From Lachnospiraceae bacterium (GTDB lineage Bacteria > Bacillota > Clostridia > Lachnospirales > Lachnospiraceae): DNA of 52,041 nucleotides. The notes beneath the pieces are model-generated. The model saw nothing but the letters and a program-made list of their open reading frames with translations, was not told the origin of the DNA and made no database searches. A program made the position numbers and the translations under genes. The stretch spans positions 1 to 52,041 of the forward strand of contig JAZULV010000004.1 in the NCBI GenBank assembly GCA_045603305.1, in the 5' to 3' direction. How positions within the stretch are numbered: position 1 is the stretch's first letter; the number at the start of each line of letters is the position of its first letter. Positions 1 through 52,041 of the stretch are shown here, piece by piece.

Positions 1-1689
1 ATTTTGTTCTATAAGTTTATTATGGTCTCCTTGTTCAATAATACCTGTTTTATCAATAACAATTATATTATCTGCATTTTTTACAGTTGATAATCTATGT
101 GCTACTACTAAAGTTGTTCTTCCTTTACTTAATTCATCAAGTGCTTGTTGAATTTGCATTTCTGTAACATTATCAAGTGCAGAAGTTGCTTCATCAAATA
201 TCAGAATCGGAGGATTCTTAAGAAATACCCTCGCAAGGGACAATCTCTGCTTCTGACCTCCTGAAAGCTTGACTCCGCGCTGACCGATATAAGTATCATA
301 ACCTTCCGGCAGAGACATAATGAATTCATGGGCATTTGCCGCCTTCGCCGCTGCAATAACCTCATCCTTAGAAGCTTTCGGTTTGCCGTACAATATATTC
401 TCCATTACAGTTCCCGCAAACATATATACATCCTGCTGAACTATACCGATTGCCTTTCGCAAATCTTTCATGGCAATGTCCCTTACGTCCATACCATCTA
501 TTTTAACTGAGCCGCCATTCACCTCATAAAATCTCGGTATCAGACTGCATATAGTAGATTTTCCTACACCTGATGAGCCGACCAAGGCAACATATTCACC
601 GCTGTTAACTTTTAAATTAAGATTGTTAAATATCATTGGTGTGTTCTCTTCATATCTGAAAGATACATTTTCAAATTCTACATCACCGTTAAAGCATTCA
701 GGGTGCAATGGGTTTTCTTTATCCTTTAAATCAGGATTCATGGAGACTATCTCATAAAATCTTTCGTAGCCGCTCATACCATTCTGGAACTGCTCTGTAA
801 GAGTCACCAGCTTCTTAATCGGTTCTGTAAAACTGCTTATATAAAGTAAAAATGCCAGCAAATCAGGAACACCAATATTTCCTCCCGCCAGAGATAAACC
901 TCCGACTAAAATTACCGCAACTGTTATAAGCGTAGTAAATGCACCGAGTCCTGCATGATAAGTTCCCATATTATAATAACTGTCTTTTTTGCTCTCTAAG
1001 AACTTTTCATTACCTGCAGCAAACTTCTCCATCTCAATTTCTTCGTTAGAAAAGGATTTTACTACCCTTATACCGGAGAGGCTGTCCTCTATCTGGGAGT
1101 TTACGTCAGCAATCTTTTCCCTGTTGCGCTTAAAAGCCTTTTTCATGCGTCGGTTAAGCACAATTGCAAAAGCAACCATAAAAGGGATCATTATAAATGA
1201 TGCAAAGGTAAGAGCGGTATTGATATTCCAGAGAATAATTAGTGAACCTACAAGCTTTATAATAGATATCACAATATCCTCCGGTCCGTGATGGCACAAC
1301 TCGCTTATGTCAAAAAGGTCATTAGTCACCCTTGACATCAGCTGCCCTACCTTCTGATTGTCATAGAAAGAAAAGGATAACTTCTGATAATGACTAAACA
1401 AATCATGACGCATATCCCTTTCCATCCTTGCACCCATTATATGACCGTAGGTTCCGATGAAAAAATTACAAAAAGCTTCAACGAGCACAAGTACAACCAT
1501 AACTATCACAAGTCCGATAATCATGTCTTTTGCCCGCTTTGCATCGAAATACACCACTGTACCGGTTATATATCTAATAATAAGCGGTATCATAAGAGTA
1601 ACGCCTGCACCAAGGCAGGCGAAAAATAAATCAGCAAACAACATCCCTAAATAAGGACGATAATATGAAATAAATCTCCTAAGCTTCAT
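1..1689 (-). CDS. ABC transporter, fused permease/ATP-binding protein (MsbA/multidrug-exporter type). It is partial: the C-terminus runs off the 5' edge of the window.
   Basis: Reverse-strand translation from the ATG at 1687-1689 (MKLRRFISYYRPYLGML...) gives six TM-like segments followed by an NBD. Walker A is GSSGVGKST, the ABC signature is LSGGQKQRLSLARVF, Walker B is ILIFDEATSALD and the H-loop is VVAHRLSTV. The reading frame is still open at position 1. Confidence 0.85.
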   Translation of the reverse strand, partial: MKLRRFISYYRPYLGMLFADLFFACLGAGVTLMIPLIIRYITGTVVYFDAKRAKDMIIGLVIVMVVLVLVEAFCNFFIGTYGHIMGARMERDMRHDLFSHYQKLSFSFYDNQKVGQLMSRVTNDLFDISELCHHGPEDIVISIIKLVGSLIILWNINTALTFASFIMIPFMVAFAIVLNRRMKKAFKRNREKIADVNSQIEDSLSGIRVVKSFSNEEIEMEKFAAGNEKFLESKKDSYYNMGTYHAGLGAFTTLITVAVILVGGLSLAGGNIGVPDLLAFLLYISSFTEPIKKLVTLTEQFQNGMSGYERFYEIVSMNPDLKDKENPLHPECFNGDVEFENVSFRYEENTPMIFNNLNLKVNSGEYVALVGSSGVGKSTICSLIPRFYEVNGGSVKIDGMDVRDIAMKDLRKAIGIVQQDVYMFAGTVMENILYGKPKASKDEVIAAAKAANAHEFIMSLPEGYDTYIGQRGVKLSGGQKQRLSLARVFLKNPPILIFDEATSALDNVTEMQIQQALDELSKGRTTLVVAHRLSTVKNADNIIVIDKTGIIEQGDHNKLIEQN

Positions 1690-1708
1690 ATACTCTATAA
1701 ACCTTTAA

Positions 1709-2653
1709 TTACTTACCTAAAATCATTCTGGCTGCACCATAAATACCGGCATCATTGCCAAGGGTTGCAAGAGCAATCTTTGCCTTCTCCTCTTTAAGTG
1801 TTGCAAGATTATTATAGTGACCGCTAATAACATCAATAATGTACTGGCCAGCCTTTGATACACCACCGCCGATTACGAAAATCTGTGGATCGCATACGTA
1901 TGAAACCTGCTGCATTACTAACGCAAGATACTTCATACAACTGTCAACTACTTCTATCGCAACTTTATCTCCAGCCTTCGCTGCATCAAGTACATCCTTA
2001 CATGAGAAGTTCTCAATATCCCTAAGAGTTGAAGCCTCCTCTGTCTTTGCAAGAGCACGCTTAGCTTCCTTCACAATACCTGTAGCTGAAGCATACTGCT
2101 CAAGGCATCCCTTTGCACCACAGCCGCACTTGTCCGGCTCTGAAAGATTCACTGTGATATGTCCTACTTCACCGCCCATGCCTTTGCTTCCGTTTACAAT
2201 CTGCTGGTCAAGGATGATACCGGCACCAACACCTGTACCAAGAGTGATAGCTGCAAGGCTTGTATATCCCTTGCCGCCGCCCTGCCACATCTCACCAAGA
2301 GCTGCAACATTAGCATCGTTACCAACCTTAACAGGAGCTCCGCCTAAAAGGGCACTTAACTCCTCGGCAGGATTCACCTTCTCCCAGCCAAGGTTAACAC
2401 ACTTCTCAACATAACCATTGTCCATAACCGGTCCCGGAACACCCATGCCGGCACCAACAAAGTCAGCCTTGTCAATACCCTTCTCCTCAAGCTTCGCATT
2501 GATTGAAGCCGCTATATCAGGAATAATATTCTTGCCGCCATCTTCTTTTCTGGTTACTACTTCCCACTTATCAAGGACTGTACCAGAGGTTTCAAATAAA
2601 CCTAACTTTACTGTTGTTCCGCCTACGTCTACACCGACACATATCTTGCTCAT
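1709..2653 (-). CDS. glcK: ROK-family glucokinase
   Basis: 314 aa starting MSKICVGVDVGGTTVKLGLF (the ROK N-terminal ATPase motif). It carries the CGCGAKGCLEQYASATG zinc motif typical of ROK sugar kinases. RBS GGGAGGA lies upstream. Confidence 0.85.
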   Translation of the reverse strand: MSKICVGVDVGGTTVKLGLFETSGTVLDKWEVVTRKEDGGKNIIPDIAASINAKLEEKGIDKADFVGAGMGVPGPVMDNGYVEKCVNLGWEKVNPAEELSALLGGAPVKVGNDANVAALGEMWQGGGKGYTSLAAITLGTGVGAGIILDQQIVNGSKGMGGEVGHITVNLSEPDKCGCGAKGCLEQYASATGIVKEAKRALAKTEEASTLRDIENFSCKDVLDAAKAGDKVAIEVVDSCMKYLALVMQQVSYVCDPQIFVIGGGVSKAGQYIIDVISGHYNNLATLKEEKAKIALATLGNDAGIYGAARMILGK

Positions 2654-2743
2654 CGCATATCCTCCCTGTTCTGTTAATCACAAATAATCTTGAAAACAGT
2701 CCGTTCTACTGACTCTTAGTTCTACTATAATACATTTACTCCA

Positions 2744-3934
2744 TTAATTCAAATATGATTTAAGGATTTCAGCCTTGTCAGTTCTCTCCCATGATAAATC
2801 AAGGTCGTTACGTCCAAAATGACCGTAAGCTGCAGTCTGCTTGTAAACAGGTCTTCTTAAGTCTAACATCTTAATGATTCCGGCCGGACGTAAGTCAAAA
2901 TTCTCGCGGATAATCTCAACAATCTTTTCGTTGCTAAGCTTGCCTGTACCAAAAGTCTCTACCATGATAGATGTAGGCTGGGCAACACCGATAGCATAAG
3001 AAAGCTGGATTTCACATCTGTCAGCAATACCTGCTGCAACAATGTTCTTTGCAACATATCTTGCTGCATAGGCTGCTGAACGGTCTACCTTAGTGCAATC
3101 CTTTCCTGAGAAAGCACCACCGCCATGACGGGCAACTCCACCGTAAGTATCTACGATAATCTTTCTTCCTGTAAGTCCACTGTCACCGTTTGGTCCGCCA
3201 ATTACGAATCTTCCTGTAGGGTTAATAAAATACTTTGTATTCTCGTCAATAAGATGCTTTGGAAGCACAGGCTCAAATACATACTTCTTAATATCCTCGT
3301 GAATCTGCTCCTGGGTTACCTCCGGTGAATGCTGGGTTGAAAGAACTACCGCGTCGATATGTACCGGCTTATCATTCTCATCATACTCAACTGTAACCTG
3401 GCTCTTTCCGTCAGGCCTTAAATAATTTAACACACCGTCCTTACGAACCTTTGTAAGCTGTCTTGTAAGCTTGTGGGCAAGAGCAATTGAATAAGGCATA
3501 TATTCCTCTGTCTCATTTGTAGCGTAACCAAACATCATACCCTGGTCACCGGCACCAATAGCCTCAATCTGCTCGTCAGTCATCTGGCTTTCCTTCGCCT
3601 CTAACGCCTTGTCAACACCCATAGCAATATCTGTAGACTGCTTGTCCAGCGATACCATAACTGCACAGGTGTTACCATCAAAGCCCTTGTCTGAGCTGTC
3701 ATAACCGATTTCAAGCACAGTGTCTCTAACGATTTTCTGATAATCAATATTTGCCTTTGTAGTAATCTCACCCATTACCATAACAAATCCTGTGTTAGTA
3801 CATGTCTCACAGGCAACACGACTCATAGGGTCCTGCTCTAATAATGCATCAAGTATTGCATCTGATACGGCATCACAGATTTTGTCCGGATGGCCTTCGG
3901 TAACTGATTCTGACGTAAATAAATATTTCTCCAT
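2744..3934 (-). CDS. metK: S-adenosylmethionine synthetase
   Basis: 396 aa starting [29 protein letters not shown]. It has the MetK signature GGGAFSGKD and the glycine-rich VDTYGG region. RBS AAGGAGGA lies 6 nt upstream. Confidence 0.95.
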
Positions 3935-3960
3935 TTGTTCCTCCTTGGATTGTAAACATG

Positions 3961-4097
3961 GTCTTGAAATTTTTACTCTTATATGCTTGTGTTAATATTT
4001 AAATTCTCGCAAGCTTAGGCTCCGGCGTAAACGCCTGCGATGCGCTTGCCAAGAATTTAAATATTAACGCAAGCAAGCAAACTAAAAGTTTCAAGAT
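3961..4097. promoter_or_regulatory. 137-bp near-perfect palindrome in the metK leader/promoter region. The inner arms are 17 bp perfect (gttaatatttaaattct / agaatttaaatattaac), the centre is ggcgt-aa-acgcc, and the outer arms are tcttgaaa / tttcaaga.
   Basis: Read directly off the sequence. It lies between the metK start (3934) and the tandem repeat array. The SAM-I core motifs (GGAGGGA, GCCC...CAACC) were not found. Confidence 0.35.
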
Positions 4098-4135
4098 AAG
4101 TTAATAGTTGCTTCTGTCGGGTCTCTAATGGTTTT

Positions 4136-4370
4136 CCCGGGTTGGGCCGCCTGCGGCGGGATGTTTGTTTGTTTTGTTCCGAGGACGCATGTGCTTTTGC
4201 CCGGATGGGCCGCCTGCGGCGGAATATTTGTTGTTACAACGAGCAAACAAATTGTTTGCCCGGATGGGGCGCCTGCGGCGGAATATTTGTTGTTACAACG
4301 AGCAAACGAATGGTTTGCCCGGATGGGCCGCCTGCGGCGGGATGTTTGCCGGTAAAAAAATCGGATCACA
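4136..4370. repeat. Tandem direct repeat with four copies and a 59-63 bp period. Each copy starts cccgg(a/g)t(g/t)gg(g/c)cgcctgcggcgg(g/a)at(g/a)tttg and contains the small palindrome ccgcc-tgc-ggcgg.
   Basis: Copies start at about 4136, 4199, 4258 and 4317. Copies 2 and 3 are nearly identical over their full 59 bp, so there are no unique spacers and this is not CRISPR-like. The repeats are GC-rich relative to their flanks. Confidence 0.8.
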
Positions 4371-4382
4371 AAGGACCCGATA
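4354..4382 (-). terminator. Possible intrinsic terminator on the minus strand: stem tcgg(a)tc / ga(c)ccga followed by a U7 tract.
   Basis: On the plus strand an a7 tract (4354-4360) precedes the atcgg...ccgat hairpin. The stem is weak. Confidence 0.3.
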
Positions 4383-4594
4383 ATACTCAATATCAAATCC
4401 TCTTATTGATCGATTGCTCGCTCAGGCTGGCACCTTCCTTTACAGGGGTTGCCGTGGCTTCACAGATCCTTTGTATCTCCACCACTCTGAATAAGAGAGA
4501 AATAGATTATGCAGAAAGCATAAAAACTCTGCACAATATATATTTAATTGTGTCTATATCATAAAATACACGAACTATGTCGATTCGTCAACAC

Positions 4595-5884
4595 TTAAAT
4601 TACTTCCAGTTTAAATTTCATAATGTCGCGCTCTGTATCAACCAGCTCTATCACAGCCCCAAGACCTCTAAGCTTCTCATCAAAACTCTCGTAGCCTCGT
4701 AAAATATACTGTATCTCATCAACAACTGTATATTCATCCGCAGCAAGACCCGCAAGCACAAGCGCCGCACCGGCTCTAAGGTCCGGAGCAGTTACATCAG
4801 CTCCGGTGTAATGATCAACACCGTCGATAACTGCAACATTACCTTCAACCTTTATAGATGCTCCCATCTTAGTAAGTTCATCTACATACTTAAATCTATT
4901 TTCAAAAATACTCTCTGTCACAATGCTGGTACCACCTGCCAGTGCAAGGGCAACTGCTATCTGTGGCTGCATATCTGTAGGGAATCCCGGATACGGAAGA
5001 GTCTTTACGTGGGTATGCTTAAGCTTCGGCTTACCTACAACACGAATAGCATCATCAAACTCCACTACTTCACAGCCCATCTCCATAAGCTTTGAAGATA
5101 TAGCCTCTAAATGCTTCGGTATAACATTCTTAACCATAATGTCACCCTTAGTAACAGCGGCTGCCATCATAAATGTTCCGGCTTCTATCTGGTCAGGAAT
5201 AATGTAATACTCTGTTCCGTGAAGCTTCTTAACGCCTTTGATACGAATAACATCAGTTCCTGCACCCTTAATATTAGCACCCATGCTGTTTAACATATTA
5301 GCAACATCAACTACATGAGGCTCCTTAGCTGCATTCTCTATAGTGGTGGTTCCGTCTACCATAGCTCCTGCAAGCATAATATTAATAGTAGCACCTACTG
5401 ACACCATATCCAAATATATATGTCCGCCGATAAGTTCTTTACCTTCTGCAATAACCATTCCTCGCGCTACTTCTGCATTGGCACCAAGCGCACGAAAGCC
5501 TTTGAGATGCTGGTCAATAGGACGGCTTCCTATATTGCAGCCACCCGGAAGTTCAACTTCTGCTTTTCTGAATCTTCCAAGCAAAGCACCTATAAGATAA
5601 TAAGAACCCCTTATTTTCTTTATAGCATCTCCTGTAACCTTTGATGTGTATATTGTAGAAGCATCTATCTTAACAGTATGTCTGTCAACTCTGTCTACCT
5701 TCGCACCTATATCAGCTATTGCATCAATCAAGGCATTAATATCTTTAACATCCGGTAAATTATTTATTGTAACAAGCTCATCAGTCATAATAGCTGCCGC
5801 TAAAATTCCTAATGCAGCATTCTTAGCCCCCCCAATAACAACGTCACCCACCAAAGGGTTACCGCCTTTCATAACATATTGCAT
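4595..5884 (-). CDS. murA: UDP-N-acetylglucosamine 1-carboxyvinyltransferase
   Basis: 429 aa starting MQYVMKGGNPLVGDVVIGGAKNAALGILAAAIMTDE. It has the typical MurA/EPT-fold repeats and the catalytic-loop region KLPGGCNIGSRPID. Confidence 0.95.
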   Translation of the reverse strand: MQYVMKGGNPLVGDVVIGGAKNAALGILAAAIMTDELVTINNLPDVKDINALIDAIADIGAKVDRVDRHTVKIDASTIYTSKVTGDAIKKIRGSYYLIGALLGRFRKAEVELPGGCNIGSRPIDQHLKGFRALGANAEVARGMVIAEGKELIGGHIYLDMVSVGATINIMLAGAMVDGTTTIENAAKEPHVVDVANMLNSMGANIKGAGTDVIRIKGVKKLHGTEYYIIPDQIEAGTFMMAAAVTKGDIMVKNVIPKHLEAISSKLMEMGCEVVEFDDAIRVVGKPKLKHTHVKTLPYPGFPTDMQPQIAVALALAGGTSIVTESIFENRFKYVDELTKMGASIKVEGNVAVIDGVDHYTGADVTAPDLRAGAALVLAGLAADEYTVVDEIQYILRGYESFDEKLRGLGAVIELVDTERDIMKFKLEVI

Positions 5885-6048
5885 TATGCCACCTCAGTTA
5901 TATATATTCTCTAACTATCAATAATAGACTTAAATGTTGTCGAAACATAAAAAATTGTCGACTTATCCCTCTCTCATCATTATATCATAAGAATACTTTT
6001 TGTAAATTAATTTTTATACAATTAAGACACACAAAGTTCACATTTCAA

Positions 6049-8601
6049 CTATCTGACATAGGATAAATATACATTTCCATTAGAACTGAATAGATTTTCT
6101 GCGTCCTGCCAGGAAAGAGTGTAGGTATTCTGAAGCATTGTATCATACATTATTATTGTGTTGCTTCCGTAAAAACCAACAATCAGTTCTACTTTATCCT
6201 TTCCCGTATATACCATTACAGGACTTCCTTTATCTACATAATAAAGCACCTGATTCAGTATACATCCCTGAAGATCTAATGCACCATTGTCTAAGGAACT
6301 GTTCAAAATACTGTATGCAGATTTGCCTTTGCCCAACTCTTTTTCTGCATTCGTTTTCTTTCCTTCTAAACTTAATATAGTATTTACACAGGCAGCCAGT
6401 GTTGATGCTTCATCAGTGGCTGCAAATTCCGCCGGAACTTTTATACTTCTGACAGGACTTCTGTTTGCTCTGGTCCAGATATAATTCTGCTTACTGTCAA
6501 CGACTATACCCATATTGTCATAGATCATCCCGATTGCATCTCCTACAGTCTCAGCAACTCCTGTAAGTTCTCCGCAGCTATAGGCGTAATAACGGTTATC
6601 CTGCTCTTTTTCTTCTGATGCCGCCATGGAAAGATTCTCTATTGCACTTGCAGGTATCTCCGGATAATTAATTGAGAACTCTTTTGATATGGCTATAGCC
6701 GGAAGTTCCAGACTATATACACGTTTTCTTAAGTTCAGTATCCTTGAGGTAATAGCTGATGACTTTTTCTCAGACTCCCAATTCTTAATGAGTACATCAT
6801 CTGCAGCTTCGCTAAAGCTTCCTTCCTGAGTCTTTACCTGTCTATTTATTATAATTCTCTCATCATCAATAATTATACCACTTATATAATACCCATCTTT
6901 ATAGTACTCGGCTTCAATCTCATATTCCTTATTTATTATCTCAAGTTTATACATCGGATAATTAACGACTGAAACGCCTTCTCTTATTATATCCTCTGCA
7001 TAAGCCCTTCCGATTACCATATCACCATCGAGGAAGCCTAATACTCTGATAAACTCTCCTTCCTCAGCTTTAACAGTATGCTCTGAGCCATCAGTTAAAA
7101 ACATCTGCCTAACCAGCGTACACTTACTCCAGTCATCCTGTTCCTGCCAAGCGGCAATGCCATTCTCGCCATCTACGGCATACATAGTATCAGAAAGTCC
7201 GTCTGCAATCTCAACATATTCCATTCCGCTAAAGTCAACTGAAAACAAACTGTCTCCAAATACCATATAATACATGTCATTACTTCCCATGAATGACAGT
7301 TTACCAAGGTCTTGTGCAATTACACCATAAGGTCTTGTTGACTGCATAAAGAATATTTCACTTAATGTATTTGTCTCGCTGGTATACTGATAAAACCCGA
7401 CTCCGCACTTACCCTCATGAATTCCGCTGTTCATATATCCGGCTACAGTAAACTGAATATTACCGCTACTGTCTACCGATACTATCTGAAACTTATGGTC
7501 ATCTAAAAGTGTTCGTACATCATTTACTTCTTCTTTAAAAGAAAAGACTCTTACAGCATTGTTTCTTGTAGAATTAAAACACCACAACTCTCCATCTGCA
7601 ACAAATACATTGTACGCTCCGTTTGATGCTGCCTCTAACGGCAGATAATCCCCGGATACAATACCAATCTCTACATTGTTTGAACTGATTCGTTCTTCGT
7701 TAAATTCAAACCTTTCATTTGCTACGCGCTCATATGCTATCAGATAATACGTACTATTCACATATCTGATACAGAAAAACTCCTCAACATCAATTAGTAT
7801 TTCTTTATTTCTCTCATTTAATGCTTTTGCTTCATACTCCAGAGTAACAGATCCTGTCATTTCATTAAACTCGTTGATAGACACACTAACATTGCCTGCA
7901 AGCTGTGGTTTCAAGTCTCCCCAGCTTACATGATTAAATGTAGATTTTATATTCGCATATCCAAAGGATGTGTTATCAGTAGAACTGTCACTCTCCAGCT
8001 GGTATATCAGATCGTTACCCATGGTATCAGCTAAAGCCTGGGCACTAAAATTCTTCACATAACCAAGAATACCTCCGATAACTGTATCATTGTAGTATCT
8101 GATTCTTGTATAATAATTAATCTTTTTGTAATCAGTTGTAGATACGTTTATCACAAGTTGATACTCTGTTGCCTCTTCAAAAATATCTTCCAAAGAGATG
8201 TTAACATCAAAGGTCTCTAATTCGGCATTATAATCACTGCACTTTTTGCTAACATACAGTTTTTCACCATCAAGACTCCATACTTCATAAGAAATATCTT
8301 TAATACTGCTCTCATATGTATCAACAGTAAGTGTCATATTCCTGTCCGAAGCAACAGGAGTAATGGTATCACGCATATAAGTCATATCCATGTCAATGGT
8401 ATATCCATAAAGGCGGTTGATTCTTTCGCCTTCAAAATTCATATATAAAACAGGAAGAGTTGCCTCATTCCATTCAGCATATGTCTTCTGTTTTTCATCA
8501 TCACCATTGATGATAAGTACTGCAGCAACAACACCTACAAACACCAGTATAAGCACCAAAGCTTTAATTAACCTACTCTTCACTGTTATCCTCCAAAACA
8601 A
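6049..8601 (-). CDS. Large membrane-anchored extracytoplasmic protein of unknown function. It has an N-terminal signal anchor.
   Basis: An 850-aa ORF with an N-terminal TM segment (LIKALVLILVFVGVVAAVLII). The first codon in the ORF track is TTG; an in-frame GTG at about 8583 follows a GGAGGA RBS and is the more likely start. No motif was recognised. Confidence 0.55.
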   Translation of the reverse strand: MFWRITVKSRLIKALVLILVFVGVVAAVLIINGDDEKQKTYAEWNEATLPVLYMNFEGERINRLYGYTIDMDMTYMRDTITPVASDRNMTLTVDTYESSIKDISYEVWSLDGEKLYVSKKCSDYNAELETFDVNISLEDIFEEATEYQLVINVSTTDYKKINYYTRIRYYNDTVIGGILGYVKNFSAQALADTMGNDLIYQLESDSSTDNTSFGYANIKSTFNHVSWGDLKPQLAGNVSVSINEFNEMTGSVTLEYEAKALNERNKEILIDVEEFFCIRYVNSTYYLIAYERVANERFEFNEERISSNNVEIGIVSGDYLPLEAASNGAYNVFVADGELWCFNSTRNNAVRVFSFKEEVNDVRTLLDDHKFQIVSVDSSGNIQFTVAGYMNSGIHEGKCGVGFYQYTSETNTLSEIFFMQSTRPYGVIAQDLGKLSFMGSNDMYYMVFGDSLFSVDFSGMEYVEIADGLSDTMYAVDGENGIAAWQEQDDWSKCTLVRQMFLTDGSEHTVKAEEGEFIRVLGFLDGDMVIGRAYAEDIIREGVSVVNYPMYKLEIINKEYEIEAEYYKDGYYISGIIIDDERIIINRQVKTQEGSFSEAADDVLIKNWESEKKSSAITSRILNLRKRVYSLELPAIAISKEFSINYPEIPASAIENLSMAASEEKEQDNRYYAYSCGELTGVAETVGDAIGMIYDNMGIVVDSKQNYIWTRANRSPVRSIKVPAEFAATDEASTLAACVNTILSLEGKKTNAEKELGKGKSAYSILNSSLDNGALDLQGCILNQVLYYVDKGSPVMVYTGKDKVELIVGFYGSNTIIMYDTMLQNTYTLSWQDAENLFSSNGNVYLSYVR

Positions 8602-8845
8602 AAGCAGTTTAACAACATATAGTCACAGCCCCAAAAGCTATGACTATATTGTAATTCCTTATATTAAAATTCACAACCATTTTTTGTGTTACAGCATAAT
8701 CAAAACATCTGTCACAACAAATGGTATCGTATATTATAGTATATGGCAAAAGCTTTTCAACGAGCCTGTCCCACATACACAAATTATTACTCAGCGGCAT
8801 ATCTTTAGGATTTACCGTCACTCATATTATTGCAAATATAATGAA

Positions 8846-9625
8846 TTAATACACATCATTAATAACCGGTGAACAAAGATAAAGTTTCGTCTTATTTTCA
8901 ATCTCATCATAGGTCATAATAATATTCACATTTATCTTTTCACCATTATTCACAATATATTTTTCTTCCGCGTCAGAATATGCATACAAATCAAAACTGC
9001 CGTCAATATATGTGCTGCTTACTTCTCTGGCAGACAAATCTTCAAGAAAGTCTTTTGACAAACGCTTCATTTCATCTTCAGAAAGCATACCTTCGGCTTC
9101 TCCCGTATAAACTACAGTTATCTCACTTTCAGCGCCATTGTCATCGCAATATCTCTCGAATTTGTTTTTGTACTCCAGTGCATTATCAAGAACTCCGTCG
9201 ACGCTAATGCACATATCCATATAATTTATGAGAGATATCTCCTTTGGTGAAACCTCAGTCTCTTTAGTTATGAGCTTAAACTCTGCAAAAGCATTTGCAC
9301 CTTCTCTGGTATATGCAGCAGTAATTATATTGGACTCTCTGCTATGTTCTATACAGCCATCTGTCGGAACATTAAGATATTCTGCAAAATCATTAAGCCA
9401 CTCTGATTTCTCTTCTTCTGTATAGTAAGAAGTGTCTATCATGCCGCGGCATCTGACCACAAAGCCTTTATTCTCCAACTGTTCACTTTCAATAATACCT
9501 GCCATACTCTGTATACTGCTGCCTTTTGCAGACTTTATATACTGAATCATTGCAGCTATCCAAAGCAACGCAAAAGCACACATAAGAATATAATTCACAA
9601 TTTTTCTATTTTTCAGCTTATTCAT
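8846..9625 (-). CDS. Hypothetical membrane protein with one N-terminal TM helix
   Basis: The start was moved to the second Met (MNKLKNRKIVNYILMCAFALLWIAAMIQYI) because a GGAGGA RBS sits 5 nt upstream of it. The protein is about 259 aa. Confidence 0.5.
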   Translation of the reverse strand: MNKLKNRKIVNYILMCAFALLWIAAMIQYIKSAKGSSIQSMAGIIESEQLENKGFVVRCRGMIDTSYYTEEEKSEWLNDFAEYLNVPTDGCIEHSRESNIITAAYTREGANAFAEFKLITKETEVSPKEISLINYMDMCISVDGVLDNALEYKNKFERYCDDNGAESEITVVYTGEAEGMLSEDEMKRLSKDFLEDLSAREVSSTYIDGSFDLYAYSDAEEKYIVNNGEKINVNIIMTYDEIENKTKLYLCSPVINDVY

Positions 9626-9717
9626 AATAATCCTCCAACTTCTAAATACAATCAATATTGGTTTACTTATTATGAAAGTATTGCCATAAAAACAGCAGTT
9701 ATACTATATTCAGTATT

Positions 9718-10527
9718 TTATCTGAAGGCATCAATAATATCACTTTCTTCATTGCCCACCGGTTCATCTGAACCAAATGTCTCTTCTTGTGCACCCTGTG
9801 TCTCAACAACAGAATCTCCTGCCTCACCAATAACCATAGCATTGATTACTGCAGTTACAACCTTTTCCGAATCATAAACCATACCTTCCTCTGATACACA
9901 GCTTTCAATAGATATGGCCACATATGAATCTGCTGCCGCTACATATGTCCATGCGTATGTCTCGTAAAAATGACTGGAATATGCAGGATAGTAAGACTCA
10001 AAGTATGACACCTCTATACCGTCAACATTAATAGTCTTTTCATCACCAATAGAAAACTCTCCGTAATCCTCATTATCCTTGACATATTCTTCGAAGCTCT
10101 CTACATCTGACTTGTAGTACACATAAGGATCACCATCCATATATTCAGCTTTATCAGCAGTAATATAAATACTGTCAGCATCTGTATCGTAATCTATTCC
10201 ATCATACACAAGAACAGTTGAGTCAGAATATTCAGGATCATATTCATACCCGTCTACTTCTCCAAAAGTTGCTACATACGCATCATCCCAGTTAAATAAT
10301 GCGGCCGGCAACGGATATAATTCCACTTCCTCATCATTATCCGGAACATAAATATCATCCATATCGATGTCAATGTCAGCTTCGAATGTTGCATTTTCAA
10401 GCTCATCCTCAATTTCTGCAACCTGTGATTCCACCTGATCAATAATGTCTGTAACTGCTGAACATGAACACATAATACATGCCATAAGCAGTGCAACTAC
10501 AGATACTAAAACTTTAATTCTATTCAT
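9718..10527 (-). CDS. Putative lipoprotein, strongly acidic (D/E/Y-rich)
   Basis: The start was moved to MNRIKVLVSVVALLMACIMCSCSA (a signal peptide with a Cys-rich lipobox-like region) because a GGAGGA RBS sits 7 nt upstream. The body is dominated by Asp/Glu/Tyr. Confidence 0.5.
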   Translation of the reverse strand: MNRIKVLVSVVALLMACIMCSCSAVTDIIDQVESQVAEIEDELENATFEADIDIDMDDIYVPDNDEEVELYPLPAALFNWDDAYVATFGEVDGYEYDPEYSDSTVLVYDGIDYDTDADSIYITADKAEYMDGDPYVYYKSDVESFEEYVKDNEDYGEFSIGDEKTINVDGIEVSYFESYYPAYSSHFYETYAWTYVAAADSYVAISIESCVSEEGMVYDSEKVVTAVINAMVIGEAGDSVVETQGAQEETFGSDEPVGNEESDIIDAFR

Positions 10528-10736
10528 AAACATATCCTCCATCTTTTTTATGATATATACTCTATCATTAATAAAAAATAATTTCAATATAAACGATTAA
10601 GAATGTAATATAAGTCCATTTATTATCACCACGGGCAATATACACATTAGCACCACCGGTAATGAAATGAACAACCCTTTTTAAGCATTGGGTGACATCC
10701 CATCCTTTTCGGTGGTGCTAATTCTACTTTTATTTA

Positions 10737-13013
10737 TTATTTAGAAACAAATGAATTTGCTGTGCTTCCCGGTGCTGCTTCACCCTTCTTCACAAGTACA
10801 ATTTCTATTCCTTCAAGTCTCTTTGCATATCCTGCTGTTCCTGCTGATGCTCCGTTCTTTGCCCAGCCTAACCATCCGTAACTCTGAGCGTGTACTCTGT
10901 AATATACATCATACTTCTGTGCCATCTCGCCGGTAAGGCGTATCTGGATTGCTTCAAGGCGCTTTGCCTCGCCACTTGTTCCACTGACTGCTCCGTTCCT
11001 TGCCCAGCCTAACCATCCAGAACTTTGAACATGAGTGCGATATTCAATATTTCCTGCAACCTCCTGTCCATCAAGCTTAATCTGAATTGCTTCAAGTCTC
11101 TTTGCCTGACCTTCTGTTCCGCTCATTGCACCATTCTGTGCCCAGTTATTCTCCCAACCGTAGGTCTGTACATGAGTACGATAATTTACATTTGCAATTT
11201 TTTCAATATATGCATTCTCAGTGCTTCCCGGTGCCGGTTTGCCTTTTTCTACAAGAACTATCTGTATACCTTCAAGTCTCTTTGCCAAACCTGCTGTTCC
11301 CGCTGATGCTCCGTTCTTTGCCCAGCCAAGCCAGCCATAGCTCTGTGCATGCACTCTGTAGTATATATCAAATTTTTCTGCCATACCTCCGGTAAGTCTG
11401 ATCTGGATTGCTTCAAGACGCTTCGCTTCGCCACTTGTTCCGCTTATCTCACCATTCCTAGCCCATTCATATTCCCAGCCATAACTCTGAATGTGGGTAC
11501 GATACTCAACACTGCCGTATGAAGAAATATTATCAAGCTTAATCTTAATTGCTTCAAGACGCTTTGCCTCGCCTTGTGTTCCACTCATCTCGCCATCTGC
11601 CGCCCATTCACTTTCCCAACCGTAGGTCTGGACATGAGTAGAGTACTGAACACTGTTAATTGGTAATTCAAGATCTACAAAAGTTATACTATCTGCTTCG
11701 GCAAACTGATGTACAACAGAATTTTTATAACCATAAATAGCTAAATCATAACAAACATTAAATGCATATTCACCTATGCTTGTAACACTGCGTGGTATCA
11801 TCATACTCTCCAAACTACGGCAACCTAGAAAAGCACATTTACCTATCGAGGTCACGCTATCCGGTATTATTACAGATGTCAAACTCTCACACTGACAAAA
11901 TGCATGGTCACCTATTGAAGTTACACTGTCTGGTATTGTTATACTCTCTAAGCTATAACAATTTTCAAATGTACTTTCACCTATACTTGTCACTCCATCA
12001 GGTATTGTTACACTAGTTAATTTGTAACAATTCTTAAACGCCCATTCACCTATTGAGGTTATGCTATCCGGTATTGCTATATTCTTTAAACCAGTACAAT
12101 TAAAAAATGCATTTCCACCTATAACTTTTACTCCATCCGGTATTGTCACTGTTGTCAAACTAGTACATCCGCTAAATGCGATTTCGCCTATACTTGTTGC
12201 ACTATCTGGTATTATTACCTCCACCAAACTATTACAATCGTTAAATGTTGCAGCCTCTATAACCGTTACTCCCTCTGGTATCATTATACTCGTCAAACTC
12301 TTACATTCAGCAAATGCCCATTCACCTATAGAGGTTACACTATCCGGTATATCTATACTTGTCAATTTTTCGCAATGAGCAAACGTATATCTTCCTATAC
12401 TTGTTACTCCTTCCGGTATTGTTATACTTATTGCTAAGCTGCTACAATTTAAAAATGCTCCTTGGCCAATAGAAGTTATAGTGTCAGGTATTGTTATGTT
12501 CACTAAACTACTGCAATTCTCAAATGCAAAATCACTTATATCTGTTGCCTTATCCGGCATCACCACCGTCGTCAAACCAGTGCAGTTTCTAAACATTTCC
12601 TCAGGTATTTCCATTACACTATCCGGTATATCTATACTTGTCAGACCACTACATCCATTAAACGCACCTTCGCCTATTGAAGTTACACTATCCGGTATTG
12701 TTACGCTTGCCAGATTAGTTTCCTTATAAAATGCTAAATCAGCTATACTTGTTACTTTCACTCCATCAATTTCTTCAGGTATCACAAGTTCTTCAATTTC
12801 AGAATCGCATCCTATAATTTCAATAGTGCCATCATCTTTGGTATAATAATATAATGGTATCTCCTCCGCGGCATACACTTTAGTACCTTCAGTTAGGTCT
12901 GCTACATTTGGCACTGATACCACTCTGCTTAAAACCAACAACAAAGCCATACATACAATGCCAGTTTTTCTGATTATACTGTTTTTACTTGATTTAAATC
13001 TACAATCTTTCAT
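10737..13013 (-). CDS. Cell-surface protein with BspA-type leucine-rich repeats (N-terminal half) and six ChW (clostridial hydrophobic-W) repeats (C-terminal half)
   Basis: It has a signal peptide. There are about 11 repeats of IPDSVTSIGEWAFxxCxxLTSxxIP, the LRR_5/BspA pattern. There are six copies of YRTHVQ(T/S)YGWxxxWAxNGxxSGTxGxAKRLEAIQIxL, the ChW pattern. RBS AGGAGAGGA lies upstream. Confidence 0.8.
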   Translation of the reverse strand: MKDCRFKSSKNSIIRKTGIVCMALLLVLSRVVSVPNVADLTEGTKVYAAEEIPLYYYTKDDGTIEIIGCDSEIEELVIPEEIDGVKVTSIADLAFYKETNLASVTIPDSVTSIGEGAFNGCSGLTSIDIPDSVMEIPEEMFRNCTGLTTVVMPDKATDISDFAFENCSSLVNITIPDTITSIGQGAFLNCSSLAISITIPEGVTSIGRYTFAHCEKLTSIDIPDSVTSIGEWAFAECKSLTSIMIPEGVTVIEAATFNDCNSLVEVIIPDSATSIGEIAFSGCTSLTTVTIPDGVKVIGGNAFFNCTGLKNIAIPDSITSIGEWAFKNCYKLTSVTIPDGVTSIGESTFENCYSLESITIPDSVTSIGDHAFCQCESLTSVIIPDSVTSIGKCAFLGCRSLESMMIPRSVTSIGEYAFNVCYDLAIYGYKNSVVHQFAEADSITFVDLELPINSVQYSTHVQTYGWESEWAADGEMSGTQGEAKRLEAIKIKLDNISSYGSVEYRTHIQSYGWEYEWARNGEISGTSGEAKRLEAIQIRLTGGMAEKFDIYYRVHAQSYGWLGWAKNGASAGTAGLAKRLEGIQIVLVEKGKPAPGSTENAYIEKIANVNYRTHVQTYGWENNWAQNGAMSGTEGQAKRLEAIQIKLDGQEVAGNIEYRTHVQSSGWLGWARNGAVSGTSGEAKRLEAIQIRLTGEMAQKYDVYYRVHAQSYGWLGWAKNGASAGTAGYAKRLEGIEIVLVKKGEAAPGSTANSFVSK

Positions 13014-13189
13014 TTACCCTTATCCTCTCCTTTTATTCTCTTTAGCTTAATATTTTGCCCTTAGCTAGACAAATGACTTATATAATTATAGCAAATAATT
13101 TCATATGCGCAACATAACAACCTACTAATTATACTCTTTTTTGTAAATAATTAATTCCGCGACTGGAGGTTTGTTTTTATGTAACATAA

Positions 13190-13256
13190 CAAAAACGGGA
13201 GCGTTGCTTCATAATACGATTTCTTTCAGAAAGCACTTATTTTGCAACATTCCCGT
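13190..13256 (-). terminator. Probable terminator of the flotillin gene: imperfect 13-bp stem (acgggaatgttgc / gcaacgctcccgt) followed by UUUUGUU
   Basis: Read directly off the sequence. The loop is long, about 36 nt. Confidence 0.35.
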
Positions 13257-13290
13257 CCTCAATTTATATACCCATATCCCCTGTATCTAA

Positions 13291-14700
13291 TTACTCCTGA
13301 ACCTCTTTGAAGTCCTCCGGCTGTGCCTCGACTGCCTGAACCTCTTCAACTTCCTTACCAAGGTATGTAGGAAGTTCCATGCCGGCCTGCTTGAAAAGTT
13401 CGTTCATAGGAGGAACTGCCTTCATCATGCCTGCGAGAAAATTAGCGGTTGTAGGGGTTCCGTCACCATTACCGTTCATAGAATCCCAAACTGTAACCTT
13501 GTCAATCTTAATATTCTTAATAGCTTCAACCTGAATCTGCATAAGATCCTGAAGCTTATCAGCAACGATAAGTTTAACAGCGTCGTCAGCATTGCCACCG
13601 GCTGCTGTTACGAGTTCACGCATACCTTCAGCCTGCTTTGAAAGCATCTCCTGGATACCCTTCGCCTGAGCCTCCATCTTAAGGTAAATAGCATCAGCCT
13701 CACCCTTAGCCTTACGTCTTGCAACTTCTGCCTCTGCCTCAGCTGCAATCTGAGCCTTCTCTTTATCAATCTGAGCCTTGATAATAATATCAGCCTGCTG
13801 GGTTGCTCTCTCGAGCTCTGCACGGGTCTGCTCTGCTTCCTTCTGAGCCATATATGCCTCTTCCTTAGCCTTAGCCTGCTGAACCGCCTCAGCTGCTGTC
13901 GCTTTCTTAAGAGCCTCAGCCTCTGCCTCACGTCTTGATGCTTCAGACTGTGCTACCTGAATTCTCGCCTCATTCTCACCCTGGATAGCTGCTGCATTCG
14001 CTGCTGCAACCTGAATACGCTGTTCTCTTCTGGCATTAGCCTGACCGATCTCACCGTCCTTATCCTTCTCAGCAACGCTTCTCTTAGCATCGTTGATAGC
14101 CTTAGCAGCTGCTTCCTTACCAAGAGCATCAATATAACCTGACTCGTCATTGATATCGGTTACGTTAACGTTGATAAGTCTTAAACCAATCTTCTTCAAC
14201 TCAATCTCTACATTGTTAGAAACTGCAACAAGGAACTTGTCACGGTCTGCGTTAATCTCTTCAATGTCCATAGTAGCGATAACAAGACGAAGCTGACCAA
14301 GAACGATATCCTTTGCAAGCTCCTGAATCTCATTCATCTTAAGACCAAGAAGTCTCTCTGCTGCATTCTGCATAATGCCCGGCTCTGTAGAAATACCAAC
14401 GGTAAATCTTGAAGGTACATCAATACGGATGTTCTGCTTTGAAAGGGCGTTCTTTAAATCTACATTAATAGAAATAGGTGTAAGATCCATGTACTGGTAT
14501 GACTGGATAACCGGCACGATAAATGCTGCACCACCGTGGATACACTTCGCTGAACGAGTCTGACCCTCTTTATCACTTCCAACCTTACCGTAGATAACGA
14601 GAACCTTATCTGACGGACACTTTCTGTATCTGGATAATATCCAGAGCAAACACGCAAATACAATAACTACAAGTACACAAATCAAAATTAACCATTCCAT
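13291..14700 (-). CDS. Flotillin-like SPFH/band-7 protein (FloT/YuaG family)
   Basis: 469 aa with an N-terminal TM segment and an SPFH core, followed by a long Ala/Glu/Gln-rich coiled-coil (EA repeats, AEAEAEVARRKAKGEADAIYLKMEAQAKG). RBS AGAGAGAGG lies upstream. Confidence 0.85.
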   Translation of the reverse strand: MEWLILICVLVVIVFACLLWILSRYRKCPSDKVLVIYGKVGSDKEGQTRSAKCIHGGAAFIVPVIQSYQYMDLTPISINVDLKNALSKQNIRIDVPSRFTVGISTEPGIMQNAAERLLGLKMNEIQELAKDIVLGQLRLVIATMDIEEINADRDKFLVAVSNNVEIELKKIGLRLINVNVTDINDESGYIDALGKEAAAKAINDAKRSVAEKDKDGEIGQANARREQRIQVAAANAAAIQGENEARIQVAQSEASRREAEAEALKKATAAEAVQQAKAKEEAYMAQKEAEQTRAELERATQQADIIIKAQIDKEKAQIAAEAEAEVARRKAKGEADAIYLKMEAQAKGIQEMLSKQAEGMRELVTAAGGNADDAVKLIVADKLQDLMQIQVEAIKNIKIDKVTVWDSMNGNGDGTPTTANFLAGMMKAVPPMNELFKQAGMELPTYLGKEVEEVQAVEAQPEDFKEVQE

Positions 14701-14728
14701 ATAAATACCTCTCTCTTTATTTTTCTAT

Positions 14729-15412
14729 CTATAACGACCTCTCTACTACAAGTGTGTTTCCGATAATGTCAATCACACGCACACTTGCTCCGGTAGGTAT
14801 CGTTTCAAGATCTTCTGTAACTGCTTCGCACTCGCGAAAGCTTCCCTGTATGGTAATATTAATCTTACCAACTCCCTGACCCTTAGGCGGTACCGGTATG
14901 TACACTGTACCTTCAACTCCTAAAGCGTTCCTATAATTTAACGTACCGTTCTGAGTCAGTCGCTTAATAGACTGGAACAGCTTTGCCATACCATACATAA
15001 CTATGAATCCGGCAGCAAATCCTATGACTGTAGCAACAAGAATATGTACTCCATTATGATAGCAGATAAGTGATACCCAGCCAAACACCGCAAGAAATGC
15101 AACCATTCCCTGAAGGGTAAATAACTTAAGTGCAGGTAAATCAGCAGGATTACCACCCTTGTCAAGAGCAATGTCATCACCTACATCAATGTCGGTATCG
15201 AAATCAATATCAATATCAAAATCTGTATCCACGTCTGTATCAAAATCTATACCCGATGTATCACTGGGATTAATTCCTTCTCCACCGTCTCCGCCGCCTA
15301 TTACCATAATAAGAGTATCAATCAGCATGATAAGAGTCGATGGAATAGCAATACAGTACAAAATCTTCTCAATTAATATCAAACCATCCCACCAATTGTT
15401 AAGCCACTCCAT
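14729..15412 (-). CDS. NfeD-like membrane protein, the flotillin operon partner (YuaF-like)
   Basis: The start was moved to MEWLNNWW because GGAGGT lies 6 nt upstream. It has several TM helices, an acidic D-x-D repeat linker (DFDTDVDTDFDIDIDFDTDIDVGDD) and a C-terminal OB-like beta domain (VRVIDIIGNTLVVE). It sits immediately upstream of the flotillin gene. Confidence 0.75.
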   Translation of the reverse strand: MEWLNNWWDGLILIEKILYCIAIPSTLIMLIDTLIMVIGGGDGGEGINPSDTSGIDFDTDVDTDFDIDIDFDTDIDVGDDIALDKGGNPADLPALKLFTLQGMVAFLAVFGWVSLICYHNGVHILVATVIGFAAGFIVMYGMAKLFQSIKRLTQNGTLNYRNALGVEGTVYIPVPPKGQGVGKINITIQGSFRECEAVTEDLETIPTGASVRVIDIIGNTLVVERSL

Positions 15413-15970
15413 AAGTATACCTCCGAATCGCTTCATGTAAATAACATTTACTTAATTATAACACCCTAAGGTCAGTTGTCAATGAATTTTAATGTTATTT
15501 TTATTTTTTATACATTAATTCGACTTAATTTATTTAGAAATGCATATTGATTTATGTTAATATATCTGCTAAACTTACATTAACGTAAATAAAATTTACA
15601 ACACGGTTGTTAAAGGCACTGTAACACTCTGCTTCGTAGCAGAATATGCACATTAACTACTGCTTACAGAGTTTATAATGCATATAACAACCCGCTTGCA
15701 ACACTATTTGTGTTTTATGAAAACATGGAGATTAGTGTGAAACTAGAGCTGCGCAAACGCAATCCTCGTGCTAGCACGCAGAATTGCGGATATTTGGCGA
15801 ATGTACAGTATGAGTAACGTAAAGCGTTAGCTTGAAGTTACGAATGCAGAAAAACTGTCACTGGCAGTTTTTCTTCATACTTTGGTATACAGGCGGGTGC
15901 GGTAGCTTCTTCAGAAGCGGAGCAACCGAGTTTCATCACTATTGGTGTTAATTAAAACATGGAGGATCAT

Positions 15971-16541
15971 TATGAACAGTATTGAACTAGGTAAGAAAAT
16001 ACGCGAGATAAGAATTTCAAAACATATGACTCAGAACGATGTGGCAGGTACATTTATCACCCGTAACATGCTCAGCCAGATTGAGAATGGTGTCGCATAT
16101 CCTTCGATAAAGACCCTCGAACACATTGCCAACGTTCTTGATGTTCCTTTAGAGCAGCTTGTGTCAATTGATACCATAGCAGAGAGTCCTGATTACCATG
16201 CAGGTGCCGGAACCGGTCTTACAACCGGCAAGCCGGGCACTACCGACTACCTTAACATTTTATCCTCTGCCAAGGGCATGTATAAGTCTAAGAAGTATAC
16301 CGAAGCAGTAACCCTTCTTGCTGACTGCACCAAGAAGAGCAGTCCTATTTATGACGAAGTCAATGCACTGCTTGCTATGTCCTATTATGAATTAGCGAAG
16401 CTTTCCCAGCGAAGCGGAGACACAACCGGTGCCGCAGCCTATGCCCGTCAGGCTGTAGAGTTTTCCGGTATCGGTATTTATGCCAGCGATGAACTGATGA
16501 TGAAGGCATTCAAGATTATCAAAGGTTCGGACAGCATATAG
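15971..16541 (+). CDS. XRE-family HTH transcriptional regulator with a C-terminal helical (TPR-like) domain
   Basis: ATG at 15971 preceded by GGAGGA. The HTH reads MNSIELGKKIREIRISKHMTQNDVAGTFITRNMLSQIENG. Confidence 0.7.
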
Positions 16542-16619
16542 AGCATATGTTTTTCAACAGTTGACAACTTGTTTTGTCTATTGATTCAATTATCATAGTA
16601 TTACTATTGGAGAGGACCA

Positions 16620-17035
16620 TGGCGAGACAATTAATCACCGTATACACTTCCCGGAACAGGGAGCAACTTGATTTACTTTTGAATAACTATTTTTATAAGA
16701 ACAACTACTCTTTAGCAACTGTTAATGACGAAGTTGTTATAAAAAAGAACAATCTCTTCGGATTTATCAGCTCCCACTATATCAGAATATATTATAGAAA
16801 GAGCAGCCTATTGATTGAAGGATGGTTTACCGCCTCCGGCAAGGATTACGGTCTTGATGACGGCATCATGTATTCTGAGAAGCATCGGGCATTAAGCCAG
16901 AGCATCGAGGCTATTGTGTCTTTACTTAATACTGCAGGTATGACGGTGGAGAACGGCACAATAGAACGTGGACAAGCAATTGATTATATTGCTGAGTATG
17001 AATTTAAGAAGCCTGAGAAACATATGAGCATATAA
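16620..17035 (+). CDS. Hypothetical protein
   Basis: ATG at 16620 (MARQLITVY...) preceded by GGAGAGGA. No motif was recognised. Confidence 0.45.
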
Positions 17036-17068
17036 CCTTTACAAAGATAATAAAAGAGGTGCATAGTA

Positions 17069-17551
17069 ATGACTCTATATGAAATTAAGTTCGAACTTCC
17101 ACTTTTCTTTCTAATACTTTTACTTGTATATGTATTAACCGGCTCCGGTTACTTTATAGAAAGAATAGTTGCCCGTCAGCTTGACTTAAAATATAACCGT
17201 AAGGTCAGAAAAACGAGTTTCATAATTTTTCTTGTAATTGCAGTTGTTTCTCTTTCAAGTATGTTTATATATCACTTATCTGCATACCTAAGAGCTGCCA
17301 GCCTATATAAATCCGGAGATTATAAAGTAGCAGAAGGTTTTGTAGAAAATTTCACCTCCGGCGAAGATGAGAGCTTTGATATAAATGATATACACTTTTC
17401 ATATTCCAATGCAAAAATCACTCAAGGCTACCACACACTTAAGGATAAGGGCGGTGTCATTACAGGAGATGGCCAATATCTGAGAATTGGATATGTAAAC
17501 TATGGATTTTCTTCTGATAATATTATTGTATATATTGAAGAATTAAAGTAA
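17069..17551 (+). CDS. Hypothetical membrane protein with two N-terminal TM helices
   Basis: RBS AAGAGGTG. TM segments are LPLFFLILLLVYVLTG and FIIFLVIAVVSLSSMFIY. Confidence 0.5.
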   Translation: MTLYEIKFELPLFFLILLLVYVLTGSGYFIERIVARQLDLKYNRKVRKTSFIIFLVIAVVSLSSMFIYHLSAYLRAASLYKSGDYKVAEGFVENFTSGEDESFDINDIHFSYSNAKITQGYHTLKDKGGVITGDGQYLRIGYVNYGFSSDNIIVYIEELK

Positions 17552-17565
17552 TTATAAACAAACTA

Positions 17566-17600
17566 AGCCATGCTGACAAACTCCGGCATGGCTTTAGTAT
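17566..17600 (+). terminator. Intrinsic terminator-like hairpin: agccatgc / gcatggct 8-bp stem with a 12-nt loop, then a T-rich tail
   Basis: Read directly off the sequence. It lies between the convergent 160-aa gene and gatB. Confidence 0.4.
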
Positions 17601-17692
17601 TCACATCATCTATCTTAATTGAATGCTTAATTCTTTTCCCAGACACTTTGCAACCTTAATGAGCATTTCAAAGCCACATCTTGTAAAGCCTT

Positions 17693-19132
17693 TTATTTTG
17701 TATTTAATATCTCAATAACCAATTTATTCACCGCCCCCGGGTCAGCCTTGCCCTTCATCGCCCTCATTGTCTGACCAACAATAAAGCCCATAGCTTTTGT
17801 CTTACCACTACGATAATCCTGAACCGACTGCGGGTTATTTAGCAATATCTCTTTTATTACAGCACGCAGCTCATCCTCGTTTGAAACCATTCCGAGGTCC
17901 TTTTCTTCAACATATACTTCAGGATCGATATTTTCAGTAAACATAACTTCAAAAATTTCCTTAGCTATGGTGCGGTTAATCTTTCCTCCTTCAACCAAAC
18001 CAATCAGTTTTGCAAGGTTTTCAGGCGAAAACTTAATTTCCTCCGGTTCCTGGTTCTGCTCCTTTAAAAGCCTCATAGTCTCAACCATCAGCCAGTTAGA
18101 AACCTCCTTAGGCTTGCAGCCAAGCTCTATGGTCTCCTCAAATATGTCAGCCATTTTCTTAGAAGAGGTAATAATATCAATATCATAATCCGGAATATCA
18201 TACTCTGCTTTATAACGACTGCGTTTTTCGTCACGAAGCTCCGGCTGATTTGCCCTGATGCTCTCAATCCACTCATCACTGATTACAATCGGTACAAGGT
18301 CCGGCTCAGGGAAGTAACGATAATCCTTGGCATCCTCCTTTGAACGCATGGAATAGGAACGGCCTTCCTTATCGTCCCAGCGTCTTGTCTCCATGGTGAC
18401 TTTCTCGCCACCGAGGATAAGTGCTATCTGGCGGTTTCGCTCTCCCTCAATTGCCCTTGAAATTGCCCTAAAGGAATTTAAGTTCTTCATCTCTGTTCTG
18501 GTTCCAAGTTCTTTTGCACCAGCCTCACGCACTGACAAATTCACGTCAACACGCATTGAACCCTCCTGAAGCTTACAGTCAGACGCTCCAAGGTACTGTA
18601 TTATAAGTCTAAGCTTCTCAAGATAAGCAATAACCTCGTCAGCAGAACGCATATCCGGCTTGGAGACTATTTCAATAAGAGGTACACCGCTTCTGTTATA
18701 ATCTATTAATGTACAATTCACCAGCTCATCATGCAAAAGCTTGCCCGCATCCTCTTCCATATGAATTTCGTGGATACCTATTATCTTGCTACCGGCTTCA
18801 GTTTCTATTTCGATTCCGCCGTCATAACAAATCGGAATATAGAGCTGGGATATCTGGTAGTTCTGTGGATTGTCAGGATAAAAATAATTCTTTCTGTCAA
18901 ATTTACAATACTGATTAATCTTGCAGTTCGTAGCCAGACCAACTGCAAGAGCATATTCAACCACCTGCTTATTAAGCACCGGCAGCGAGCCCGGCATACC
19001 TGTACACACAGGGCAGGTGTGACTGTTCGGTGCTCCGCCAAAAGCAGTGCTACAGCCGCAGAAAATCTTTGTCTTTGAGGCCAGCTCAACATGAACTTCA
19101 AGGCCTATGATTGTTTCATACTGTTTATTCAT
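17693..19132 (-). CDS. gatB: Asp-tRNA(Asn)/Glu-tRNA(Gln) amidotransferase subunit B
   Basis: 479 aa starting MNKQYETIIGLEVHVELASKTKIFCGCST. It has the canonical GatB N-terminus and a C-terminal YqeY-like domain. Confidence 0.95.
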   Translation of the reverse strand: MNKQYETIIGLEVHVELASKTKIFCGCSTAFGGAPNSHTCPVCTGMPGSLPVLNKQVVEYALAVGLATNCKINQYCKFDRKNYFYPDNPQNYQISQLYIPICYDGGIEIETEAGSKIIGIHEIHMEEDAGKLLHDELVNCTLIDYNRSGVPLIEIVSKPDMRSADEVIAYLEKLRLIIQYLGASDCKLQEGSMRVDVNLSVREAGAKELGTRTEMKNLNSFRAISRAIEGERNRQIALILGGEKVTMETRRWDDKEGRSYSMRSKEDAKDYRYFPEPDLVPIVISDEWIESIRANQPELRDEKRSRYKAEYDIPDYDIDIITSSKKMADIFEETIELGCKPKEVSNWLMVETMRLLKEQNQEPEEIKFSPENLAKLIGLVEGGKINRTIAKEIFEVMFTENIDPEVYVEEKDLGMVSNEDELRAVIKEILLNNPQSVQDYRSGKTKAMGFIVGQTMRAMKGKADPGAVNKLVIEILNTK

Positions 19133-19177
19133 CTTAACTCTCCATGATTTGGTTAAATCAAATTCATGATACCAGGG

Positions 19178-20635
19178 TCAAAAGGTCATACATTTCCCTA
19201 TGGAAACAGACTGTTCAATTGAATAACCGCCACGCAAAATATCCTTTTCCCTAAAGCAGTTGCCTATTAACTGAACACCAATCGGCATCCCCTTAGAATC
19301 TATACCGCAAGGCACACTCATAGCCGGAAGTCCGGCAAGATTGACCGCTACCGTGTAAATATCTCTAAGATACATTTTCATAGGGTCACTTATACTGTGG
19401 CCTATCTTCAATACTTCTCCCGGTGCAACCGGTCCTAAAATAACATCATATTTCTCAAAGGCTTTATCAAAAGCCTGCTTTATAAGTGCTTTTGTACGAA
19501 GGGCCTTTAAATAATAGGCATCATAGTAACCGCTGCTAAGCACAAAGGAGCCAAGCATAATTCTCCTCTTAACCTCTTCACCAAAGCCTTCCGAACGGCT
19601 CTTCTTATACATATCATGAAGTCCCTTTGCATCCGTCGAACGATAGGCGTACTTAACTCCGTCAAATCTGGCAAGGTTAGAACTTGCCTCCGCCGTGGCT
19701 ATAATGTAATAGGCGGGAATTGCATACTCCACCAGACTCAAATCAAATTCCTCTACAACAGCACCTTTACTCTTAAGAATCTCTGCGGCATTTAACACTG
19801 CTGCCTTTACATCCGGTTCAAGACCTTCTTTAAAGTAATCCTTTGGTATGCCAACTCTAAGTCCCTTAACATCCTCCGTTAATGCTGAACTAAAATCATA
19901 ATCGTCTCTCTTTATACTTGTGGAATCCTTTGAATCATAAGAGGAAATCGCCTCAAGAATTGCTGCACAGTCGGTTACATCCTTTGCAACCGGGCCTATC
20001 TGGTCCAAGGATGAAGCATAGGCTACAAGACCATATCTTGAAACCGTTCCGTAGGTAGGCTTAAGTCCCACAACTCCACAATAGGCAGAAGGCTGGCGCA
20101 CAGAGCCTCCGGTATCAGAACCCAAAGCAAAAAAACATTCATCTGCCGCAACCGCTGCACAGGAGCCACCGGAAGAACCACCCGGAACACACTCTTTGTT
20201 CCATGGATTTCTAACCACACCAAAGGCTGAGGACTCATTAGTATTTCCCATGGCAAACTCGTCCATATTTGTCTTGCCTATTACAACTGCCCCGGCTTTC
20301 TCAAGGTTTGCAACCGCTGTGGCAGTGTAGGTCGGCACAAAGGTCTCCAGCATCTTTGAGCCACAGGTTGTAAGCAAGCCTTTAGTGCACATATTATCCT
20401 TAATGGCAACCGGCACTCCGGCAAGAGGACCGGTAAGTTCGCCGGCATCTATTTTCCTCTGAACCTCTTCGGCACGTTTTAACGCACCTTCTCTATCTAC
20501 AGTGATATAACAATTTAACTCACTGTCATAGGTCTCAATGCGGCGAAGTACCGCCTCTGTGGCCTCCCGCACCGAAACCTCTCTACTTTGTATCTTCCTG
20601 CCAAGCTCTAAGGCAGTCAAATCTAAAACACTCAT
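19178..20635 (-). CDS. gatA: Glutamyl-tRNA(Gln) amidotransferase subunit A (amidase family)
   Basis: 485 aa with the amidase signature GGSSGGSCAAVAA and the Ser-cisSer-Lys triad region. Confidence 0.95.
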   Translation of the reverse strand: MSVLDLTALELGRKIQSREVSVREATEAVLRRIETYDSELNCYITVDREGALKRAEEVQRKIDAGELTGPLAGVPVAIKDNMCTKGLLTTCGSKMLETFVPTYTATAVANLEKAGAVVIGKTNMDEFAMGNTNESSAFGVVRNPWNKECVPGGSSGGSCAAVAADECFFALGSDTGGSVRQPSAYCGVVGLKPTYGTVSRYGLVAYASSLDQIGPVAKDVTDCAAILEAISSYDSKDSTSIKRDDYDFSSALTEDVKGLRVGIPKDYFKEGLEPDVKAAVLNAAEILKSKGAVVEEFDLSLVEYAIPAYYIIATAEASSNLARFDGVKYAYRSTDAKGLHDMYKKSRSEGFGEEVKRRIMLGSFVLSSGYYDAYYLKALRTKALIKQAFDKAFEKYDVILGPVAPGEVLKIGHSISDPMKMYLRDIYTVAVNLAGLPAMSVPCGIDSKGMPIGVQLIGNCFREKDILRGGYSIEQSVSIGKCMTF

Positions 20636-20645
20636 GGCTAATCTC

Positions 20646-20939
20646 CTAATTAATTACCTTCGGAACCGAAAAATAGTTGTCCTTCTTTGCCGGCGCATTT
20701 GCAAGCATATTCTCACTGTCATCACCATTTACAACCACGTCCTCGCGGAACACATTGGTTATCGGAAACACATGAGACATAGGCTCCACTCCGCTCGTAT
20801 CCAAATCATTTAACATATCAAAATAATCAAGCATCTTTGCCATCTCCTGCTTCGCCTTCTCCTTTTCCTCGCAAGAAAGCTCCAGCTTTGCAAGCACGCC
20901 CACATATTCCATAGTTTCATCACTAATAATATTAGCCAT
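20646..20939 (-). CDS. gatC: Glutamyl-tRNA(Gln) amidotransferase subunit C
   Basis: 97 aa starting MANIISDETMEYVGVLAKLELSCEEKEKAKQEM. It sits immediately upstream of gatA, so the order is gatCAB. Confidence 0.9.
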   Translation of the reverse strand: MANIISDETMEYVGVLAKLELSCEEKEKAKQEMAKMLDYFDMLNDLDTSGVEPMSHVFPITNVFREDVVVNGDDSENMLANAPAKKDNYFSVPKVIN

Positions 20940-20955
20940 AATATCGACCTCTCAA

Positions 20956-21141
20956 TTACTCACCCTTAGATGATTTCTTATACTTAATAAATCCCAGAAG
21001 AAATTGGGTTGCACCCGTTGCAATAAAAATAATAAAGCAGGTCAGCATGTCCACATCCTCAGGAAATATAAAATGAAGGGCAAATGCCAGCATAAAAAAT
21101 ATCAGCCCGAACTTAAGGGCATTTAGTAAAACATCACGCAT
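20956..21141 (-). CDS. Small hydrophobic protein (two TM helices) upstream of gatC
   Basis: A 61-aa ORF lying 17 bp upstream of gatC. Whether it is real is uncertain. Confidence 0.35.
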   Translation of the reverse strand: MRDVLLNALKFGLIFFMLAFALHFIFPEDVDMLTCFIIFIATGATQFLLGFIKYKKSSKGE

Positions 21142-21292
21142 AACAAATAAACGCTCCTATCCTGTTACTTTATTAGTATTCTATCATAGTGGCACATTCT
21201 ATACAAATACAAAACAACTTAAACATGGTAAAACCCCTTTTGCCGGACTTCTTCCATCAGACAAAAGGGGCGCTTAACGCTTCATATCAAAT

Positions 21293-21622
21293 TTATTTAT
21301 ATATTTCAGTCAGTCCCGGTGTGTTATTCCACTCATCAAGCCTGCTCTCATACTGCTCCTCAATCCAGTCCAGTGCTTTCTCTCTGCCCTCGGCACTAAA
21401 CTCAAATTTATTGTTCGTCTTCTTATCATCAGGTGTTTTATCAAAGGAAAGCGGCTCCGGCCAAACCCAGGCATCAAGCCAGACCTCCTTCTTCTCTACT
21501 CCATCCTCTTCGTACTTCCTGTCCTTCTTCACAAGAAAATACCTCATACCCTTATGGTCTCCGGTCAGCTTTCCGCCATAAGACAAAAAGTTAAAAGGTA
21601 ATATTTCGCTTCTATCCAGCAT
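21293..21622 (-). CDS. Hypothetical protein (109 aa)
   Basis: ORF only. The RBS is poorly placed: GGAGGAAAGG lies about 30 nt upstream. Confidence 0.3.
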   Translation of the reverse strand: MLDRSEILPFNFLSYGGKLTGDHKGMRYFLVKKDRKYEEDGVEKKEVWLDAWVWPEPLSFDKTPDDKKTNNKFEFSAEGREKALDWIEEQYESRLDEWNNTPGLTEIYK

Positions 21623-21913
21623 ACAAAATCATGGCGCATTTACAAATACACCTTTCCTCCGTTTAATTTATTTTCTCACATGTGTGTCAAACAATCACAA
21701 TCGTCTTGCTATCGTGCAGCTACGTTAGCGGTGACCAGTTTATCTCAATCAAACAATCTTCCTGCTATCGTACAGTCGTACCAAGCAAACTCTAGTCCTC
21801 TTAATTACAATGCAACTGCACAATGTATCTCTACCGGCAAATCTTTGCACAACTCAAAAGAAACCTCACAGCGGCTTTACACACCGTGATTTGATAAACC
21901 GGTAAATTCATAA

Positions 21914-22384
21914 TTACATCTTATCATATCCAAGGCTCTCAAGAAACTTCTCACACCCAAGCACAATCTCGTCATAGGTCAAATCAAAGTTCCTTGTATA
22001 CCAAGGGTCAGCAATGTCATGAGGCTTGTCCGTAAAATCCAGCAGTCTGCGAACTTTACCCTCGCTGTCGCCGCCTACAATCCTGAGAATTGCCCTTATG
22101 TTCATATCCTCCATACCAAGTATGTAATCGTACCTTTCGTAGTCCGCCCTCGTAATCTGGACCGCCTGCTTTCCATCGCAGGAAATGTTATGCTCCGCAA
22201 GCTTCTTGCACGCAAGGTAGTAAACCGGGTTGCCAATCTCCTCACGGCTGGTAGCCGCAGAGGCGATGTAAAAATCATTTTCTAAACCACGTTTGGACAC
22301 CATGTCCTTTAAGATGAATTCTGCCATAGGTGAGCGGCAGATGTTGCCGTAGCAGACCATGAGCACTTTTATCTTTTCTTTCAT
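21914..22384 (-). CDS. Low-molecular-weight protein-tyrosine phosphatase
   Basis: 156 aa starting MKEKIKVLMVCYGNICRSPMAEF, which is the CX5R P-loop (C-YGNIC-RS) of LMW-PTP/ArsC-type phosphatases. A DP(W)Y motif lies near the C-terminus. Confidence 0.85.
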   Translation of the reverse strand: MKEKIKVLMVCYGNICRSPMAEFILKDMVSKRGLENDFYIASAATSREEIGNPVYYLACKKLAEHNISCDGKQAVQITRADYERYDYILGMEDMNIRAILRIVGGDSEGKVRRLLDFTDKPHDIADPWYTRNFDLTYDEIVLGCEKFLESLGYDKM

Positions 22385-22687
22385 AAATTCTCAAATCCTT
22401 TCAAATGCCCATAAATACTGGGTTTGTGGAGTTTTTCATATTTTTGCTGTTTTGTCATTTCTTCTCAAAATAGAGCGTATTTTCTCAGGCAAGTGGTATA
22501 TAAATTGGTATATTTTCAAAAATTTATACCAGTAAATTTGACTGGTATAAATTTTCGCGAGTCCGCATAAACACTAGCTTTGCGAGACGTTCCATGGCAA
22601 ATTAACACACCAAAAACGCCTATTTTGAAGCTGGAAAGGCATGAATTTGTACCACGTTTTTACCACATATGGCAACTTGCTTTTTTT

Positions 22688-23894
22688 ACGCTTCCTTTGT
22701 TTTCAAGTAATCAAGCCGCTCCATCTCTGCAATTGCATCCTCTGATTTGATATGCGTATAGGTATCAAGTGTCACAGAAATGTCTCCGTGTCCCATGATA
22801 TACTGCAATACCTTTGGATTCATTCCCTACTTCGCCATATTGGTACAAAACGTATGTCTGCACACATGTGGCGTAATCTTCGGCAACTGCACTCGATAAG
22901 TCTTATTATACTTTGCAACCGAAAGCTGGAAGTATTTCTCCCAATGCAATGCTACCCTTGGTTTACTGTTCTTGTCTAAAAATAGAAATCCTGAGTATCC
23001 ATCTATAATCGGCTCAATCTTTGGCGTTGGGCGCATCTTGATAATTCGTTTAAATGCATCCATTACATCTGGCGTCATCGGAACCTCACGAACACCATTC
23101 TCGGTTTTCGTTTTCTCACAAACATACCTCATATCACTGGTACGCTGGAGCTGATGATTGACCTTAATGACTTTCTTTCTAAAATCAATATCCTTAATGG
23201 TCAAACCACAAAACTCGCTGATGCGAAGTCCCGTCTTGAACAAGATATAAAATGCATCATAGTATTGGCTATAATGGTCGTCCTCCAAAATAAACTGAAG
23301 GAACTTTCTCTCCTGTTCTCTTGTGAGTGCATCCCTTTTGACACTATCATTCACAACTACCGTATGAAGTTCGAACTGAAAAGGATTCTTGACTATCATA
23401 TCATCATCTTCCGCCATCTGAAATGCAGGACGAAGTACGCCTCGTACGGTATGAATGGTACTGTAGCCACGCCCATTCTTCTGCATGTTAATCAGAAAAA
23501 TCTTTGCATCCGATGTTTTGATACTCGCAATCTTCCTTTGTCCGAAAGGTTCTTTCGCCAAGATATTTTGCACAAATTTGTACCCAGTCTGAGTGCTGTG
23601 TTTTACTCCGGTTTTTGTCATCAAATATTTCTCTACCAATTCACAAACCGTAATATCCTCACAACAGATTTCTAGTCTTAGTTTTTTCTCAATCTCCTTA
23701 ATTTTTTCTCTCAAGGATTTGTCTTTTCGCTTTCCTGCCGGCATAGGGTCCGAAGCAGTAAGTCTCCAACTGTAAACCGTTTTCCTCTGACCAAATGGGG
23801 TAGTATAACGATACGCATAACGCCCATCGTCTAACTGGTTTTCTCCCATTTGAAGCACTCTACCTTTATTGTCACGTCTCTTTGTATTACTCAT
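22688..23894 (-). pseudogene. int: Tn916-family tyrosine integrase (Int-Tn-like) interrupted by an in-frame amber codon at 22827-22829
   Basis: The N-terminus MSNTKRRDNKGRVLQMGENQLDDGRYAYRY... closely parallels Tn916 Int (MSEKRRDNRGRILKTGESQRKDGRY...). The ORF reads ...HVCRHTFCTNMAK then TAG, and the same frame continues GMNPKVLQYIMGHGDISVTLDTYTHIKSEDAIAEMERLDYLKTKEA*. That continuation carries the conserved C-terminal HxxR and catalytic-Tyr motifs. RBS AAAGGAGAA precedes the ATG at 23894. Confidence 0.8.
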
Positions 23895-23961
23895 AATCAT
23901 TCTCCTTTCAAAGAGCTGTGACATGGCTTACAGTTAATATATCATAGCTCTTTAGATTTTT

Positions 23962-24168
23962 CTATATTGCTTCCAATGTATCTACGAATTTCTCAAATTT
24001 TACTCGCTTAATTTGAACACGATTCCCATTCCAAAGAAGGTAATCTGCATTCTTATTCTGATTGATGAGTCTACGCAATTTATGCTCACCGATTCGAAAA
24101 TAAGCTGCTGCTTCCTCCACTGTTAAAGTATACTTCTCCCACAAAGGAACATTCTGACTATGCTTCAT
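23962..24168 (-). CDS. xis: Excisionase (Tn916 Xis-like)
   Basis: 68 aa reading [68 protein letters not shown]. It is collinear with Tn916 Xis ([33 protein letters not shown]...). Confidence 0.8.
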
Positions 24169-24739
24169 CTACATTCACGCCCCTTTCCTTTAATCTTCGA
24201 TGTAGGTCTATTACTAGTCCCATTGTTTCATCCATCTTTTGAAAGTATCTACACGATCCAACTTCATCACCTTTAGCCTCTGCTAAGTCTGACTTCGCAT
24301 CATAATATCTTGCCTTCACATCTAGATAGCGATAACGAAGTAAATCATATTCCAGTTCCAGGGCTGCATATTTTTTCTTCATTTCAATCAATCCATCCCT
24401 TGCTTCCGTCTCCTCTTTAGGCGGATATGGATAAGGCTTTAACCTGATAGGATAGATAGAACGCAAATCCTCTATAACTGCCTTAAATTTCTCCTCGTCT
24501 AAGTAAAACTTCCATCCAAAGCTTTTGACAATTCCATCCTCATCCTCCAAGGCTCGAAGCATCTGATACCGAGCCGTTGCCTCCGGCAATCCCAACTCCT
24601 GCATCAAGTACTCCTTGATTTCTTCCTTCTCTTTGCCCTCACTACCAAGGAACTCACAAATGTGTCTGTACTTACAAAAATGTTCTAACCACTGTTTCTG
24701 CATTTTCTTTTCCTCCTTCTGTTTAGTACTTAGGGTCAA
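24158..24739 (-). CDS. Hypothetical protein (193 aa) upstream of and overlapping xis
   Basis: ORF with RBS GAAGGAGGAAAAG. It is Lys/Glu-rich. No motif was recognised. Confidence 0.5.
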
Positions 24740-25237
24740 AAAAAGCTGATTGCAAAAAATGCGTTAATTTTCTTCAACTTTTTCTCCTGTCAGTTATTAC
24801 TTGGAGTCAAAAAATGCTGATGACAAAAAATCCGGCAAAAAAGAAGAAAGTCACCAACATTTCTGCTGATGACTCTAAACCTCAACAATATTTACTTGTA
24901 ACTTCTCATAAGTGGCATTTTCTCACATTCTGAAATTACCGGAAAATTAGTCTCAAAAAATGAGACTGACTTGTCCAGCGTCTCTAAAAAGAATCCATCG
25001 TCGTTAGACAGTTCCCAGTGTCTCTGGACAGAGACACCCAGCAAAATCAAGGGTTTCAGAGGCTCTGTCTAAAATTCCGAAAACGTAGAATTGGTCTACG
25101 TAATTGGACTGCGAAAAAAGCAGGATACGCCTAAAGTTGTATACTTTACGCCAGAAACTTCACTCCCAGGGCGTTCACATTAGGGTTCCCCTAAGACCCG
25201 AATATTGATCATAAAGAACACTTTTGGTCACGATGAC

Positions 25238-25281
25238 CAAAAGTGCATAAAAAATACCAGTGAAACTACAAGACTGTATTT
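25238..25281 (-). terminator. Strong Rho-independent terminator closing the minus-strand defence array
   Basis: On the minus strand, a 12-bp perfect stem ataccagtgaaa / tttcactggtat with a 14-nt loop is followed by U6. A second perfect palindrome, acttttggtca-cga-tgaccaaaagt, lies just downstream at 25209-25235. Confidence 0.6.
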
Positions 25282-25392
25282 TCACTGGTATAGTGCGTTA
25301 CCTATGCATAATATAATGCTCTATAGCAAACAATATAACCATAAATATAATTCTTCTATCCCTCAAACCAATAATAAAACTTGACTATATAT

Positions 25393-27186
25393 TTATACAA
25401 CAAACACCTTACAACTTAATTCTAATAAATAATTTAGCCAATTATCCATGTTTTCTTGTGACCACTCTTCGTACTGTTCAAATTTAGCATTTATGTGATA
25501 CTCCGACTGCATATATATTAGTCTTTTCTCTTCATATGGCTTATTCTTAACACGTTCACCATTTTCTTCTAATGTTAAAAGTGTCAAATTGCGTAATTCA
25601 TTGATATCAAAGGTAGGTTCAACACCATCCTGGGGATTTTGTGAATAAATATGTTCAATAGACACATTCTCAAAATTGATAACAGTTCCTGTCTCTGCAT
25701 GCGGTCTTCCATTAGCACCATCATCACACCACTTATGGTATTCATTCAATGTCGCAAACAAATATTTGAGTAATTTATTACTACCTTTCTTTATATATTT
25801 CAAAGATTTAAGATTTTCCTTGAACAAAGCATCCCCTGCTTCTGAAACAATTAGGGGTCTAAGCTGTTCTGTCAAATGACCGACTCTGTACTCCAACAAA
25901 TTATCACGAATATATTTTGCTTCCTTCATAAAAATATCCGCAACTTTTTGATGTTTATTATTGCAAATACCTTTATATCTAAACATAAACCTTTCAAGCA
26001 TTTGAACAATATCGTTAAATTTGGTGTGATTCAACTCCGCTGCAGAAATAAGCAATGCTAACGTTATTTCATAATCCAGGTAATCAATCAAGTTCTTCAG
26101 TCTATTTCTATCCCATACAGTTATTGGTTGCCTTCCTTCAAATGGCCACTCACCCGACTGAATCTTGTAAAATTTGCAACTAGCCTCGTATATAGCCTCA
26201 ACAATGCTTACAACTTTTTCTTTTTCTTCTTCAGTATATTCTGCTTTATTTTCCGTTATTCCAAATATATTTTCTATGTAGTCATCAAATAGCGAATTAG
26301 TTCCCGCTCGTTTTCCCATAACGGACATATAATAATACCTTAAAAATCTGTCGACAGCCTTGCTCTCTCCTGATAATATCTCATCCCACTTGTTAAGAAT
26401 CAAATCTTCTTCCCTTGACGAACTATCTTTTGCCACAATTTCCAAAGTTCTCGATTTTAACAAATCTCCTACAGTCAGTCCCATTCCTCGATCATTTAAA
26501 ACCTGGAATAAAGTATATGCATCTCTTTTAGTCTTTGCATCAATAAATATGATAGTACAGCATTTATCGATTGCATCTTCAATATTTGCTAATACATTTA
26601 TTTTTTCATTAAAATCCGATTCTTCATCAACGCTTGTAGACACATACGAAAGCAACTTCTCATAGGCTTTATTCATTCTTTTATGAGACTCTCTGTTTCC
26701 CGCCTTTGGTGTACCAGAAATAATTGCTTCATAACATTCCTCGTCAGCATGTGACACCGTTAAATGTCGCACAACCACTGGTTTGCGATTTATTTCATCT
26801 TCATAATTAATATATTTTCGTTCTATCTTCTCCAAACGTTTCTTGACAATTATAGAACTATCTTCATCGGGTGCCAATGCGATAATCTCCCCATATTTTT
26901 TATAGATAGACAATATCAACAACATTGTAGTGGTTATTCTTTGTTGGCCATCCACTAATTCTCTCTGTTGTCTATTAGACCCCGGTACTGTTTTTTCAAC
27001 ACATACAATTCCCCCAAAAAAATGATCCTTATTATTCTGATTCTTAATTAGTGTCGCCACGTCTCTAATGTAATCTTCAACCTGCTCATCTTCCCATGCA
27101 TAATATCTTTGATATTTGGGAACTTCAAATAAAAAATTTTGTTCAAAAATCTTTCCTATAGTAGTATATGATGGAAATATATCCAT
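25393..27186 (-). CDS. GmrSD-family type IV (modification-dependent) restriction endonuclease: DUF262 N-terminus plus DUF1524 C-terminus
   Basis: 597 aa. The N-terminus has FEVPKYQRYYAWE and VDGQQRITT, the ParB-like DUF262 motifs. The C-terminus has IEHIYSQNP, a His-Me finger / DUF1524-like motif. RBS GGAGGATAAAG. Confidence 0.75.
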   Translation of the reverse strand: MDIFPSYTTIGKIFEQNFLFEVPKYQRYYAWEDEQVEDYIRDVATLIKNQNNKDHFFGGIVCVEKTVPGSNRQQRELVDGQQRITTTMLLILSIYKKYGEIIALAPDEDSSIIVKKRLEKIERKYINYEDEINRKPVVVRHLTVSHADEECYEAIISGTPKAGNRESHKRMNKAYEKLLSYVSTSVDEESDFNEKINVLANIEDAIDKCCTIIFIDAKTKRDAYTLFQVLNDRGMGLTVGDLLKSRTLEIVAKDSSSREEDLILNKWDEILSGESKAVDRFLRYYYMSVMGKRAGTNSLFDDYIENIFGITENKAEYTEEEKEKVVSIVEAIYEASCKFYKIQSGEWPFEGRQPITVWDRNRLKNLIDYLDYEITLALLISAAELNHTKFNDIVQMLERFMFRYKGICNNKHQKVADIFMKEAKYIRDNLLEYRVGHLTEQLRPLIVSEAGDALFKENLKSLKYIKKGSNKLLKYLFATLNEYHKWCDDGANGRPHAETGTVINFENVSIEHIYSQNPQDGVEPTFDINELRNLTLLTLEENGERVKNKPYEEKRLIYMQSEYHINAKFEQYEEWSQENMDNWLNYLLELSCKVFVV

Positions 27187-27212
27187 TTCTTTATCCTCCG
27201 TCTACCTTGCCT

Positions 27213-27878
27213 CTATGCATTAAATGTTATTTTAATTTTATCTGAGAGTTTTTTTTCCTTTATCCACTCTATTATTTCACTTGACAAATCGCCTATTGTC
27301 GCTTTTCCGTCACTAGCCAATCTTAAAAACAGCAATATTTCCGAATCTTGTCCAAGCTCTAAATCATCCAAAATCTGCTCTGCATCCATTTTCCCTTGTT
27401 TCAGATAATTATAACTTTCAACTGAACCATTCCATGTACTTGCTTTTTTTATTTTATTAATTGCAAATGTCGCTCTACTCTCATCTGGCAATATTCCTCT
27501 CACCACATTCAGCAAGCTAAGTATGTTCTCAGTAGTTGCTATATAATACTCTGTCCACTCTTGCCCCAACACAGCATACAATTTCTTTGATTCAGATGAA
27601 ATATATTGTGTTGTTGCATTATTCGCAGCTCCTGATTGAACCACTTTGTCACATGCAACCAAAAAGCCTTTTAACGCACTTACCACATTAGCAGATGGTC
27701 TAAAATCCGAGTTTTCAACTGCAAGATTAACCTCATCAATTATTTGCTTTAAACTTGCAATCAACTGTTTAAAGTTGTAGTCCGCAGTCGCCTGCTTCTT
27801 AGTATCTGCAGAAGCTGTTTCCATTTCGCGAACAGTCTTCATATCAATTATGCATTCATTTAATGTATCAATTAACAT
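27213..27878 (-). CDS. Hypothetical protein (221 aa). It is the last of a three-gene overlapping unit.
   Basis: RBS GGAGGGGA. Its start overlaps the preceding gene by 7 nt. No motif was recognised. Confidence 0.5.
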   Translation of the reverse strand: MLIDTLNECIIDMKTVREMETASADTKKQATADYNFKQLIASLKQIIDEVNLAVENSDFRPSANVVSALKGFLVACDKVVQSGAANNATTQYISSESKKLYAVLGQEWTEYYIATTENILSLLNVVRGILPDESRATFAINKIKKASTWNGSVESYNYLKQGKMDAEQILDDLELGQDSEILLFLRLASDGKATIGDLSSEIIEWIKEKKLSDKIKITFNA

Positions 27879-30800
27879 ACTGTCCCCTCCAATTCAGCAA
27901 TTATTCTACTGCATTCACTAATAGTAACTTTCTCATTATCGAATACATTTTGAGAACCTGTTGGATTACTTCCTCCTCCAAGTTTTGCTTTTCGTACATC
28001 GAGTTCAGCCTGAATCTTTGCTATGTCAGCAACAACTTTCTTTAATAGCAGTTCCAATTTTTCAACTTTTCTAATAGGATCTTGTGAAAATGCCAAAATG
28101 CAATCTAAAGCATTTGCTGTTTTCTGTGCAGCAACTATTTCTTTAATCGCTTTGCTCGTTGACGTAGAGTATTTCTTAACTTCATCAAACAACTCCTGAT
28201 CATACTTTCCAGGCAGCTTTCCATCCTCTGCGGTTCTATAAAATTCAACTATCTTTTCAACCATATCTTCAATTTCTTCGTCATCAACATCCGTTGTTCC
28301 AAAATTTTCTTCGATAGTTGTCATTATCTCAGCAGCCTTTGCAAGCTCATCATCCCGAACTTTATCAAGTCTTTCTAAAATCGTCCTGAGATAATCTCGG
28401 GCATCTCTACGCGGCTTAACAGGATCAACCAAATCTAATACGGAAGATTCAACTGTCAATTTTTCATTTTTAACAGTTCTTACCATTGCATCAAATTTTT
28501 CTCTGTCTAAGAATACTTGCACACGACTCTCACCTTGAATAACATTGCAATACTGTATTACAGTATCTCTATTAATCTTATCATTCTCACTTCTCGTAAT
28601 GATTCCGAGTAACGAATTCCATGCATCTGAATGAGAATTAACACCTAAACCTCTTATTCCATTATCAAGAATGTGTTCTGCTTTTAATCCTTCAACTGTT
28701 GTAGCCTTTGATGACCCAAAGAGAATAACACGATAAAATTCAGCCATCATAGCGCATTTGAAATAATCTATATCTCTATTCTCAAATGTAGTAATGACCT
28801 CTATTAAAGGCTTCTTTATTTTCTCTGTCCAGAGTTGAACTCGATATACACGTCTATCTGCACCGTCAAAATTCCAGCTACGTTTACCAAGTACATTCCA
28901 TTCAAGAAACGCCTCGATAACAGCCTGGGTCTCTCTATCTGCTGGAAGTTTATAAAACATCTGATCCGCGCCTCGCTTCTGACGATCGAAACCTACCAAA
29001 CGGTCCTTTACCCTTTTAATTTTATCAATGTTATCCATAGAAACACCCTCAGCCTGCCAATCAATAGCTGAGTATAAGTAACTGCACATATCCTCTCTTG
29101 CTTTTGAAATTAGAACAACATTACCCGTAGTGGCACCAACATTAATGGTACCTCCTGCAATCCAATTTTCTATTACTTGCAAGCTTTCATTAAGCTGAGC
29201 TCTTTCAGCCTGAATCTTCTGTTCTGCTGCAATCTGCGCAGGTGTTTTTACCACAGTCGTACTTGTTGGAGTTTGACCTGCAGGCTGGTTTGCCGGCTTA
29301 GATTGTGTAGGTTTTCCAGATACTTTCTTTCCGTTTATAAGTGGAAATCCCATATCCTCATATACCTGTGTTGAAAGTCCTGATATATAAGTAGCTTCAC
29401 CTTCTTGGTAAATATCAGTTGTTGCATCACCCCAGATACACATAAAAAGATACATTCTTTCAAACTGTTCATTTGAAGCACCGGTCTTCTGAATAGCATC
29501 TCTAAGGCTTGAATTGATATTTGTATTTATGATTTTAAACCCAGGGAAATTATCAAAATTCCACAAGGCATCTCGAACAGTTTTTTCTACAACATCTCTT
29601 AACAGATATCGAGGGGTTCGATAATTCTCTTGCAAAAGATTATTATACAAATACACTATTGCTCTTCTTGAAAATGGGAAAAGATTTAATGATTTTCCTT
29701 CTTCGGTTATAGCAACATCCCATCCATTACCTTGCTTCACTTCATGCACAGGCAAAGAATCTCCTGAGCCATCCGAAGCAGCCCACTCATCAACTTCATC
29801 TTTAGGTAAAGACATTGCATTCAAGTATCTTCCCACAAACTCGCATAAATCAGCTTCACTAGAGCCGAAAACATCATCTGGGATTACAATGAACTGAGTA
29901 ACACGATCCTTATAGTTATCACGGAAATTACTCTTATAATATTCGCTTGTAGTTCCAATAATTGATGAAATTCTACACATACCTTCCTGCTCGTAATCAC
30001 CGGTATGCCACGTAGTAAGTACATTTAGTAACGCTTCATTGACACCTGTAAAAGCCGTAATATCTTCTATCAACAGCGTTAATGATTTACCTTGCTTCTT
30101 TAATTCTTTTCTTATTTCTTTAAATACCTGTTCAAAGTCTCCTGGTTCCAATCCCGCGCAGCTCTGAATTACTGTATCAACCTTTGAATTAAGATATTTG
30201 GCTACAGCATCTGCAACCTCTGGCTCCATATACAACTTTTCGAGCAAACGTACAGCCTTTTTATCTCCTCCGTCATACTGAACTTTGTCACAGAATGCGA
30301 TATCAACTTGAAAATCCTCTGAAAGGAATTCAGGAACAACATCTCGATTATCTGATGTACTGCTTTCAGCAACTTTAGAATAAATTCTTGCAATTGGACC
30401 ATCATCCGCCATCATTCGTGCCTTAAACAATTCATTATTTAAAAGTGGTGCAATTCTCTTTCTATCAGCATTATTAAGATAATCAATATCTTCGCCATTA
30501 TCATCCTCTATTTCAACAATAAACTGATGATAAATAGCATTCATCAATTTGCTCTCACTAATAGTTGATGTCGCATTAACTAATCTCTCATATAAATCTT
30601 TATTCTGAATGGATGCTACTTCCGGTTTTTCTAAAAGCTGCTTAATTGTTCCTTTCAATGTGTTGTCACTTCTTCGCACAAAAAGAACAACCTCGCTATC
30701 TGGTTTCTGCTTTTCTATTTTTGCATCAAACCATCTAATCAGATGAGATTTACCTGCACCACTTGATCCAATTACAAGAACAAACTGATGCTGATCTTTT

Positions 30801-30991
30801 GGATTTAGTACGACTCTTTTGTATATCTGTTCTTCCGTATATGCTTTGGATGCCGCACTCGAATCATATTCCTTTTGCAATTTAATTTGCTTGAAAGGAA
30901 CATGCGTAGCCATAAAATCACCATATGAACTGGTAATAGTATCTATTCTTACTACTTCTGATAATCTCTGTTTTGCAACTTCTGAATTCAT
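27872..30991 (-). CDS. Large P-loop NTPase (about 1039 aa) of unknown family
   Basis: The ORF track opens on TTG. A likely ATG at 30989-30991 follows an AGGGGG RBS. Walker A is VLVIGSSGAGKSHL and the Walker B-like motif is TLLIEDITAF. There is an internal low-complexity linker (KPTQSKPANQPAGQTPTSTTVVKTPAQIAAEQKIQAERAQ) and a long helical C-terminus. Confidence 0.65.
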   Translation of the reverse strand: MNSEVAKQRLSEVVRIDTITSSYGDFMATHVPFKQIKLQKEYDSSAASKAYTEEQIYKRVVLNPKDQHQFVLVIGSSGAGKSHLIRWFDAKIEKQKPDSEVVLFVRRSDNTLKGTIKQLLEKPEVASIQNKDLYERLVNATSTISESKLMNAIYHQFIVEIEDDNGEDIDYLNNADRKRIAPLLNNELFKARMMADDGPIARIYSKVAESSTSDNRDVVPEFLSEDFQVDIAFCDKVQYDGGDKKAVRLLEKLYMEPEVADAVAKYLNSKVDTVIQSCAGLEPGDFEQVFKEIRKELKKQGKSLTLLIEDITAFTGVNEALLNVLTTWHTGDYEQEGMCRISSIIGTTSEYYKSNFRDNYKDRVTQFIVIPDDVFGSSEADLCEFVGRYLNAMSLPKDEVDEWAASDGSGDSLPVHEVKQGNGWDVAITEEGKSLNLFPFSRRAIVYLYNNLLQENYRTPRYLLRDVVEKTVRDALWNFDNFPGFKIINTNINSSLRDAIQKTGASNEQFERMYLFMCIWGDATTDIYQEGEATYISGLSTQVYEDMGFPLINGKKVSGKPTQSKPANQPAGQTPTSTTVVKTPAQIAAEQKIQAERAQLNESLQVIENWIAGGTINVGATTGNVVLISKAREDMCSYLYSAIDWQAEGVSMDNIDKIKRVKDRLVGFDRQKRGADQMFYKLPADRETQAVIEAFLEWNVLGKRSWNFDGADRRVYRVQLWTEKIKKPLIEVITTFENRDIDYFKCAMMAEFYRVILFGSSKATTVEGLKAEHILDNGIRGLGVNSHSDAWNSLLGIITRSENDKINRDTVIQYCNVIQGESRVQVFLDREKFDAMVRTVKNEKLTVESSVLDLVDPVKPRRDARDYLRTILERLDKVRDDELAKAAEIMTTIEENFGTTDVDDEEIEDMVEKIVEFYRTAEDGKLPGKYDQELFDEVKKYSTSTSKAIKEIVAAQKTANALDCILAFSQDPIRKVEKLELLLKKVVADIAKIQAELDVRKAKLGGGSNPTGSQNVFDNEKVTISECSRIIAELEGTVC

Positions 30992-30993
30992 AC

Positions 30994-31788
30994 TCAACCC
31001 CCTATCGTAATATGGGTAACTGTAGTCTCAAGCTCATGTCCTTCACAGGGATATAACGACCATATTTCTTGAGCATCCAGTCTATGCTCTGCTTTGATTA
31101 CTCCTAAATCGTTGAGCATTCTAATCGCATTTGAAAAACCATAATTAAATGTCTTTGTATCAACAGTATTATGCAAGGCGATTTTTGCATACGGCATTAT
31201 CACATCGACAAATTCATCTATTGCATATTCTGTTTTTTTCTTTAACTTGAGGCTTTCAATAATATCTCTGAGAAAAGCGGCTGCATTTGGAAGCAAAATA
31301 CCAGCAGCACCAGCCTGTGAGTCATGCATATACCCAAATCCCAGAAACGCCATCCAGAATCTCCACGCACGCATATCATCCTCTATTACTTTTTCTCCGA
31401 TATTACGTTCCATAACATCACTCATTTTAGAAACACTATTATGGTCAAGCACTTCTGTTCCCATGTCTAAATACCCTTGAGTAACCTTATAGAACAAGCT
31501 ATCTGAAACAAGCTCCAAGTGCATATTGATATAATGCCTCATGTTATCCATGCTTTTTACTGCATCCTTATCTACCGCTAACGAGATTGTATTTTCCTTT
31601 GTATTTATAAGCTGCAATTGTTCTGCAGCAGTCCTTACAATACCAAAATAAGGCGTCTTACCTCCGAGGTTCTGCGGTTCAAGCAATAGTTTTAGTGTAT
31701 TCTCATCCATTGGCTTGCTTGCCACTTCTCTACAAAGTGCATATACTCTTTCAGGTATTGCAGATGTTTGCATTCTATTTCCAAACAT
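30994..31788 (-). CDS. Hypothetical protein (264 aa)
   Basis: ATG with RBS AAAGGATG. Its stop lies 2 nt from the start of the ATPase gene. No motif was recognised. Confidence 0.5.
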   Translation of the reverse strand: MFGNRMQTSAIPERVYALCREVASKPMDENTLKLLLEPQNLGGKTPYFGIVRTAAEQLQLINTKENTISLAVDKDAVKSMDNMRHYINMHLELVSDSLFYKVTQGYLDMGTEVLDHNSVSKMSDVMERNIGEKVIEDDMRAWRFWMAFLGFGYMHDSQAGAAGILLPNAAAFLRDIIESLKLKKKTEYAIDEFVDVIMPYAKIALHNTVDTKTFNYGFSNAIRMLNDLGVIKAEHRLDAQEIWSLYPCEGHELETTVTHITIGG

Positions 31789-31792
31789 AATC

Positions 31793-34294
31793 CTACATCC
31801 TTTCCAAAATATAACTATCTATCTTTGGCCCTTCGACCATAGCAGATATAGGCTTTTGAACCTTTTGAATAAAGTAATCCTCTTTAACTATGTGAATCAA
31901 TTTAATATCTTTATTCTTATACTTTCTCAATGTCATGCAAAACTCATATACTTTATCTGCACCGGAATTATACAATGCAACAACACCTCCCGAGACATAG
32001 TAACCTGACCCCTGCGTGCACAATTCTCGATATTCTTTGATTCCTAAAATCATTACATTACTCTGCTTACTCATATTAAGAATTAATTCAAAATCATTCT
32101 CAATACTTGTATCCTCAACAACTATTACAACAGCGCCAGCACTCACATAACGATTTATTAAGGAATAATCGTCCTCTTCACCAATAACAAGAACCTCATT
32201 TTCGCCCTGGCACAACTTATTTAATTCGGGTGATATTTGCTTCTTAGGCTCTTTTACTGGTAATAGCAGTGGAAATTTACCCTCTTCCATCGTTTCAGGA
32301 TACTTATGTTTTGCACATCCACCGCAATACATAGACACTTTATCGTATGTAGAATAGAACATTTCCGACCAGCAAATCCTATCACTGAAGTCAATACCAT
32401 TTTTTATTCTCTTGATTTCTCTTTCAAAACCTTCCGACTCTCTATCCCTGATTTCATTTATTATTGCCGGAACATCTGCGGATTCATTTCTAAGAGCATC
32501 ATCCAATATGTCAACACGAATCTTATAACATTCATTTTTAGAATCATAAATCATTGACTTAATTGAAATCAGATTGTGTCGACGCAAAAGAAGAATAACA
32601 TACACATTCCACTGAATGTCTATTTCACTCGCATCGTCATCTTCTTTTGTAACATTGTAAATAGGTTTCACAGCTGTATCTAATGTTACCATTCCCTTAA
32701 ACCACAAGGATGTCTTGCTCTTATACATACTAAGCCAACGTCCCCATATCTTATCTGCGCTAAGAACTTTATTCATTCTCTTATGTGCAGAATCAATGTC
32801 ATCAACTGGATTAATACACATTACACTTAAGCTCACTAACCCATCTCGACCGCCTCGACCAAGCTCCTGGTAGTATTGATTGGGTGTATCCGGAATGTAC
32901 AAATGTAGTACAGTTCGTACATCTCCTTTATCTACACCTACACCAAATGCTGAAGTTGCAATGATTAGATCTATTTTATTATTTGTCCAATCCTTTATTA
33001 TTCTCTCTCTCTCAGCAGACTTTGTATCACCGGTAAATGTCTCTAAGTTATTGAGCCCTGCAGAAACAAGAGTCTTTTTTATCTCTTCCGCTTCCTTGGG
33101 CGAATTAATGTAAACAACCATTGGATGTGGCAATTTTTTTACCAGCTCAATCATCTTTCGTTTTTTATCTGAATAGCTCTTGGCTTTCACAAGCAAATAC
33201 CGTGGCTCATGTCTCAGCGCATCACACCTAATCTCAATCCACTTTCCAGTTGTTGTAAACATTTGCTTAAGTTTCATCACGGCTGTTTTTGTATACGTCG
33301 CAGATAACAACACTGTGCGCAACTGCGAATTCATTACTAACAATTCCTTGCGCCATGGTTCGAGACATTGATAATCTACTCTAAAGAAATCACCCCATTC
33401 AATAACTATATGGGCCTCATCAACAATCAGATTTTTCAAATATTTCTTGGCATTAGCCTCATTTATCATATTCACAAATTCAGTATTTCTAATAAGAGCT
33501 TCTGGTGATATAAACAGCAATCTGGCAGTTTCAGCTTTAAGTGCATTTCTAAGAGCATTTTTACGTTCTAATTCAATTCCGCTGTAATAACAGAATATCT
33601 CATTATCCGCATTATGCTTAACATTATTCTTCGCATTACGAACCTGGTCAATTGCTAACGATACCGTAGGTACTATAACAATTGTAAGCCCTTCTTGTTG
33701 ATATGCCATTGTCTGTGTAATTAAGCTTTTCCCACCACCGGTTGGAAGTGAAACTAGAGTAGTGTATCCTTCTGGAGTGTTCAATGCTCCAAATACTGCC
33801 AGCTTCTGCTCTAAAGACTTGAATTCTTTGTAACAAGTCAAATTGTAAATATATGCATTATTACCATAAAATATATCTTTCTGTTTTTCCGCATCTCCTC
33901 CAACTTTCTTTCTCTGAAATGCCTGGTCCACAAAGAAAGAATCAATATAGACTGGCATTTCAAGACTTGCATAGTATAGCCCTTCCGCATTCAACATAAT
34001 GCCATACTCATTTTCTGGTGGTATCATCCCATCGGGAATGGATATTTCATTCTGAAAAACTAACAAATAGTTTCTCAAAGAGCATAAAAAGACATCTTTA
34101 TTTGCAACTCCCGACTTAAACTTTTCGAAATAGATAACCAATCTTTTTGCTGTATTATATCGGAAGCTATCAATTGCAGAGTCCTCCCCAACGAATGTGG
34201 GCATAGCACCACTGGCATTACCATTTATATAATTTTCAACATAGGTTTCTATCACCTTCGTATCCATTATTTCTTCACCATCCAAACAAAGCAC
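31793..34294 (-). CDS. RecQ-like SF2 DEAH helicase with N- and C-terminal extensions
   Basis: Motif I is LPTGGGKSL, motif II is IVDEAHIV (DEAH) and the RecQ-type motif VI is QELGRGGRDG. The C-terminal roughly 350 aa contain Cys pairs (YCGGCAKHK). The track start is GTG. An ATG at about 34267 (MDTKVIETY) overlaps the stop of the upstream SNF2 gene as TAATG and is the likely true start. Confidence 0.75.
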   Translation of the reverse strand: MLCLDGEEIMDTKVIETYVENYINGNASGAMPTFVGEDSAIDSFRYNTAKRLVIYFEKFKSGVANKDVFLCSLRNYLLVFQNEISIPDGMIPPENEYGIMLNAEGLYYASLEMPVYIDSFFVDQAFQRKKVGGDAEKQKDIFYGNNAYIYNLTCYKEFKSLEQKLAVFGALNTPEGYTTLVSLPTGGGKSLITQTMAYQQEGLTIVIVPTVSLAIDQVRNAKNNVKHNADNEIFCYYSGIELERKNALRNALKAETARLLFISPEALIRNTEFVNMINEANAKKYLKNLIVDEAHIVIEWGDFFRVDYQCLEPWRKELLVMNSQLRTVLLSATYTKTAVMKLKQMFTTTGKWIEIRCDALRHEPRYLLVKAKSYSDKKRKMIELVKKLPHPMVVYINSPKEAEEIKKTLVSAGLNNLETFTGDTKSAERERIIKDWTNNKIDLIIATSAFGVGVDKGDVRTVLHLYIPDTPNQYYQELGRGGRDGLVSLSVMCINPVDDIDSAHKRMNKVLSADKIWGRWLSMYKSKTSLWFKGMVTLDTAVKPIYNVTKEDDDASEIDIQWNVYVILLLRRHNLISIKSMIYDSKNECYKIRVDILDDALRNESADVPAIINEIRDRESEGFEREIKRIKNGIDFSDRICWSEMFYSTYDKVSMYCGGCAKHKYPETMEEGKFPLLLPVKEPKKQISPELNKLCQGENEVLVIGEEDDYSLINRYVSAGAVVIVVEDTSIENDFELILNMSKQSNVMILGIKEYRELCTQGSGYYVSGGVVALYNSGADKVYEFCMTLRKYKNKDIKLIHIVKEDYFIQKVQKPISAMVEGPKIDSYILERM

Positions 34295-37200
34295 GCTGAT
34301 TCAAGTCTAACAGTCGGTTTGGTAAGACTTTCTAATACAACGTCATATATTTCTTTCATCCTATCGTAATCTTCAAGTTCCTGATTATAGTATTCAGAAG
34401 TAGCAACCATTGATGTAAGAATTCTGTCCATCTCTGCTTTAGCCTCTGCCGTATGAGATCTTTCTCTAAGAACCTTTAATGCTTTATCCTTACTAACTTT
34501 TCTTGACTTCTTAACTAAATCTACCCATCTTTCCTGTGGATAAACACTTCTAAAATAGTCAATATTAGTGGCTCTATATTGAGAGAAGATATGTAAAAAT
34601 CCTTCATTCTTACTACGTCTTCCAAGATGATCAATATCATCCTTGCTACTCTCAAAATCACGCTGTAGCATCAGATTAAATTCTCTTATAACCTTATCAT
34701 CCGGTATTTCACCCTCAGCACGAATTCTCACAGGTACCTGTACCTGCTCTACCGCTAGATAGTTTCTAAATACACTCAAATAGGAAAGCGGAACTCCTTT
34801 TTCAATCAGCAGCCTTTCATTTGGATACAGTGACCATGTATAAACAAAACCAGTCCAATTTATACTTGACTTCATCGCAAAGGCTGCTGCCTGACCTCTA
34901 CAAGACCTCATTGCATTATCAACAATACAATCGAATATATCATCTCCAGGTGCAAAGAAGTGAATATAGTCGTTTTCAATTGCCTTCTTTCTACTAAAGG
35001 TACCATCAATCGACCGGCTATGATGCATTGTGTTTTTATCCTGCTTGTCCTGTCTTAATTCATGTATCTTACTAATAAACTGATTTTGTTTCTGTGCAAA
35101 ATATGAATCCCAATCCGGAGGAATTAGCAATGAATTTTCTGCAGATCTTGTTGAGAAGGAATTATCACTAAAACTAATAACCTCGTCCTTTTCCTCAACA
35201 TCTCTAAACCCTGCAAGCATTGCCCATTGAAGCATCGCATCCGCAAACATTTTATTTTCATTACGATTATAGTATTTAACCAAACTAATCAATTCCTGAT
35301 TCATCGGTCTATAGATATACGCCGCAGTATCAAAATGCTGTTCTTCACGCACTTCTTCTTTTAGCTTTGCTGATCTTTCAATTACATTCTGTATTTCATT
35401 TGTTAATCCAAATCTGAAATCTTTAATAATAGCTGATACTATCGCATTATTAATATCATTCATAATAATCTCTAATCCACTCAGAGAATGATTAAATATT
35501 TTCAATCCGTTGTTCCAGAACTTAAACAGCTCTTCTTCCAATGTTTCTTCTGCATAAGGAACCACAGATACGATAGGTCGTCCACTTTCTCTTCCCATAC
35601 GATCCAGTCGACCTATTCTCTGTTCTATTGCATTTGCATCCCACGGCAGGTCAATATGAACCACATAGTCCGCGCATTGGAAGTTTCTACCTTCTCCACC
35701 TGATTCATCACAAAGCATGATTGTACAATTCTTATCATTTTGAAATTTGCAAACATTAACCTCTAACTCATCAGCAGACATGCCTCTTCTAAAACAACTG
35801 AATCCGTCCTCTGTATAAAAGTCAGCAAGCATTTCTTCATATACTTCAAAAGTCTCTTTATAATTTGTAAATAACACAACTTTTGAATCAGTTGCATATT
35901 CATCAAGATAGTACATCGTCTGCACTATTCTAGAAGTATGTTCTTCTGGCTCATCCAGAACACCTACAATATTCTCGGCAATGTCCTGTTCATACATTTT
36001 CCATCTATGTAGATTTTCCTTCAGGCTATCCGGTATAACCACTCCATCTGCTTCCAAGAACTTAACCTGCTGTTCAAAAGCCCATGGTGAACTAAAGAAC
36101 GTACCAAAAAGAGGCTTGAATATCTTTTCAAATTTCTCTTCCGTTATTTCCTTTTCAGTAATCCATGTCACTAAATCCTGATATGCACCGTATTCATAAA
36201 AGTTTTTATCCGGATCTAAAGCATACGGAAGCGAAGTTAGCTGACGCTCCGGCAAATCTTCAAGTGTTTCTCTTCTATTTCTGATAATATTCTTTTCAAT
36301 CTGATAATTTTCACACAAGTACGAAATAGCAACTTTGAAATGATGAAGGCCCAAATCATCGTCATCAAAATCAGCCTTTTCATACATTTCTTTAAGCATT
36401 TCATCTCCTACGTTTTTATAAAGCTTTTTAAAACCGCTCAGAATATCCTCGTAGAAATCCTCGCTATCTTCATTATCATGCGGATTTTCTTCTGCCTCTA
36501 AAGAGTCTCTAAAAATCTCATCTAAATCCTCAATATTAGACAACACCATTGCTGCCACTTTAGTAATATTTCCTTGTTTTTCAACCAATTCATCAAATTG
36601 CTCTTTAGTACAAGAATCATACTTTTCAGGAAGAATCAAACGAAGTAAATCCAGATAATCTGTTCTCTTCTGCTGAACTGGCGTAGCACTAAGCAAAAGC
36701 AGATTTGTAGTGTTGCAACTCAGTCTATGGAACGCATCATAATATGCCTTATATCTTAACAATCTGTGTGCTTCATCAATTATTGTAAAATCCCATTGTT
36801 CTTTACATTCTCGATCAGCTGCTGTCTCTAGCTCTGCAAATGTAATAAAGTTATTATTCTCATTTTTTCCTTCATACAAGTCGAACTTTAAGAACAGCTC
36901 CGTTTTCCATTGTCCTAACAATGCCCCTGGAACAACAATCAATGCATTAACATCACTATGTCTTGAGAAATACACCTTCAAAACAGATGCTGCTTCGATA
37001 GTTTTACCCATACCAACCTCGTCAGCTAGCATATATCTGCAAACGTCATCCTGAAGACATCTCATAATAGACTTAAGCTGATGCGGCATTAGAAAAATCT
37101 TGCAACCCGCTAATTCTTTAAATCCCATAATAGAATTATCCAGAACATTCATTGTCTTTGTAACAATACTTCTACCAAACAGCCAGCAAGGATTTTGGAA

Positions 37201-37605
37201 TTCATAACCCTGCAACTGAGAAGCCGGATCCACTTTGCCTACCATGAATGGTGCTATAATTCGATTTTCCGGAACACAAATTAATGTTTTGTCATACTCG
37301 TTCTCAATATAATAATCATAGAATTCATCTTCCTTTTTTACACAGGCTACAACCTTATACTTCTCCTTCTCGTAGAGAACAATCGAGCCCACAAAGAACT
37401 GACATCTTTGAACCATTGATGTTGGAAGAGGCGCAGTTTTTGGGAAGTTGTCATAATACACTCGATAATTAAATGGGTCGTTAAAAACAACCTCGACAGT
37501 ATCTGCGTAACTATCTATTTTAGTAATCTGCCCCATCAAAAAATCACGCGGATTAATCATGTCATAATCAATCGGACAGCGTACATACATCTTCTCTAAT
37601 AACAT
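34267..37605 (-). CDS. SNF2/RAD54-family helicase (1112 aa)
   Basis: SNF2_N motifs LADEVGMGKTIEAASVL and TIIDEAHRL. The helicase-C motif is IDLPWDANAIEQRIGRLDRMGRESG. It has roughly 150-aa N-terminal and roughly 450-aa C-terminal extensions. RBS AAAGGATGAG. Confidence 0.85.
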   Translation of the reverse strand: MLLEKMYVRCPIDYDMINPRDFLMGQITKIDSYADTVEVVFNDPFNYRVYYDNFPKTAPLPTSMVQRCQFFVGSIVLYEKEKYKVVACVKKEDEFYDYYIENEYDKTLICVPENRIIAPFMVGKVDPASQLQGYEFQNPCWLFGRSIVTKTMNVLDNSIMGFKELAGCKIFLMPHQLKSIMRCLQDDVCRYMLADEVGMGKTIEAASVLKVYFSRHSDVNALIVVPGALLGQWKTELFLKFDLYEGKNENNNFITFAELETAADRECKEQWDFTIIDEAHRLLRYKAYYDAFHRLSCNTTNLLLLSATPVQQKRTDYLDLLRLILPEKYDSCTKEQFDELVEKQGNITKVAAMVLSNIEDLDEIFRDSLEAEENPHDNEDSEDFYEDILSGFKKLYKNVGDEMLKEMYEKADFDDDDLGLHHFKVAISYLCENYQIEKNIIRNRRETLEDLPERQLTSLPYALDPDKNFYEYGAYQDLVTWITEKEITEEKFEKIFKPLFGTFFSSPWAFEQQVKFLEADGVVIPDSLKENLHRWKMYEQDIAENIVGVLDEPEEHTSRIVQTMYYLDEYATDSKVVLFTNYKETFEVYEEMLADFYTEDGFSCFRRGMSADELEVNVCKFQNDKNCTIMLCDESGGEGRNFQCADYVVHIDLPWDANAIEQRIGRLDRMGRESGRPIVSVVPYAEETLEEELFKFWNNGLKIFNHSLSGLEIIMNDINNAIVSAIIKDFRFGLTNEIQNVIERSAKLKEEVREEQHFDTAAYIYRPMNQELISLVKYYNRNENKMFADAMLQWAMLAGFRDVEEKDEVISFSDNSFSTRSAENSLLIPPDWDSYFAQKQNQFISKIHELRQDKQDKNTMHHSRSIDGTFSRKKAIENDYIHFFAPGDDIFDCIVDNAMRSCRGQAAAFAMKSSINWTGFVYTWSLYPNERLLIEKGVPLSYLSVFRNYLAVEQVQVPVRIRAEGEIPDDKVIREFNLMLQRDFESSKDDIDHLGRRSKNEGFLHIFSQYRATNIDYFRSVYPQERWVDLVKKSRKVSKDKALKVLRERSHTAEAKAEMDRILTSMVATSEYYNQELEDYDRMKEIYDVVLESLTKPTVRLESACFVWMVKK

Positions 37606-37623
37606 AATCTCATCCTTTCATCG

Positions 37624-40287
37624 TTAGTTTCTTCCATATTTGTATGGTTCCAAACAAATCTCTCTTACACCACAGTACTGACACCACTCATCACAAGATT
37701 TTGCACAGCCAGTTGCATTTACTCTGTTACTGCTTAATCTCGCATCGATTTCACCCTGCGGAACATCCTTAAAATACCCAAAGAAGCTTCCATCACCATT
37801 TCCAAGTTGAAGGTAAATGAACTCCTCACGTTTTTTCATATATATGTCATCCGTAGGACTTATCATTGGAAATGTAGTACCATTTTTAAGCACACTCTTT
37901 TGCAAATAGTTTTTTGCATTCGTAATAATATCCATACGCTCTGTGTGCATATCCTTAACAAACTCAAACTTTCGTTCAAGTTTTTTATACTCATCATTTA
38001 AAGTATCAAGCAACACATCCTCGGTAGCAATCTGTCCCTGCAACACAACTCTCGCCACATTCTCCAACAAAATCTCCAAGTATTTTAACAACAGAAAATG
38101 ATCCCTAAAAACTGCCCTCTTCTCAATTGTAGATTCCAACAAAAATCTGTATTTACATATCTTGTATCGGTAGAAATCATATTGTCCATAATTATTCTCT
38201 GTATTAAGTTCAAGGTGCAAATTTCTTACTGCTTTCGGTAAAGTTCCAGTAGGTTTATCTTTTGGATAAACTTTCTGAGCCTCCAATATCTTCAACAAAT
38301 AGAACATCTCATTCTCTTTATCATCAACATTTTTTACATAGCTTAACTTAAACTTTACCCTGTTAAACTGGAGCCCATATATCAACGCATATCTCTTAAA
38401 ATTCTTATACTCTCTTCTAGATTTAACATAAACCTGGTACTTCCAATCAATTGGATCTTGCGCAACTTCAAAGAAAGTCACGTCCAAAGGCCATGGAAAT
38501 CTATCTCTTCGAGTTACGTTCATATCGTTATCTGAAAGGCAGGCAAAATGATATATTATATCCTTATTCTGTTTTCTACTCTTTAAGATATCGCCATCAA
38601 TCTGCTCAAAATCTCTTACTATCCAATTTGCACTTATCCCCTTTTTAGTCTCCTGTTTCAGATAATAAGCCATTGTCTCTTTCAGCACATCAAAAGAACC
38701 TGTAGCGTCAATCTTATCAACCTCTTCCAAGCGAATGAGCACACGCTTTACTACATCTCTAAATTCATCTTCAATATCTTCCGCTTCAAGTATTCTTGTT
38801 TCAAGGAACTCTTTTATTCTCTTATAGAATTTTTTAAAGTTATTCTCTGTATCCTCAAAATCTGCATAAAATAGCTTTGTAATCTGATCCAGCTGCTCCA
38901 ATGCCGCAACTAATGTATCTATTTCCTCTGAAGTAACGTCAAAGTATACCAATCTACTACCTATGCGTTTTTCAGTTACATCTTTCTCAGCTTTTTTAAT
39001 TCGCTTCTTAAGCTTTCCTAATAGGTCAGTTATCTGATCAATGGTTTCCGCACGTACAAAAAATTCTTTTGTTCTGTTGAAAATAGAATAAAGCTTTCCA
39101 GGAGTTTCTTCTTTTATAAATCCTGAATTCAGACATTCTACAATATCATTCATATTTTCAATCTGAATTCCACCTTCCTCTGGATTCCACATATTCGTAA
39201 TGGAAAGAAAAAAATGTCCAATAGGATATGTCAGGAAATGACGTTCACCAAATTGTCCTGGGTAATAAATCTTGAGGATATTGTTTACGCTGTTATTAGC
39301 CGCATAGAATTGCTCTTGCATATAATAAAGCGTTGATCGCCTTACGTCTTTATCTCTTTCTTGGCGTTTCAATGCGTCCTCAAATACACTAGCAACATAG
39401 CTGGCAAACTCCGTATTATTATCAAACTCCATTACTTCAAAAGGACAATCTTCTTCATTTTCTTCCGGATGTCCCTCTATTAAATTTGCCATTCTATCTG
39501 CTAGCAAATTTCCTTCATAGCTATTCGTCAGCAATGGATTAGGCTTAAACTCATTCGTAAACTGACTTTTGATAGGCATGTCAAATGATGAATATACATC
39601 TATCCATGTCTGATATACATTCTTGTACTGCTGCTGATAATTGAACAAAAGAATTACTCTTTTATACTTTGCCACCAATTCAATAGTTTGAAGAATCATT
39701 GGCGAAAACTGATGTACTCCATGAATCACAATGGTATCTAAATCAACAGCACTTATGTCTGCGTCTTCACGTTCTAACTTCATGCCTTCTCGAATCGCAT
39801 TCTCGATTTCAGCTTCTGAAAAATGTCTTTTCAACGTAAAATCCTGAACCAAATCTGATTTTCTTATTATTCTATAAAGCTCTACAAGGTGGCGTTGTTC
39901 CTCTGTCAACAAATCAGTTCGCATTTCATCAAGGCTCATATCTAGTTCAAACAAAATGCGCAAACTATTACTGAGTTGCTTTCTATTGAATCTTAGCGAC
40001 TGCCTAATCTTTTCTGAATTATCCGTAATGTTCAATCTGGAGATAGCCTCATCTATCACGGTGTATTGCTTTATTTTGCATTCACTGCTTTCCCAATATG
40101 CAAAGAGTCCTTTTACCAAGTTCTCAACAGTAGATACTTTACCTGCTGTCATATCTTCGTACGTTCCCATCATTCCGTTTGCCATAGTTTGTGACACACA
40201 GAAATGAGGGCTATTTTTAATGGAATCCCAGTATAATTCTTTATTTATTTCATATGGATTGCTGTATGTATAAATAGAAAACGGCAT
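37624..40287 (-). CDS. Hypothetical 887-aa protein with a C-terminal Cys cluster that resembles the iron-staple of RecB-family nucleases
   Basis: RBS GGAGGTG. It has no P-loop. A lone Cys lies in HFACLSDNDM about 280 aa before the C-terminus, and the last 30 aa read GCAKSCDEWCQYCGVREIC, which contains C-x2-C-x5-C. That arrangement is used by AddB, Cas4 and Dna2 to frame a PD-(D/E)xK domain. The nuclease motifs themselves could not be confidently located by eye. Confidence 0.5.
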   Translation of the reverse strand: MPFSIYTYSNPYEINKELYWDSIKNSPHFCVSQTMANGMMGTYEDMTAGKVSTVENLVKGLFAYWESSECKIKQYTVIDEAISRLNITDNSEKIRQSLRFNRKQLSNSLRILFELDMSLDEMRTDLLTEEQRHLVELYRIIRKSDLVQDFTLKRHFSEAEIENAIREGMKLEREDADISAVDLDTIVIHGVHQFSPMILQTIELVAKYKRVILLFNYQQQYKNVYQTWIDVYSSFDMPIKSQFTNEFKPNPLLTNSYEGNLLADRMANLIEGHPEENEEDCPFEVMEFDNNTEFASYVASVFEDALKRQERDKDVRRSTLYYMQEQFYAANNSVNNILKIYYPGQFGERHFLTYPIGHFFLSITNMWNPEEGGIQIENMNDIVECLNSGFIKEETPGKLYSIFNRTKEFFVRAETIDQITDLLGKLKKRIKKAEKDVTEKRIGSRLVYFDVTSEEIDTLVAALEQLDQITKLFYADFEDTENNFKKFYKRIKEFLETRILEAEDIEDEFRDVVKRVLIRLEEVDKIDATGSFDVLKETMAYYLKQETKKGISANWIVRDFEQIDGDILKSRKQNKDIIYHFACLSDNDMNVTRRDRFPWPLDVTFFEVAQDPIDWKYQVYVKSRREYKNFKRYALIYGLQFNRVKFKLSYVKNVDDKENEMFYLLKILEAQKVYPKDKPTGTLPKAVRNLHLELNTENNYGQYDFYRYKICKYRFLLESTIEKRAVFRDHFLLLKYLEILLENVARVVLQGQIATEDVLLDTLNDEYKKLERKFEFVKDMHTERMDIITNAKNYLQKSVLKNGTTFPMISPTDDIYMKKREEFIYLQLGNGDGSFFGYFKDVPQGEIDARLSSNRVNATGCAKSCDEWCQYCGVREICLEPYKYGRN

Positions 40288-40290
40288 CCC

Positions 40291-43200
40291 TTACACCTCC
40301 AGAAACTTACTCCAGCTCATATTGGATTTCTTGTCTGTATCCTTCATCCAGATACAATTTCTTATTGCTCTCGTCAATGCGACATAAAGTATTCTTGCCT
40401 CTTCACATATTCTCTGTCCGATTTCTTCCTGAGAATCATAATTTGAATTACAATCTTTTTTATTCTCATCAATCTTAATTGAGTACGCTAACTTCGAATT
40501 ACTATAATTGACATCTGTGTTTGCTTTTTTTAAATTATCAATAGCTTGACCAGTGAAAGGTAATATTACTGTCCCATATTCCAATCCCTTAGCCTTATGC
40601 ACGGTCGTGCAAAGAAATTTGATTCCTGTTTGATCTTCTGCAACAGCTCTTGCCAATTCTTGCTGCTTAGTTAAAATATTAATTTGAATGGAATTAGCAA
40701 TGACTGTTAATGTTAAATAATCAACACTATATGATTTAATTATTTTTTCAATCAAAAGCTCATAATTAGATTTATAGAATCTTTGCTTATCAACATCCTC
40801 GCTATACTTATTCCATGGTTTAAGCGTTTCAAATATCGCCTTCAGAACAACAAGAACTGGATTAGCCTGGACATACGCAACCAACTCATTCCAAGTCTTA
40901 TCCATCCTCGCCATAAAATACGTATCTAAAGCTTCAACCAATTTTTTTGTTTGAGAACTCTTGTCTTCATTCTGAAGTCCTTGATACAAGAGTGGCATAT
41001 CTACATAATTGGATTCCATAAAGTTAACAAGATACACCGGATTATCGGGATTCGTTAACGCCATCAAAAGCTTACAAAAATCAATGGTCGAATCTAACTG
41101 ATACAGGTCACCGCCGACCTTTGTTTCAATTTCAACCTCTTCATCCAACTCCTTGCATCCCTTTATAATTGTTTCAATCTGCCAATTTTCTCTTACAAGA
41201 ATGGCAATTGTCTTTTCCTCTTTGCTAAGCTTTCTCCTTTTCTCTAATTCAATAATTTTAGCTTTTTCTCTCTTGAGTAAACCAAGTAAAACTTCTAACT
41301 GTTCATCATTCTTTCCATGAAATGGAATACATTCAAACAATTCTTCCTCATTAGCACCGCCATTTAAATTACTCACTAAATGATCTGAATCATAAGTATA
41401 TGGAAGCCAAGCACTTGCTCCCATTCCTTGAAAGATTTCATCCATTATTTCAAGTAGTCTGGAATCTGTTCGATAATTCGTATTAATGGTATGCTCTTCC
41501 CATTTATCGGGAGTTGCATTAAGTCTCTTAAATGCACTTATTGTTGCCCCTCTGAAACGATAAATACTTTGCTTCAAGTCGCCAACAACAAACAAATTAC
41601 AGTTCTTACCAATAAGCTGCTGAATCTTCAAAAATGAATCTATTTGCGCATCATCAGTATCCTGAAATTCGTCAATAAAAATATATTTGTAATCTAAATG
41701 TGTTTTCTCCTTGTCTTTCTGGTTAACAACATCATTCAGAATTATCATCGTTTCTCGTAAATCTATCTTATTGCTTTCTTGAATCTTTGTTTCATACTCA
41801 AGTTCCGCAGCAATAATGACCTCCATTATTATTTCATTGAAGAAAGAAAGTAATCCTGGAGCCTGCCCCAACTCGTCTTCCCTAATCTTTTTTATATCAA
41901 TGCTCTTGTTGTAGAGCTGGTTTGAAAATTCTACTAGCATTCTTCTAAACTGATACAAAGGAAGTTTTATTTCATTTATAAAATTAGGATTTTCGGCTTC
42001 CTTCTTTGCAATAAAATCATTGAGATATCTCTCATATATCTGCTCTTTTACGTAGTCTCCAGACGTGATTGCAAAATTATCTCCTAAGCCCATTTGCATG
42101 GATGCTTCCTTAATAATTTCACGAGCAAACTTATGGATAGTTGAAATACGCATGAAGTCGATATCTTCTATATATTTCAAAAATTTCGGATTCGATGTTA
42201 GTACAAAATAATTAATAAACATCTGCTTAAGTCTATTCTTCATGTTGTCAGCTGCATCGTTTGTAAAAGTAACCATCGCAACATCATCAATCAGATTAAC
42301 TGTAGGATTCTCATATTTATTGCAGAGAAAAGCAATTCTTGAAACCATGGAATATGTTTTTCCGGTGCCTGCTCCTGCTCTAACCAAGATGTTTTTTTCC
42401 GGAGAGGCATGTTCAATAAAATACTGCTGAATATTGAAAGGGCTTTTTTCTGCCAATCTCTCCAACAACTGTCTTTCTTCTGGTGTACATTCTCCTTCAT
42501 ATATTGTTGCGGATTCATCAAGTATATCTGCCAAATCTTCTACAACATACAATTCAAAATTAAATATTCTAAATACATTATTCTTTACTGAAAACTCATT
42601 GTCTGCATCTTTTTTTAATTTAAGATTATTCTTCTCTGCTAATATTCCCTTCTCGTTGAGCTCTCCCTCTAAAACATAAAGAATAGAGTCAGCCATATCT
42701 TCAGATGATACGAAAACAACCGTCTTTGTTCCTTTCAAATATCCATCTACAATATCGTGAATTTGCCTCTTCACAAACTTCTTAGTATTAGCTACAACCA
42801 CAGAATAAGGAACCTGATTGCCAAGTTCAAATGGCTTTTTCATCTGAAAATGTGGTTCAAAATGCTGCCTGATTTTTCCCATCAAATCATCATCCATTTC
42901 CGCGTGAGGAATGGATTTACACTGATTATATGCGTTAAGCAACTTGTCACCTAAACGCATAGAATCTGACAAATCTTCCTTGAAAATCGTTAATGTTTCT
43001 TCAGATACAATGTCTAACCTTTTTTCGTAGTATTCCTTCTTTGAAATAAATGGATAACATACTAAATCAAATATTAATGGACTTACATTGTATTTATCAC
43101 TTATCAAGTTTAATAATCCAAATCTGTAGGCTCTAGCTTGCTTCTTAGGCGATTTTTCAGGTTTTTCATATCCCTGAACAATAATCTCATCAACACCGGC

Positions 43201-43407
43201 TACATCAAAAATACTCTCTGCAAGCCAACCCTTCACCTCGATAATGATCATTCCAACATTCTTCATAAGAATGCAGAAATCAAACTCTCTTCCATTTACT
43301 TCACGGCCATTGTATACAATAGCCTCTCCCGGAAGATTATCAGAAAGACTCTCCCATACTTTTCCTTCGCCTTTATATTCAGGTTTTTTATCAATCATTA
43401 TAGCCAT
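40291..43407 (-). CDS. UvrD/PcrA-type SF1 helicase with an N-terminal NERD (nuclease-related) domain
   Basis: The track starts on TTG. An ATG at about 43407 (MAIMIDKKPEY) follows a GGGGGT RBS. The N-terminus (FDFCILMKNVGMIIIEVKGW) is a NERD/PD-(D/E)xK-like EVK motif. Helicase motif I is RAGAGTGKTYSM, motif II is IFIDEFQDTD, and motifs V-VI are CTTVHKAKGLEYGTV ... YVALTRA. Confidence 0.8.
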   Translation of the reverse strand: MAIMIDKKPEYKGEGKVWESLSDNLPGEAIVYNGREVNGREFDFCILMKNVGMIIIEVKGWLAESIFDVAGVDEIIVQGYEKPEKSPKKQARAYRFGLLNLISDKYNVSPLIFDLVCYPFISKKEYYEKRLDIVSEETLTIFKEDLSDSMRLGDKLLNAYNQCKSIPHAEMDDDLMGKIRQHFEPHFQMKKPFELGNQVPYSVVVANTKKFVKRQIHDIVDGYLKGTKTVVFVSSEDMADSILYVLEGELNEKGILAEKNNLKLKKDADNEFSVKNNVFRIFNFELYVVEDLADILDESATIYEGECTPEERQLLERLAEKSPFNIQQYFIEHASPEKNILVRAGAGTGKTYSMVSRIAFLCNKYENPTVNLIDDVAMVTFTNDAADNMKNRLKQMFINYFVLTSNPKFLKYIEDIDFMRISTIHKFAREIIKEASMQMGLGDNFAITSGDYVKEQIYERYLNDFIAKKEAENPNFINEIKLPLYQFRRMLVEFSNQLYNKSIDIKKIREDELGQAPGLLSFFNEIIMEVIIAAELEYETKIQESNKIDLRETMIILNDVVNQKDKEKTHLDYKYIFIDEFQDTDDAQIDSFLKIQQLIGKNCNLFVVGDLKQSIYRFRGATISAFKRLNATPDKWEEHTINTNYRTDSRLLEIMDEIFQGMGASAWLPYTYDSDHLVSNLNGGANEEELFECIPFHGKNDEQLEVLLGLLKREKAKIIELEKRRKLSKEEKTIAILVRENWQIETIIKGCKELDEEVEIETKVGGDLYQLDSTIDFCKLLMALTNPDNPVYLVNFMESNYVDMPLLYQGLQNEDKSSQTKKLVEALDTYFMARMDKTWNELVAYVQANPVLVVLKAIFETLKPWNKYSEDVDKQRFYKSNYELLIEKIIKSYSVDYLTLTVIANSIQINILTKQQELARAVAEDQTGIKFLCTTVHKAKGLEYGTVILPFTGQAIDNLKKANTDVNYSNSKLAYSIKIDENKKDCNSNYDSQEEIGQRICEEARILYVALTRAIRNCIWMKDTDKKSNMSWSKFLEV

Positions 43408-43428
43408 GACGTTTACCCCCAATGTACA

Positions 43429-44247
43429 TTACTCAAAGAAGTCCTCATTAATCTTATACACTGTATAGGTCTGAACCTTTTCAAGTCCAATACCATACTT
43501 AATCATCAATTCTGCGAGCAAATCCCCATCTATAAGTTTCAAACTTTTCTGCTGCTGTTTTTCAGCATAATTTCTTGCTTCTTTTGTAAATGAAGACGTT
43601 GTAATAAACACACCTTTTTGAACATCCTGCATAGCACCAACAAAAGCCTGTAACAACGGTCTTCCAACTGTATTACTACTATCATTTCTTTTTGCCTGAA
43701 TATATATCTTACTTAATCCAAGCTTGTCCTCATATATTACGCCGTCAATACCACCATCATGAGATTTACCTAATACACGACCCGACAATTCATCCGAGCC
43801 ATATCCCATTTCAAGTAACAAATTAACCACTAACCGTTCAAAGAAACTTGGGTGACATTCCATAATATGATCCAAAATTTGTCGTTTCATGTTACTCTTA
43901 TAGAAATGATACGTACGATCTATCTTTTCTTCTGGTAACAAGTCGTCCTCTGACACCAGTTTTTCTTTCTCCTCTTCCTTTTCAGTCGAGTTCTCTTGTC
44001 CTTCCTTTACTAATGCATAAAGATTCCTTGTTCCCTTCTGTCCTACAATATGAAAATATTTAACCGGCGATGCACCAGGGAAGTCCAACCCCTCACAATG
44101 ACAACGTAGTTTCGCATTGACTGCCGCCTCTGGATCCTTAGCCCCAAACTGGTATAAGTTCCTCTCTTTAATTTTTAAATACGCTTCTTTATATGTTAAA
44201 CTCTCATTTTCTTTTAGAACTTCAACCAATGCATCTACAATTCTCAT
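43429..44247 (-). CDS. Mrr-like restriction endonuclease (N-terminal winged-helix plus Mrr_cat PD-(D/E)xK)
   Basis: 272 aa with RBS GAAGGTGA. The catalytic region is GGIDGVIYEDKLGLSKIYIQAKR, a D...QxK Mrr-type core. It lies 11 nt downstream of dndA in the same orientation. Confidence 0.7.
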   Translation of the reverse strand: MRIVDALVEVLKENESLTYKEAYLKIKERNLYQFGAKDPEAAVNAKLRCHCEGLDFPGASPVKYFHIVGQKGTRNLYALVKEGQENSTEKEEEKEKLVSEDDLLPEEKIDRTYHFYKSNMKRQILDHIMECHPSFFERLVVNLLLEMGYGSDELSGRVLGKSHDGGIDGVIYEDKLGLSKIYIQAKRNDSSNTVGRPLLQAFVGAMQDVQKGVFITTSSFTKEARNYAEKQQQKSLKLIDGDLLAELMIKYGIGLEKVQTYTVYKINEDFFE

Positions 44248-44258
44248 ACGTTCACCTT

Positions 44259-45452
44259 CTACACTTCTTCTCTTAATACCTTTATCAGCTGATTAATATC
44301 TGCTTCTGTCGTATGTTTATTAAGCGATATTCTTAATACCTTTGAAACCTTGTCTTTCAACCCCAATGCAGTTATTACATATGACGGTTCTCCTGCACTA
44401 CATGCAGAACCTGCTGATAATGCTATTCTGTCGCTTATATGCTTTATAAACCTTTCATTATTGAAATCCTTCTTATCGACCACTATACTTATAATTCCGG
44501 GCAATCTCTTCTCTGATAGGTTTGTTAATGATATATCTGGTAACGTCTTTAATCCAGCAACAAGCATCTGATCAAACTGTAAAATCTTCTGTTCATTTGT
44601 ATCGAAATCCCTCATTGCAATGTCTGCAGCTTTACCAAAACCTACAATATTATGAACTGCTAAAGTCCCAGCCCTAAACCCATTTTCCTGTTCACCACCA
44701 TGCATAAATGCAGTAATTGGAGGAATACCATACGCATCACTTTTAATAAATGCTGCTCCTATTCCTTTGGGGCCATAAATCTTGTGCGCTGAACACGAAG
44801 CAAAATCCAATCCCATCGCATGAACATCAATAGCCATTTTCCCTATTGCTTGTGTTAGGTCAGAATGAATTGCAATACCCTTCATTGAACACATCTTAGC
44901 AATTCCAGAGACATCACTAATAGTACCAACTTCATTATTCACATAGATAACAGAAACCATTGCGGTGTTATTCTTTAGCGCTTCCTCTATAGTTGTAACA
45001 AGTATTTCTCCCGTTTCAGTAATACCAACAAAAGAAGCTTCATATCCTCTGTCTACAGATTTTCTCCCACCAAACAATGTTACAGTAGGATCATTATTAG
45101 AATACAAATCACCATTAAGGAATTTGCACGTATTCAATGTGGCCTTATGTTCTGCAACAGATGTAATGATATGGTTCTTTCCATCTCCGTAGTAACGTCG
45201 ATAATCCATATAACCTTTAATAATAAAATTTGTGCTTTCTGTTGCACCTGCTGTAAAAATTATTTCTTCTGGATTAGCTCCCAACAGTTTTGCAACCTGA
45301 ACACGTGCATTTTCTACTGCATTATGAGCGTTAACTGCCTTGCAATAATACTTACTTGAAGGATTGCCATATTCTTCTCGGAGATAAGGGAGCATTGCCT
45401 CCAACACTTCCTCATCCACCGGAGAAGTTGCACTATTATCCAAATAAATCAT
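44259..45452 (-). CDS. dndA: Cysteine desulfurase (NifS/IscS-like), the DndA role in DNA phosphorothioation
   Basis: 397 aa starting MIYLDNSATSPVDEEVLEAMLPYLREEYGNPSS. It has the PLP-lysine region and the active-site Cys loop LSAGSACSAG. Its start overlaps the dndE stop (ATGA). Confidence 0.85.
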   Translation of the reverse strand: MIYLDNSATSPVDEEVLEAMLPYLREEYGNPSSKYYCKAVNAHNAVENARVQVAKLLGANPEEIIFTAGATESTNFIIKGYMDYRRYYGDGKNHIITSVAEHKATLNTCKFLNGDLYSNNDPTVTLFGGRKSVDRGYEASFVGITETGEILVTTIEEALKNNTAMVSVIYVNNEVGTISDVSGIAKMCSMKGIAIHSDLTQAIGKMAIDVHAMGLDFASCSAHKIYGPKGIGAAFIKSDAYGIPPITAFMHGGEQENGFRAGTLAVHNIVGFGKAADIAMRDFDTNEQKILQFDQMLVAGLKTLPDISLTNLSEKRLPGIISIVVDKKDFNNERFIKHISDRIALSAGSACSAGEPSYVITALGLKDKVSKVLRISLNKHTTEADINQLIKVLREEV

Positions 45453-45829
45453 ACAGTATCACCTACTCCTAATACTTGAAGTATGTATTTATCCATGCTT
45501 CCAGCATGATTATACATATCAAGTAGTAATTCACTACCCCTATCAATGTGTGCCTTAACATACTTCGGAAAAAATTCTTCCTCCGGCAAATATCTTCCTT
45601 CAACTTCTTCAATCAAAACCTTGAAATATGTTTCATTATCACCTGTAATTGTCTGCCTGTTAAGATCCAATCCGTCTGAATCAGATTCATAATCTGCAAC
45701 TGAAGAATTCTCTTTCAAAGACCACGCTATTGCATGTTTTACCAAAGTATATGGTTTATAGTTTGTTCTATTTTCTAACTCTTGGAATATTTCCTGAGTT
45801 CTCTTTGATGTTTTTAATCTGAATATCAT
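45449..45829 (-). CDS. dndE: DndE-like small protein
   Basis: 126 aa starting MIFRLKTSKRTQEIFQELENRTNYKPYTLVKHAIAWSL. Its size and its position between dndD and the desulfurase fit DndE. Confidence 0.7.
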   Translation of the reverse strand: MIFRLKTSKRTQEIFQELENRTNYKPYTLVKHAIAWSLKENSSVADYESDSDGLDLNRQTITGDNETYFKVLIEEVEGRYLPEEEFFPKYVKAHIDRGSELLLDMYNHAGSMDKYILQVLGVGDTV

Positions 45830-45832
45830 TGC

Positions 45833-47977
45833 TTACACCTCAAAAAAATAATGTTGTTCTACAGTAGTTCTGTTTTGACTCTCATCATTTATAAGAAGAT
45901 ATTCCTTAGCAATATATGGCTTTATAATCTCGTAATACTCTTCATTTATTTCTTCATCGGTTGAAAGAATTACTACCTGTTTGCTGATATTAGGGAAGAA
46001 CTTCTCTGATATCTCTTTTCTATGGTTAGCATCGATACGCGCATAAGGAGTATCAATAACAAACGGTATATCCTTGCCCGACATTTCTATAATTGCCCAA
46101 TACAATGACAATATAAATATCTGACGTTCACCCTTTGACAAGCGACTAATATCTATACGCTTATACAAATCATAGCTACCACGCTGCGTGTCACACTCTA
46201 TTGCCTGTTGCAATTGTAGAACAGTCTTCGCCTTATACTTTTCACAAAGGATCTTCATTCCCTGCTTTCCAATTTCAAATGCAAACACTTCTTTCCCAAG
46301 ATTCTTCATTAAATAAAGTAATTCTGTGGCACTGTACTTAACATTTTGATAAAGGTTGAATTGAAAATCATCCTCTATTTCGATATGTGTAATTAAATTA
46401 TTCTTTCTATAAATATGCTGTAATTTCTCTACTATCAGTTTTTCAAGTTTACATTTGATCGACTCCGATTTATTATCAAGCATCTTTCCCATCATTTGAG
46501 ACAAGCCCATACTCAATTCAAATATATGTTTATTCTGAGCGTTATCCTTAATACCTTGAAATGCTCGGTCTCTTTGCTGAATTGCTACTGCCAGTTCCTC
46601 TTTCAAAGTTGTTAAACTAATCTCTGCATCATGAATTCTTGACAAAATCTCTTCTTTCTTTTTTAGCAGCGCATTTTCTTTTTCCGCAAACTTCCCTGCA
46701 TCTTCGTCTGTCATCGCACTCTTCAAAATGCGGTTGATTTCCATAGTTCTATCAGCAGCTTCCCGTCTTTTTTCAACCAACTCTACCATTTCCGCAACTT
46801 CAAAATCATCAATCGCAGAAATCATTGCGCTTACTCGACCGTAGTCTTCCTTAGATAGGTCATGCACAGGCTGTGCACCTTCTTTAAAGCCCTTCGGTTT
46901 AAACTTCCTAAGCAAGAATTCCATCAATGCATCAACAGTATCATCACTAACTTCCTGATTCGCATTAAGTGTATTCTGAATTTCCTGTCTCTTTAATTTT
47001 TGCTGAACATAATAATAGATTTCACCTTTTTCCTCAAAATCTAATTGTTCAGAAATTTTTCCTGTAAAATCGCGAAGGATATAAAAAGGCATCAATCCTT
47101 CAACAAACATTTTGATTTTTGTAAGGGTTTCCGTTTTAATATGTTCAGCTTCTGAATACTCTTTCAGAAGTGACTGTCGTTCGATTTCTGTTATTCCTCC
47201 GGCATTCTTAAAGGCACTCTCAACCTCAATCAATTCCGTTTCAATTTTCTCTAACTCACTTCTATCCGCTACAAGTTGAGATTCTAACGCTGAATAGTTT
47301 GTCTCTATTTCCTCTGCATTTCTACGCAGCTCTTCATATTGTGTATATATTTCTTCTTCATCATTACTTAAAGCTTTTCCCGCATATCCTGTTGTATACT
47401 TTCTAATAATTTCAAAGATATCTAATCCACACAAAGTATAAACTGCATTTTTGACGTAAGAGTTGTATGTGCTCGTCGAGAAAATGCTTCCAACTTCCTC
47501 ACCATCGAACAAGAAAAATTCAAACAAGTCCGGTGGAATCATACCCTGTAAATAGTTCTGGAAATATGACAACTCTTGATTATCTAATATACGACCTTCT
47601 GTTTTAACATAATACTTTTCTTCTAATTTGTGTTTTGTATAATCCCACGCTCTTGTTATCTCGTATTCTTTAACTTCTCGCTCAACCATCAAAGATACAA
47701 ATATCTGAACTCTTGATTCGACAACATCTTTCTGAAAAGATTTAGAATTAATGCAATCCTTGATTTTTGCAATATACGTAGGATTAACACCCACATAACC
47801 AAATGATAATGGTCCATATAGCGCTATCTTAATAGCAGAAAATAACGAGGTCTTTCCCGCTCCATTCTTTCCACCAATCAGAATAATGTTTTTACTATTA
47901 TCATCACTTGTGAAGTCAAACTCATTCAATCCTTCATAGGAGTTGAAATTATATAACACTATTTTATTTATTTTCAT
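45833..47977 (-). CDS. dndD: DndD, SMC/ABC-like ATPase of the DNA phosphorothioation system
   Basis: The track start is TTG. An ATG at about 47977 (MKINKIVLYNF) follows AAGGAG. Walker A is IGGKNGAGKTSLFSAI. There are long coiled-coil segments. The C-terminus has LSKGERQ (signature-like), PFVIDTP (Walker B) and ARID (D-loop). Confidence 0.85.
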   Translation of the reverse strand: MKINKIVLYNFNSYEGLNEFDFTSDDNSKNIILIGGKNGAGKTSLFSAIKIALYGPLSFGYVGVNPTYIAKIKDCINSKSFQKDVVESRVQIFVSLMVEREVKEYEITRAWDYTKHKLEEKYYVKTEGRILDNQELSYFQNYLQGMIPPDLFEFFLFDGEEVGSIFSTSTYNSYVKNAVYTLCGLDIFEIIRKYTTGYAGKALSNDEEEIYTQYEELRRNAEEIETNYSALESQLVADRSELEKIETELIEVESAFKNAGGITEIERQSLLKEYSEAEHIKTETLTKIKMFVEGLMPFYILRDFTGKISEQLDFEEKGEIYYYVQQKLKRQEIQNTLNANQEVSDDTVDALMEFLLRKFKPKGFKEGAQPVHDLSKEDYGRVSAMISAIDDFEVAEMVELVEKRREAADRTMEINRILKSAMTDEDAGKFAEKENALLKKKEEILSRIHDAEISLTTLKEELAVAIQQRDRAFQGIKDNAQNKHIFELSMGLSQMMGKMLDNKSESIKCKLEKLIVEKLQHIYRKNNLITHIEIEDDFQFNLYQNVKYSATELLYLMKNLGKEVFAFEIGKQGMKILCEKYKAKTVLQLQQAIECDTQRGSYDLYKRIDISRLSKGERQIFILSLYWAIIEMSGKDIPFVIDTPYARIDANHRKEISEKFFPNISKQVVILSTDEEINEEYYEIIKPYIAKEYLLINDESQNRTTVEQHYFFEV

Positions 47978-49355
47978 CTTCAATCTCCTTTAGAATTTCA
48001 TGATGAAGCCATTGCTGATTAAGCAAACGTTCCAAAGCATCCTTCATAATTTTTTGATTCGAATAATTTTTATTATGATAAACAGAAAGAATTACATTTC
48101 TAACCAAATCAAATGGAACATCGTTTGCTTCTGCTAATCTCTCTAATTCATCTACAGTCTCTTTATCAATCAGAGGTTCTTTATACTGATCCCATGGTAA
48201 TTTCTCGCCGGTTAGCTCTTCGTATAACTCGACAAGCGTTCGTCTTGAAAGATCTAATTCATCATCCCATATCTCATCAATTGCTTTAAGTTCTTCCTGA
48301 GTGATGAGTTCGTATCCCATTTGTTGCTGAGTTTCTATTAGCTTTGTCAAAATTAGCTTTCTGGCCTCCCAGGTAAATGGGCCATAGCCCATCTCTCCCG
48401 TCTTTGTTTCATAGACAGTTCCGTTCCTTCGCTTTTTCTCACGGTATTCATCTTTATCACGAATACTCATAATCCAAGTTCTAAATTCTGCTAAAGGAAT
48501 CAATTCTCTATGACCACTCCTGATAAATCCATTTAATGATTTATCATCTTTAACAACAGTACACACCCAACATCCAAATCTAGAATTACCACATGACTGT
48601 GTCTGCCCACCAGCATTAGCTCCTGCAAAAGGACATTCTCCACTATCCGCATCAGCATATAACGCGACAAGTTCATTATTGTTAGAACCCCAAGGTGTTT
48701 TCCCGCCATCAAGCTTTAAAAGAACATCCCAAACATCATCTGTTGTCAATTCGACTATTGGATTATATACATACGCATCTTGAATTGTTTCATGTCTATT
48801 CATCAAACGATTAGCTAATTCTCTACCTTCAATACGCCTTCTACGCGCTTCACTTTCAGCTTTTCGAACGCCTAGAAGAACAACAACCTCTTCACCTTCT
48901 TTTTTTATCACATCCCTAATATAATCAGCACTAGGATTAATCTTAAGCCTATCCGTACACCATCTAAAAGTTCCATTCATTCTTGGCGTTGGAAACCCTC
49001 GACCTATTACATTTGCCCAAAATGAGTTATCTGCTGGTGGTGTTACCATCGTAGAAATAACAGGCAACTCATCTTTGGCTGCAGCGTCACCAAGAAGTTT
49101 ATTCATTTTATTGAGATATATTTTTATCAAAGGATTCTCAATAAGTGTATCTGAAGAAACAATATAAACACTCTTATTTCTTTCCTCTTTCGGAAGGGTT
49201 AATAACATCTTATAAACCAATTCAACGACGGTCGTAGAATCCTTTCCTCCGCTATATCCAATTACCCAAGGGCGCTTATCCGACTGATAAACATACTTAA
49301 TCTCTTCTATCAGTTCCTCTAGCGTATTCTCATTAAAATAACTATTCGTTGCCAT
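47964..49355 (-). CDS. dndC: DndC, PAPS-reductase-like PP-loop ATP pyrophosphatase with a Cys cluster
   Basis: 463 aa with GYSGGKDSTTVVEL (PP-loop SGGKDS) and DSGECPFAGANAGGQTQSCGNSRFGCWVCT (Fe-S Cys cluster). RBS GAGGTAG. It overlaps dndD by about 14 nt. Confidence 0.9.
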   Translation of the reverse strand: MATNSYFNENTLEELIEEIKYVYQSDKRPWVIGYSGGKDSTTVVELVYKMLLTLPKEERNKSVYIVSSDTLIENPLIKIYLNKMNKLLGDAAAKDELPVISTMVTPPADNSFWANVIGRGFPTPRMNGTFRWCTDRLKINPSADYIRDVIKKEGEEVVVLLGVRKAESEARRRRIEGRELANRLMNRHETIQDAYVYNPIVELTTDDVWDVLLKLDGGKTPWGSNNNELVALYADADSGECPFAGANAGGQTQSCGNSRFGCWVCTVVKDDKSLNGFIRSGHRELIPLAEFRTWIMSIRDKDEYREKKRRNGTVYETKTGEMGYGPFTWEARKLILTKLIETQQQMGYELITQEELKAIDEIWDDELDLSRRTLVELYEELTGEKLPWDQYKEPLIDKETVDELERLAEANDVPFDLVRNVILSVYHNKNYSNQKIMKDALERLLNQQWLHHEILKEIEDENK

Positions 49356-49689
49356 CGTTACTACCTCGATGCTGAGCGACTTGGCTTAGTAGTCCAAGAC
49401 TCAACTCTTTCCCTTCGTCATCCATTTGCTTTATATAACTTAATATTTTGCGTTCAACATCATCTGCATCATCATTAAAAAATTCTCTTCCCACTAATTG
49501 ATCAAGTGAAATATTATATATGTCCGCAATCTTTTTAAGCTGTTCAATATCTGGGGTCGTAACTCCCCTCTCAATGTTGCTTATCACTTGCTGTGATACA
49601 TTCAGCCTTTCAGCCAGCTCCATTTGCTTAAGTTTTTTGCTTTTTCTTATTTCTGCTAATCGTTTTCCTATAGTCTGCATATCTTTCAT
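49342..49689 (-). CDS. XRE-family HTH regulator overlapping the start of dndC. It is the likely regulator of the array and stands in place of dndB.
   Basis: 115 aa with the HTH IGKRLAEIRKSKKLKQMELAERLNVSQQVISNIERG. Its 3' end overlaps dndC by 14 nt. Confidence 0.75.
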   Translation of the reverse strand: MKDMQTIGKRLAEIRKSKKLKQMELAERLNVSQQVISNIERGVTTPDIEQLKKIADIYNISLDQLVGREFFNDDADDVERKILSYIKQMDDEGKELSLGLLSQVAQHRGSNDGNE

Positions 49690-49887
49690 TCTCCATCAAA
49701 ACAAAGGATACAATAGGGCATATTTTACCCAGTTTGCACAGTTATACCGAATACAAATTATACACGAAAAGCTCAATAAATACAACAAAATTACGTATAT
49801 TCGCCCTTGACCAACAATATTATTGTATTTTATAATATATACAAACTTTTTGTTAGTCGTTACAAAGAAAAGGAGGATAAAACAAAA

Positions 49888-50889
49888 ATGATTTGTAAAA
49901 AATGCCAAGAAAAACTTACTCCCAATAATACTTATCCATCAGACCACCGATACTGCATAACATGTGGTAAGGAACATACCGAACACCTCTCTGAACGTAG
50001 ACAAACCTTATTATCGTTACGCGAAATGAATTTGGAATCTAAAATTATTCAAACCAAGTACCTAATAAAATGTGCCATTAGGGAATTCGGACTTGACAAA
50101 GTGTATATATCATATTCTGGCGGTAAAGATTCAACAGTTCTTTCCCATATTGCCAAAAGCATATACCCCGATATCTTACACTTGTTTGCTAATACAACAA
50201 ACGAATATCCCGAAACCATCCAACATATCAAGTGGGAAAAGGACGAAAATGGAACAAATATCATTTCCGTCCTTCCCATAGATTGCCACGGAGAACTTTG
50301 GACTTTTAAAAAAGTTGTCGAGCGATATGGATATCCGATGTTCTCCAAGCGGGTGTCTAATGCTATACGAACATATCAACATGCACTTTCCGAACGTACA
50401 AAGCAGAATTCACAAAATTACATCGATCGGAACTTTAAAAAGTATGATAAGTACAAAGATCTACCAATATCTGATAAGTGTTGTGATAAATTAAAAAAGG
50501 AACCTCTTCGTCGAAAAGCTAAAGAACTCGGATTAGAATGTGCTATCTTAGGCATACTTGCCTCCGAAAGTTACCAACGTGAAAAAGATTGGTTAGAACA
50601 TGGTTGCAACGTATTCCACAAACGAAATGATAATCAAAGTCGTCCATTATCTTTTTGGACTGATGAGGATATCCTCGAATACATCGCCAAATACGATGTT
50701 AACATTCCCAAACTCTATGAGATGGGCTATAACAGAAATGGCTGTATGTATTGCGGTTTTGGCGTTCATTTAGAACCTTCACACTGCAATAGATTCCAAA
50801 AGCTAAAGCAAACACATCCAACTCAATATACCTATTTTCTAAATAACTTTGGACAACTTATGCTTGAATTCGAGATAAATATTGTATAA
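49888..50889 (+). CDS. Zinc-ribbon plus PAPS-reductase-like (PP-loop) protein, divergent from the HTH/dnd operon
   Basis: The track start (49807) is TTG. A real ATG at 49888 follows AAGGAGGA. The N-terminus has CKKCQEKL...CITCGKEH (a C4 ribbon). It then has YISYSGGKDSTVL (PP-loop) and C-terminal Cys residues (NGCMYCGF). Confidence 0.75.
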   Translation: MICKKCQEKLTPNNTYPSDHRYCITCGKEHTEHLSERRQTLLSLREMNLESKIIQTKYLIKCAIREFGLDKVYISYSGGKDSTVLSHIAKSIYPDILHLFANTTNEYPETIQHIKWEKDENGTNIISVLPIDCHGELWTFKKVVERYGYPMFSKRVSNAIRTYQHALSERTKQNSQNYIDRNFKKYDKYKDLPISDKCCDKLKKEPLRRKAKELGLECAILGILASESYQREKDWLEHGCNVFHKRNDNQSRPLSFWTDEDILEYIAKYDVNIPKLYEMGYNRNGCMYCGFGVHLEPSHCNRFQKLKQTHPTQYTYFLNNFGQLMLEFEINIV

Positions 50890-50937
50890 AAAAGAGACTA
50901 ATCCGGAAAACTCCTTTTCTTGATTAGTCTCTTTTTG
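50888..50937. terminator. Bidirectional intrinsic terminator: 11-bp stem agagactaatc / gattagtctct flanked by A5 and T5
   Basis: It lies directly after the stop of the PAPS-reductase-like gene. Confidence 0.6.
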
Positions 50938-51002
50938 AACAATTAACTTTATTAACCTACATTCCTTTATCTAAATAGTTCTTTCATATTTTTATATGTT
51001 GA

Positions 51003-51120
51003 CTGCAGGGACCCGTAGCCATGCTTCCAAGGCATAAAGAAACGCACCAACTTATAGACTACATCAGTCCACAAATCAGTGCCTTGTTGGCAGGACAGCC
51101 TATCATGGCTACCTCCTGCC
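51003..51120. other. About 118-nt imperfect long hairpin. Arm pairs are gcagg/cctgc, gtagccatg/catggctac and aaggca/tgcctt. Its function is unknown; it could be a small RNA or a recombination site.
   Basis: Read directly off the sequence. It is noncoding and lies between two terminator-flanked genes. Confidence 0.25.
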
Positions 51121-51330
51121 GTAAACATATTTATCCAACTTTCCATTCATATATCATTCTTTTTCCCTCTGTATATGAAGTCGAAAAATGAACCTTTTCA
51201 TTCCATCTAAAATAGTAACAGTACTCCTTACTCTCAACCAAACTATCACTTATCATCACAAGCTTCTCAATCATTTTTTATTACATGTTATTTCAGCAAA
51301 CCATATCTCTTTCTTTTCCCAGTCAATTTC

Positions 51331-52041
51331 TTATAGTTTACATCCCAAAAACAAAGCACTTTCAACCAATTGCGCTACAACATCATCTTTTCGCTTATTA
51401 TCAGACTTAATTATGTTTTTGCGGATTTCACTTATTTCATCCCGCAAATCATTTGTTATCATTGTTAGTGCAATTTTTTGTGCATATGTTAACACTTCTA
51501 TTGTTTTAGCTAGCAACTTAATTTCTTTAAAAGTGTACATTTTATTCCTCAGCAAATTACCTTGACCCAAAGTTACGTTTACACCATTATTCAAAATCTG
51601 ATAGTTATCATGATTCGCAACATTTCTCCAATTAGATATTTTTTCATTCAACAACATATCCTTATATACAGCTTCAAATAGCTTGCTATTTTGTAAGAGA
51701 TTATCTACATGAACACCTAACTTGAAATTCTTTATCTCTTTCGACTTAACAATTCTACAACACGAATCAATAAAAAGTATATAATCTTTATCCACACCTT
51801 CTATTATACGGCCTATGTATTCGAACGCATCGGAGATTACATAATCTTCTCTATTGTCTTTGTTAAATACTTGGAGCAACTTGTCCGAATTTATAGTCAC
51901 CTTCTCCCCAAAATATAACATTCTCGGATAGAAATCTTTTAATATATTCTTTGCCCTTTCTTCATCAGCCTTTCGTGCAGACCAATATATATTTATAATC
52001 TCAGTTATCAAATCCTCAAAAACACCATCTTTAATAAAACA
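51331..52041 (-). CDS. Hypothetical protein, 5'-partial: the frame stays open to the window edge
   Basis: The track start at 52011 is TTG with no RBS. The same frame is open through 52041 (..CFIKDGVFEDL-ITEIINIYW..), so the N-terminus lies outside the window. It is AT-rich and no motif was recognised. Confidence 0.4.
   Translation of the reverse strand, partial: CFIKDGVFEDLITEIINIYWSARKADEERAKNILKDFYPRMLYFGEKVTINSDKLLQVFNKDNREDYVISDAFEYIGRIIEGVDKDYILFIDSCCRIVKSKEIKNFKLGVHVDNLLQNSKLFEAVYKDMLLNEKISNWRNVANHDNYQILNNGVNVTLGQGNLLRNKMYTFKEIKLLAKTIEVLTYAQKIALTMITNDLRDEISEIRKNIIKSDNKRKDDVVAQLVESALFLGCKL

Follow-up and report, generated by a model that had tools for sequence, protein, structure and literature searches.

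A HARE-HTH-like winged-helix and Mrr-type nuclease gene as an optional accessory of dnd loci

The closest described relatives of the gene reported here are the HARE-HTH+REase genes located directly downstream of Dnd modification genes, where they represent one of three endonuclease types found in that position and where a modification-discriminating restriction role has been proposed for them in silico (Rakesh, Aravind and Krishnan, NAR 2024, PMC10853773). A 2026 survey lists HARE-HTH+REase fusions among the auxiliary effectors of BREX-type systems (PMC12839542). Among the proteins that respond to phosphorothioation (PT) of DNA, DndI has been shown experimentally to be a single-protein PT sensor and nickase that spares self DNA, and SspE has been described likewise (PMC11662687). 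Many dnd clusters are devoid of DndFGH, and the question of the restriction agent in these clusters has been partly answered by PbeABCD and DndI.

We analysed a 52,041-nucleotide stretch of a Lachnospiraceae bacterium genome (contig JAZULV010000004.1, hereafter the window), for which a preliminary description had reported an Mrr-type endonuclease gene 11 nt after dndA in a dnd operon and had regarded its presence beside PT genes as paradoxical. This neighbourhood is not new: it had already been predicted in the literature (PMC10853773), and the window gene is a further member of the predicted class. What is added here is the optional presence of the gene, its varying position, the swapping of its partners and its gene-specific decay, as well as a DndI homologue in the same operon and a recurrent composite system made of Dnd and Dpd-like genes.

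The nuclease gene and its operon

The features of the array are listed below in transcription order, with coordinates in the window.

49342-49689, minus strand: C-protein-like HTH gene, first in transcription order (Pfam/PADLOC)
47964-49355, minus strand: dndC (Pfam/PADLOC)
45833-47983, minus strand: dndD (Pfam/PADLOC)
45449-45829, minus strand: dndE (Pfam/PADLOC)
44259-45452, minus strand: dndA, cysteine desulfurase, directly upstream of the Mrr-type gene, stop codon TAG at 44259-44261 (PADLOC DndA, TIGR03235)
44248-44258, minus strand: spacer between dndA and the Mrr-type gene, 11 nt, AAGGTGAACGT (direct sequence reading)
43429-44247, minus strand: gene for a 272-aa protein with a HARE-HTH-like winged helix and an Mrr_cat nuclease domain, ATG at 44245-44247 (ORF, Pfam Mrr_cat, AlphaFold, Foldseek)
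43999-44247, minus strand: codons 1-83, predicted N-terminal winged-helix (HARE-HTH-like) reader domain
43936-43998, minus strand: codons 84-104, acidic low-complexity linker (pLDDT and alignment)
43432-43935, minus strand: codons 105-272, long helix and Mrr_cat PD-(D/E)xK nuclease domain
43744-43746, 43696-43698 and 43690-43692, minus strand: codons of the predicted catalytic residues D168, Q184 and K186, respectively
27213-43422, minus strand: Dpd-like helicase block, downstream of the Mrr-type gene, with the seven genes that follow
40291-43422, minus strand: NERD+UvrD helicase, first gene of the block
37624-40287, minus strand: 887-aa protein, without family match
34267-37605, minus strand: DpdE-like SNF2 helicase
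31793-34294, minus strand: DpdF-like helicase
30994-31788, minus strand: 264-aa protein at the DpdG position
27872-30997, minus strand: DpdH-like ATPase
27213-27878, minus strand: 221-aa protein, end of the block
25393-27186, minus strand: DndI homologue, 597 aa, DUF262 and DUF1524, last gene of the array

The position given in the preliminary description was borne out. The ORF listing of the window contains a 272-aa reading frame with an ATG start at 43429-44247 of the minus strand, the 11-nt spacer that separates it from dndA contains the Shine-Dalgarno-like AAGGTGA, and the co-directional genes are close-packed in the order HTH-dndC-dndD-dndE-dndA-Mrr-helicase block-DndI homologue. The stop of the Mrr-type gene and the start of the NERD+UvrD gene are 6-21 nt apart, depending on the choice of start codon. 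In loci of the window's type, tblastn alignments give gaps of 12-19 nt between dndA and the Mrr-type gene, and in Proteobacteria the two genes overlap, by 4 nt in L012 and L015 and by 14 nt in L019. A scan of positions 40000-50200 revealed no terminator-like site in either gap flanking the Mrr-type gene (8 sites in the whole interval, for 3.9 +/- 2.1 expected) and promoter-like sites at a frequency not above that of shuffles; these scans neither prove nor break the dnd-Mrr operon. The dndA gene was identified by PADLOC DndA (1.6e-119) and NCBIfam TIGR03235 (1.8e-106, with a score under the curated cut-off of the model). Models of the Dpd families in PADLOC and NCBIfam match the neighbouring DpdE, DpdF and DpdH and none of them matches the Mrr-type protein; Pfam DpdG weakly matches the homologues of the 264-aa protein in L102 and L103 and leaves that of L104 unmarked. 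The last gene of the array is similar to PDB 9jfl over its full length (E=2.7e-72), is recognized by PADLOC as 'Orf5' (4.8e-185) and has GmrSD_N and GmrSD_C domains.

The C-terminal half of the 272-aa protein is an Mrr-type nuclease domain, matched by Pfam Mrr_cat (PF04471) on residues 130-248 (E=5.1e-33, 114 bits for a cut-off of 21). As read in the preliminary description, the D...QxK core is intact: E137, D168 and Q184-x-K186 are all present, within the motifs DGGIDGV (D168) and IQAKR (Q184, K186). In an alignment of 51 homologues from several phyla, E137, D164, G166, D168 and K186 do not vary, and the sole replacement of Q184, present in some of them, is E. A profile built from these 51 homologues retrieved AspBHI and MspJI as the only significant relatives of solved structure, and D168, Q184 and K186 align with D334, Q355 and K357 of MspJI (counted along the alignment), which we take to be its catalytic residues. 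Foldseek searches with the AlphaFold model of the entire protein (mean pLDDT 81) likewise gave MspJI and AspBHI as best matches, and also AF1548, in keeping with a restriction-endonuclease-like fold of the window protein. Residues 105-272 share 42-48% identity with many plasmid 'restriction endonuclease' genes and 41.8% with an unannotated region in two E. coli records, presumably the mrr gene. PADLOC assigned just its generic mREase_IV (residues 104-272) and PDC-S02 models to this C-terminal half, and zero NCBIfam models match the 272-aa protein. The dN/dS ratio against close relatives is 0.02-0.05 in both domains, the same as for the neighbouring genes, with saturated dS. Given the open reading frame, the conserved motifs and this ratio, the gene is real, intact and under purifying selection.

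The N-terminal half is of another kind. Residues 1-83 are confidently predicted to fold as a winged helix (pLDDT 94.5) bearing the signature L31-Y32-x-F34-G35-A-K-D-P39 ... R48-C-H50-C, which is found as LYxF(G/P/N)AxxP...R(R/C)HC in almost all the full-length relatives collected. The Mrr_N reader (PF14338) gave no match on the isolated N-terminus even at E up to 10. The Pfam HARE-HTH model scores 16.6 bits on the window protein, below its threshold of 25.9, and passes this threshold in homologues (29.6 bits in L050, 31 bits in L061); PF05066 is also annotated on the homologues P0113, P0116, P0142 and P0184-186. The probable HARE-HTH assignment is thus made by way of the homologues and not through the window protein's own score. 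No sulphur-binding domain (SBD)-like match was found beyond the generic fold, nor any specific likeness of the winged helix to known PT-binding sites. The domain family is rare, with 285 cluster representatives among 1.84 billion (E<=0.001). It is followed by a linker varying in length and sequence among homologues, of which residues 84-96 are predicted to be disordered (pLDDT below 50). At intermediate distance (L006, L035), the winged helix diverges faster than the nuclease domain (dN 0.30 vs 0.086), as might be expected from an arms race or from targets that change. The best explanation of these features is a predicted active two-domain nuclease, in which the winged helix would read DNA and the Mrr-type PD-(D/E)xK domain would cut it. 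The preliminary description started from the modification dependence of Mrr-family enzymes; it was right about the catalytic domain, and its premise is weaker than it was put, as it draws on that domain alone, the reader not being Mrr_N.

Distribution, partners and loss of the gene

Relatives of the nuclease were collected from species genomes, metagenomes and plasmids. In the species genomes, 10 of 12 loci, all from Clostridia/Lachnospiraceae, share the order dndCDEA-Mrr-NERD/UvrD-p887-DpdE-DpdF, which is kept even where the helicases are only ~40% identical, and, as in the window, the gene lies directly after dndA in L001-L007 and in many metagenomic loci. In the Pseudoalteromonas locus (L012), dndBCDE is divergent from dndA, the stop of dndA overlaps the start of a 35%-identical Mrr homologue by the 4 nt noted above, and a dnd-associated methyltransferase-like gene lies convergent downstream, without helicase block. 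All seven more distant homologues examined individually, 37-70% identical to the Pseudoalteromonas protein, are found in dnd or dndFGH loci: three after dndA (Vibrio, Trabulsiella and a metagenome), two after dndE in clusters without dndA, one within a larger dndCDE...dndB cluster and one, in Alteromonas, divergent from dndFGH. Among the metagenomic loci with the N-terminal domain, 50/54 carry Dnd modification, Dpd-like or DndF/DndG genes in the flanking sequence available; these 54 are not independent, many being near-identical, and still comprise at least seven different arrangements. By comparison, none of 26 generic Mrr loci, matching the catalytic half only (41-51% identity), has such genes in its available flanks, 12 of these 26 having at least 5 kb of sequence on one side. 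A control protein with the Mrr_N reader is not near dnd genes either. The exceptions are L061, with no dnd, Dpd-like or DndF/DndG gene within 10 kb on either side, and a solo copy on a Massilia plasmid (L021), which sits between IS elements, has a dnd-free neighbourhood of some 10-12 kb to either side and is the only full-length relative in the plasmid collection, where the remaining hits are generic matches to the catalytic domain. The subfamily occurs almost only in dnd loci, and does so across phyla; homologues of the window gene do sit beside dnd genes elsewhere, a point on which the preliminary description had made its reading depend.

Position and partners of the gene vary. It is followed by the NERD/UvrD block in most loci, by DndF-DndG in L027 and L040, and by neither in the proteobacterial loci; in L027, a nuclease 89% identical to that of the window precedes DndF and DndG in place of the helicase block. 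There is no helicase block of any kind in L012, L014-L016, L018 and L019, and no Dpd-like block in L012, L014-L019 and L027. In L051-L054 the gene precedes dndC, whose reading frame it overlaps; in L046-L050, L064 and L102 it separates the gene of the 887-aa protein from that of DpdE; and in L072 it follows the gene of the 221-aa protein, at the end of the block. We considered L046-L050 and L064 as Dpd-like blocks possessing the Mrr-type gene and lacking dnd genes, and dropped this view as the longer sequence of their close relative L102 shows dndBCDEA, in convergent orientation, directly beyond the block. A recombination breakpoint was also sought in the relative dN of the Mrr-type gene and its neighbours and was abandoned, dS being saturated and the ratios inconsistent between locus groups; the swap of gene content to DndFG in L027 and L040 is the clear evidence used instead.

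The gene is also missing or damaged in places. In three loci retrieved through their DpdH-like protein (L103, L104, L105), the Dpd-like block is complete and dndBCDEA is present, with no Mrr-like sequence anywhere in 23 kb. Lesions confined to the Mrr-type gene, with intact neighbours, affect 3/11 species-genome loci: it is frameshifted in L009 and L010 and has lost the catalytic aspartate through an internal deletion in L011, all three being metagenome-assembled genomes in which a sequencing error is possible and in which all other genes of the locus align full-length. The truncated copy of L008 was not counted as a gene-specific lesion, being the remnant of an island deletion followed by housekeeping genes. 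Because of the Mrr-less sister loci, the variable partners and these lesions, the Mrr-type gene is an optional accessory and not a core subunit.

Proposed role and alternatives

That the subfamily is nearly confined to dnd loci, in different phyla and beside partners that change, favours a functional tie of the nuclease to the PT system rather than an unrelated type IV enzyme that is simply carried along. We therefore propose tentatively, giving it a little less than an even chance, that the protein could be an accessory restriction nuclease relying on the PT system for self/non-self discrimination, which would attack incoming DNA devoid of PT and spare the host DNA that bears it; in which direction it depends on PT, if at all, is something we infer only. 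The simplest such dependence would be for PT to mark self. The winged helix would read DNA and the PD-(D/E)xK domain (E137, D168, Q184-x-K186) would cut it, incoming DNA without the host PT marks would be attacked, and PT-marked host DNA would be spared, or would release the enzyme, as with DndI and SspE. A double-strand-cutting activity might thereby be added beside the DndI homologue and the Dpd-like helicase block. PT marking is known to be partial. Such partial marking would carry an autoimmunity cost for an enzyme of this kind, and we propose that this cost may be why the enzyme is dispensable and often lost.

Several observations run against this accessory restriction role. The operon already holds a PT sensor in the form of the DndI homologue, the winged helix does not specifically resemble known PT-binding sites, and a 272-aa, ATP-independent enzyme has no obvious means of tolerating partial PT marking. 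Solo copies exist (L061 and the Massilia plasmid L021). The HARE-HTH domain has been proposed as a reader of base modifications, not of the backbone (PMC11037411), and the HARE-HTH+REase fusions also figure in the list of auxiliary effectors of BREX systems (PMC12839542).

A bolder form of the proposal, which we consider possible and rather doubtful, is that the LYxFGAxxP...RxHC winged helix might be a third, independent reader of PT status, after the SBD (ScoMcrA) and the hydrophobic cavity (DndI, SspE). In that case, the protein would be a PT-gated restriction nuclease complete in itself, which can be plugged into any Dnd locus, and the missing 'R' of the many dnd clusters without DndFGH. 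In either form, the subfamily offers a small, soluble-looking, single-gene candidate for restriction in DndFGH-less dnd loci. Should it read PT, its fold would be new among PT readers and the protein might be of use in PT mapping as a reagent; should it ignore PT, it would exemplify the specific recruitment of a type IV enzyme to PT islands.

This last case corresponds to one of the two alternatives of the preliminary description, and we regard it as unlikely on the present evidence. Here, the winged helix of an autonomous type IV enzyme would read methyl-, hydroxymethyl- or glycosyl-bases of phage DNA and ignore PT, forming within the dnd island a second line against phages that escape PT-based restriction. 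This agrees with the proposed function of HARE-HTH as a modified-base reader, with the 42-48% identity of the catalytic domain to generic Mrr-family enzymes (41.8% to the presumed E. coli mrr), with MspJI and AspBHI, both modification-dependent, as best solved relatives, and with a gene that is optional, often lost and sometimes solo. However, a PT-indifferent enzyme would be expected to be scattered over defence islands like generic Mrr, whereas the subfamily is in dnd or dndFGH loci in 50/54 and 7/7 cases, against 0/26 for the generic controls, and the overlap of dndA with the Mrr-type gene in Proteobacteria also speaks against such indifference. Still less probable is a nuclease of the ScoMcrA kind, which would bind PT, cut nearby and be aimed at foreign DNA with PT in non-host sequence contexts. 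It has a precedent in the SBD-SRA-HNH enzymes, the class to which ScoMcrA, PT-dependent in experiments, belongs, found directly downstream of Dnd modification genes (PMC10853773), and a conserved patch of aromatic residues and proline (Y32, F34, P39) lies at the start of the recognition helix. Yet an enzyme of this kind, transcribed together with the genes for PT synthesis, would destroy its own host if it did not strictly discriminate sequence contexts, and no SBD-like match was found. PT motifs differ between hosts from different phyla. The winged-helix signature stays the same from one host phylum to another, and hence argues against the reading of sequence context. We consider equally improbable a backup or suicide effector, i.e. 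an unspecific nuclease that would be kept silent while the main system works and, once that system has failed or been inhibited by a phage, would degrade DNA indiscriminately in an abortive infection. The optional and recurrently inactivated gene is compatible with it, as is the grouping of HARE-HTH+REase fusions with auxiliary or backup effectors in BREX and related systems (PMC12839542), but in the 2024 survey backup nucleases occupy the edges of loci, frequently on the other strand, and the HARE-HTH+REase class is found directly downstream of the modification genes (PMC10853773), and the protein has no sensor or regulatory domain besides the winged helix.

The other alternative of the preliminary description was a PT-sensing module of the effector block, directed against unmodified DNA through partners. 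Its link to the PT system is the part that we retain over an unrelated type IV enzyme, and the module itself is unsupported: there are blocks without the Mrr-type gene (L103-L105), the gene occurs with DndFGH or with neither effector set, and a DndI homologue is already in the operon. For the same reasons, we judge it very improbable that the protein is a core subunit of the Dpd-like helicase block, acting as a PT-sensing or cutting head delivered by the helicases. The gene does lie inside the block in L046-L050, L064 and L102 and at its end in L072; the complete blocks accompanied by dndBCDEA and no Mrr-like sequence (L103, L104, L105) nevertheless largely refute this role, the nuclease is found with DndFGH instead (L027, L040) or with no block (L012, L014-L016, L018, L019), and no Dpd family model matches it. 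Least probable of all, with hardly any chance in our view, is a helper of PT installation or of its regulation, for example a nickase preparing DNA for sulphur insertion. Such a helper could be suspected from the tight junction with dndA, which becomes an overlap of reading frames in Proteobacteria, and from published accounts linking DndE to nicked DNA (reviewed in PMC12707154). However, many dnd clusters, including experimentally active ones, have no Mrr-type gene, which is also absent from L103-L105 and broken beside intact dnd genes in L009-L011.

Comparison with known systems

The layout of E. coli Mrr, a methylation-dependent type IV enzyme with a reader followed by a C-terminal Mrr_cat domain with a D...QxK core, is shared by the window protein, whose catalytic half is 41.8% identical to the presumed mrr product; in contrast, its reader is not Mrr_N and its context is that of dnd loci, not of generic Mrr genes. 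For the nuclease domain, both the profile and Foldseek rank MspJI and AspBHI (PDB 4f0p, 4oc8) first among relatives of solved structure, with aligned D-Q/E-x-K positions. In these structures, the Mrr-like region that is matched lies towards the C-terminus (residues ~238-416). At the N-terminus they carry SRA-like readers that bind 5mC and flip the base, whereas the reader of the window protein is a winged helix. In E. coli Mrr, MspJI and AspBHI, modification dependence stems from the separate reader domain.

The PT-dependent ScoMcrA and SprMcrA (SBD-SRA-HNH) also combine a winged-helix-type reader with a nuclease, and the ScoMcrA class adjoins Dnd modification genes as well. The nuclease is HNH in these enzymes and PD-(D/E)xK here, and there is no SBD similarity past the generic fold. 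DndI and SspE, the PT-sensing nickases with DUF262 and DUF1524, each work as one polypeptide in partnership with a PT modification module, and dnd loci can gain or lose such effectors (PMC11662687). Their folds are unrelated to that of the 272-aa protein, which has neither DUF262 nor DUF1524, and the NTPase switch is theirs; the true DndI homologue of the window is the separate gene at 25393-27186. For the composite of Dnd genes with DpdE/F/G/H, nothing relevant was found in the searchable literature, and we draw attention to this recurrent combination, in which Dnd modification genes are joined by a Dpd-type helicase block and by DndI.

Taken together, the domain content indicates that the 272-aa protein is outside the E. 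coli Mrr type, the ScoMcrA type, the Dpd protein families and the DndI/SspE type, because it has no Mrr_N, no SBD or HNH, no Dpd model match or obligate co-occurrence with Dpd proteins, and no DUF262 or DUF1524. It appears instead to correspond to the Dnd-associated HARE-HTH+REase class, with what is probably the same architecture, and with the same position and the same proposed role (PMC10853773). The main text of that study does not contain the terms UvrD, BrxC, DUF262, GmrSD or Dpd, and so does not cover the helicase block, the DndI homologue, the variable position, the Mrr-less loci and the lesions by which the loci described here extend the class.

A composite of Dnd and Dpd-type genes

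The dnd operon that carries the Mrr gene is part of a larger array on one strand:

25393-49689, minus strand, composite Dnd + Dpd-type array

This arrangement is recurrent: Dnd phosphorothioation genes accompany a seven-gene Dpd-type block in the window and also in the related loci L001-L007, L023-L045 and L102-L105. The block consists of a NERD+UvrD helicase, a protein of about 890-970 aa, a DpdE-like SNF2 protein, a DpdF-like helicase, a DpdG-like protein, a DpdH-like ATPase and a protein of about 220 aa, and lies either on the same strand as dnd(B)CDEA or convergent to it. The Mrr gene is present in some composite loci and absent from others. No 7-deazaguanine genes were in view at the composite loci, and our searches of the accessible literature turned up no account of such a Dnd + Dpd-like combination. 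At one sister locus, L032, an inserted segment of roughly 2.1 kb (12343-14510) splits the NERD+UvrD gene.

Genes within and beside the dnd operon

Three further genes were noted in the window and in its sister locus L002:

window 49342-49689, minus strand, 115-aa XRE-type HTH protein, first gene of the operon
window 49807-50889, plus strand, second PAPS-reductase-like protein (360 aa), divergent from the dnd operon
L002 6822-8795, GmrSD_N (DUF262) domain protein of 657 aa, between dndE and dndA

The XRE-type HTH gene occupies the dndB position and its 3' end overlaps the start of dndC; models matched by its product are PADLOC 'Control_protein', HTH_VI and capH, and the protein may control establishment in the manner of a C protein. 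The PAPS-reductase-like gene, whose product shows by eye cysteine pairs (CxxC ... CxxC) in its N-terminal region, is kept at the same place in every window-type locus, and relatives with 26-28% identity adjoin Mrr or dndB genes in other dnd loci (loci noted for this gene: L001-L006, L023-L036, L051-L054, L060 and L065). An additional gene of about 2 kb separates dndE from dndA in some sister loci (L002, L004, L024, L025, L027, L028 and L045), and no solved relative was found for the L002 product; the window has no such gene, and dndE and dndA overlap there.

Other settings of the Mrr gene and its winged helix

The proteobacterial dndA-Mrr loci L012, L014, L015 and L019 share a conserved gene pair, and L012 has a methyltransferase gene as well:

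L012 1058-3672 and 10693-12816, conserved pair and TIGR04096 methyltransferase

One member (557-577 aa) contains the motif DGQHR and matches DndB no more than marginally (E=0.12); the other, an HNH protein of about 310 aa, gives an HNH match in L012 and L014 only. The methyltransferase, a 'DNA phosphorothioation-associated putative methyltransferase' (TIGR04096, 7.5e-173), is encoded convergently to the Mrr gene, and tblastn placed a relative at the same position in L014.

The winged-helix subfamily of the Mrr protein was also noted in other fusions or in multiple copies (P0203, P0295, P0264, P0198 and P0255): with a TIR domain (384 aa, two copies), with Mrr_N and McrB-like AAA_5 (759 aa), with Mrr_cat and an SF2 helicase (653 aa), and as several copies (3-4 matched stretches) in proteins of 1488-1776 aa.

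A DndI homologue at the array end

The final gene of the array encodes a homologue of a known Dnd partner:

25393-27186, minus strand, DndI homologue, full-length match to PDB 9jfl (E=2.7e-72)

Both the DGQQR motif and Y25 are found in this protein, whose family is named 'Orf5' in PADLOC. DndI is a PT-sensing nickase, and its pairing with IscS-DndBCDE has been demonstrated experimentally (PMC11662687).

Follow-up and report, generated by a model that had tools for sequence, protein, structure and literature searches.

Which kind of system is encoded by a dndC-dndD-dndE-dndA cluster that lacks dndB and is headed by a small helix-turn-helix (HTH) gene in a Gram-positive genome, and what regulates it? 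Here, we analyze a 52,041-nucleotide stretch of DNA from a Lachnospiraceae bacterium (the window) and propose, with a probability of about 0.7, that it carries an XRE-headed dndCDEA system with repressor-operator control, Bacillota ancestry and a downstream restriction arm, located on a mobile island. The cluster is a genuine DNA-phosphorothioation (dndCDEA) locus. Read from the sequence, the XRE-family HTH gene, dndC, dndD, dndE and dndA follow one another on the minus strand, tightly packed, with overlaps of 14, 14 and 4 nt and one gap of 3 nt. dndC (47964..49355) encodes a PP-loop sulfurtransferase of 463 aa (TIGR03183, 420 bits, cutoff 290; PADLOC DndC, E = 2e-139), dndD (45833..47977) an SMC/ABC-type ATPase of 714 aa (TIGR03185, 342 bits, cutoff 246), dndE (45449..45829) a DNA-binding protein of 126 aa (PF08870, 88 bits, cutoff 25, E = 7.5e-25), and dndA (44259..45452) a class V cysteine desulfurase of 397 aa (PF00266, E = 3e-73; TIGR03235, 356 bits, under its cutoff of 480). 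The motifs of DndC (SGGKDS, CGNSRFGCWVC), the DndD Walker A (GKNGAGKT) and those of DndA (SAHK and SAGSAC, with the PLP-binding lysine and the active-site cysteine) are intact, and the four proteins together make up a complete and apparently active phosphorothioate-writing module. As an ORF, dndD spans 45833-47983, and the ATG at 47977 has AAGGAG 7 nt upstream and yields 714 aa, the same length as the homologues. With this start, the dndC stop begins 11 nt into dndD within a total overlap of 14 nt, as the initial annotation had stated. Its claim that the end of dndD supplies the dndE ribosome-binding site also holds, with GAGGTG lying within the final dndD codons ~6 nt upstream of the dndE ATG (45829); dndE and dndA overlap by ATGA. 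The strict stoichiometric coupling deduced from these junctions was an over-reading, as the same overlaps occur clade-wide and reflect ordinary operon compaction.

The C-D-E-A order had been taken to point to the archaeal DndCDEA-Pbe type, and the lack of dndB to be unusual. The window indeed contains no DndB-like ORF: PF14072 was absent from a Pfam search of all ORFs of at least 100 aa, and tblastn and phmmer searches of the six window frames with Priestia DndB as the query gave nothing below E = 3. DndB may be encoded elsewhere in the source genome. Its absence from a dnd locus is common: this repressor is non-essential and frequently missing (PMC10853773; PMC12914056; PMC6459918), PMC10853773 places it in ~51-52% of Dnd-bearing taxa, leaving about half without it, and among gut Clostridiales, isolates carrying dndCD produce phosphorothioate whether or not they have dndBE (PMC12914056). 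Among the complete species-level loci of a Clostridia-only Dnd clade, all 51 have the C-D-E-A order with no dndB upstream. Judged from these loci, gut Clostridia of this large clade normally have this layout, and dndB was lost across the whole clade, not just in the source genome. Within the clade, Blautia glucerasea does encode a true DndB, located after dndA.

An archaeal-type DndCDEA(-PbeABCD) system that reached a Gram-positive genome by interdomain transfer would share this layout, since archaeal dndCDEA clusters lack dndB (PMC6459918); in two surveyed archaeal loci (L074 and L087) C-D-E-A is followed by a second DndD-like gene, and some Oscillospiraceae within the Clostridia clade have a pbe-like second DndD. 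The window, however, contains neither a pbe cassette nor a second DndD-like (PbeC) gene. In a neighbour-joining tree of DndC (midpoint-rooted and without bootstrap support), the window falls inside the Clostridia-only clade, with the dndB-C-D-E-A clusters of Clostridium sp. N3C and Bacillales as the nearest outgroups, whereas the archaeal loci group with Chloroflexi and gamma-proteobacteria. Moreover, all four Dnd proteins are closest in identity to the Clostridia clade, followed by the dndB-CDEA loci of Clostridium sp. N3C and Bacillales, and DndE is 46% and 38% identical to these two outgroups compared to 28% to archaea. Interdomain transfer is thus largely refuted and, in our view, extremely improbable. 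The dndB-CDEA arrangement is carried by Bacillales and by a Priestia plasmid, and because the nearest outgroups have dndB-C-D-E-A, a terminal dndA is a general feature of Bacillota. We propose that the C-D-E-A order would be ancestral within Bacillota (B-C-D-E-A in Bacillales), with dndB lost or replaced, and would not be an archaeal import.

The gene at the head of the cluster (49342..49680, minus strand) encodes a putative XRE-family HTH regulator (Pfam HTH_3, E = 2e-17), the 3' end of which overlaps the dndC start by 14 nt, as first annotated. The length of 115 aa given for it needs correction: the longest ORF starts at 49689, while the ATG at 49680 has GGAG 10 nt upstream and gives 112 aa, which equals the called HTH homologues and the gene call of the source record (P0241), making this the most likely start. 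We found that the HTH gene heads the cluster, overlapping or adjacent to dndC and with a divergent PAPS-reductase-like gene, in 28 of the 51 Clostridia loci; the homologues that were examined from the HTH side all precede dndC. The modules downstream of HTH-headed loci vary (the window type, DptFGH, pbe-like, GmrSD or none), indicating that the HTH gene travels with the modification genes. It is dispensable, given that the other 23 loci keep dndCDEA without it. We consider it plausible, from conservation across loci, that the XRE protein is a regulator and an alternative to DndB.

Could the HTH gene instead belong to the repressor or antitoxin circuitry of the mobile element and lie beside dndC by chance? 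The XRE family is ubiquitous, and the best NCBIfam matches are phage RstR-type repressors (RstR-family repressor, 72 bits) and antitoxins, all of them under cutoff. Such a coincidence is nevertheless very unlikely, considering that the pairing recurs in 28 species-level loci with varied flanks and downstream modules, that the commonest HTH homologue (>1500 index blocks) lies directly upstream of dndC, and that one called protein (P0030) fuses the HTH to DndC. The C proteins of type II restriction-modification systems are small HTH proteins encoded first in their operon, with a gene that overlaps the next one and palindromic sites at its own promoter. By analogy, the XRE protein might act mainly as a timing switch: once the island has arrived in a new host, it would delay or limit expression of the restriction genes further down the operon, rather than set the phosphorothioate level in the way of DndB. 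The protein is likewise small, and its gene comes first in the operon, overlaps dndC and has palindromic boxes upstream; among the PADLOC matches of the protein (HTH_VI, capH and Control_protein) the last has E = 3e-5, and the island is mobile. Against such a switch, the HTH gene also heads dndCDEA in loci with no detectable restriction genes (L019 and L049), is paired elsewhere with quite different restriction modules, and is followed directly by modification genes instead of a nuclease. We therefore regard this role as unlikely, and prefer a regulator of the dnd genes themselves.

Candidate operators for such a regulator lie in the divergent promoter region. The divergent gene (PAPSr, 49888..50889, plus strand) encodes a PAPS-reductase-like PP-loop protein of 333 aa, the length of its homologues (Pfam PAPS_reduct, E = 1e-24), with an N-terminal CxxC...CxxC zinc ribbon, SGGKDS and a C-terminal CMYCG; it starts at ATG 49888 behind the ribosome-binding site AGGAGGA, shows no cross-match with DndC at E <= 1e-3, and is found divergent to dnd in 30 of the 51 Clostridia loci. 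A promoter scan placed its plus-strand promoter at 49807-49812 (-35 TTGACC) and 49831-49836 (-10 TATAAT), with 11 of 12 consensus matches. Overlapping this promoter is a 44-bp palindrome, TAACAA-N5-TTGTAT-N10-ATACAA-N5-TTGTTG (candidate operator O1, 49812..49855), whose inner arm pair occurs once in the window (0.07 expected). On the minus strand, a putative dnd-operon promoter consists of a -35 box TTGTAT (49785-49780), a 17-nt spacer and a -10 box TATAAT (49762-49757). Its -35 box is weak, agreeing with the consensus at 3 of 6 bases, and the scan made no call there, such that this assignment is an inference from sequence. Candidate operator O2 (ATACG-N8-TTGTAT, 49780..49798, minus strand) overlaps this -35 box; it also occurs once in the window, and its position and half-sites are conserved in the alignment.

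Conservation of the palindrome extends to 28 distinct intergenic sequences, and the N5 linkers are mutually reverse-complementary at some loci (L046, L030 and L016). The palindrome is present in 22 of the 28 HTH loci versus none of the 47 HTH-less loci, PAPSr-only loci included, and elsewhere we found a single occurrence in 1.4 Mb. This co-occurrence makes the palindrome a strong operator candidate, which could also be bound by a factor other than the HTH protein. We propose that the 112-aa XRE repressor binds TTGTAT/ATACAA half-sites, which make up two palindromic operators, of which O1 would cover the promoter of the divergent PAPS-reductase-like gene and O2 the -35 box of the repressor's own promoter. 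By occupying both, the repressor would thus autoregulate dnd expression, a role that DndB has in proteobacterial clusters. The different regulatory logic suggested by the initial annotation is hence plausible, given the conserved position of the HTH gene in 28 of 51 loci and the palindrome that accompanies it over the promoters.

In addition, we observe that the gene list of the initial annotation, which stopped at dndA, had overlooked nine downstream genes. Co-directional and closely spaced, they continue for ~19 kb past dndA to position 25393; the first starts 11 nt after dndA and a further gap is roughly 20 nt. A strong terminator-like hairpin with a 13-bp stem follows the last gene (25218..25246, minus strand), and terminator-like sites inside the operon are no more frequent than in shuffled sequence. 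The C-D-E-A order of the proposed single transcription unit stands, and its end at dndA does not: we infer that dndCDEA is only the front part of a 14-gene minus-strand defence operon of ~24.3 kb (49680 to 25393), probably read as a single transcript. The nine genes, all on the minus strand, begin with an Mrr-type PD-(D/E)xK restriction nuclease (43429..44247, 272 aa; Mrr_cat, E = 5e-33), the N-terminus of which has a weak HARE-HTH match (E = 0.007, under cutoff). Next is a fusion of a NERD nuclease domain to a UvrD/RecB-type SF1 helicase (40291..43422, ~1038-1043 aa; Pfam NERD, UvrD-helicase and UvrD_C; Walker A), followed by an AddB/RecC-like partner protein, p887 (37624..40287), so assigned on its predicted fold and on a C-terminal Cas4/AddB-type signature of invariant cysteines (C711...C869-x2-C872-x5-C878). 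p887 has no sequence match in Pfam or PDB; its AlphaFold model, a low-confidence one (pLDDT 56), has AddB chain B, PcrA and RecC as top PDB fold matches. The following genes encode a DpdE-like SNF2 helicase (34267..37605, 1112 aa; NF041062, 359 bits full-length, under the cutoff of 500; PADLOC DpdE, E = 2e-77), a DpdF-like DEAD/RecQ-type helicase (31793..34294, ~826-833 aa; NF041063, 462 bits, under 550; PADLOC DpdF, E = 3e-109), p264 in the DpdG position (30994..31788), which matches the DpdG-position protein of a dpd-like cluster on Paenibacillus pART37 over its full length (BLASTP, E = 2e-18), a DpdH-like large ATPase (27872..30997, 1041 aa; NF041065, 336 bits, under 450; PADLOC DpdH, E = 6e-50), and p221 in the DpdI position (27213..27878), similar in its C-terminus to post-DpdH proteins of Paenibacillus (E = 5e-8) and Nostoc (E = 7e-5). 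The last gene encodes a GmrSD-family DUF262 + DUF1524 nuclease (25393..27186, 597 aa; GmrSD_N, E = 1e-32; GmrSD_C, E = 3e-17) with a DGQQR motif, a PADLOC 'Orf5' match (E = 5e-185) and weaker SspE matches.

The setting of the operon is an integrated island of low GC content (35.9% versus 40.4% in the flank) in a Lachnospiraceae-type Clostridia genome. At the island edge (22686..24168, minus strand) we read an excisionase-like gene (23962-24168) and a Tn916-type tyrosine integrase (Pfam Integrase_DNA and Phage_integrase), whose ORF (22827-23924) ends at an in-frame stop with the C-terminal part resuming at 22686-22823; housekeeping genes lie to the left of the island. The integrase, the excisionase and the GC shift support the earlier proposal that the locus was horizontally acquired.

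The seven genes between the Mrr and GmrSD nucleases (NERD-UvrD helicase, AddB-like protein and DpdE/F/G/H/I-like proteins) form a cassette with an invariant order in 80 metagenome loci (37-93% identity). We propose that the Mrr nuclease, this cassette and GmrSD would most likely be the restriction arm against DNA without phosphorothioate, in which NERD-UvrD and p887 may form an AddAB-like helicase-nuclease pair beside the DpdE/F/G/H/I-like ATPases and helicases. Alternatively, the defence island might hold the dnd and downstream genes as independent systems side by side; dndCDEA would then be a solitary epigenetic module, and the Mrr nuclease, the cassette and GmrSD would act irrespective of phosphorothioate. 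A cassette subclade at ~40% identity has no dnd genes upstream, six loci (L156, L161-L165) carry the cassette without upstream dnd and among unrelated neighbours, and a related DpdE-I-like block occurs with DpdJ and DpdK and no dnd on a Paenibacillus plasmid. Blautia producta retains the cassette despite an IS-disrupted HTH-dndC region, solitary dndCDEA exists (e.g. Clostridium sp. CAG:81), and PMC10853773 argues that Dnd modification and restriction modules are often uncoupled. On the other hand, of the 59 loci that extend far enough upstream, 52 have dndA directly 5' of the cassette, across 37-93% identity; the gaps are operon-like with no terminator between, and the accepted partners DndFGH and PbeABCD are themselves partly decoupled (PMC10853773; PMC6459918). 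Independence is therefore possible, if doubtful, and we favor a restriction arm that acts together with the dnd genes.

How does this locus compare to known systems? With the DndBCDE/DndA-DndFGH systems of Salmonella, E. coli B7A, Streptomyces and Priestia megaterium (pBMG4, L011) it shares orthologous DndC, DndD, DndE and DndA with intact motifs in a compact operon, and with the Bacillales DndBCDE-type clusters the ...C-D-E-A order. Unlike DndBCDE-DndFGH, it lacks DndB and DndFGH/DptFGH, and it has the XRE gene and divergent PAPSr upstream and other nuclease and helicase genes downstream. Archaeal and bacterial DndCDEA-PbeABCD (Xiong et al. 2019; PMC6459918) has the same C-D-E-A order without dndB, whereas the window has no pbeABCD, Dnd proteins that are not specifically related to archaeal ones, and an XRE regulator. 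The Dpd (7-deazaguanine) system dpdD-K (Thiaville et al. 2016; PMC5699537) shares the E-F-G-H-I order, with DpdE-, DpdF- and DpdH-like proteins that align full-length and score under the NCBIfam equivalog cutoffs, and with small proteins at the places of DpdG and DpdI. The window differs from Dpd in lacking the deazaguanine-inserting DpdA, DpdB and DpdC, the DpdJ (YprA) helicase and the DpdK PLD nuclease; it instead has the NERD-UvrD and AddB-like pair, and its adjoining modification genes are dnd. With the C proteins and with CapH and BrxR, XRE- or WYL-type proteins that regulate defence operons, the HTH protein shares its place at the operon head, the overlap with the following gene and the palindromic sites, but the similarity is at the XRE-family level only, the presumably regulated genes start with modification enzymes, and the operators are candidates. 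The closest counterparts downstream are Dnd loci described in parts of Rakesh, Aravind & Krishnan (2024; PMC10853773), in which a HARE-HTH/Mrr-class nuclease or a NERD nuclease directly follows the modification genes, much like the Mrr-type nuclease and NERD-domain protein that follow dndA here; the XRE/PAPS-reductase head and the AddB-like plus DpdE-I-like cassette do not appear in the corresponding sections of its main text. Overall, the window adds to the known Dnd picture an XRE/PAPSr head with its palindrome, a 19-kb downstream extension, and an island setting with integrase and excisionase.

Judged by its genes and motifs, a complete and intact dndCDEA modification module lies on the minus strand of the window. 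DndC, a PP-loop ATP pyrophosphatase/sulfurtransferase with a cysteine cluster (47964-49355; TIGR03183, 420 bits against a cutoff of 290), carries the motifs SGGKDS and CGNSRFGCWVC and is followed by the ATPase DndD (45833-47983; TIGR03185, 342 bits against 246), DndE (45449-45829; PF08870, 88 bits against 25, with TIGR03184 below its cutoff) and a DndA-type cysteine desulfurase (44259-45452; PF00266, E = 3e-73; TIGR03235, 356 bits, under the equivalog cutoff of 480). Both the PLP-binding lysine and the active-site cysteine of DndA are there, and the catalytic signatures of the dnd set are intact. Gut Clostridiales and Lachnospiraceae isolates that have dnd genes carry phosphorothioate (PMC12914056). 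The module is headed by a small XRE/HTH_3 gene, hereafter the HTH gene (longest ORF 49342-49689, minus strand; E = 2e-17). Reading the junctions in the sequence bore out those described in the initial annotation: the HTH stop and the dndC ATG overlap by 14 nt, the dndC stop starts 11 nt into dndD (reckoned from ATG 47977, which follows a good AAGGAG site and gives a product of 714 aa, the same as in homologues), and a GAGGTG ribosome-binding site for dndE lies inside the dndD 3' end, directly ahead of dndE. Furthermore, dndD and dndE adjoin with a 3-nt gap, and dndE and dndA overlap as ATGA. The strict stoichiometric coupling that had been read into these junctions finds no support beyond ordinary translational coupling. 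The HTH overlap with dndC stands, but the assigned length of 115 aa does not: the start is probably ATG 49680, giving 112 aa, because GGAG lies 10 nt from this codon (1 nt from the upstream ATG) and 112 aa is the length in called homologues and in the source record's gene call.

The claim that the window holds no DndB-like ORF was upheld, since PF14072 (DndB, DGQHR/ParB-like) had zero matches on all window ORFs of at least 100 aa, and a Priestia DndB query gave no match in its six frames by tblastn and phmmer. The literature assigns the GmrSD_N (DUF262) domain and DndB to one ParB-like superfamily. We rejected the GmrSD gene that ends the operon as a disguised DndB; it matches GmrSD_N and GmrSD_C, not PF14072. 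The most abundant variant of the locus (L098-L102; also L014, L024, L027 and L046) carries a 657-aa DUF262 gene, GmrSD_N only, between dndE and dndA. Within the Clostridia clade the only DndB that we saw is in Blautia glucerasea (L061, 15188-16474), where a genuine DndB (PF14072, 131 bits) follows dndA in the order dndC-D-E-A-B; a trans-acting DndB in the source genome is therefore possible. The field regards DndB as a non-essential regulator, and phosphorothioate occurs in gut Clostridiales isolates that have dndCD, whether or not dndBE is present too (PMC12914056); PMC10853773 places DndB in only about 51-52% of taxa with the Dnd modification module. dndB-less dnd clusters are already documented, and the layout, ordinary as originally framed, is the usual form of Dnd in Clostridia.

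Gut metagenomes abound in close DndC homologues. We surveyed one genome per species (80 loci, 38-95% DndC identity) and annotated the loci by phmmer with the window proteins plus DndB and DptFGH of the Priestia megaterium plasmid. The closest relatives, at 95% identity, are Acetatifactor/Lachnospiraceae MAGs. All 51 complete Clostridia-clade loci have the order C-D-E-A without an upstream dndB, while dndB-C-D-E-A is found in Bacillales, on the Priestia plasmid and in Clostridium sp. N3C, and gamma-proteobacterial loci have dndB-C-D(-E) with no dndA adjoining. Two haloarchaeal loci show C-D-E-A followed by a second DndD-like gene, which is the pbe arrangement. A neighbour-joining tree of DndC places the window deep within a Clostridia-only clade; the nearest locus outside that clade is the one from Clostridium sp. 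N3C, which has dndB, and the archaeal loci branch with Chloroflexi and gamma-proteobacteria. The identities of all four Dnd proteins agree with this tree; for instance, DndE identity to the window is 46% in Clostridium sp. N3C, against medians of 38% in Bacillales and 28% in Archaea, and the corresponding DndA values are 48%, 42% and 37%. Together, the survey orders, the DndC tree and the Dnd identities argue that the dndA-last order is a Bacillota trait and that dndB loss is clade-wide. The initial annotation had the archaeal DndCDEA-PbeABCD order right (PMC6459918), but the archaeal-type link that it drew for this locus is largely refuted by the Clostridia-only clade, the dndB-bearing Bacillota outgroups and the lack of pbe genes, and the tree and the four-protein identities led us to reject an archaeal Pbe-type origin. 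Among Clostridia-clade loci (L012-L075), DndD diverges much faster than DndC or DndE, with a median identity to the window of 49.5% versus 76.5% and 83%.

What these loci have ahead of dndC was counted in 51 Clostridia loci with enough upstream sequence. The HTH gene is directly ahead of dndC in 28 of them, overlapping it or ending at most 4 nt away, and a divergent PAPS-reductase-like gene (PAPSr) is present in 30, three of these without HTH, so that both occur together in 27. Searching from the HTH side, the most abundant homologue (>1500 index blocks) likewise precedes dndC, and one called protein is an HTH-DndC fusion. We found no paper on an XRE-dndC pairing. This head is paired with varied downstream modules (the window type, DptFGH, pbe-like, GmrSD or none), and thus belongs to the modification module. 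In the window, PAPSr spans 49888-50889 on the plus strand. Its 333-aa product has a PP-loop with SGGKDS, a zinc ribbon at the N-terminus and CMYCG at the C-terminus, and is no close paralogue of DndC. The gene starts at ATG 49888 and not at TTG 49807, the latter being the -35 box of its promoter.

Two candidate palindromic operators lie between the HTH and PAPSr genes. In an alignment of 28 distinct intergenic regions, O1 is a conserved 44-bp palindrome, TAACAA-N5-TTGTAT-N10-ATACAA-N5-TTGTTA (window 49812-49855), whose N5 linkers are mutually reverse-complementary in several loci; it overlies the PAPSr promoter TTGACC-18-TATAAT (11 of 12 consensus matches). O2 (49780-49798) is an inverted repeat, ATACG-N8-TTGTAT, over the -35 box of the likely promoter of the dnd genes, whose TATAAT (49762-49757) is perfect. 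Each repeat is unique in the window. The inner palindrome lies upstream of dndC in 22 of 28 HTH loci versus 0 of 47 HTH-less loci, PAPSr-only loci included among the latter, and occurs elsewhere only once in 1.4 Mb of locus sequence. We propose that the XRE protein binds the O1 and O2 sites, by which it would repress the divergent PAPSr gene and autoregulate the dnd operon, a role that DndB fills elsewhere. We put the probability of XRE-mediated autoregulation of the dnd operon at roughly 0.7. In this clade, which is very common in the human gut, the circuit appears to take the place of DndB. With a 112-aa XRE protein and two candidate operators in a 207-bp divergent region it is testable, and offers a way to learn how cells that lack DndB set their phosphorothioate levels. 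A small GC-rich hairpin, GGGTAAAATATGCCC, lies at 49716-49730 on the minus strand, within the presumed 5' leader of the HTH-dnd transcript; it is kept in close relatives, was classed as terminator-like by our scan, and might act in attenuation or RNA stability.

The dnd genes are part of a longer putative transcription unit. The initial annotation had the C-D-E-A order right, but its unit does not end at dndA: co-directional genes run on to 25393. An Mrr-type nuclease gene with a weak HARE-HTH N-terminus starts 11 nt past dndA and is followed by eight more genes, spaced or overlapping by no more than about 26 nt: a NERD plus UvrD/RecB-type helicase gene, p887 (887 aa), DpdE-like, DpdF-like, p264 (264 aa), DpdH-like, p221 (221 aa) and a GmrSD (DUF262 + DUF1524) nuclease gene. 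Terminator-like sites within this run are no commoner than in shuffled sequence, and a 13-bp hairpin lies 3' of the last gene. In all, the operon comprises 14 co-directional genes and lies on a mobile island of low GC. Left of it, on the minus strand, is a Tn916-type integrase region with an excisionase-like gene (22686-24168; the 68-aa excisionase-like gene at 23962-24168), and housekeeping genes such as metK and gatAB lie beyond. These genes and the composition of the island (GC 35.9% vs 40.4% in the flank; GC3 30% vs 40%) support the horizontal acquisition suggested earlier. A stop codon at 22827-22829 interrupts the integrase in frame, and the catalytic C-terminus (…LDTYTH…) is carried on in the next ORF; the island may thus have lost its mobility, unless the stop is a sequencing error. 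A tRNA scan for an attachment site found no tRNA. In the chromosomal part, where the housekeeping genes are on the minus strand, 15942-17551 is the one block on the plus strand, and holds a second, 199-aa XRE HTH gene, unrelated to the dnd HTH, and then two small ORFs without family matches.

Between Mrr and GmrSD lies a seven-gene cassette. Its DpdE-, DpdF- and DpdH-like proteins align full-length to the NCBIfam Dpd models at 359, 462 and 336 bits, below the equivalog cutoffs of 500, 550 and 450; by these scores they are homologous to Dpd proteins and outside the curated families. p264 matches the DpdG-position protein of dpd-like clusters, and the C-terminus of p221 matches DpdI-position proteins. 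p887 has an invariant C...C-x2-C-x5-C signature and gave nothing significant against Pfam, NCBIfam, PADLOC or by PDB sequence profile. The best PDB folds for its AlphaFold model are AddB, PcrA and RecC, which count only as supporting evidence because the model is poor (pLDDT 56); given these matches and the adjoining NERD-UvrD gene, the two look like an AddAB-type pair. A p887-anchored metagenome scan yielded 80 loci (37-93% identity), in which the order NERD-UvrD, p887, DpdE, DpdF, p264, DpdH, p221 never varies. Of the 59 loci whose upstream sequence is long enough, 52 have dndA immediately ahead of the cassette. In one subclade (about 40% identity), six loci (L156, L161-L165) have the cassette without upstream dnd genes, so the cassette can exist apart from Dnd; the genes upstream are unrelated (relaxase, MatE, DnaJ, WYL regulator), L165 having a WYL/WCX regulator ahead of the cassette. 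Blautia producta (L095; CP035945.1, 4127955-4150618) holds a degenerate copy in which the HTH-dndC region is IS-disrupted or replaced beside transposase genes; it has a truncated dndD and a split Mrr, and the cassette genes further downstream keep their full length. Among plasmids, the nearest relatives of the window cassette are the DpdE/F/G/H/I-like genes of a dpd-like restriction cluster on the Paenibacillus sp. 37 plasmid pART37 (L092, 365959-400220), which accompany two DpdJ genes and DpdK; no dpdABC or dnd genes were found in the 34 kb examined.

PMC10853773 describes a HARE-HTH plus REase directly after Dnd genes and NERD nucleases near Dnd genes, and we found no description of a Dpd-like cassette beside dnd genes in the literature. 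The consistent joining of dnd to this Dpd-like/AddAB-like cassette suggests a further phosphorothioate-reading restriction partner, and we rate phosphorothioate-dependent restriction by the downstream genes as an even bet or slightly better. That the XRE-controlled dndCDEA and the cassette form a previously undescribed type of such a system is a tentative proposal, with the odds somewhat against it. The system would stand beside DndFGH, PbeABCD and the SBD-HNH/DndI effectors, with p887 as an AddB-like Fe-S nuclease partner and a Dpd/BREX-like motor complex whose self mark has been switched from deazaguanine to backbone sulfur. If so, it would be abundant in Lachnospiraceae and Ruminococcaceae of the human gut, where it sits on mobile islands. 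The joining illustrates the swapping of restriction 'motors' between DNA-modification chemistries; this swapping and the candidate partner are relevant to gene flow and phage resistance among gut Firmicutes. The parts worth attention are the joining and the regulator-operator pair.

Known systems share parts of this layout. With DndCDEA-PbeABCD the window has in common the dndC-D-E-A order without dndB, but it lacks the pbeABCD cassette: there is only one DndD-like ORF, hence no PbeC, PbeB and PbeD had no PADLOC match in the window, and the PbeA-model matches are weak (best E = 5e-13) and all fall on the DpdF-like protein, in its helicase C-terminal domain. Canonical DndBCDE-DndFGH differs in having DndB as well as DndF, DndG and DndH (DptFGH); we rejected the presence of the latter, as phmmer with Priestia DptF, DptG and DptH over the window returned nothing, and the sole PADLOC DndF match (0.0005) is on the DpdH-like protein. 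Membership of the Dpd 7-deazaguanine system was likewise rejected for want of dpdABC, dpdJ and dpdK: no window ORF had a TGT, DndB-like or DUF328/DUF6884 match indicating DpdA (TGT-like), DpdB or DpdC, and BLASTP of the window proteins with the Paenibacillus and Nostoc versions of DpdJ (YprA-family helicase) and DpdK (PLD nuclease) gave no match. Finally, the head has the layout of a restriction-modification controller (C) protein circuit, with a small HTH gene upstream of and overlapping the next gene and palindromes in its own likely promoter; the first genes that it would regulate are modification genes.
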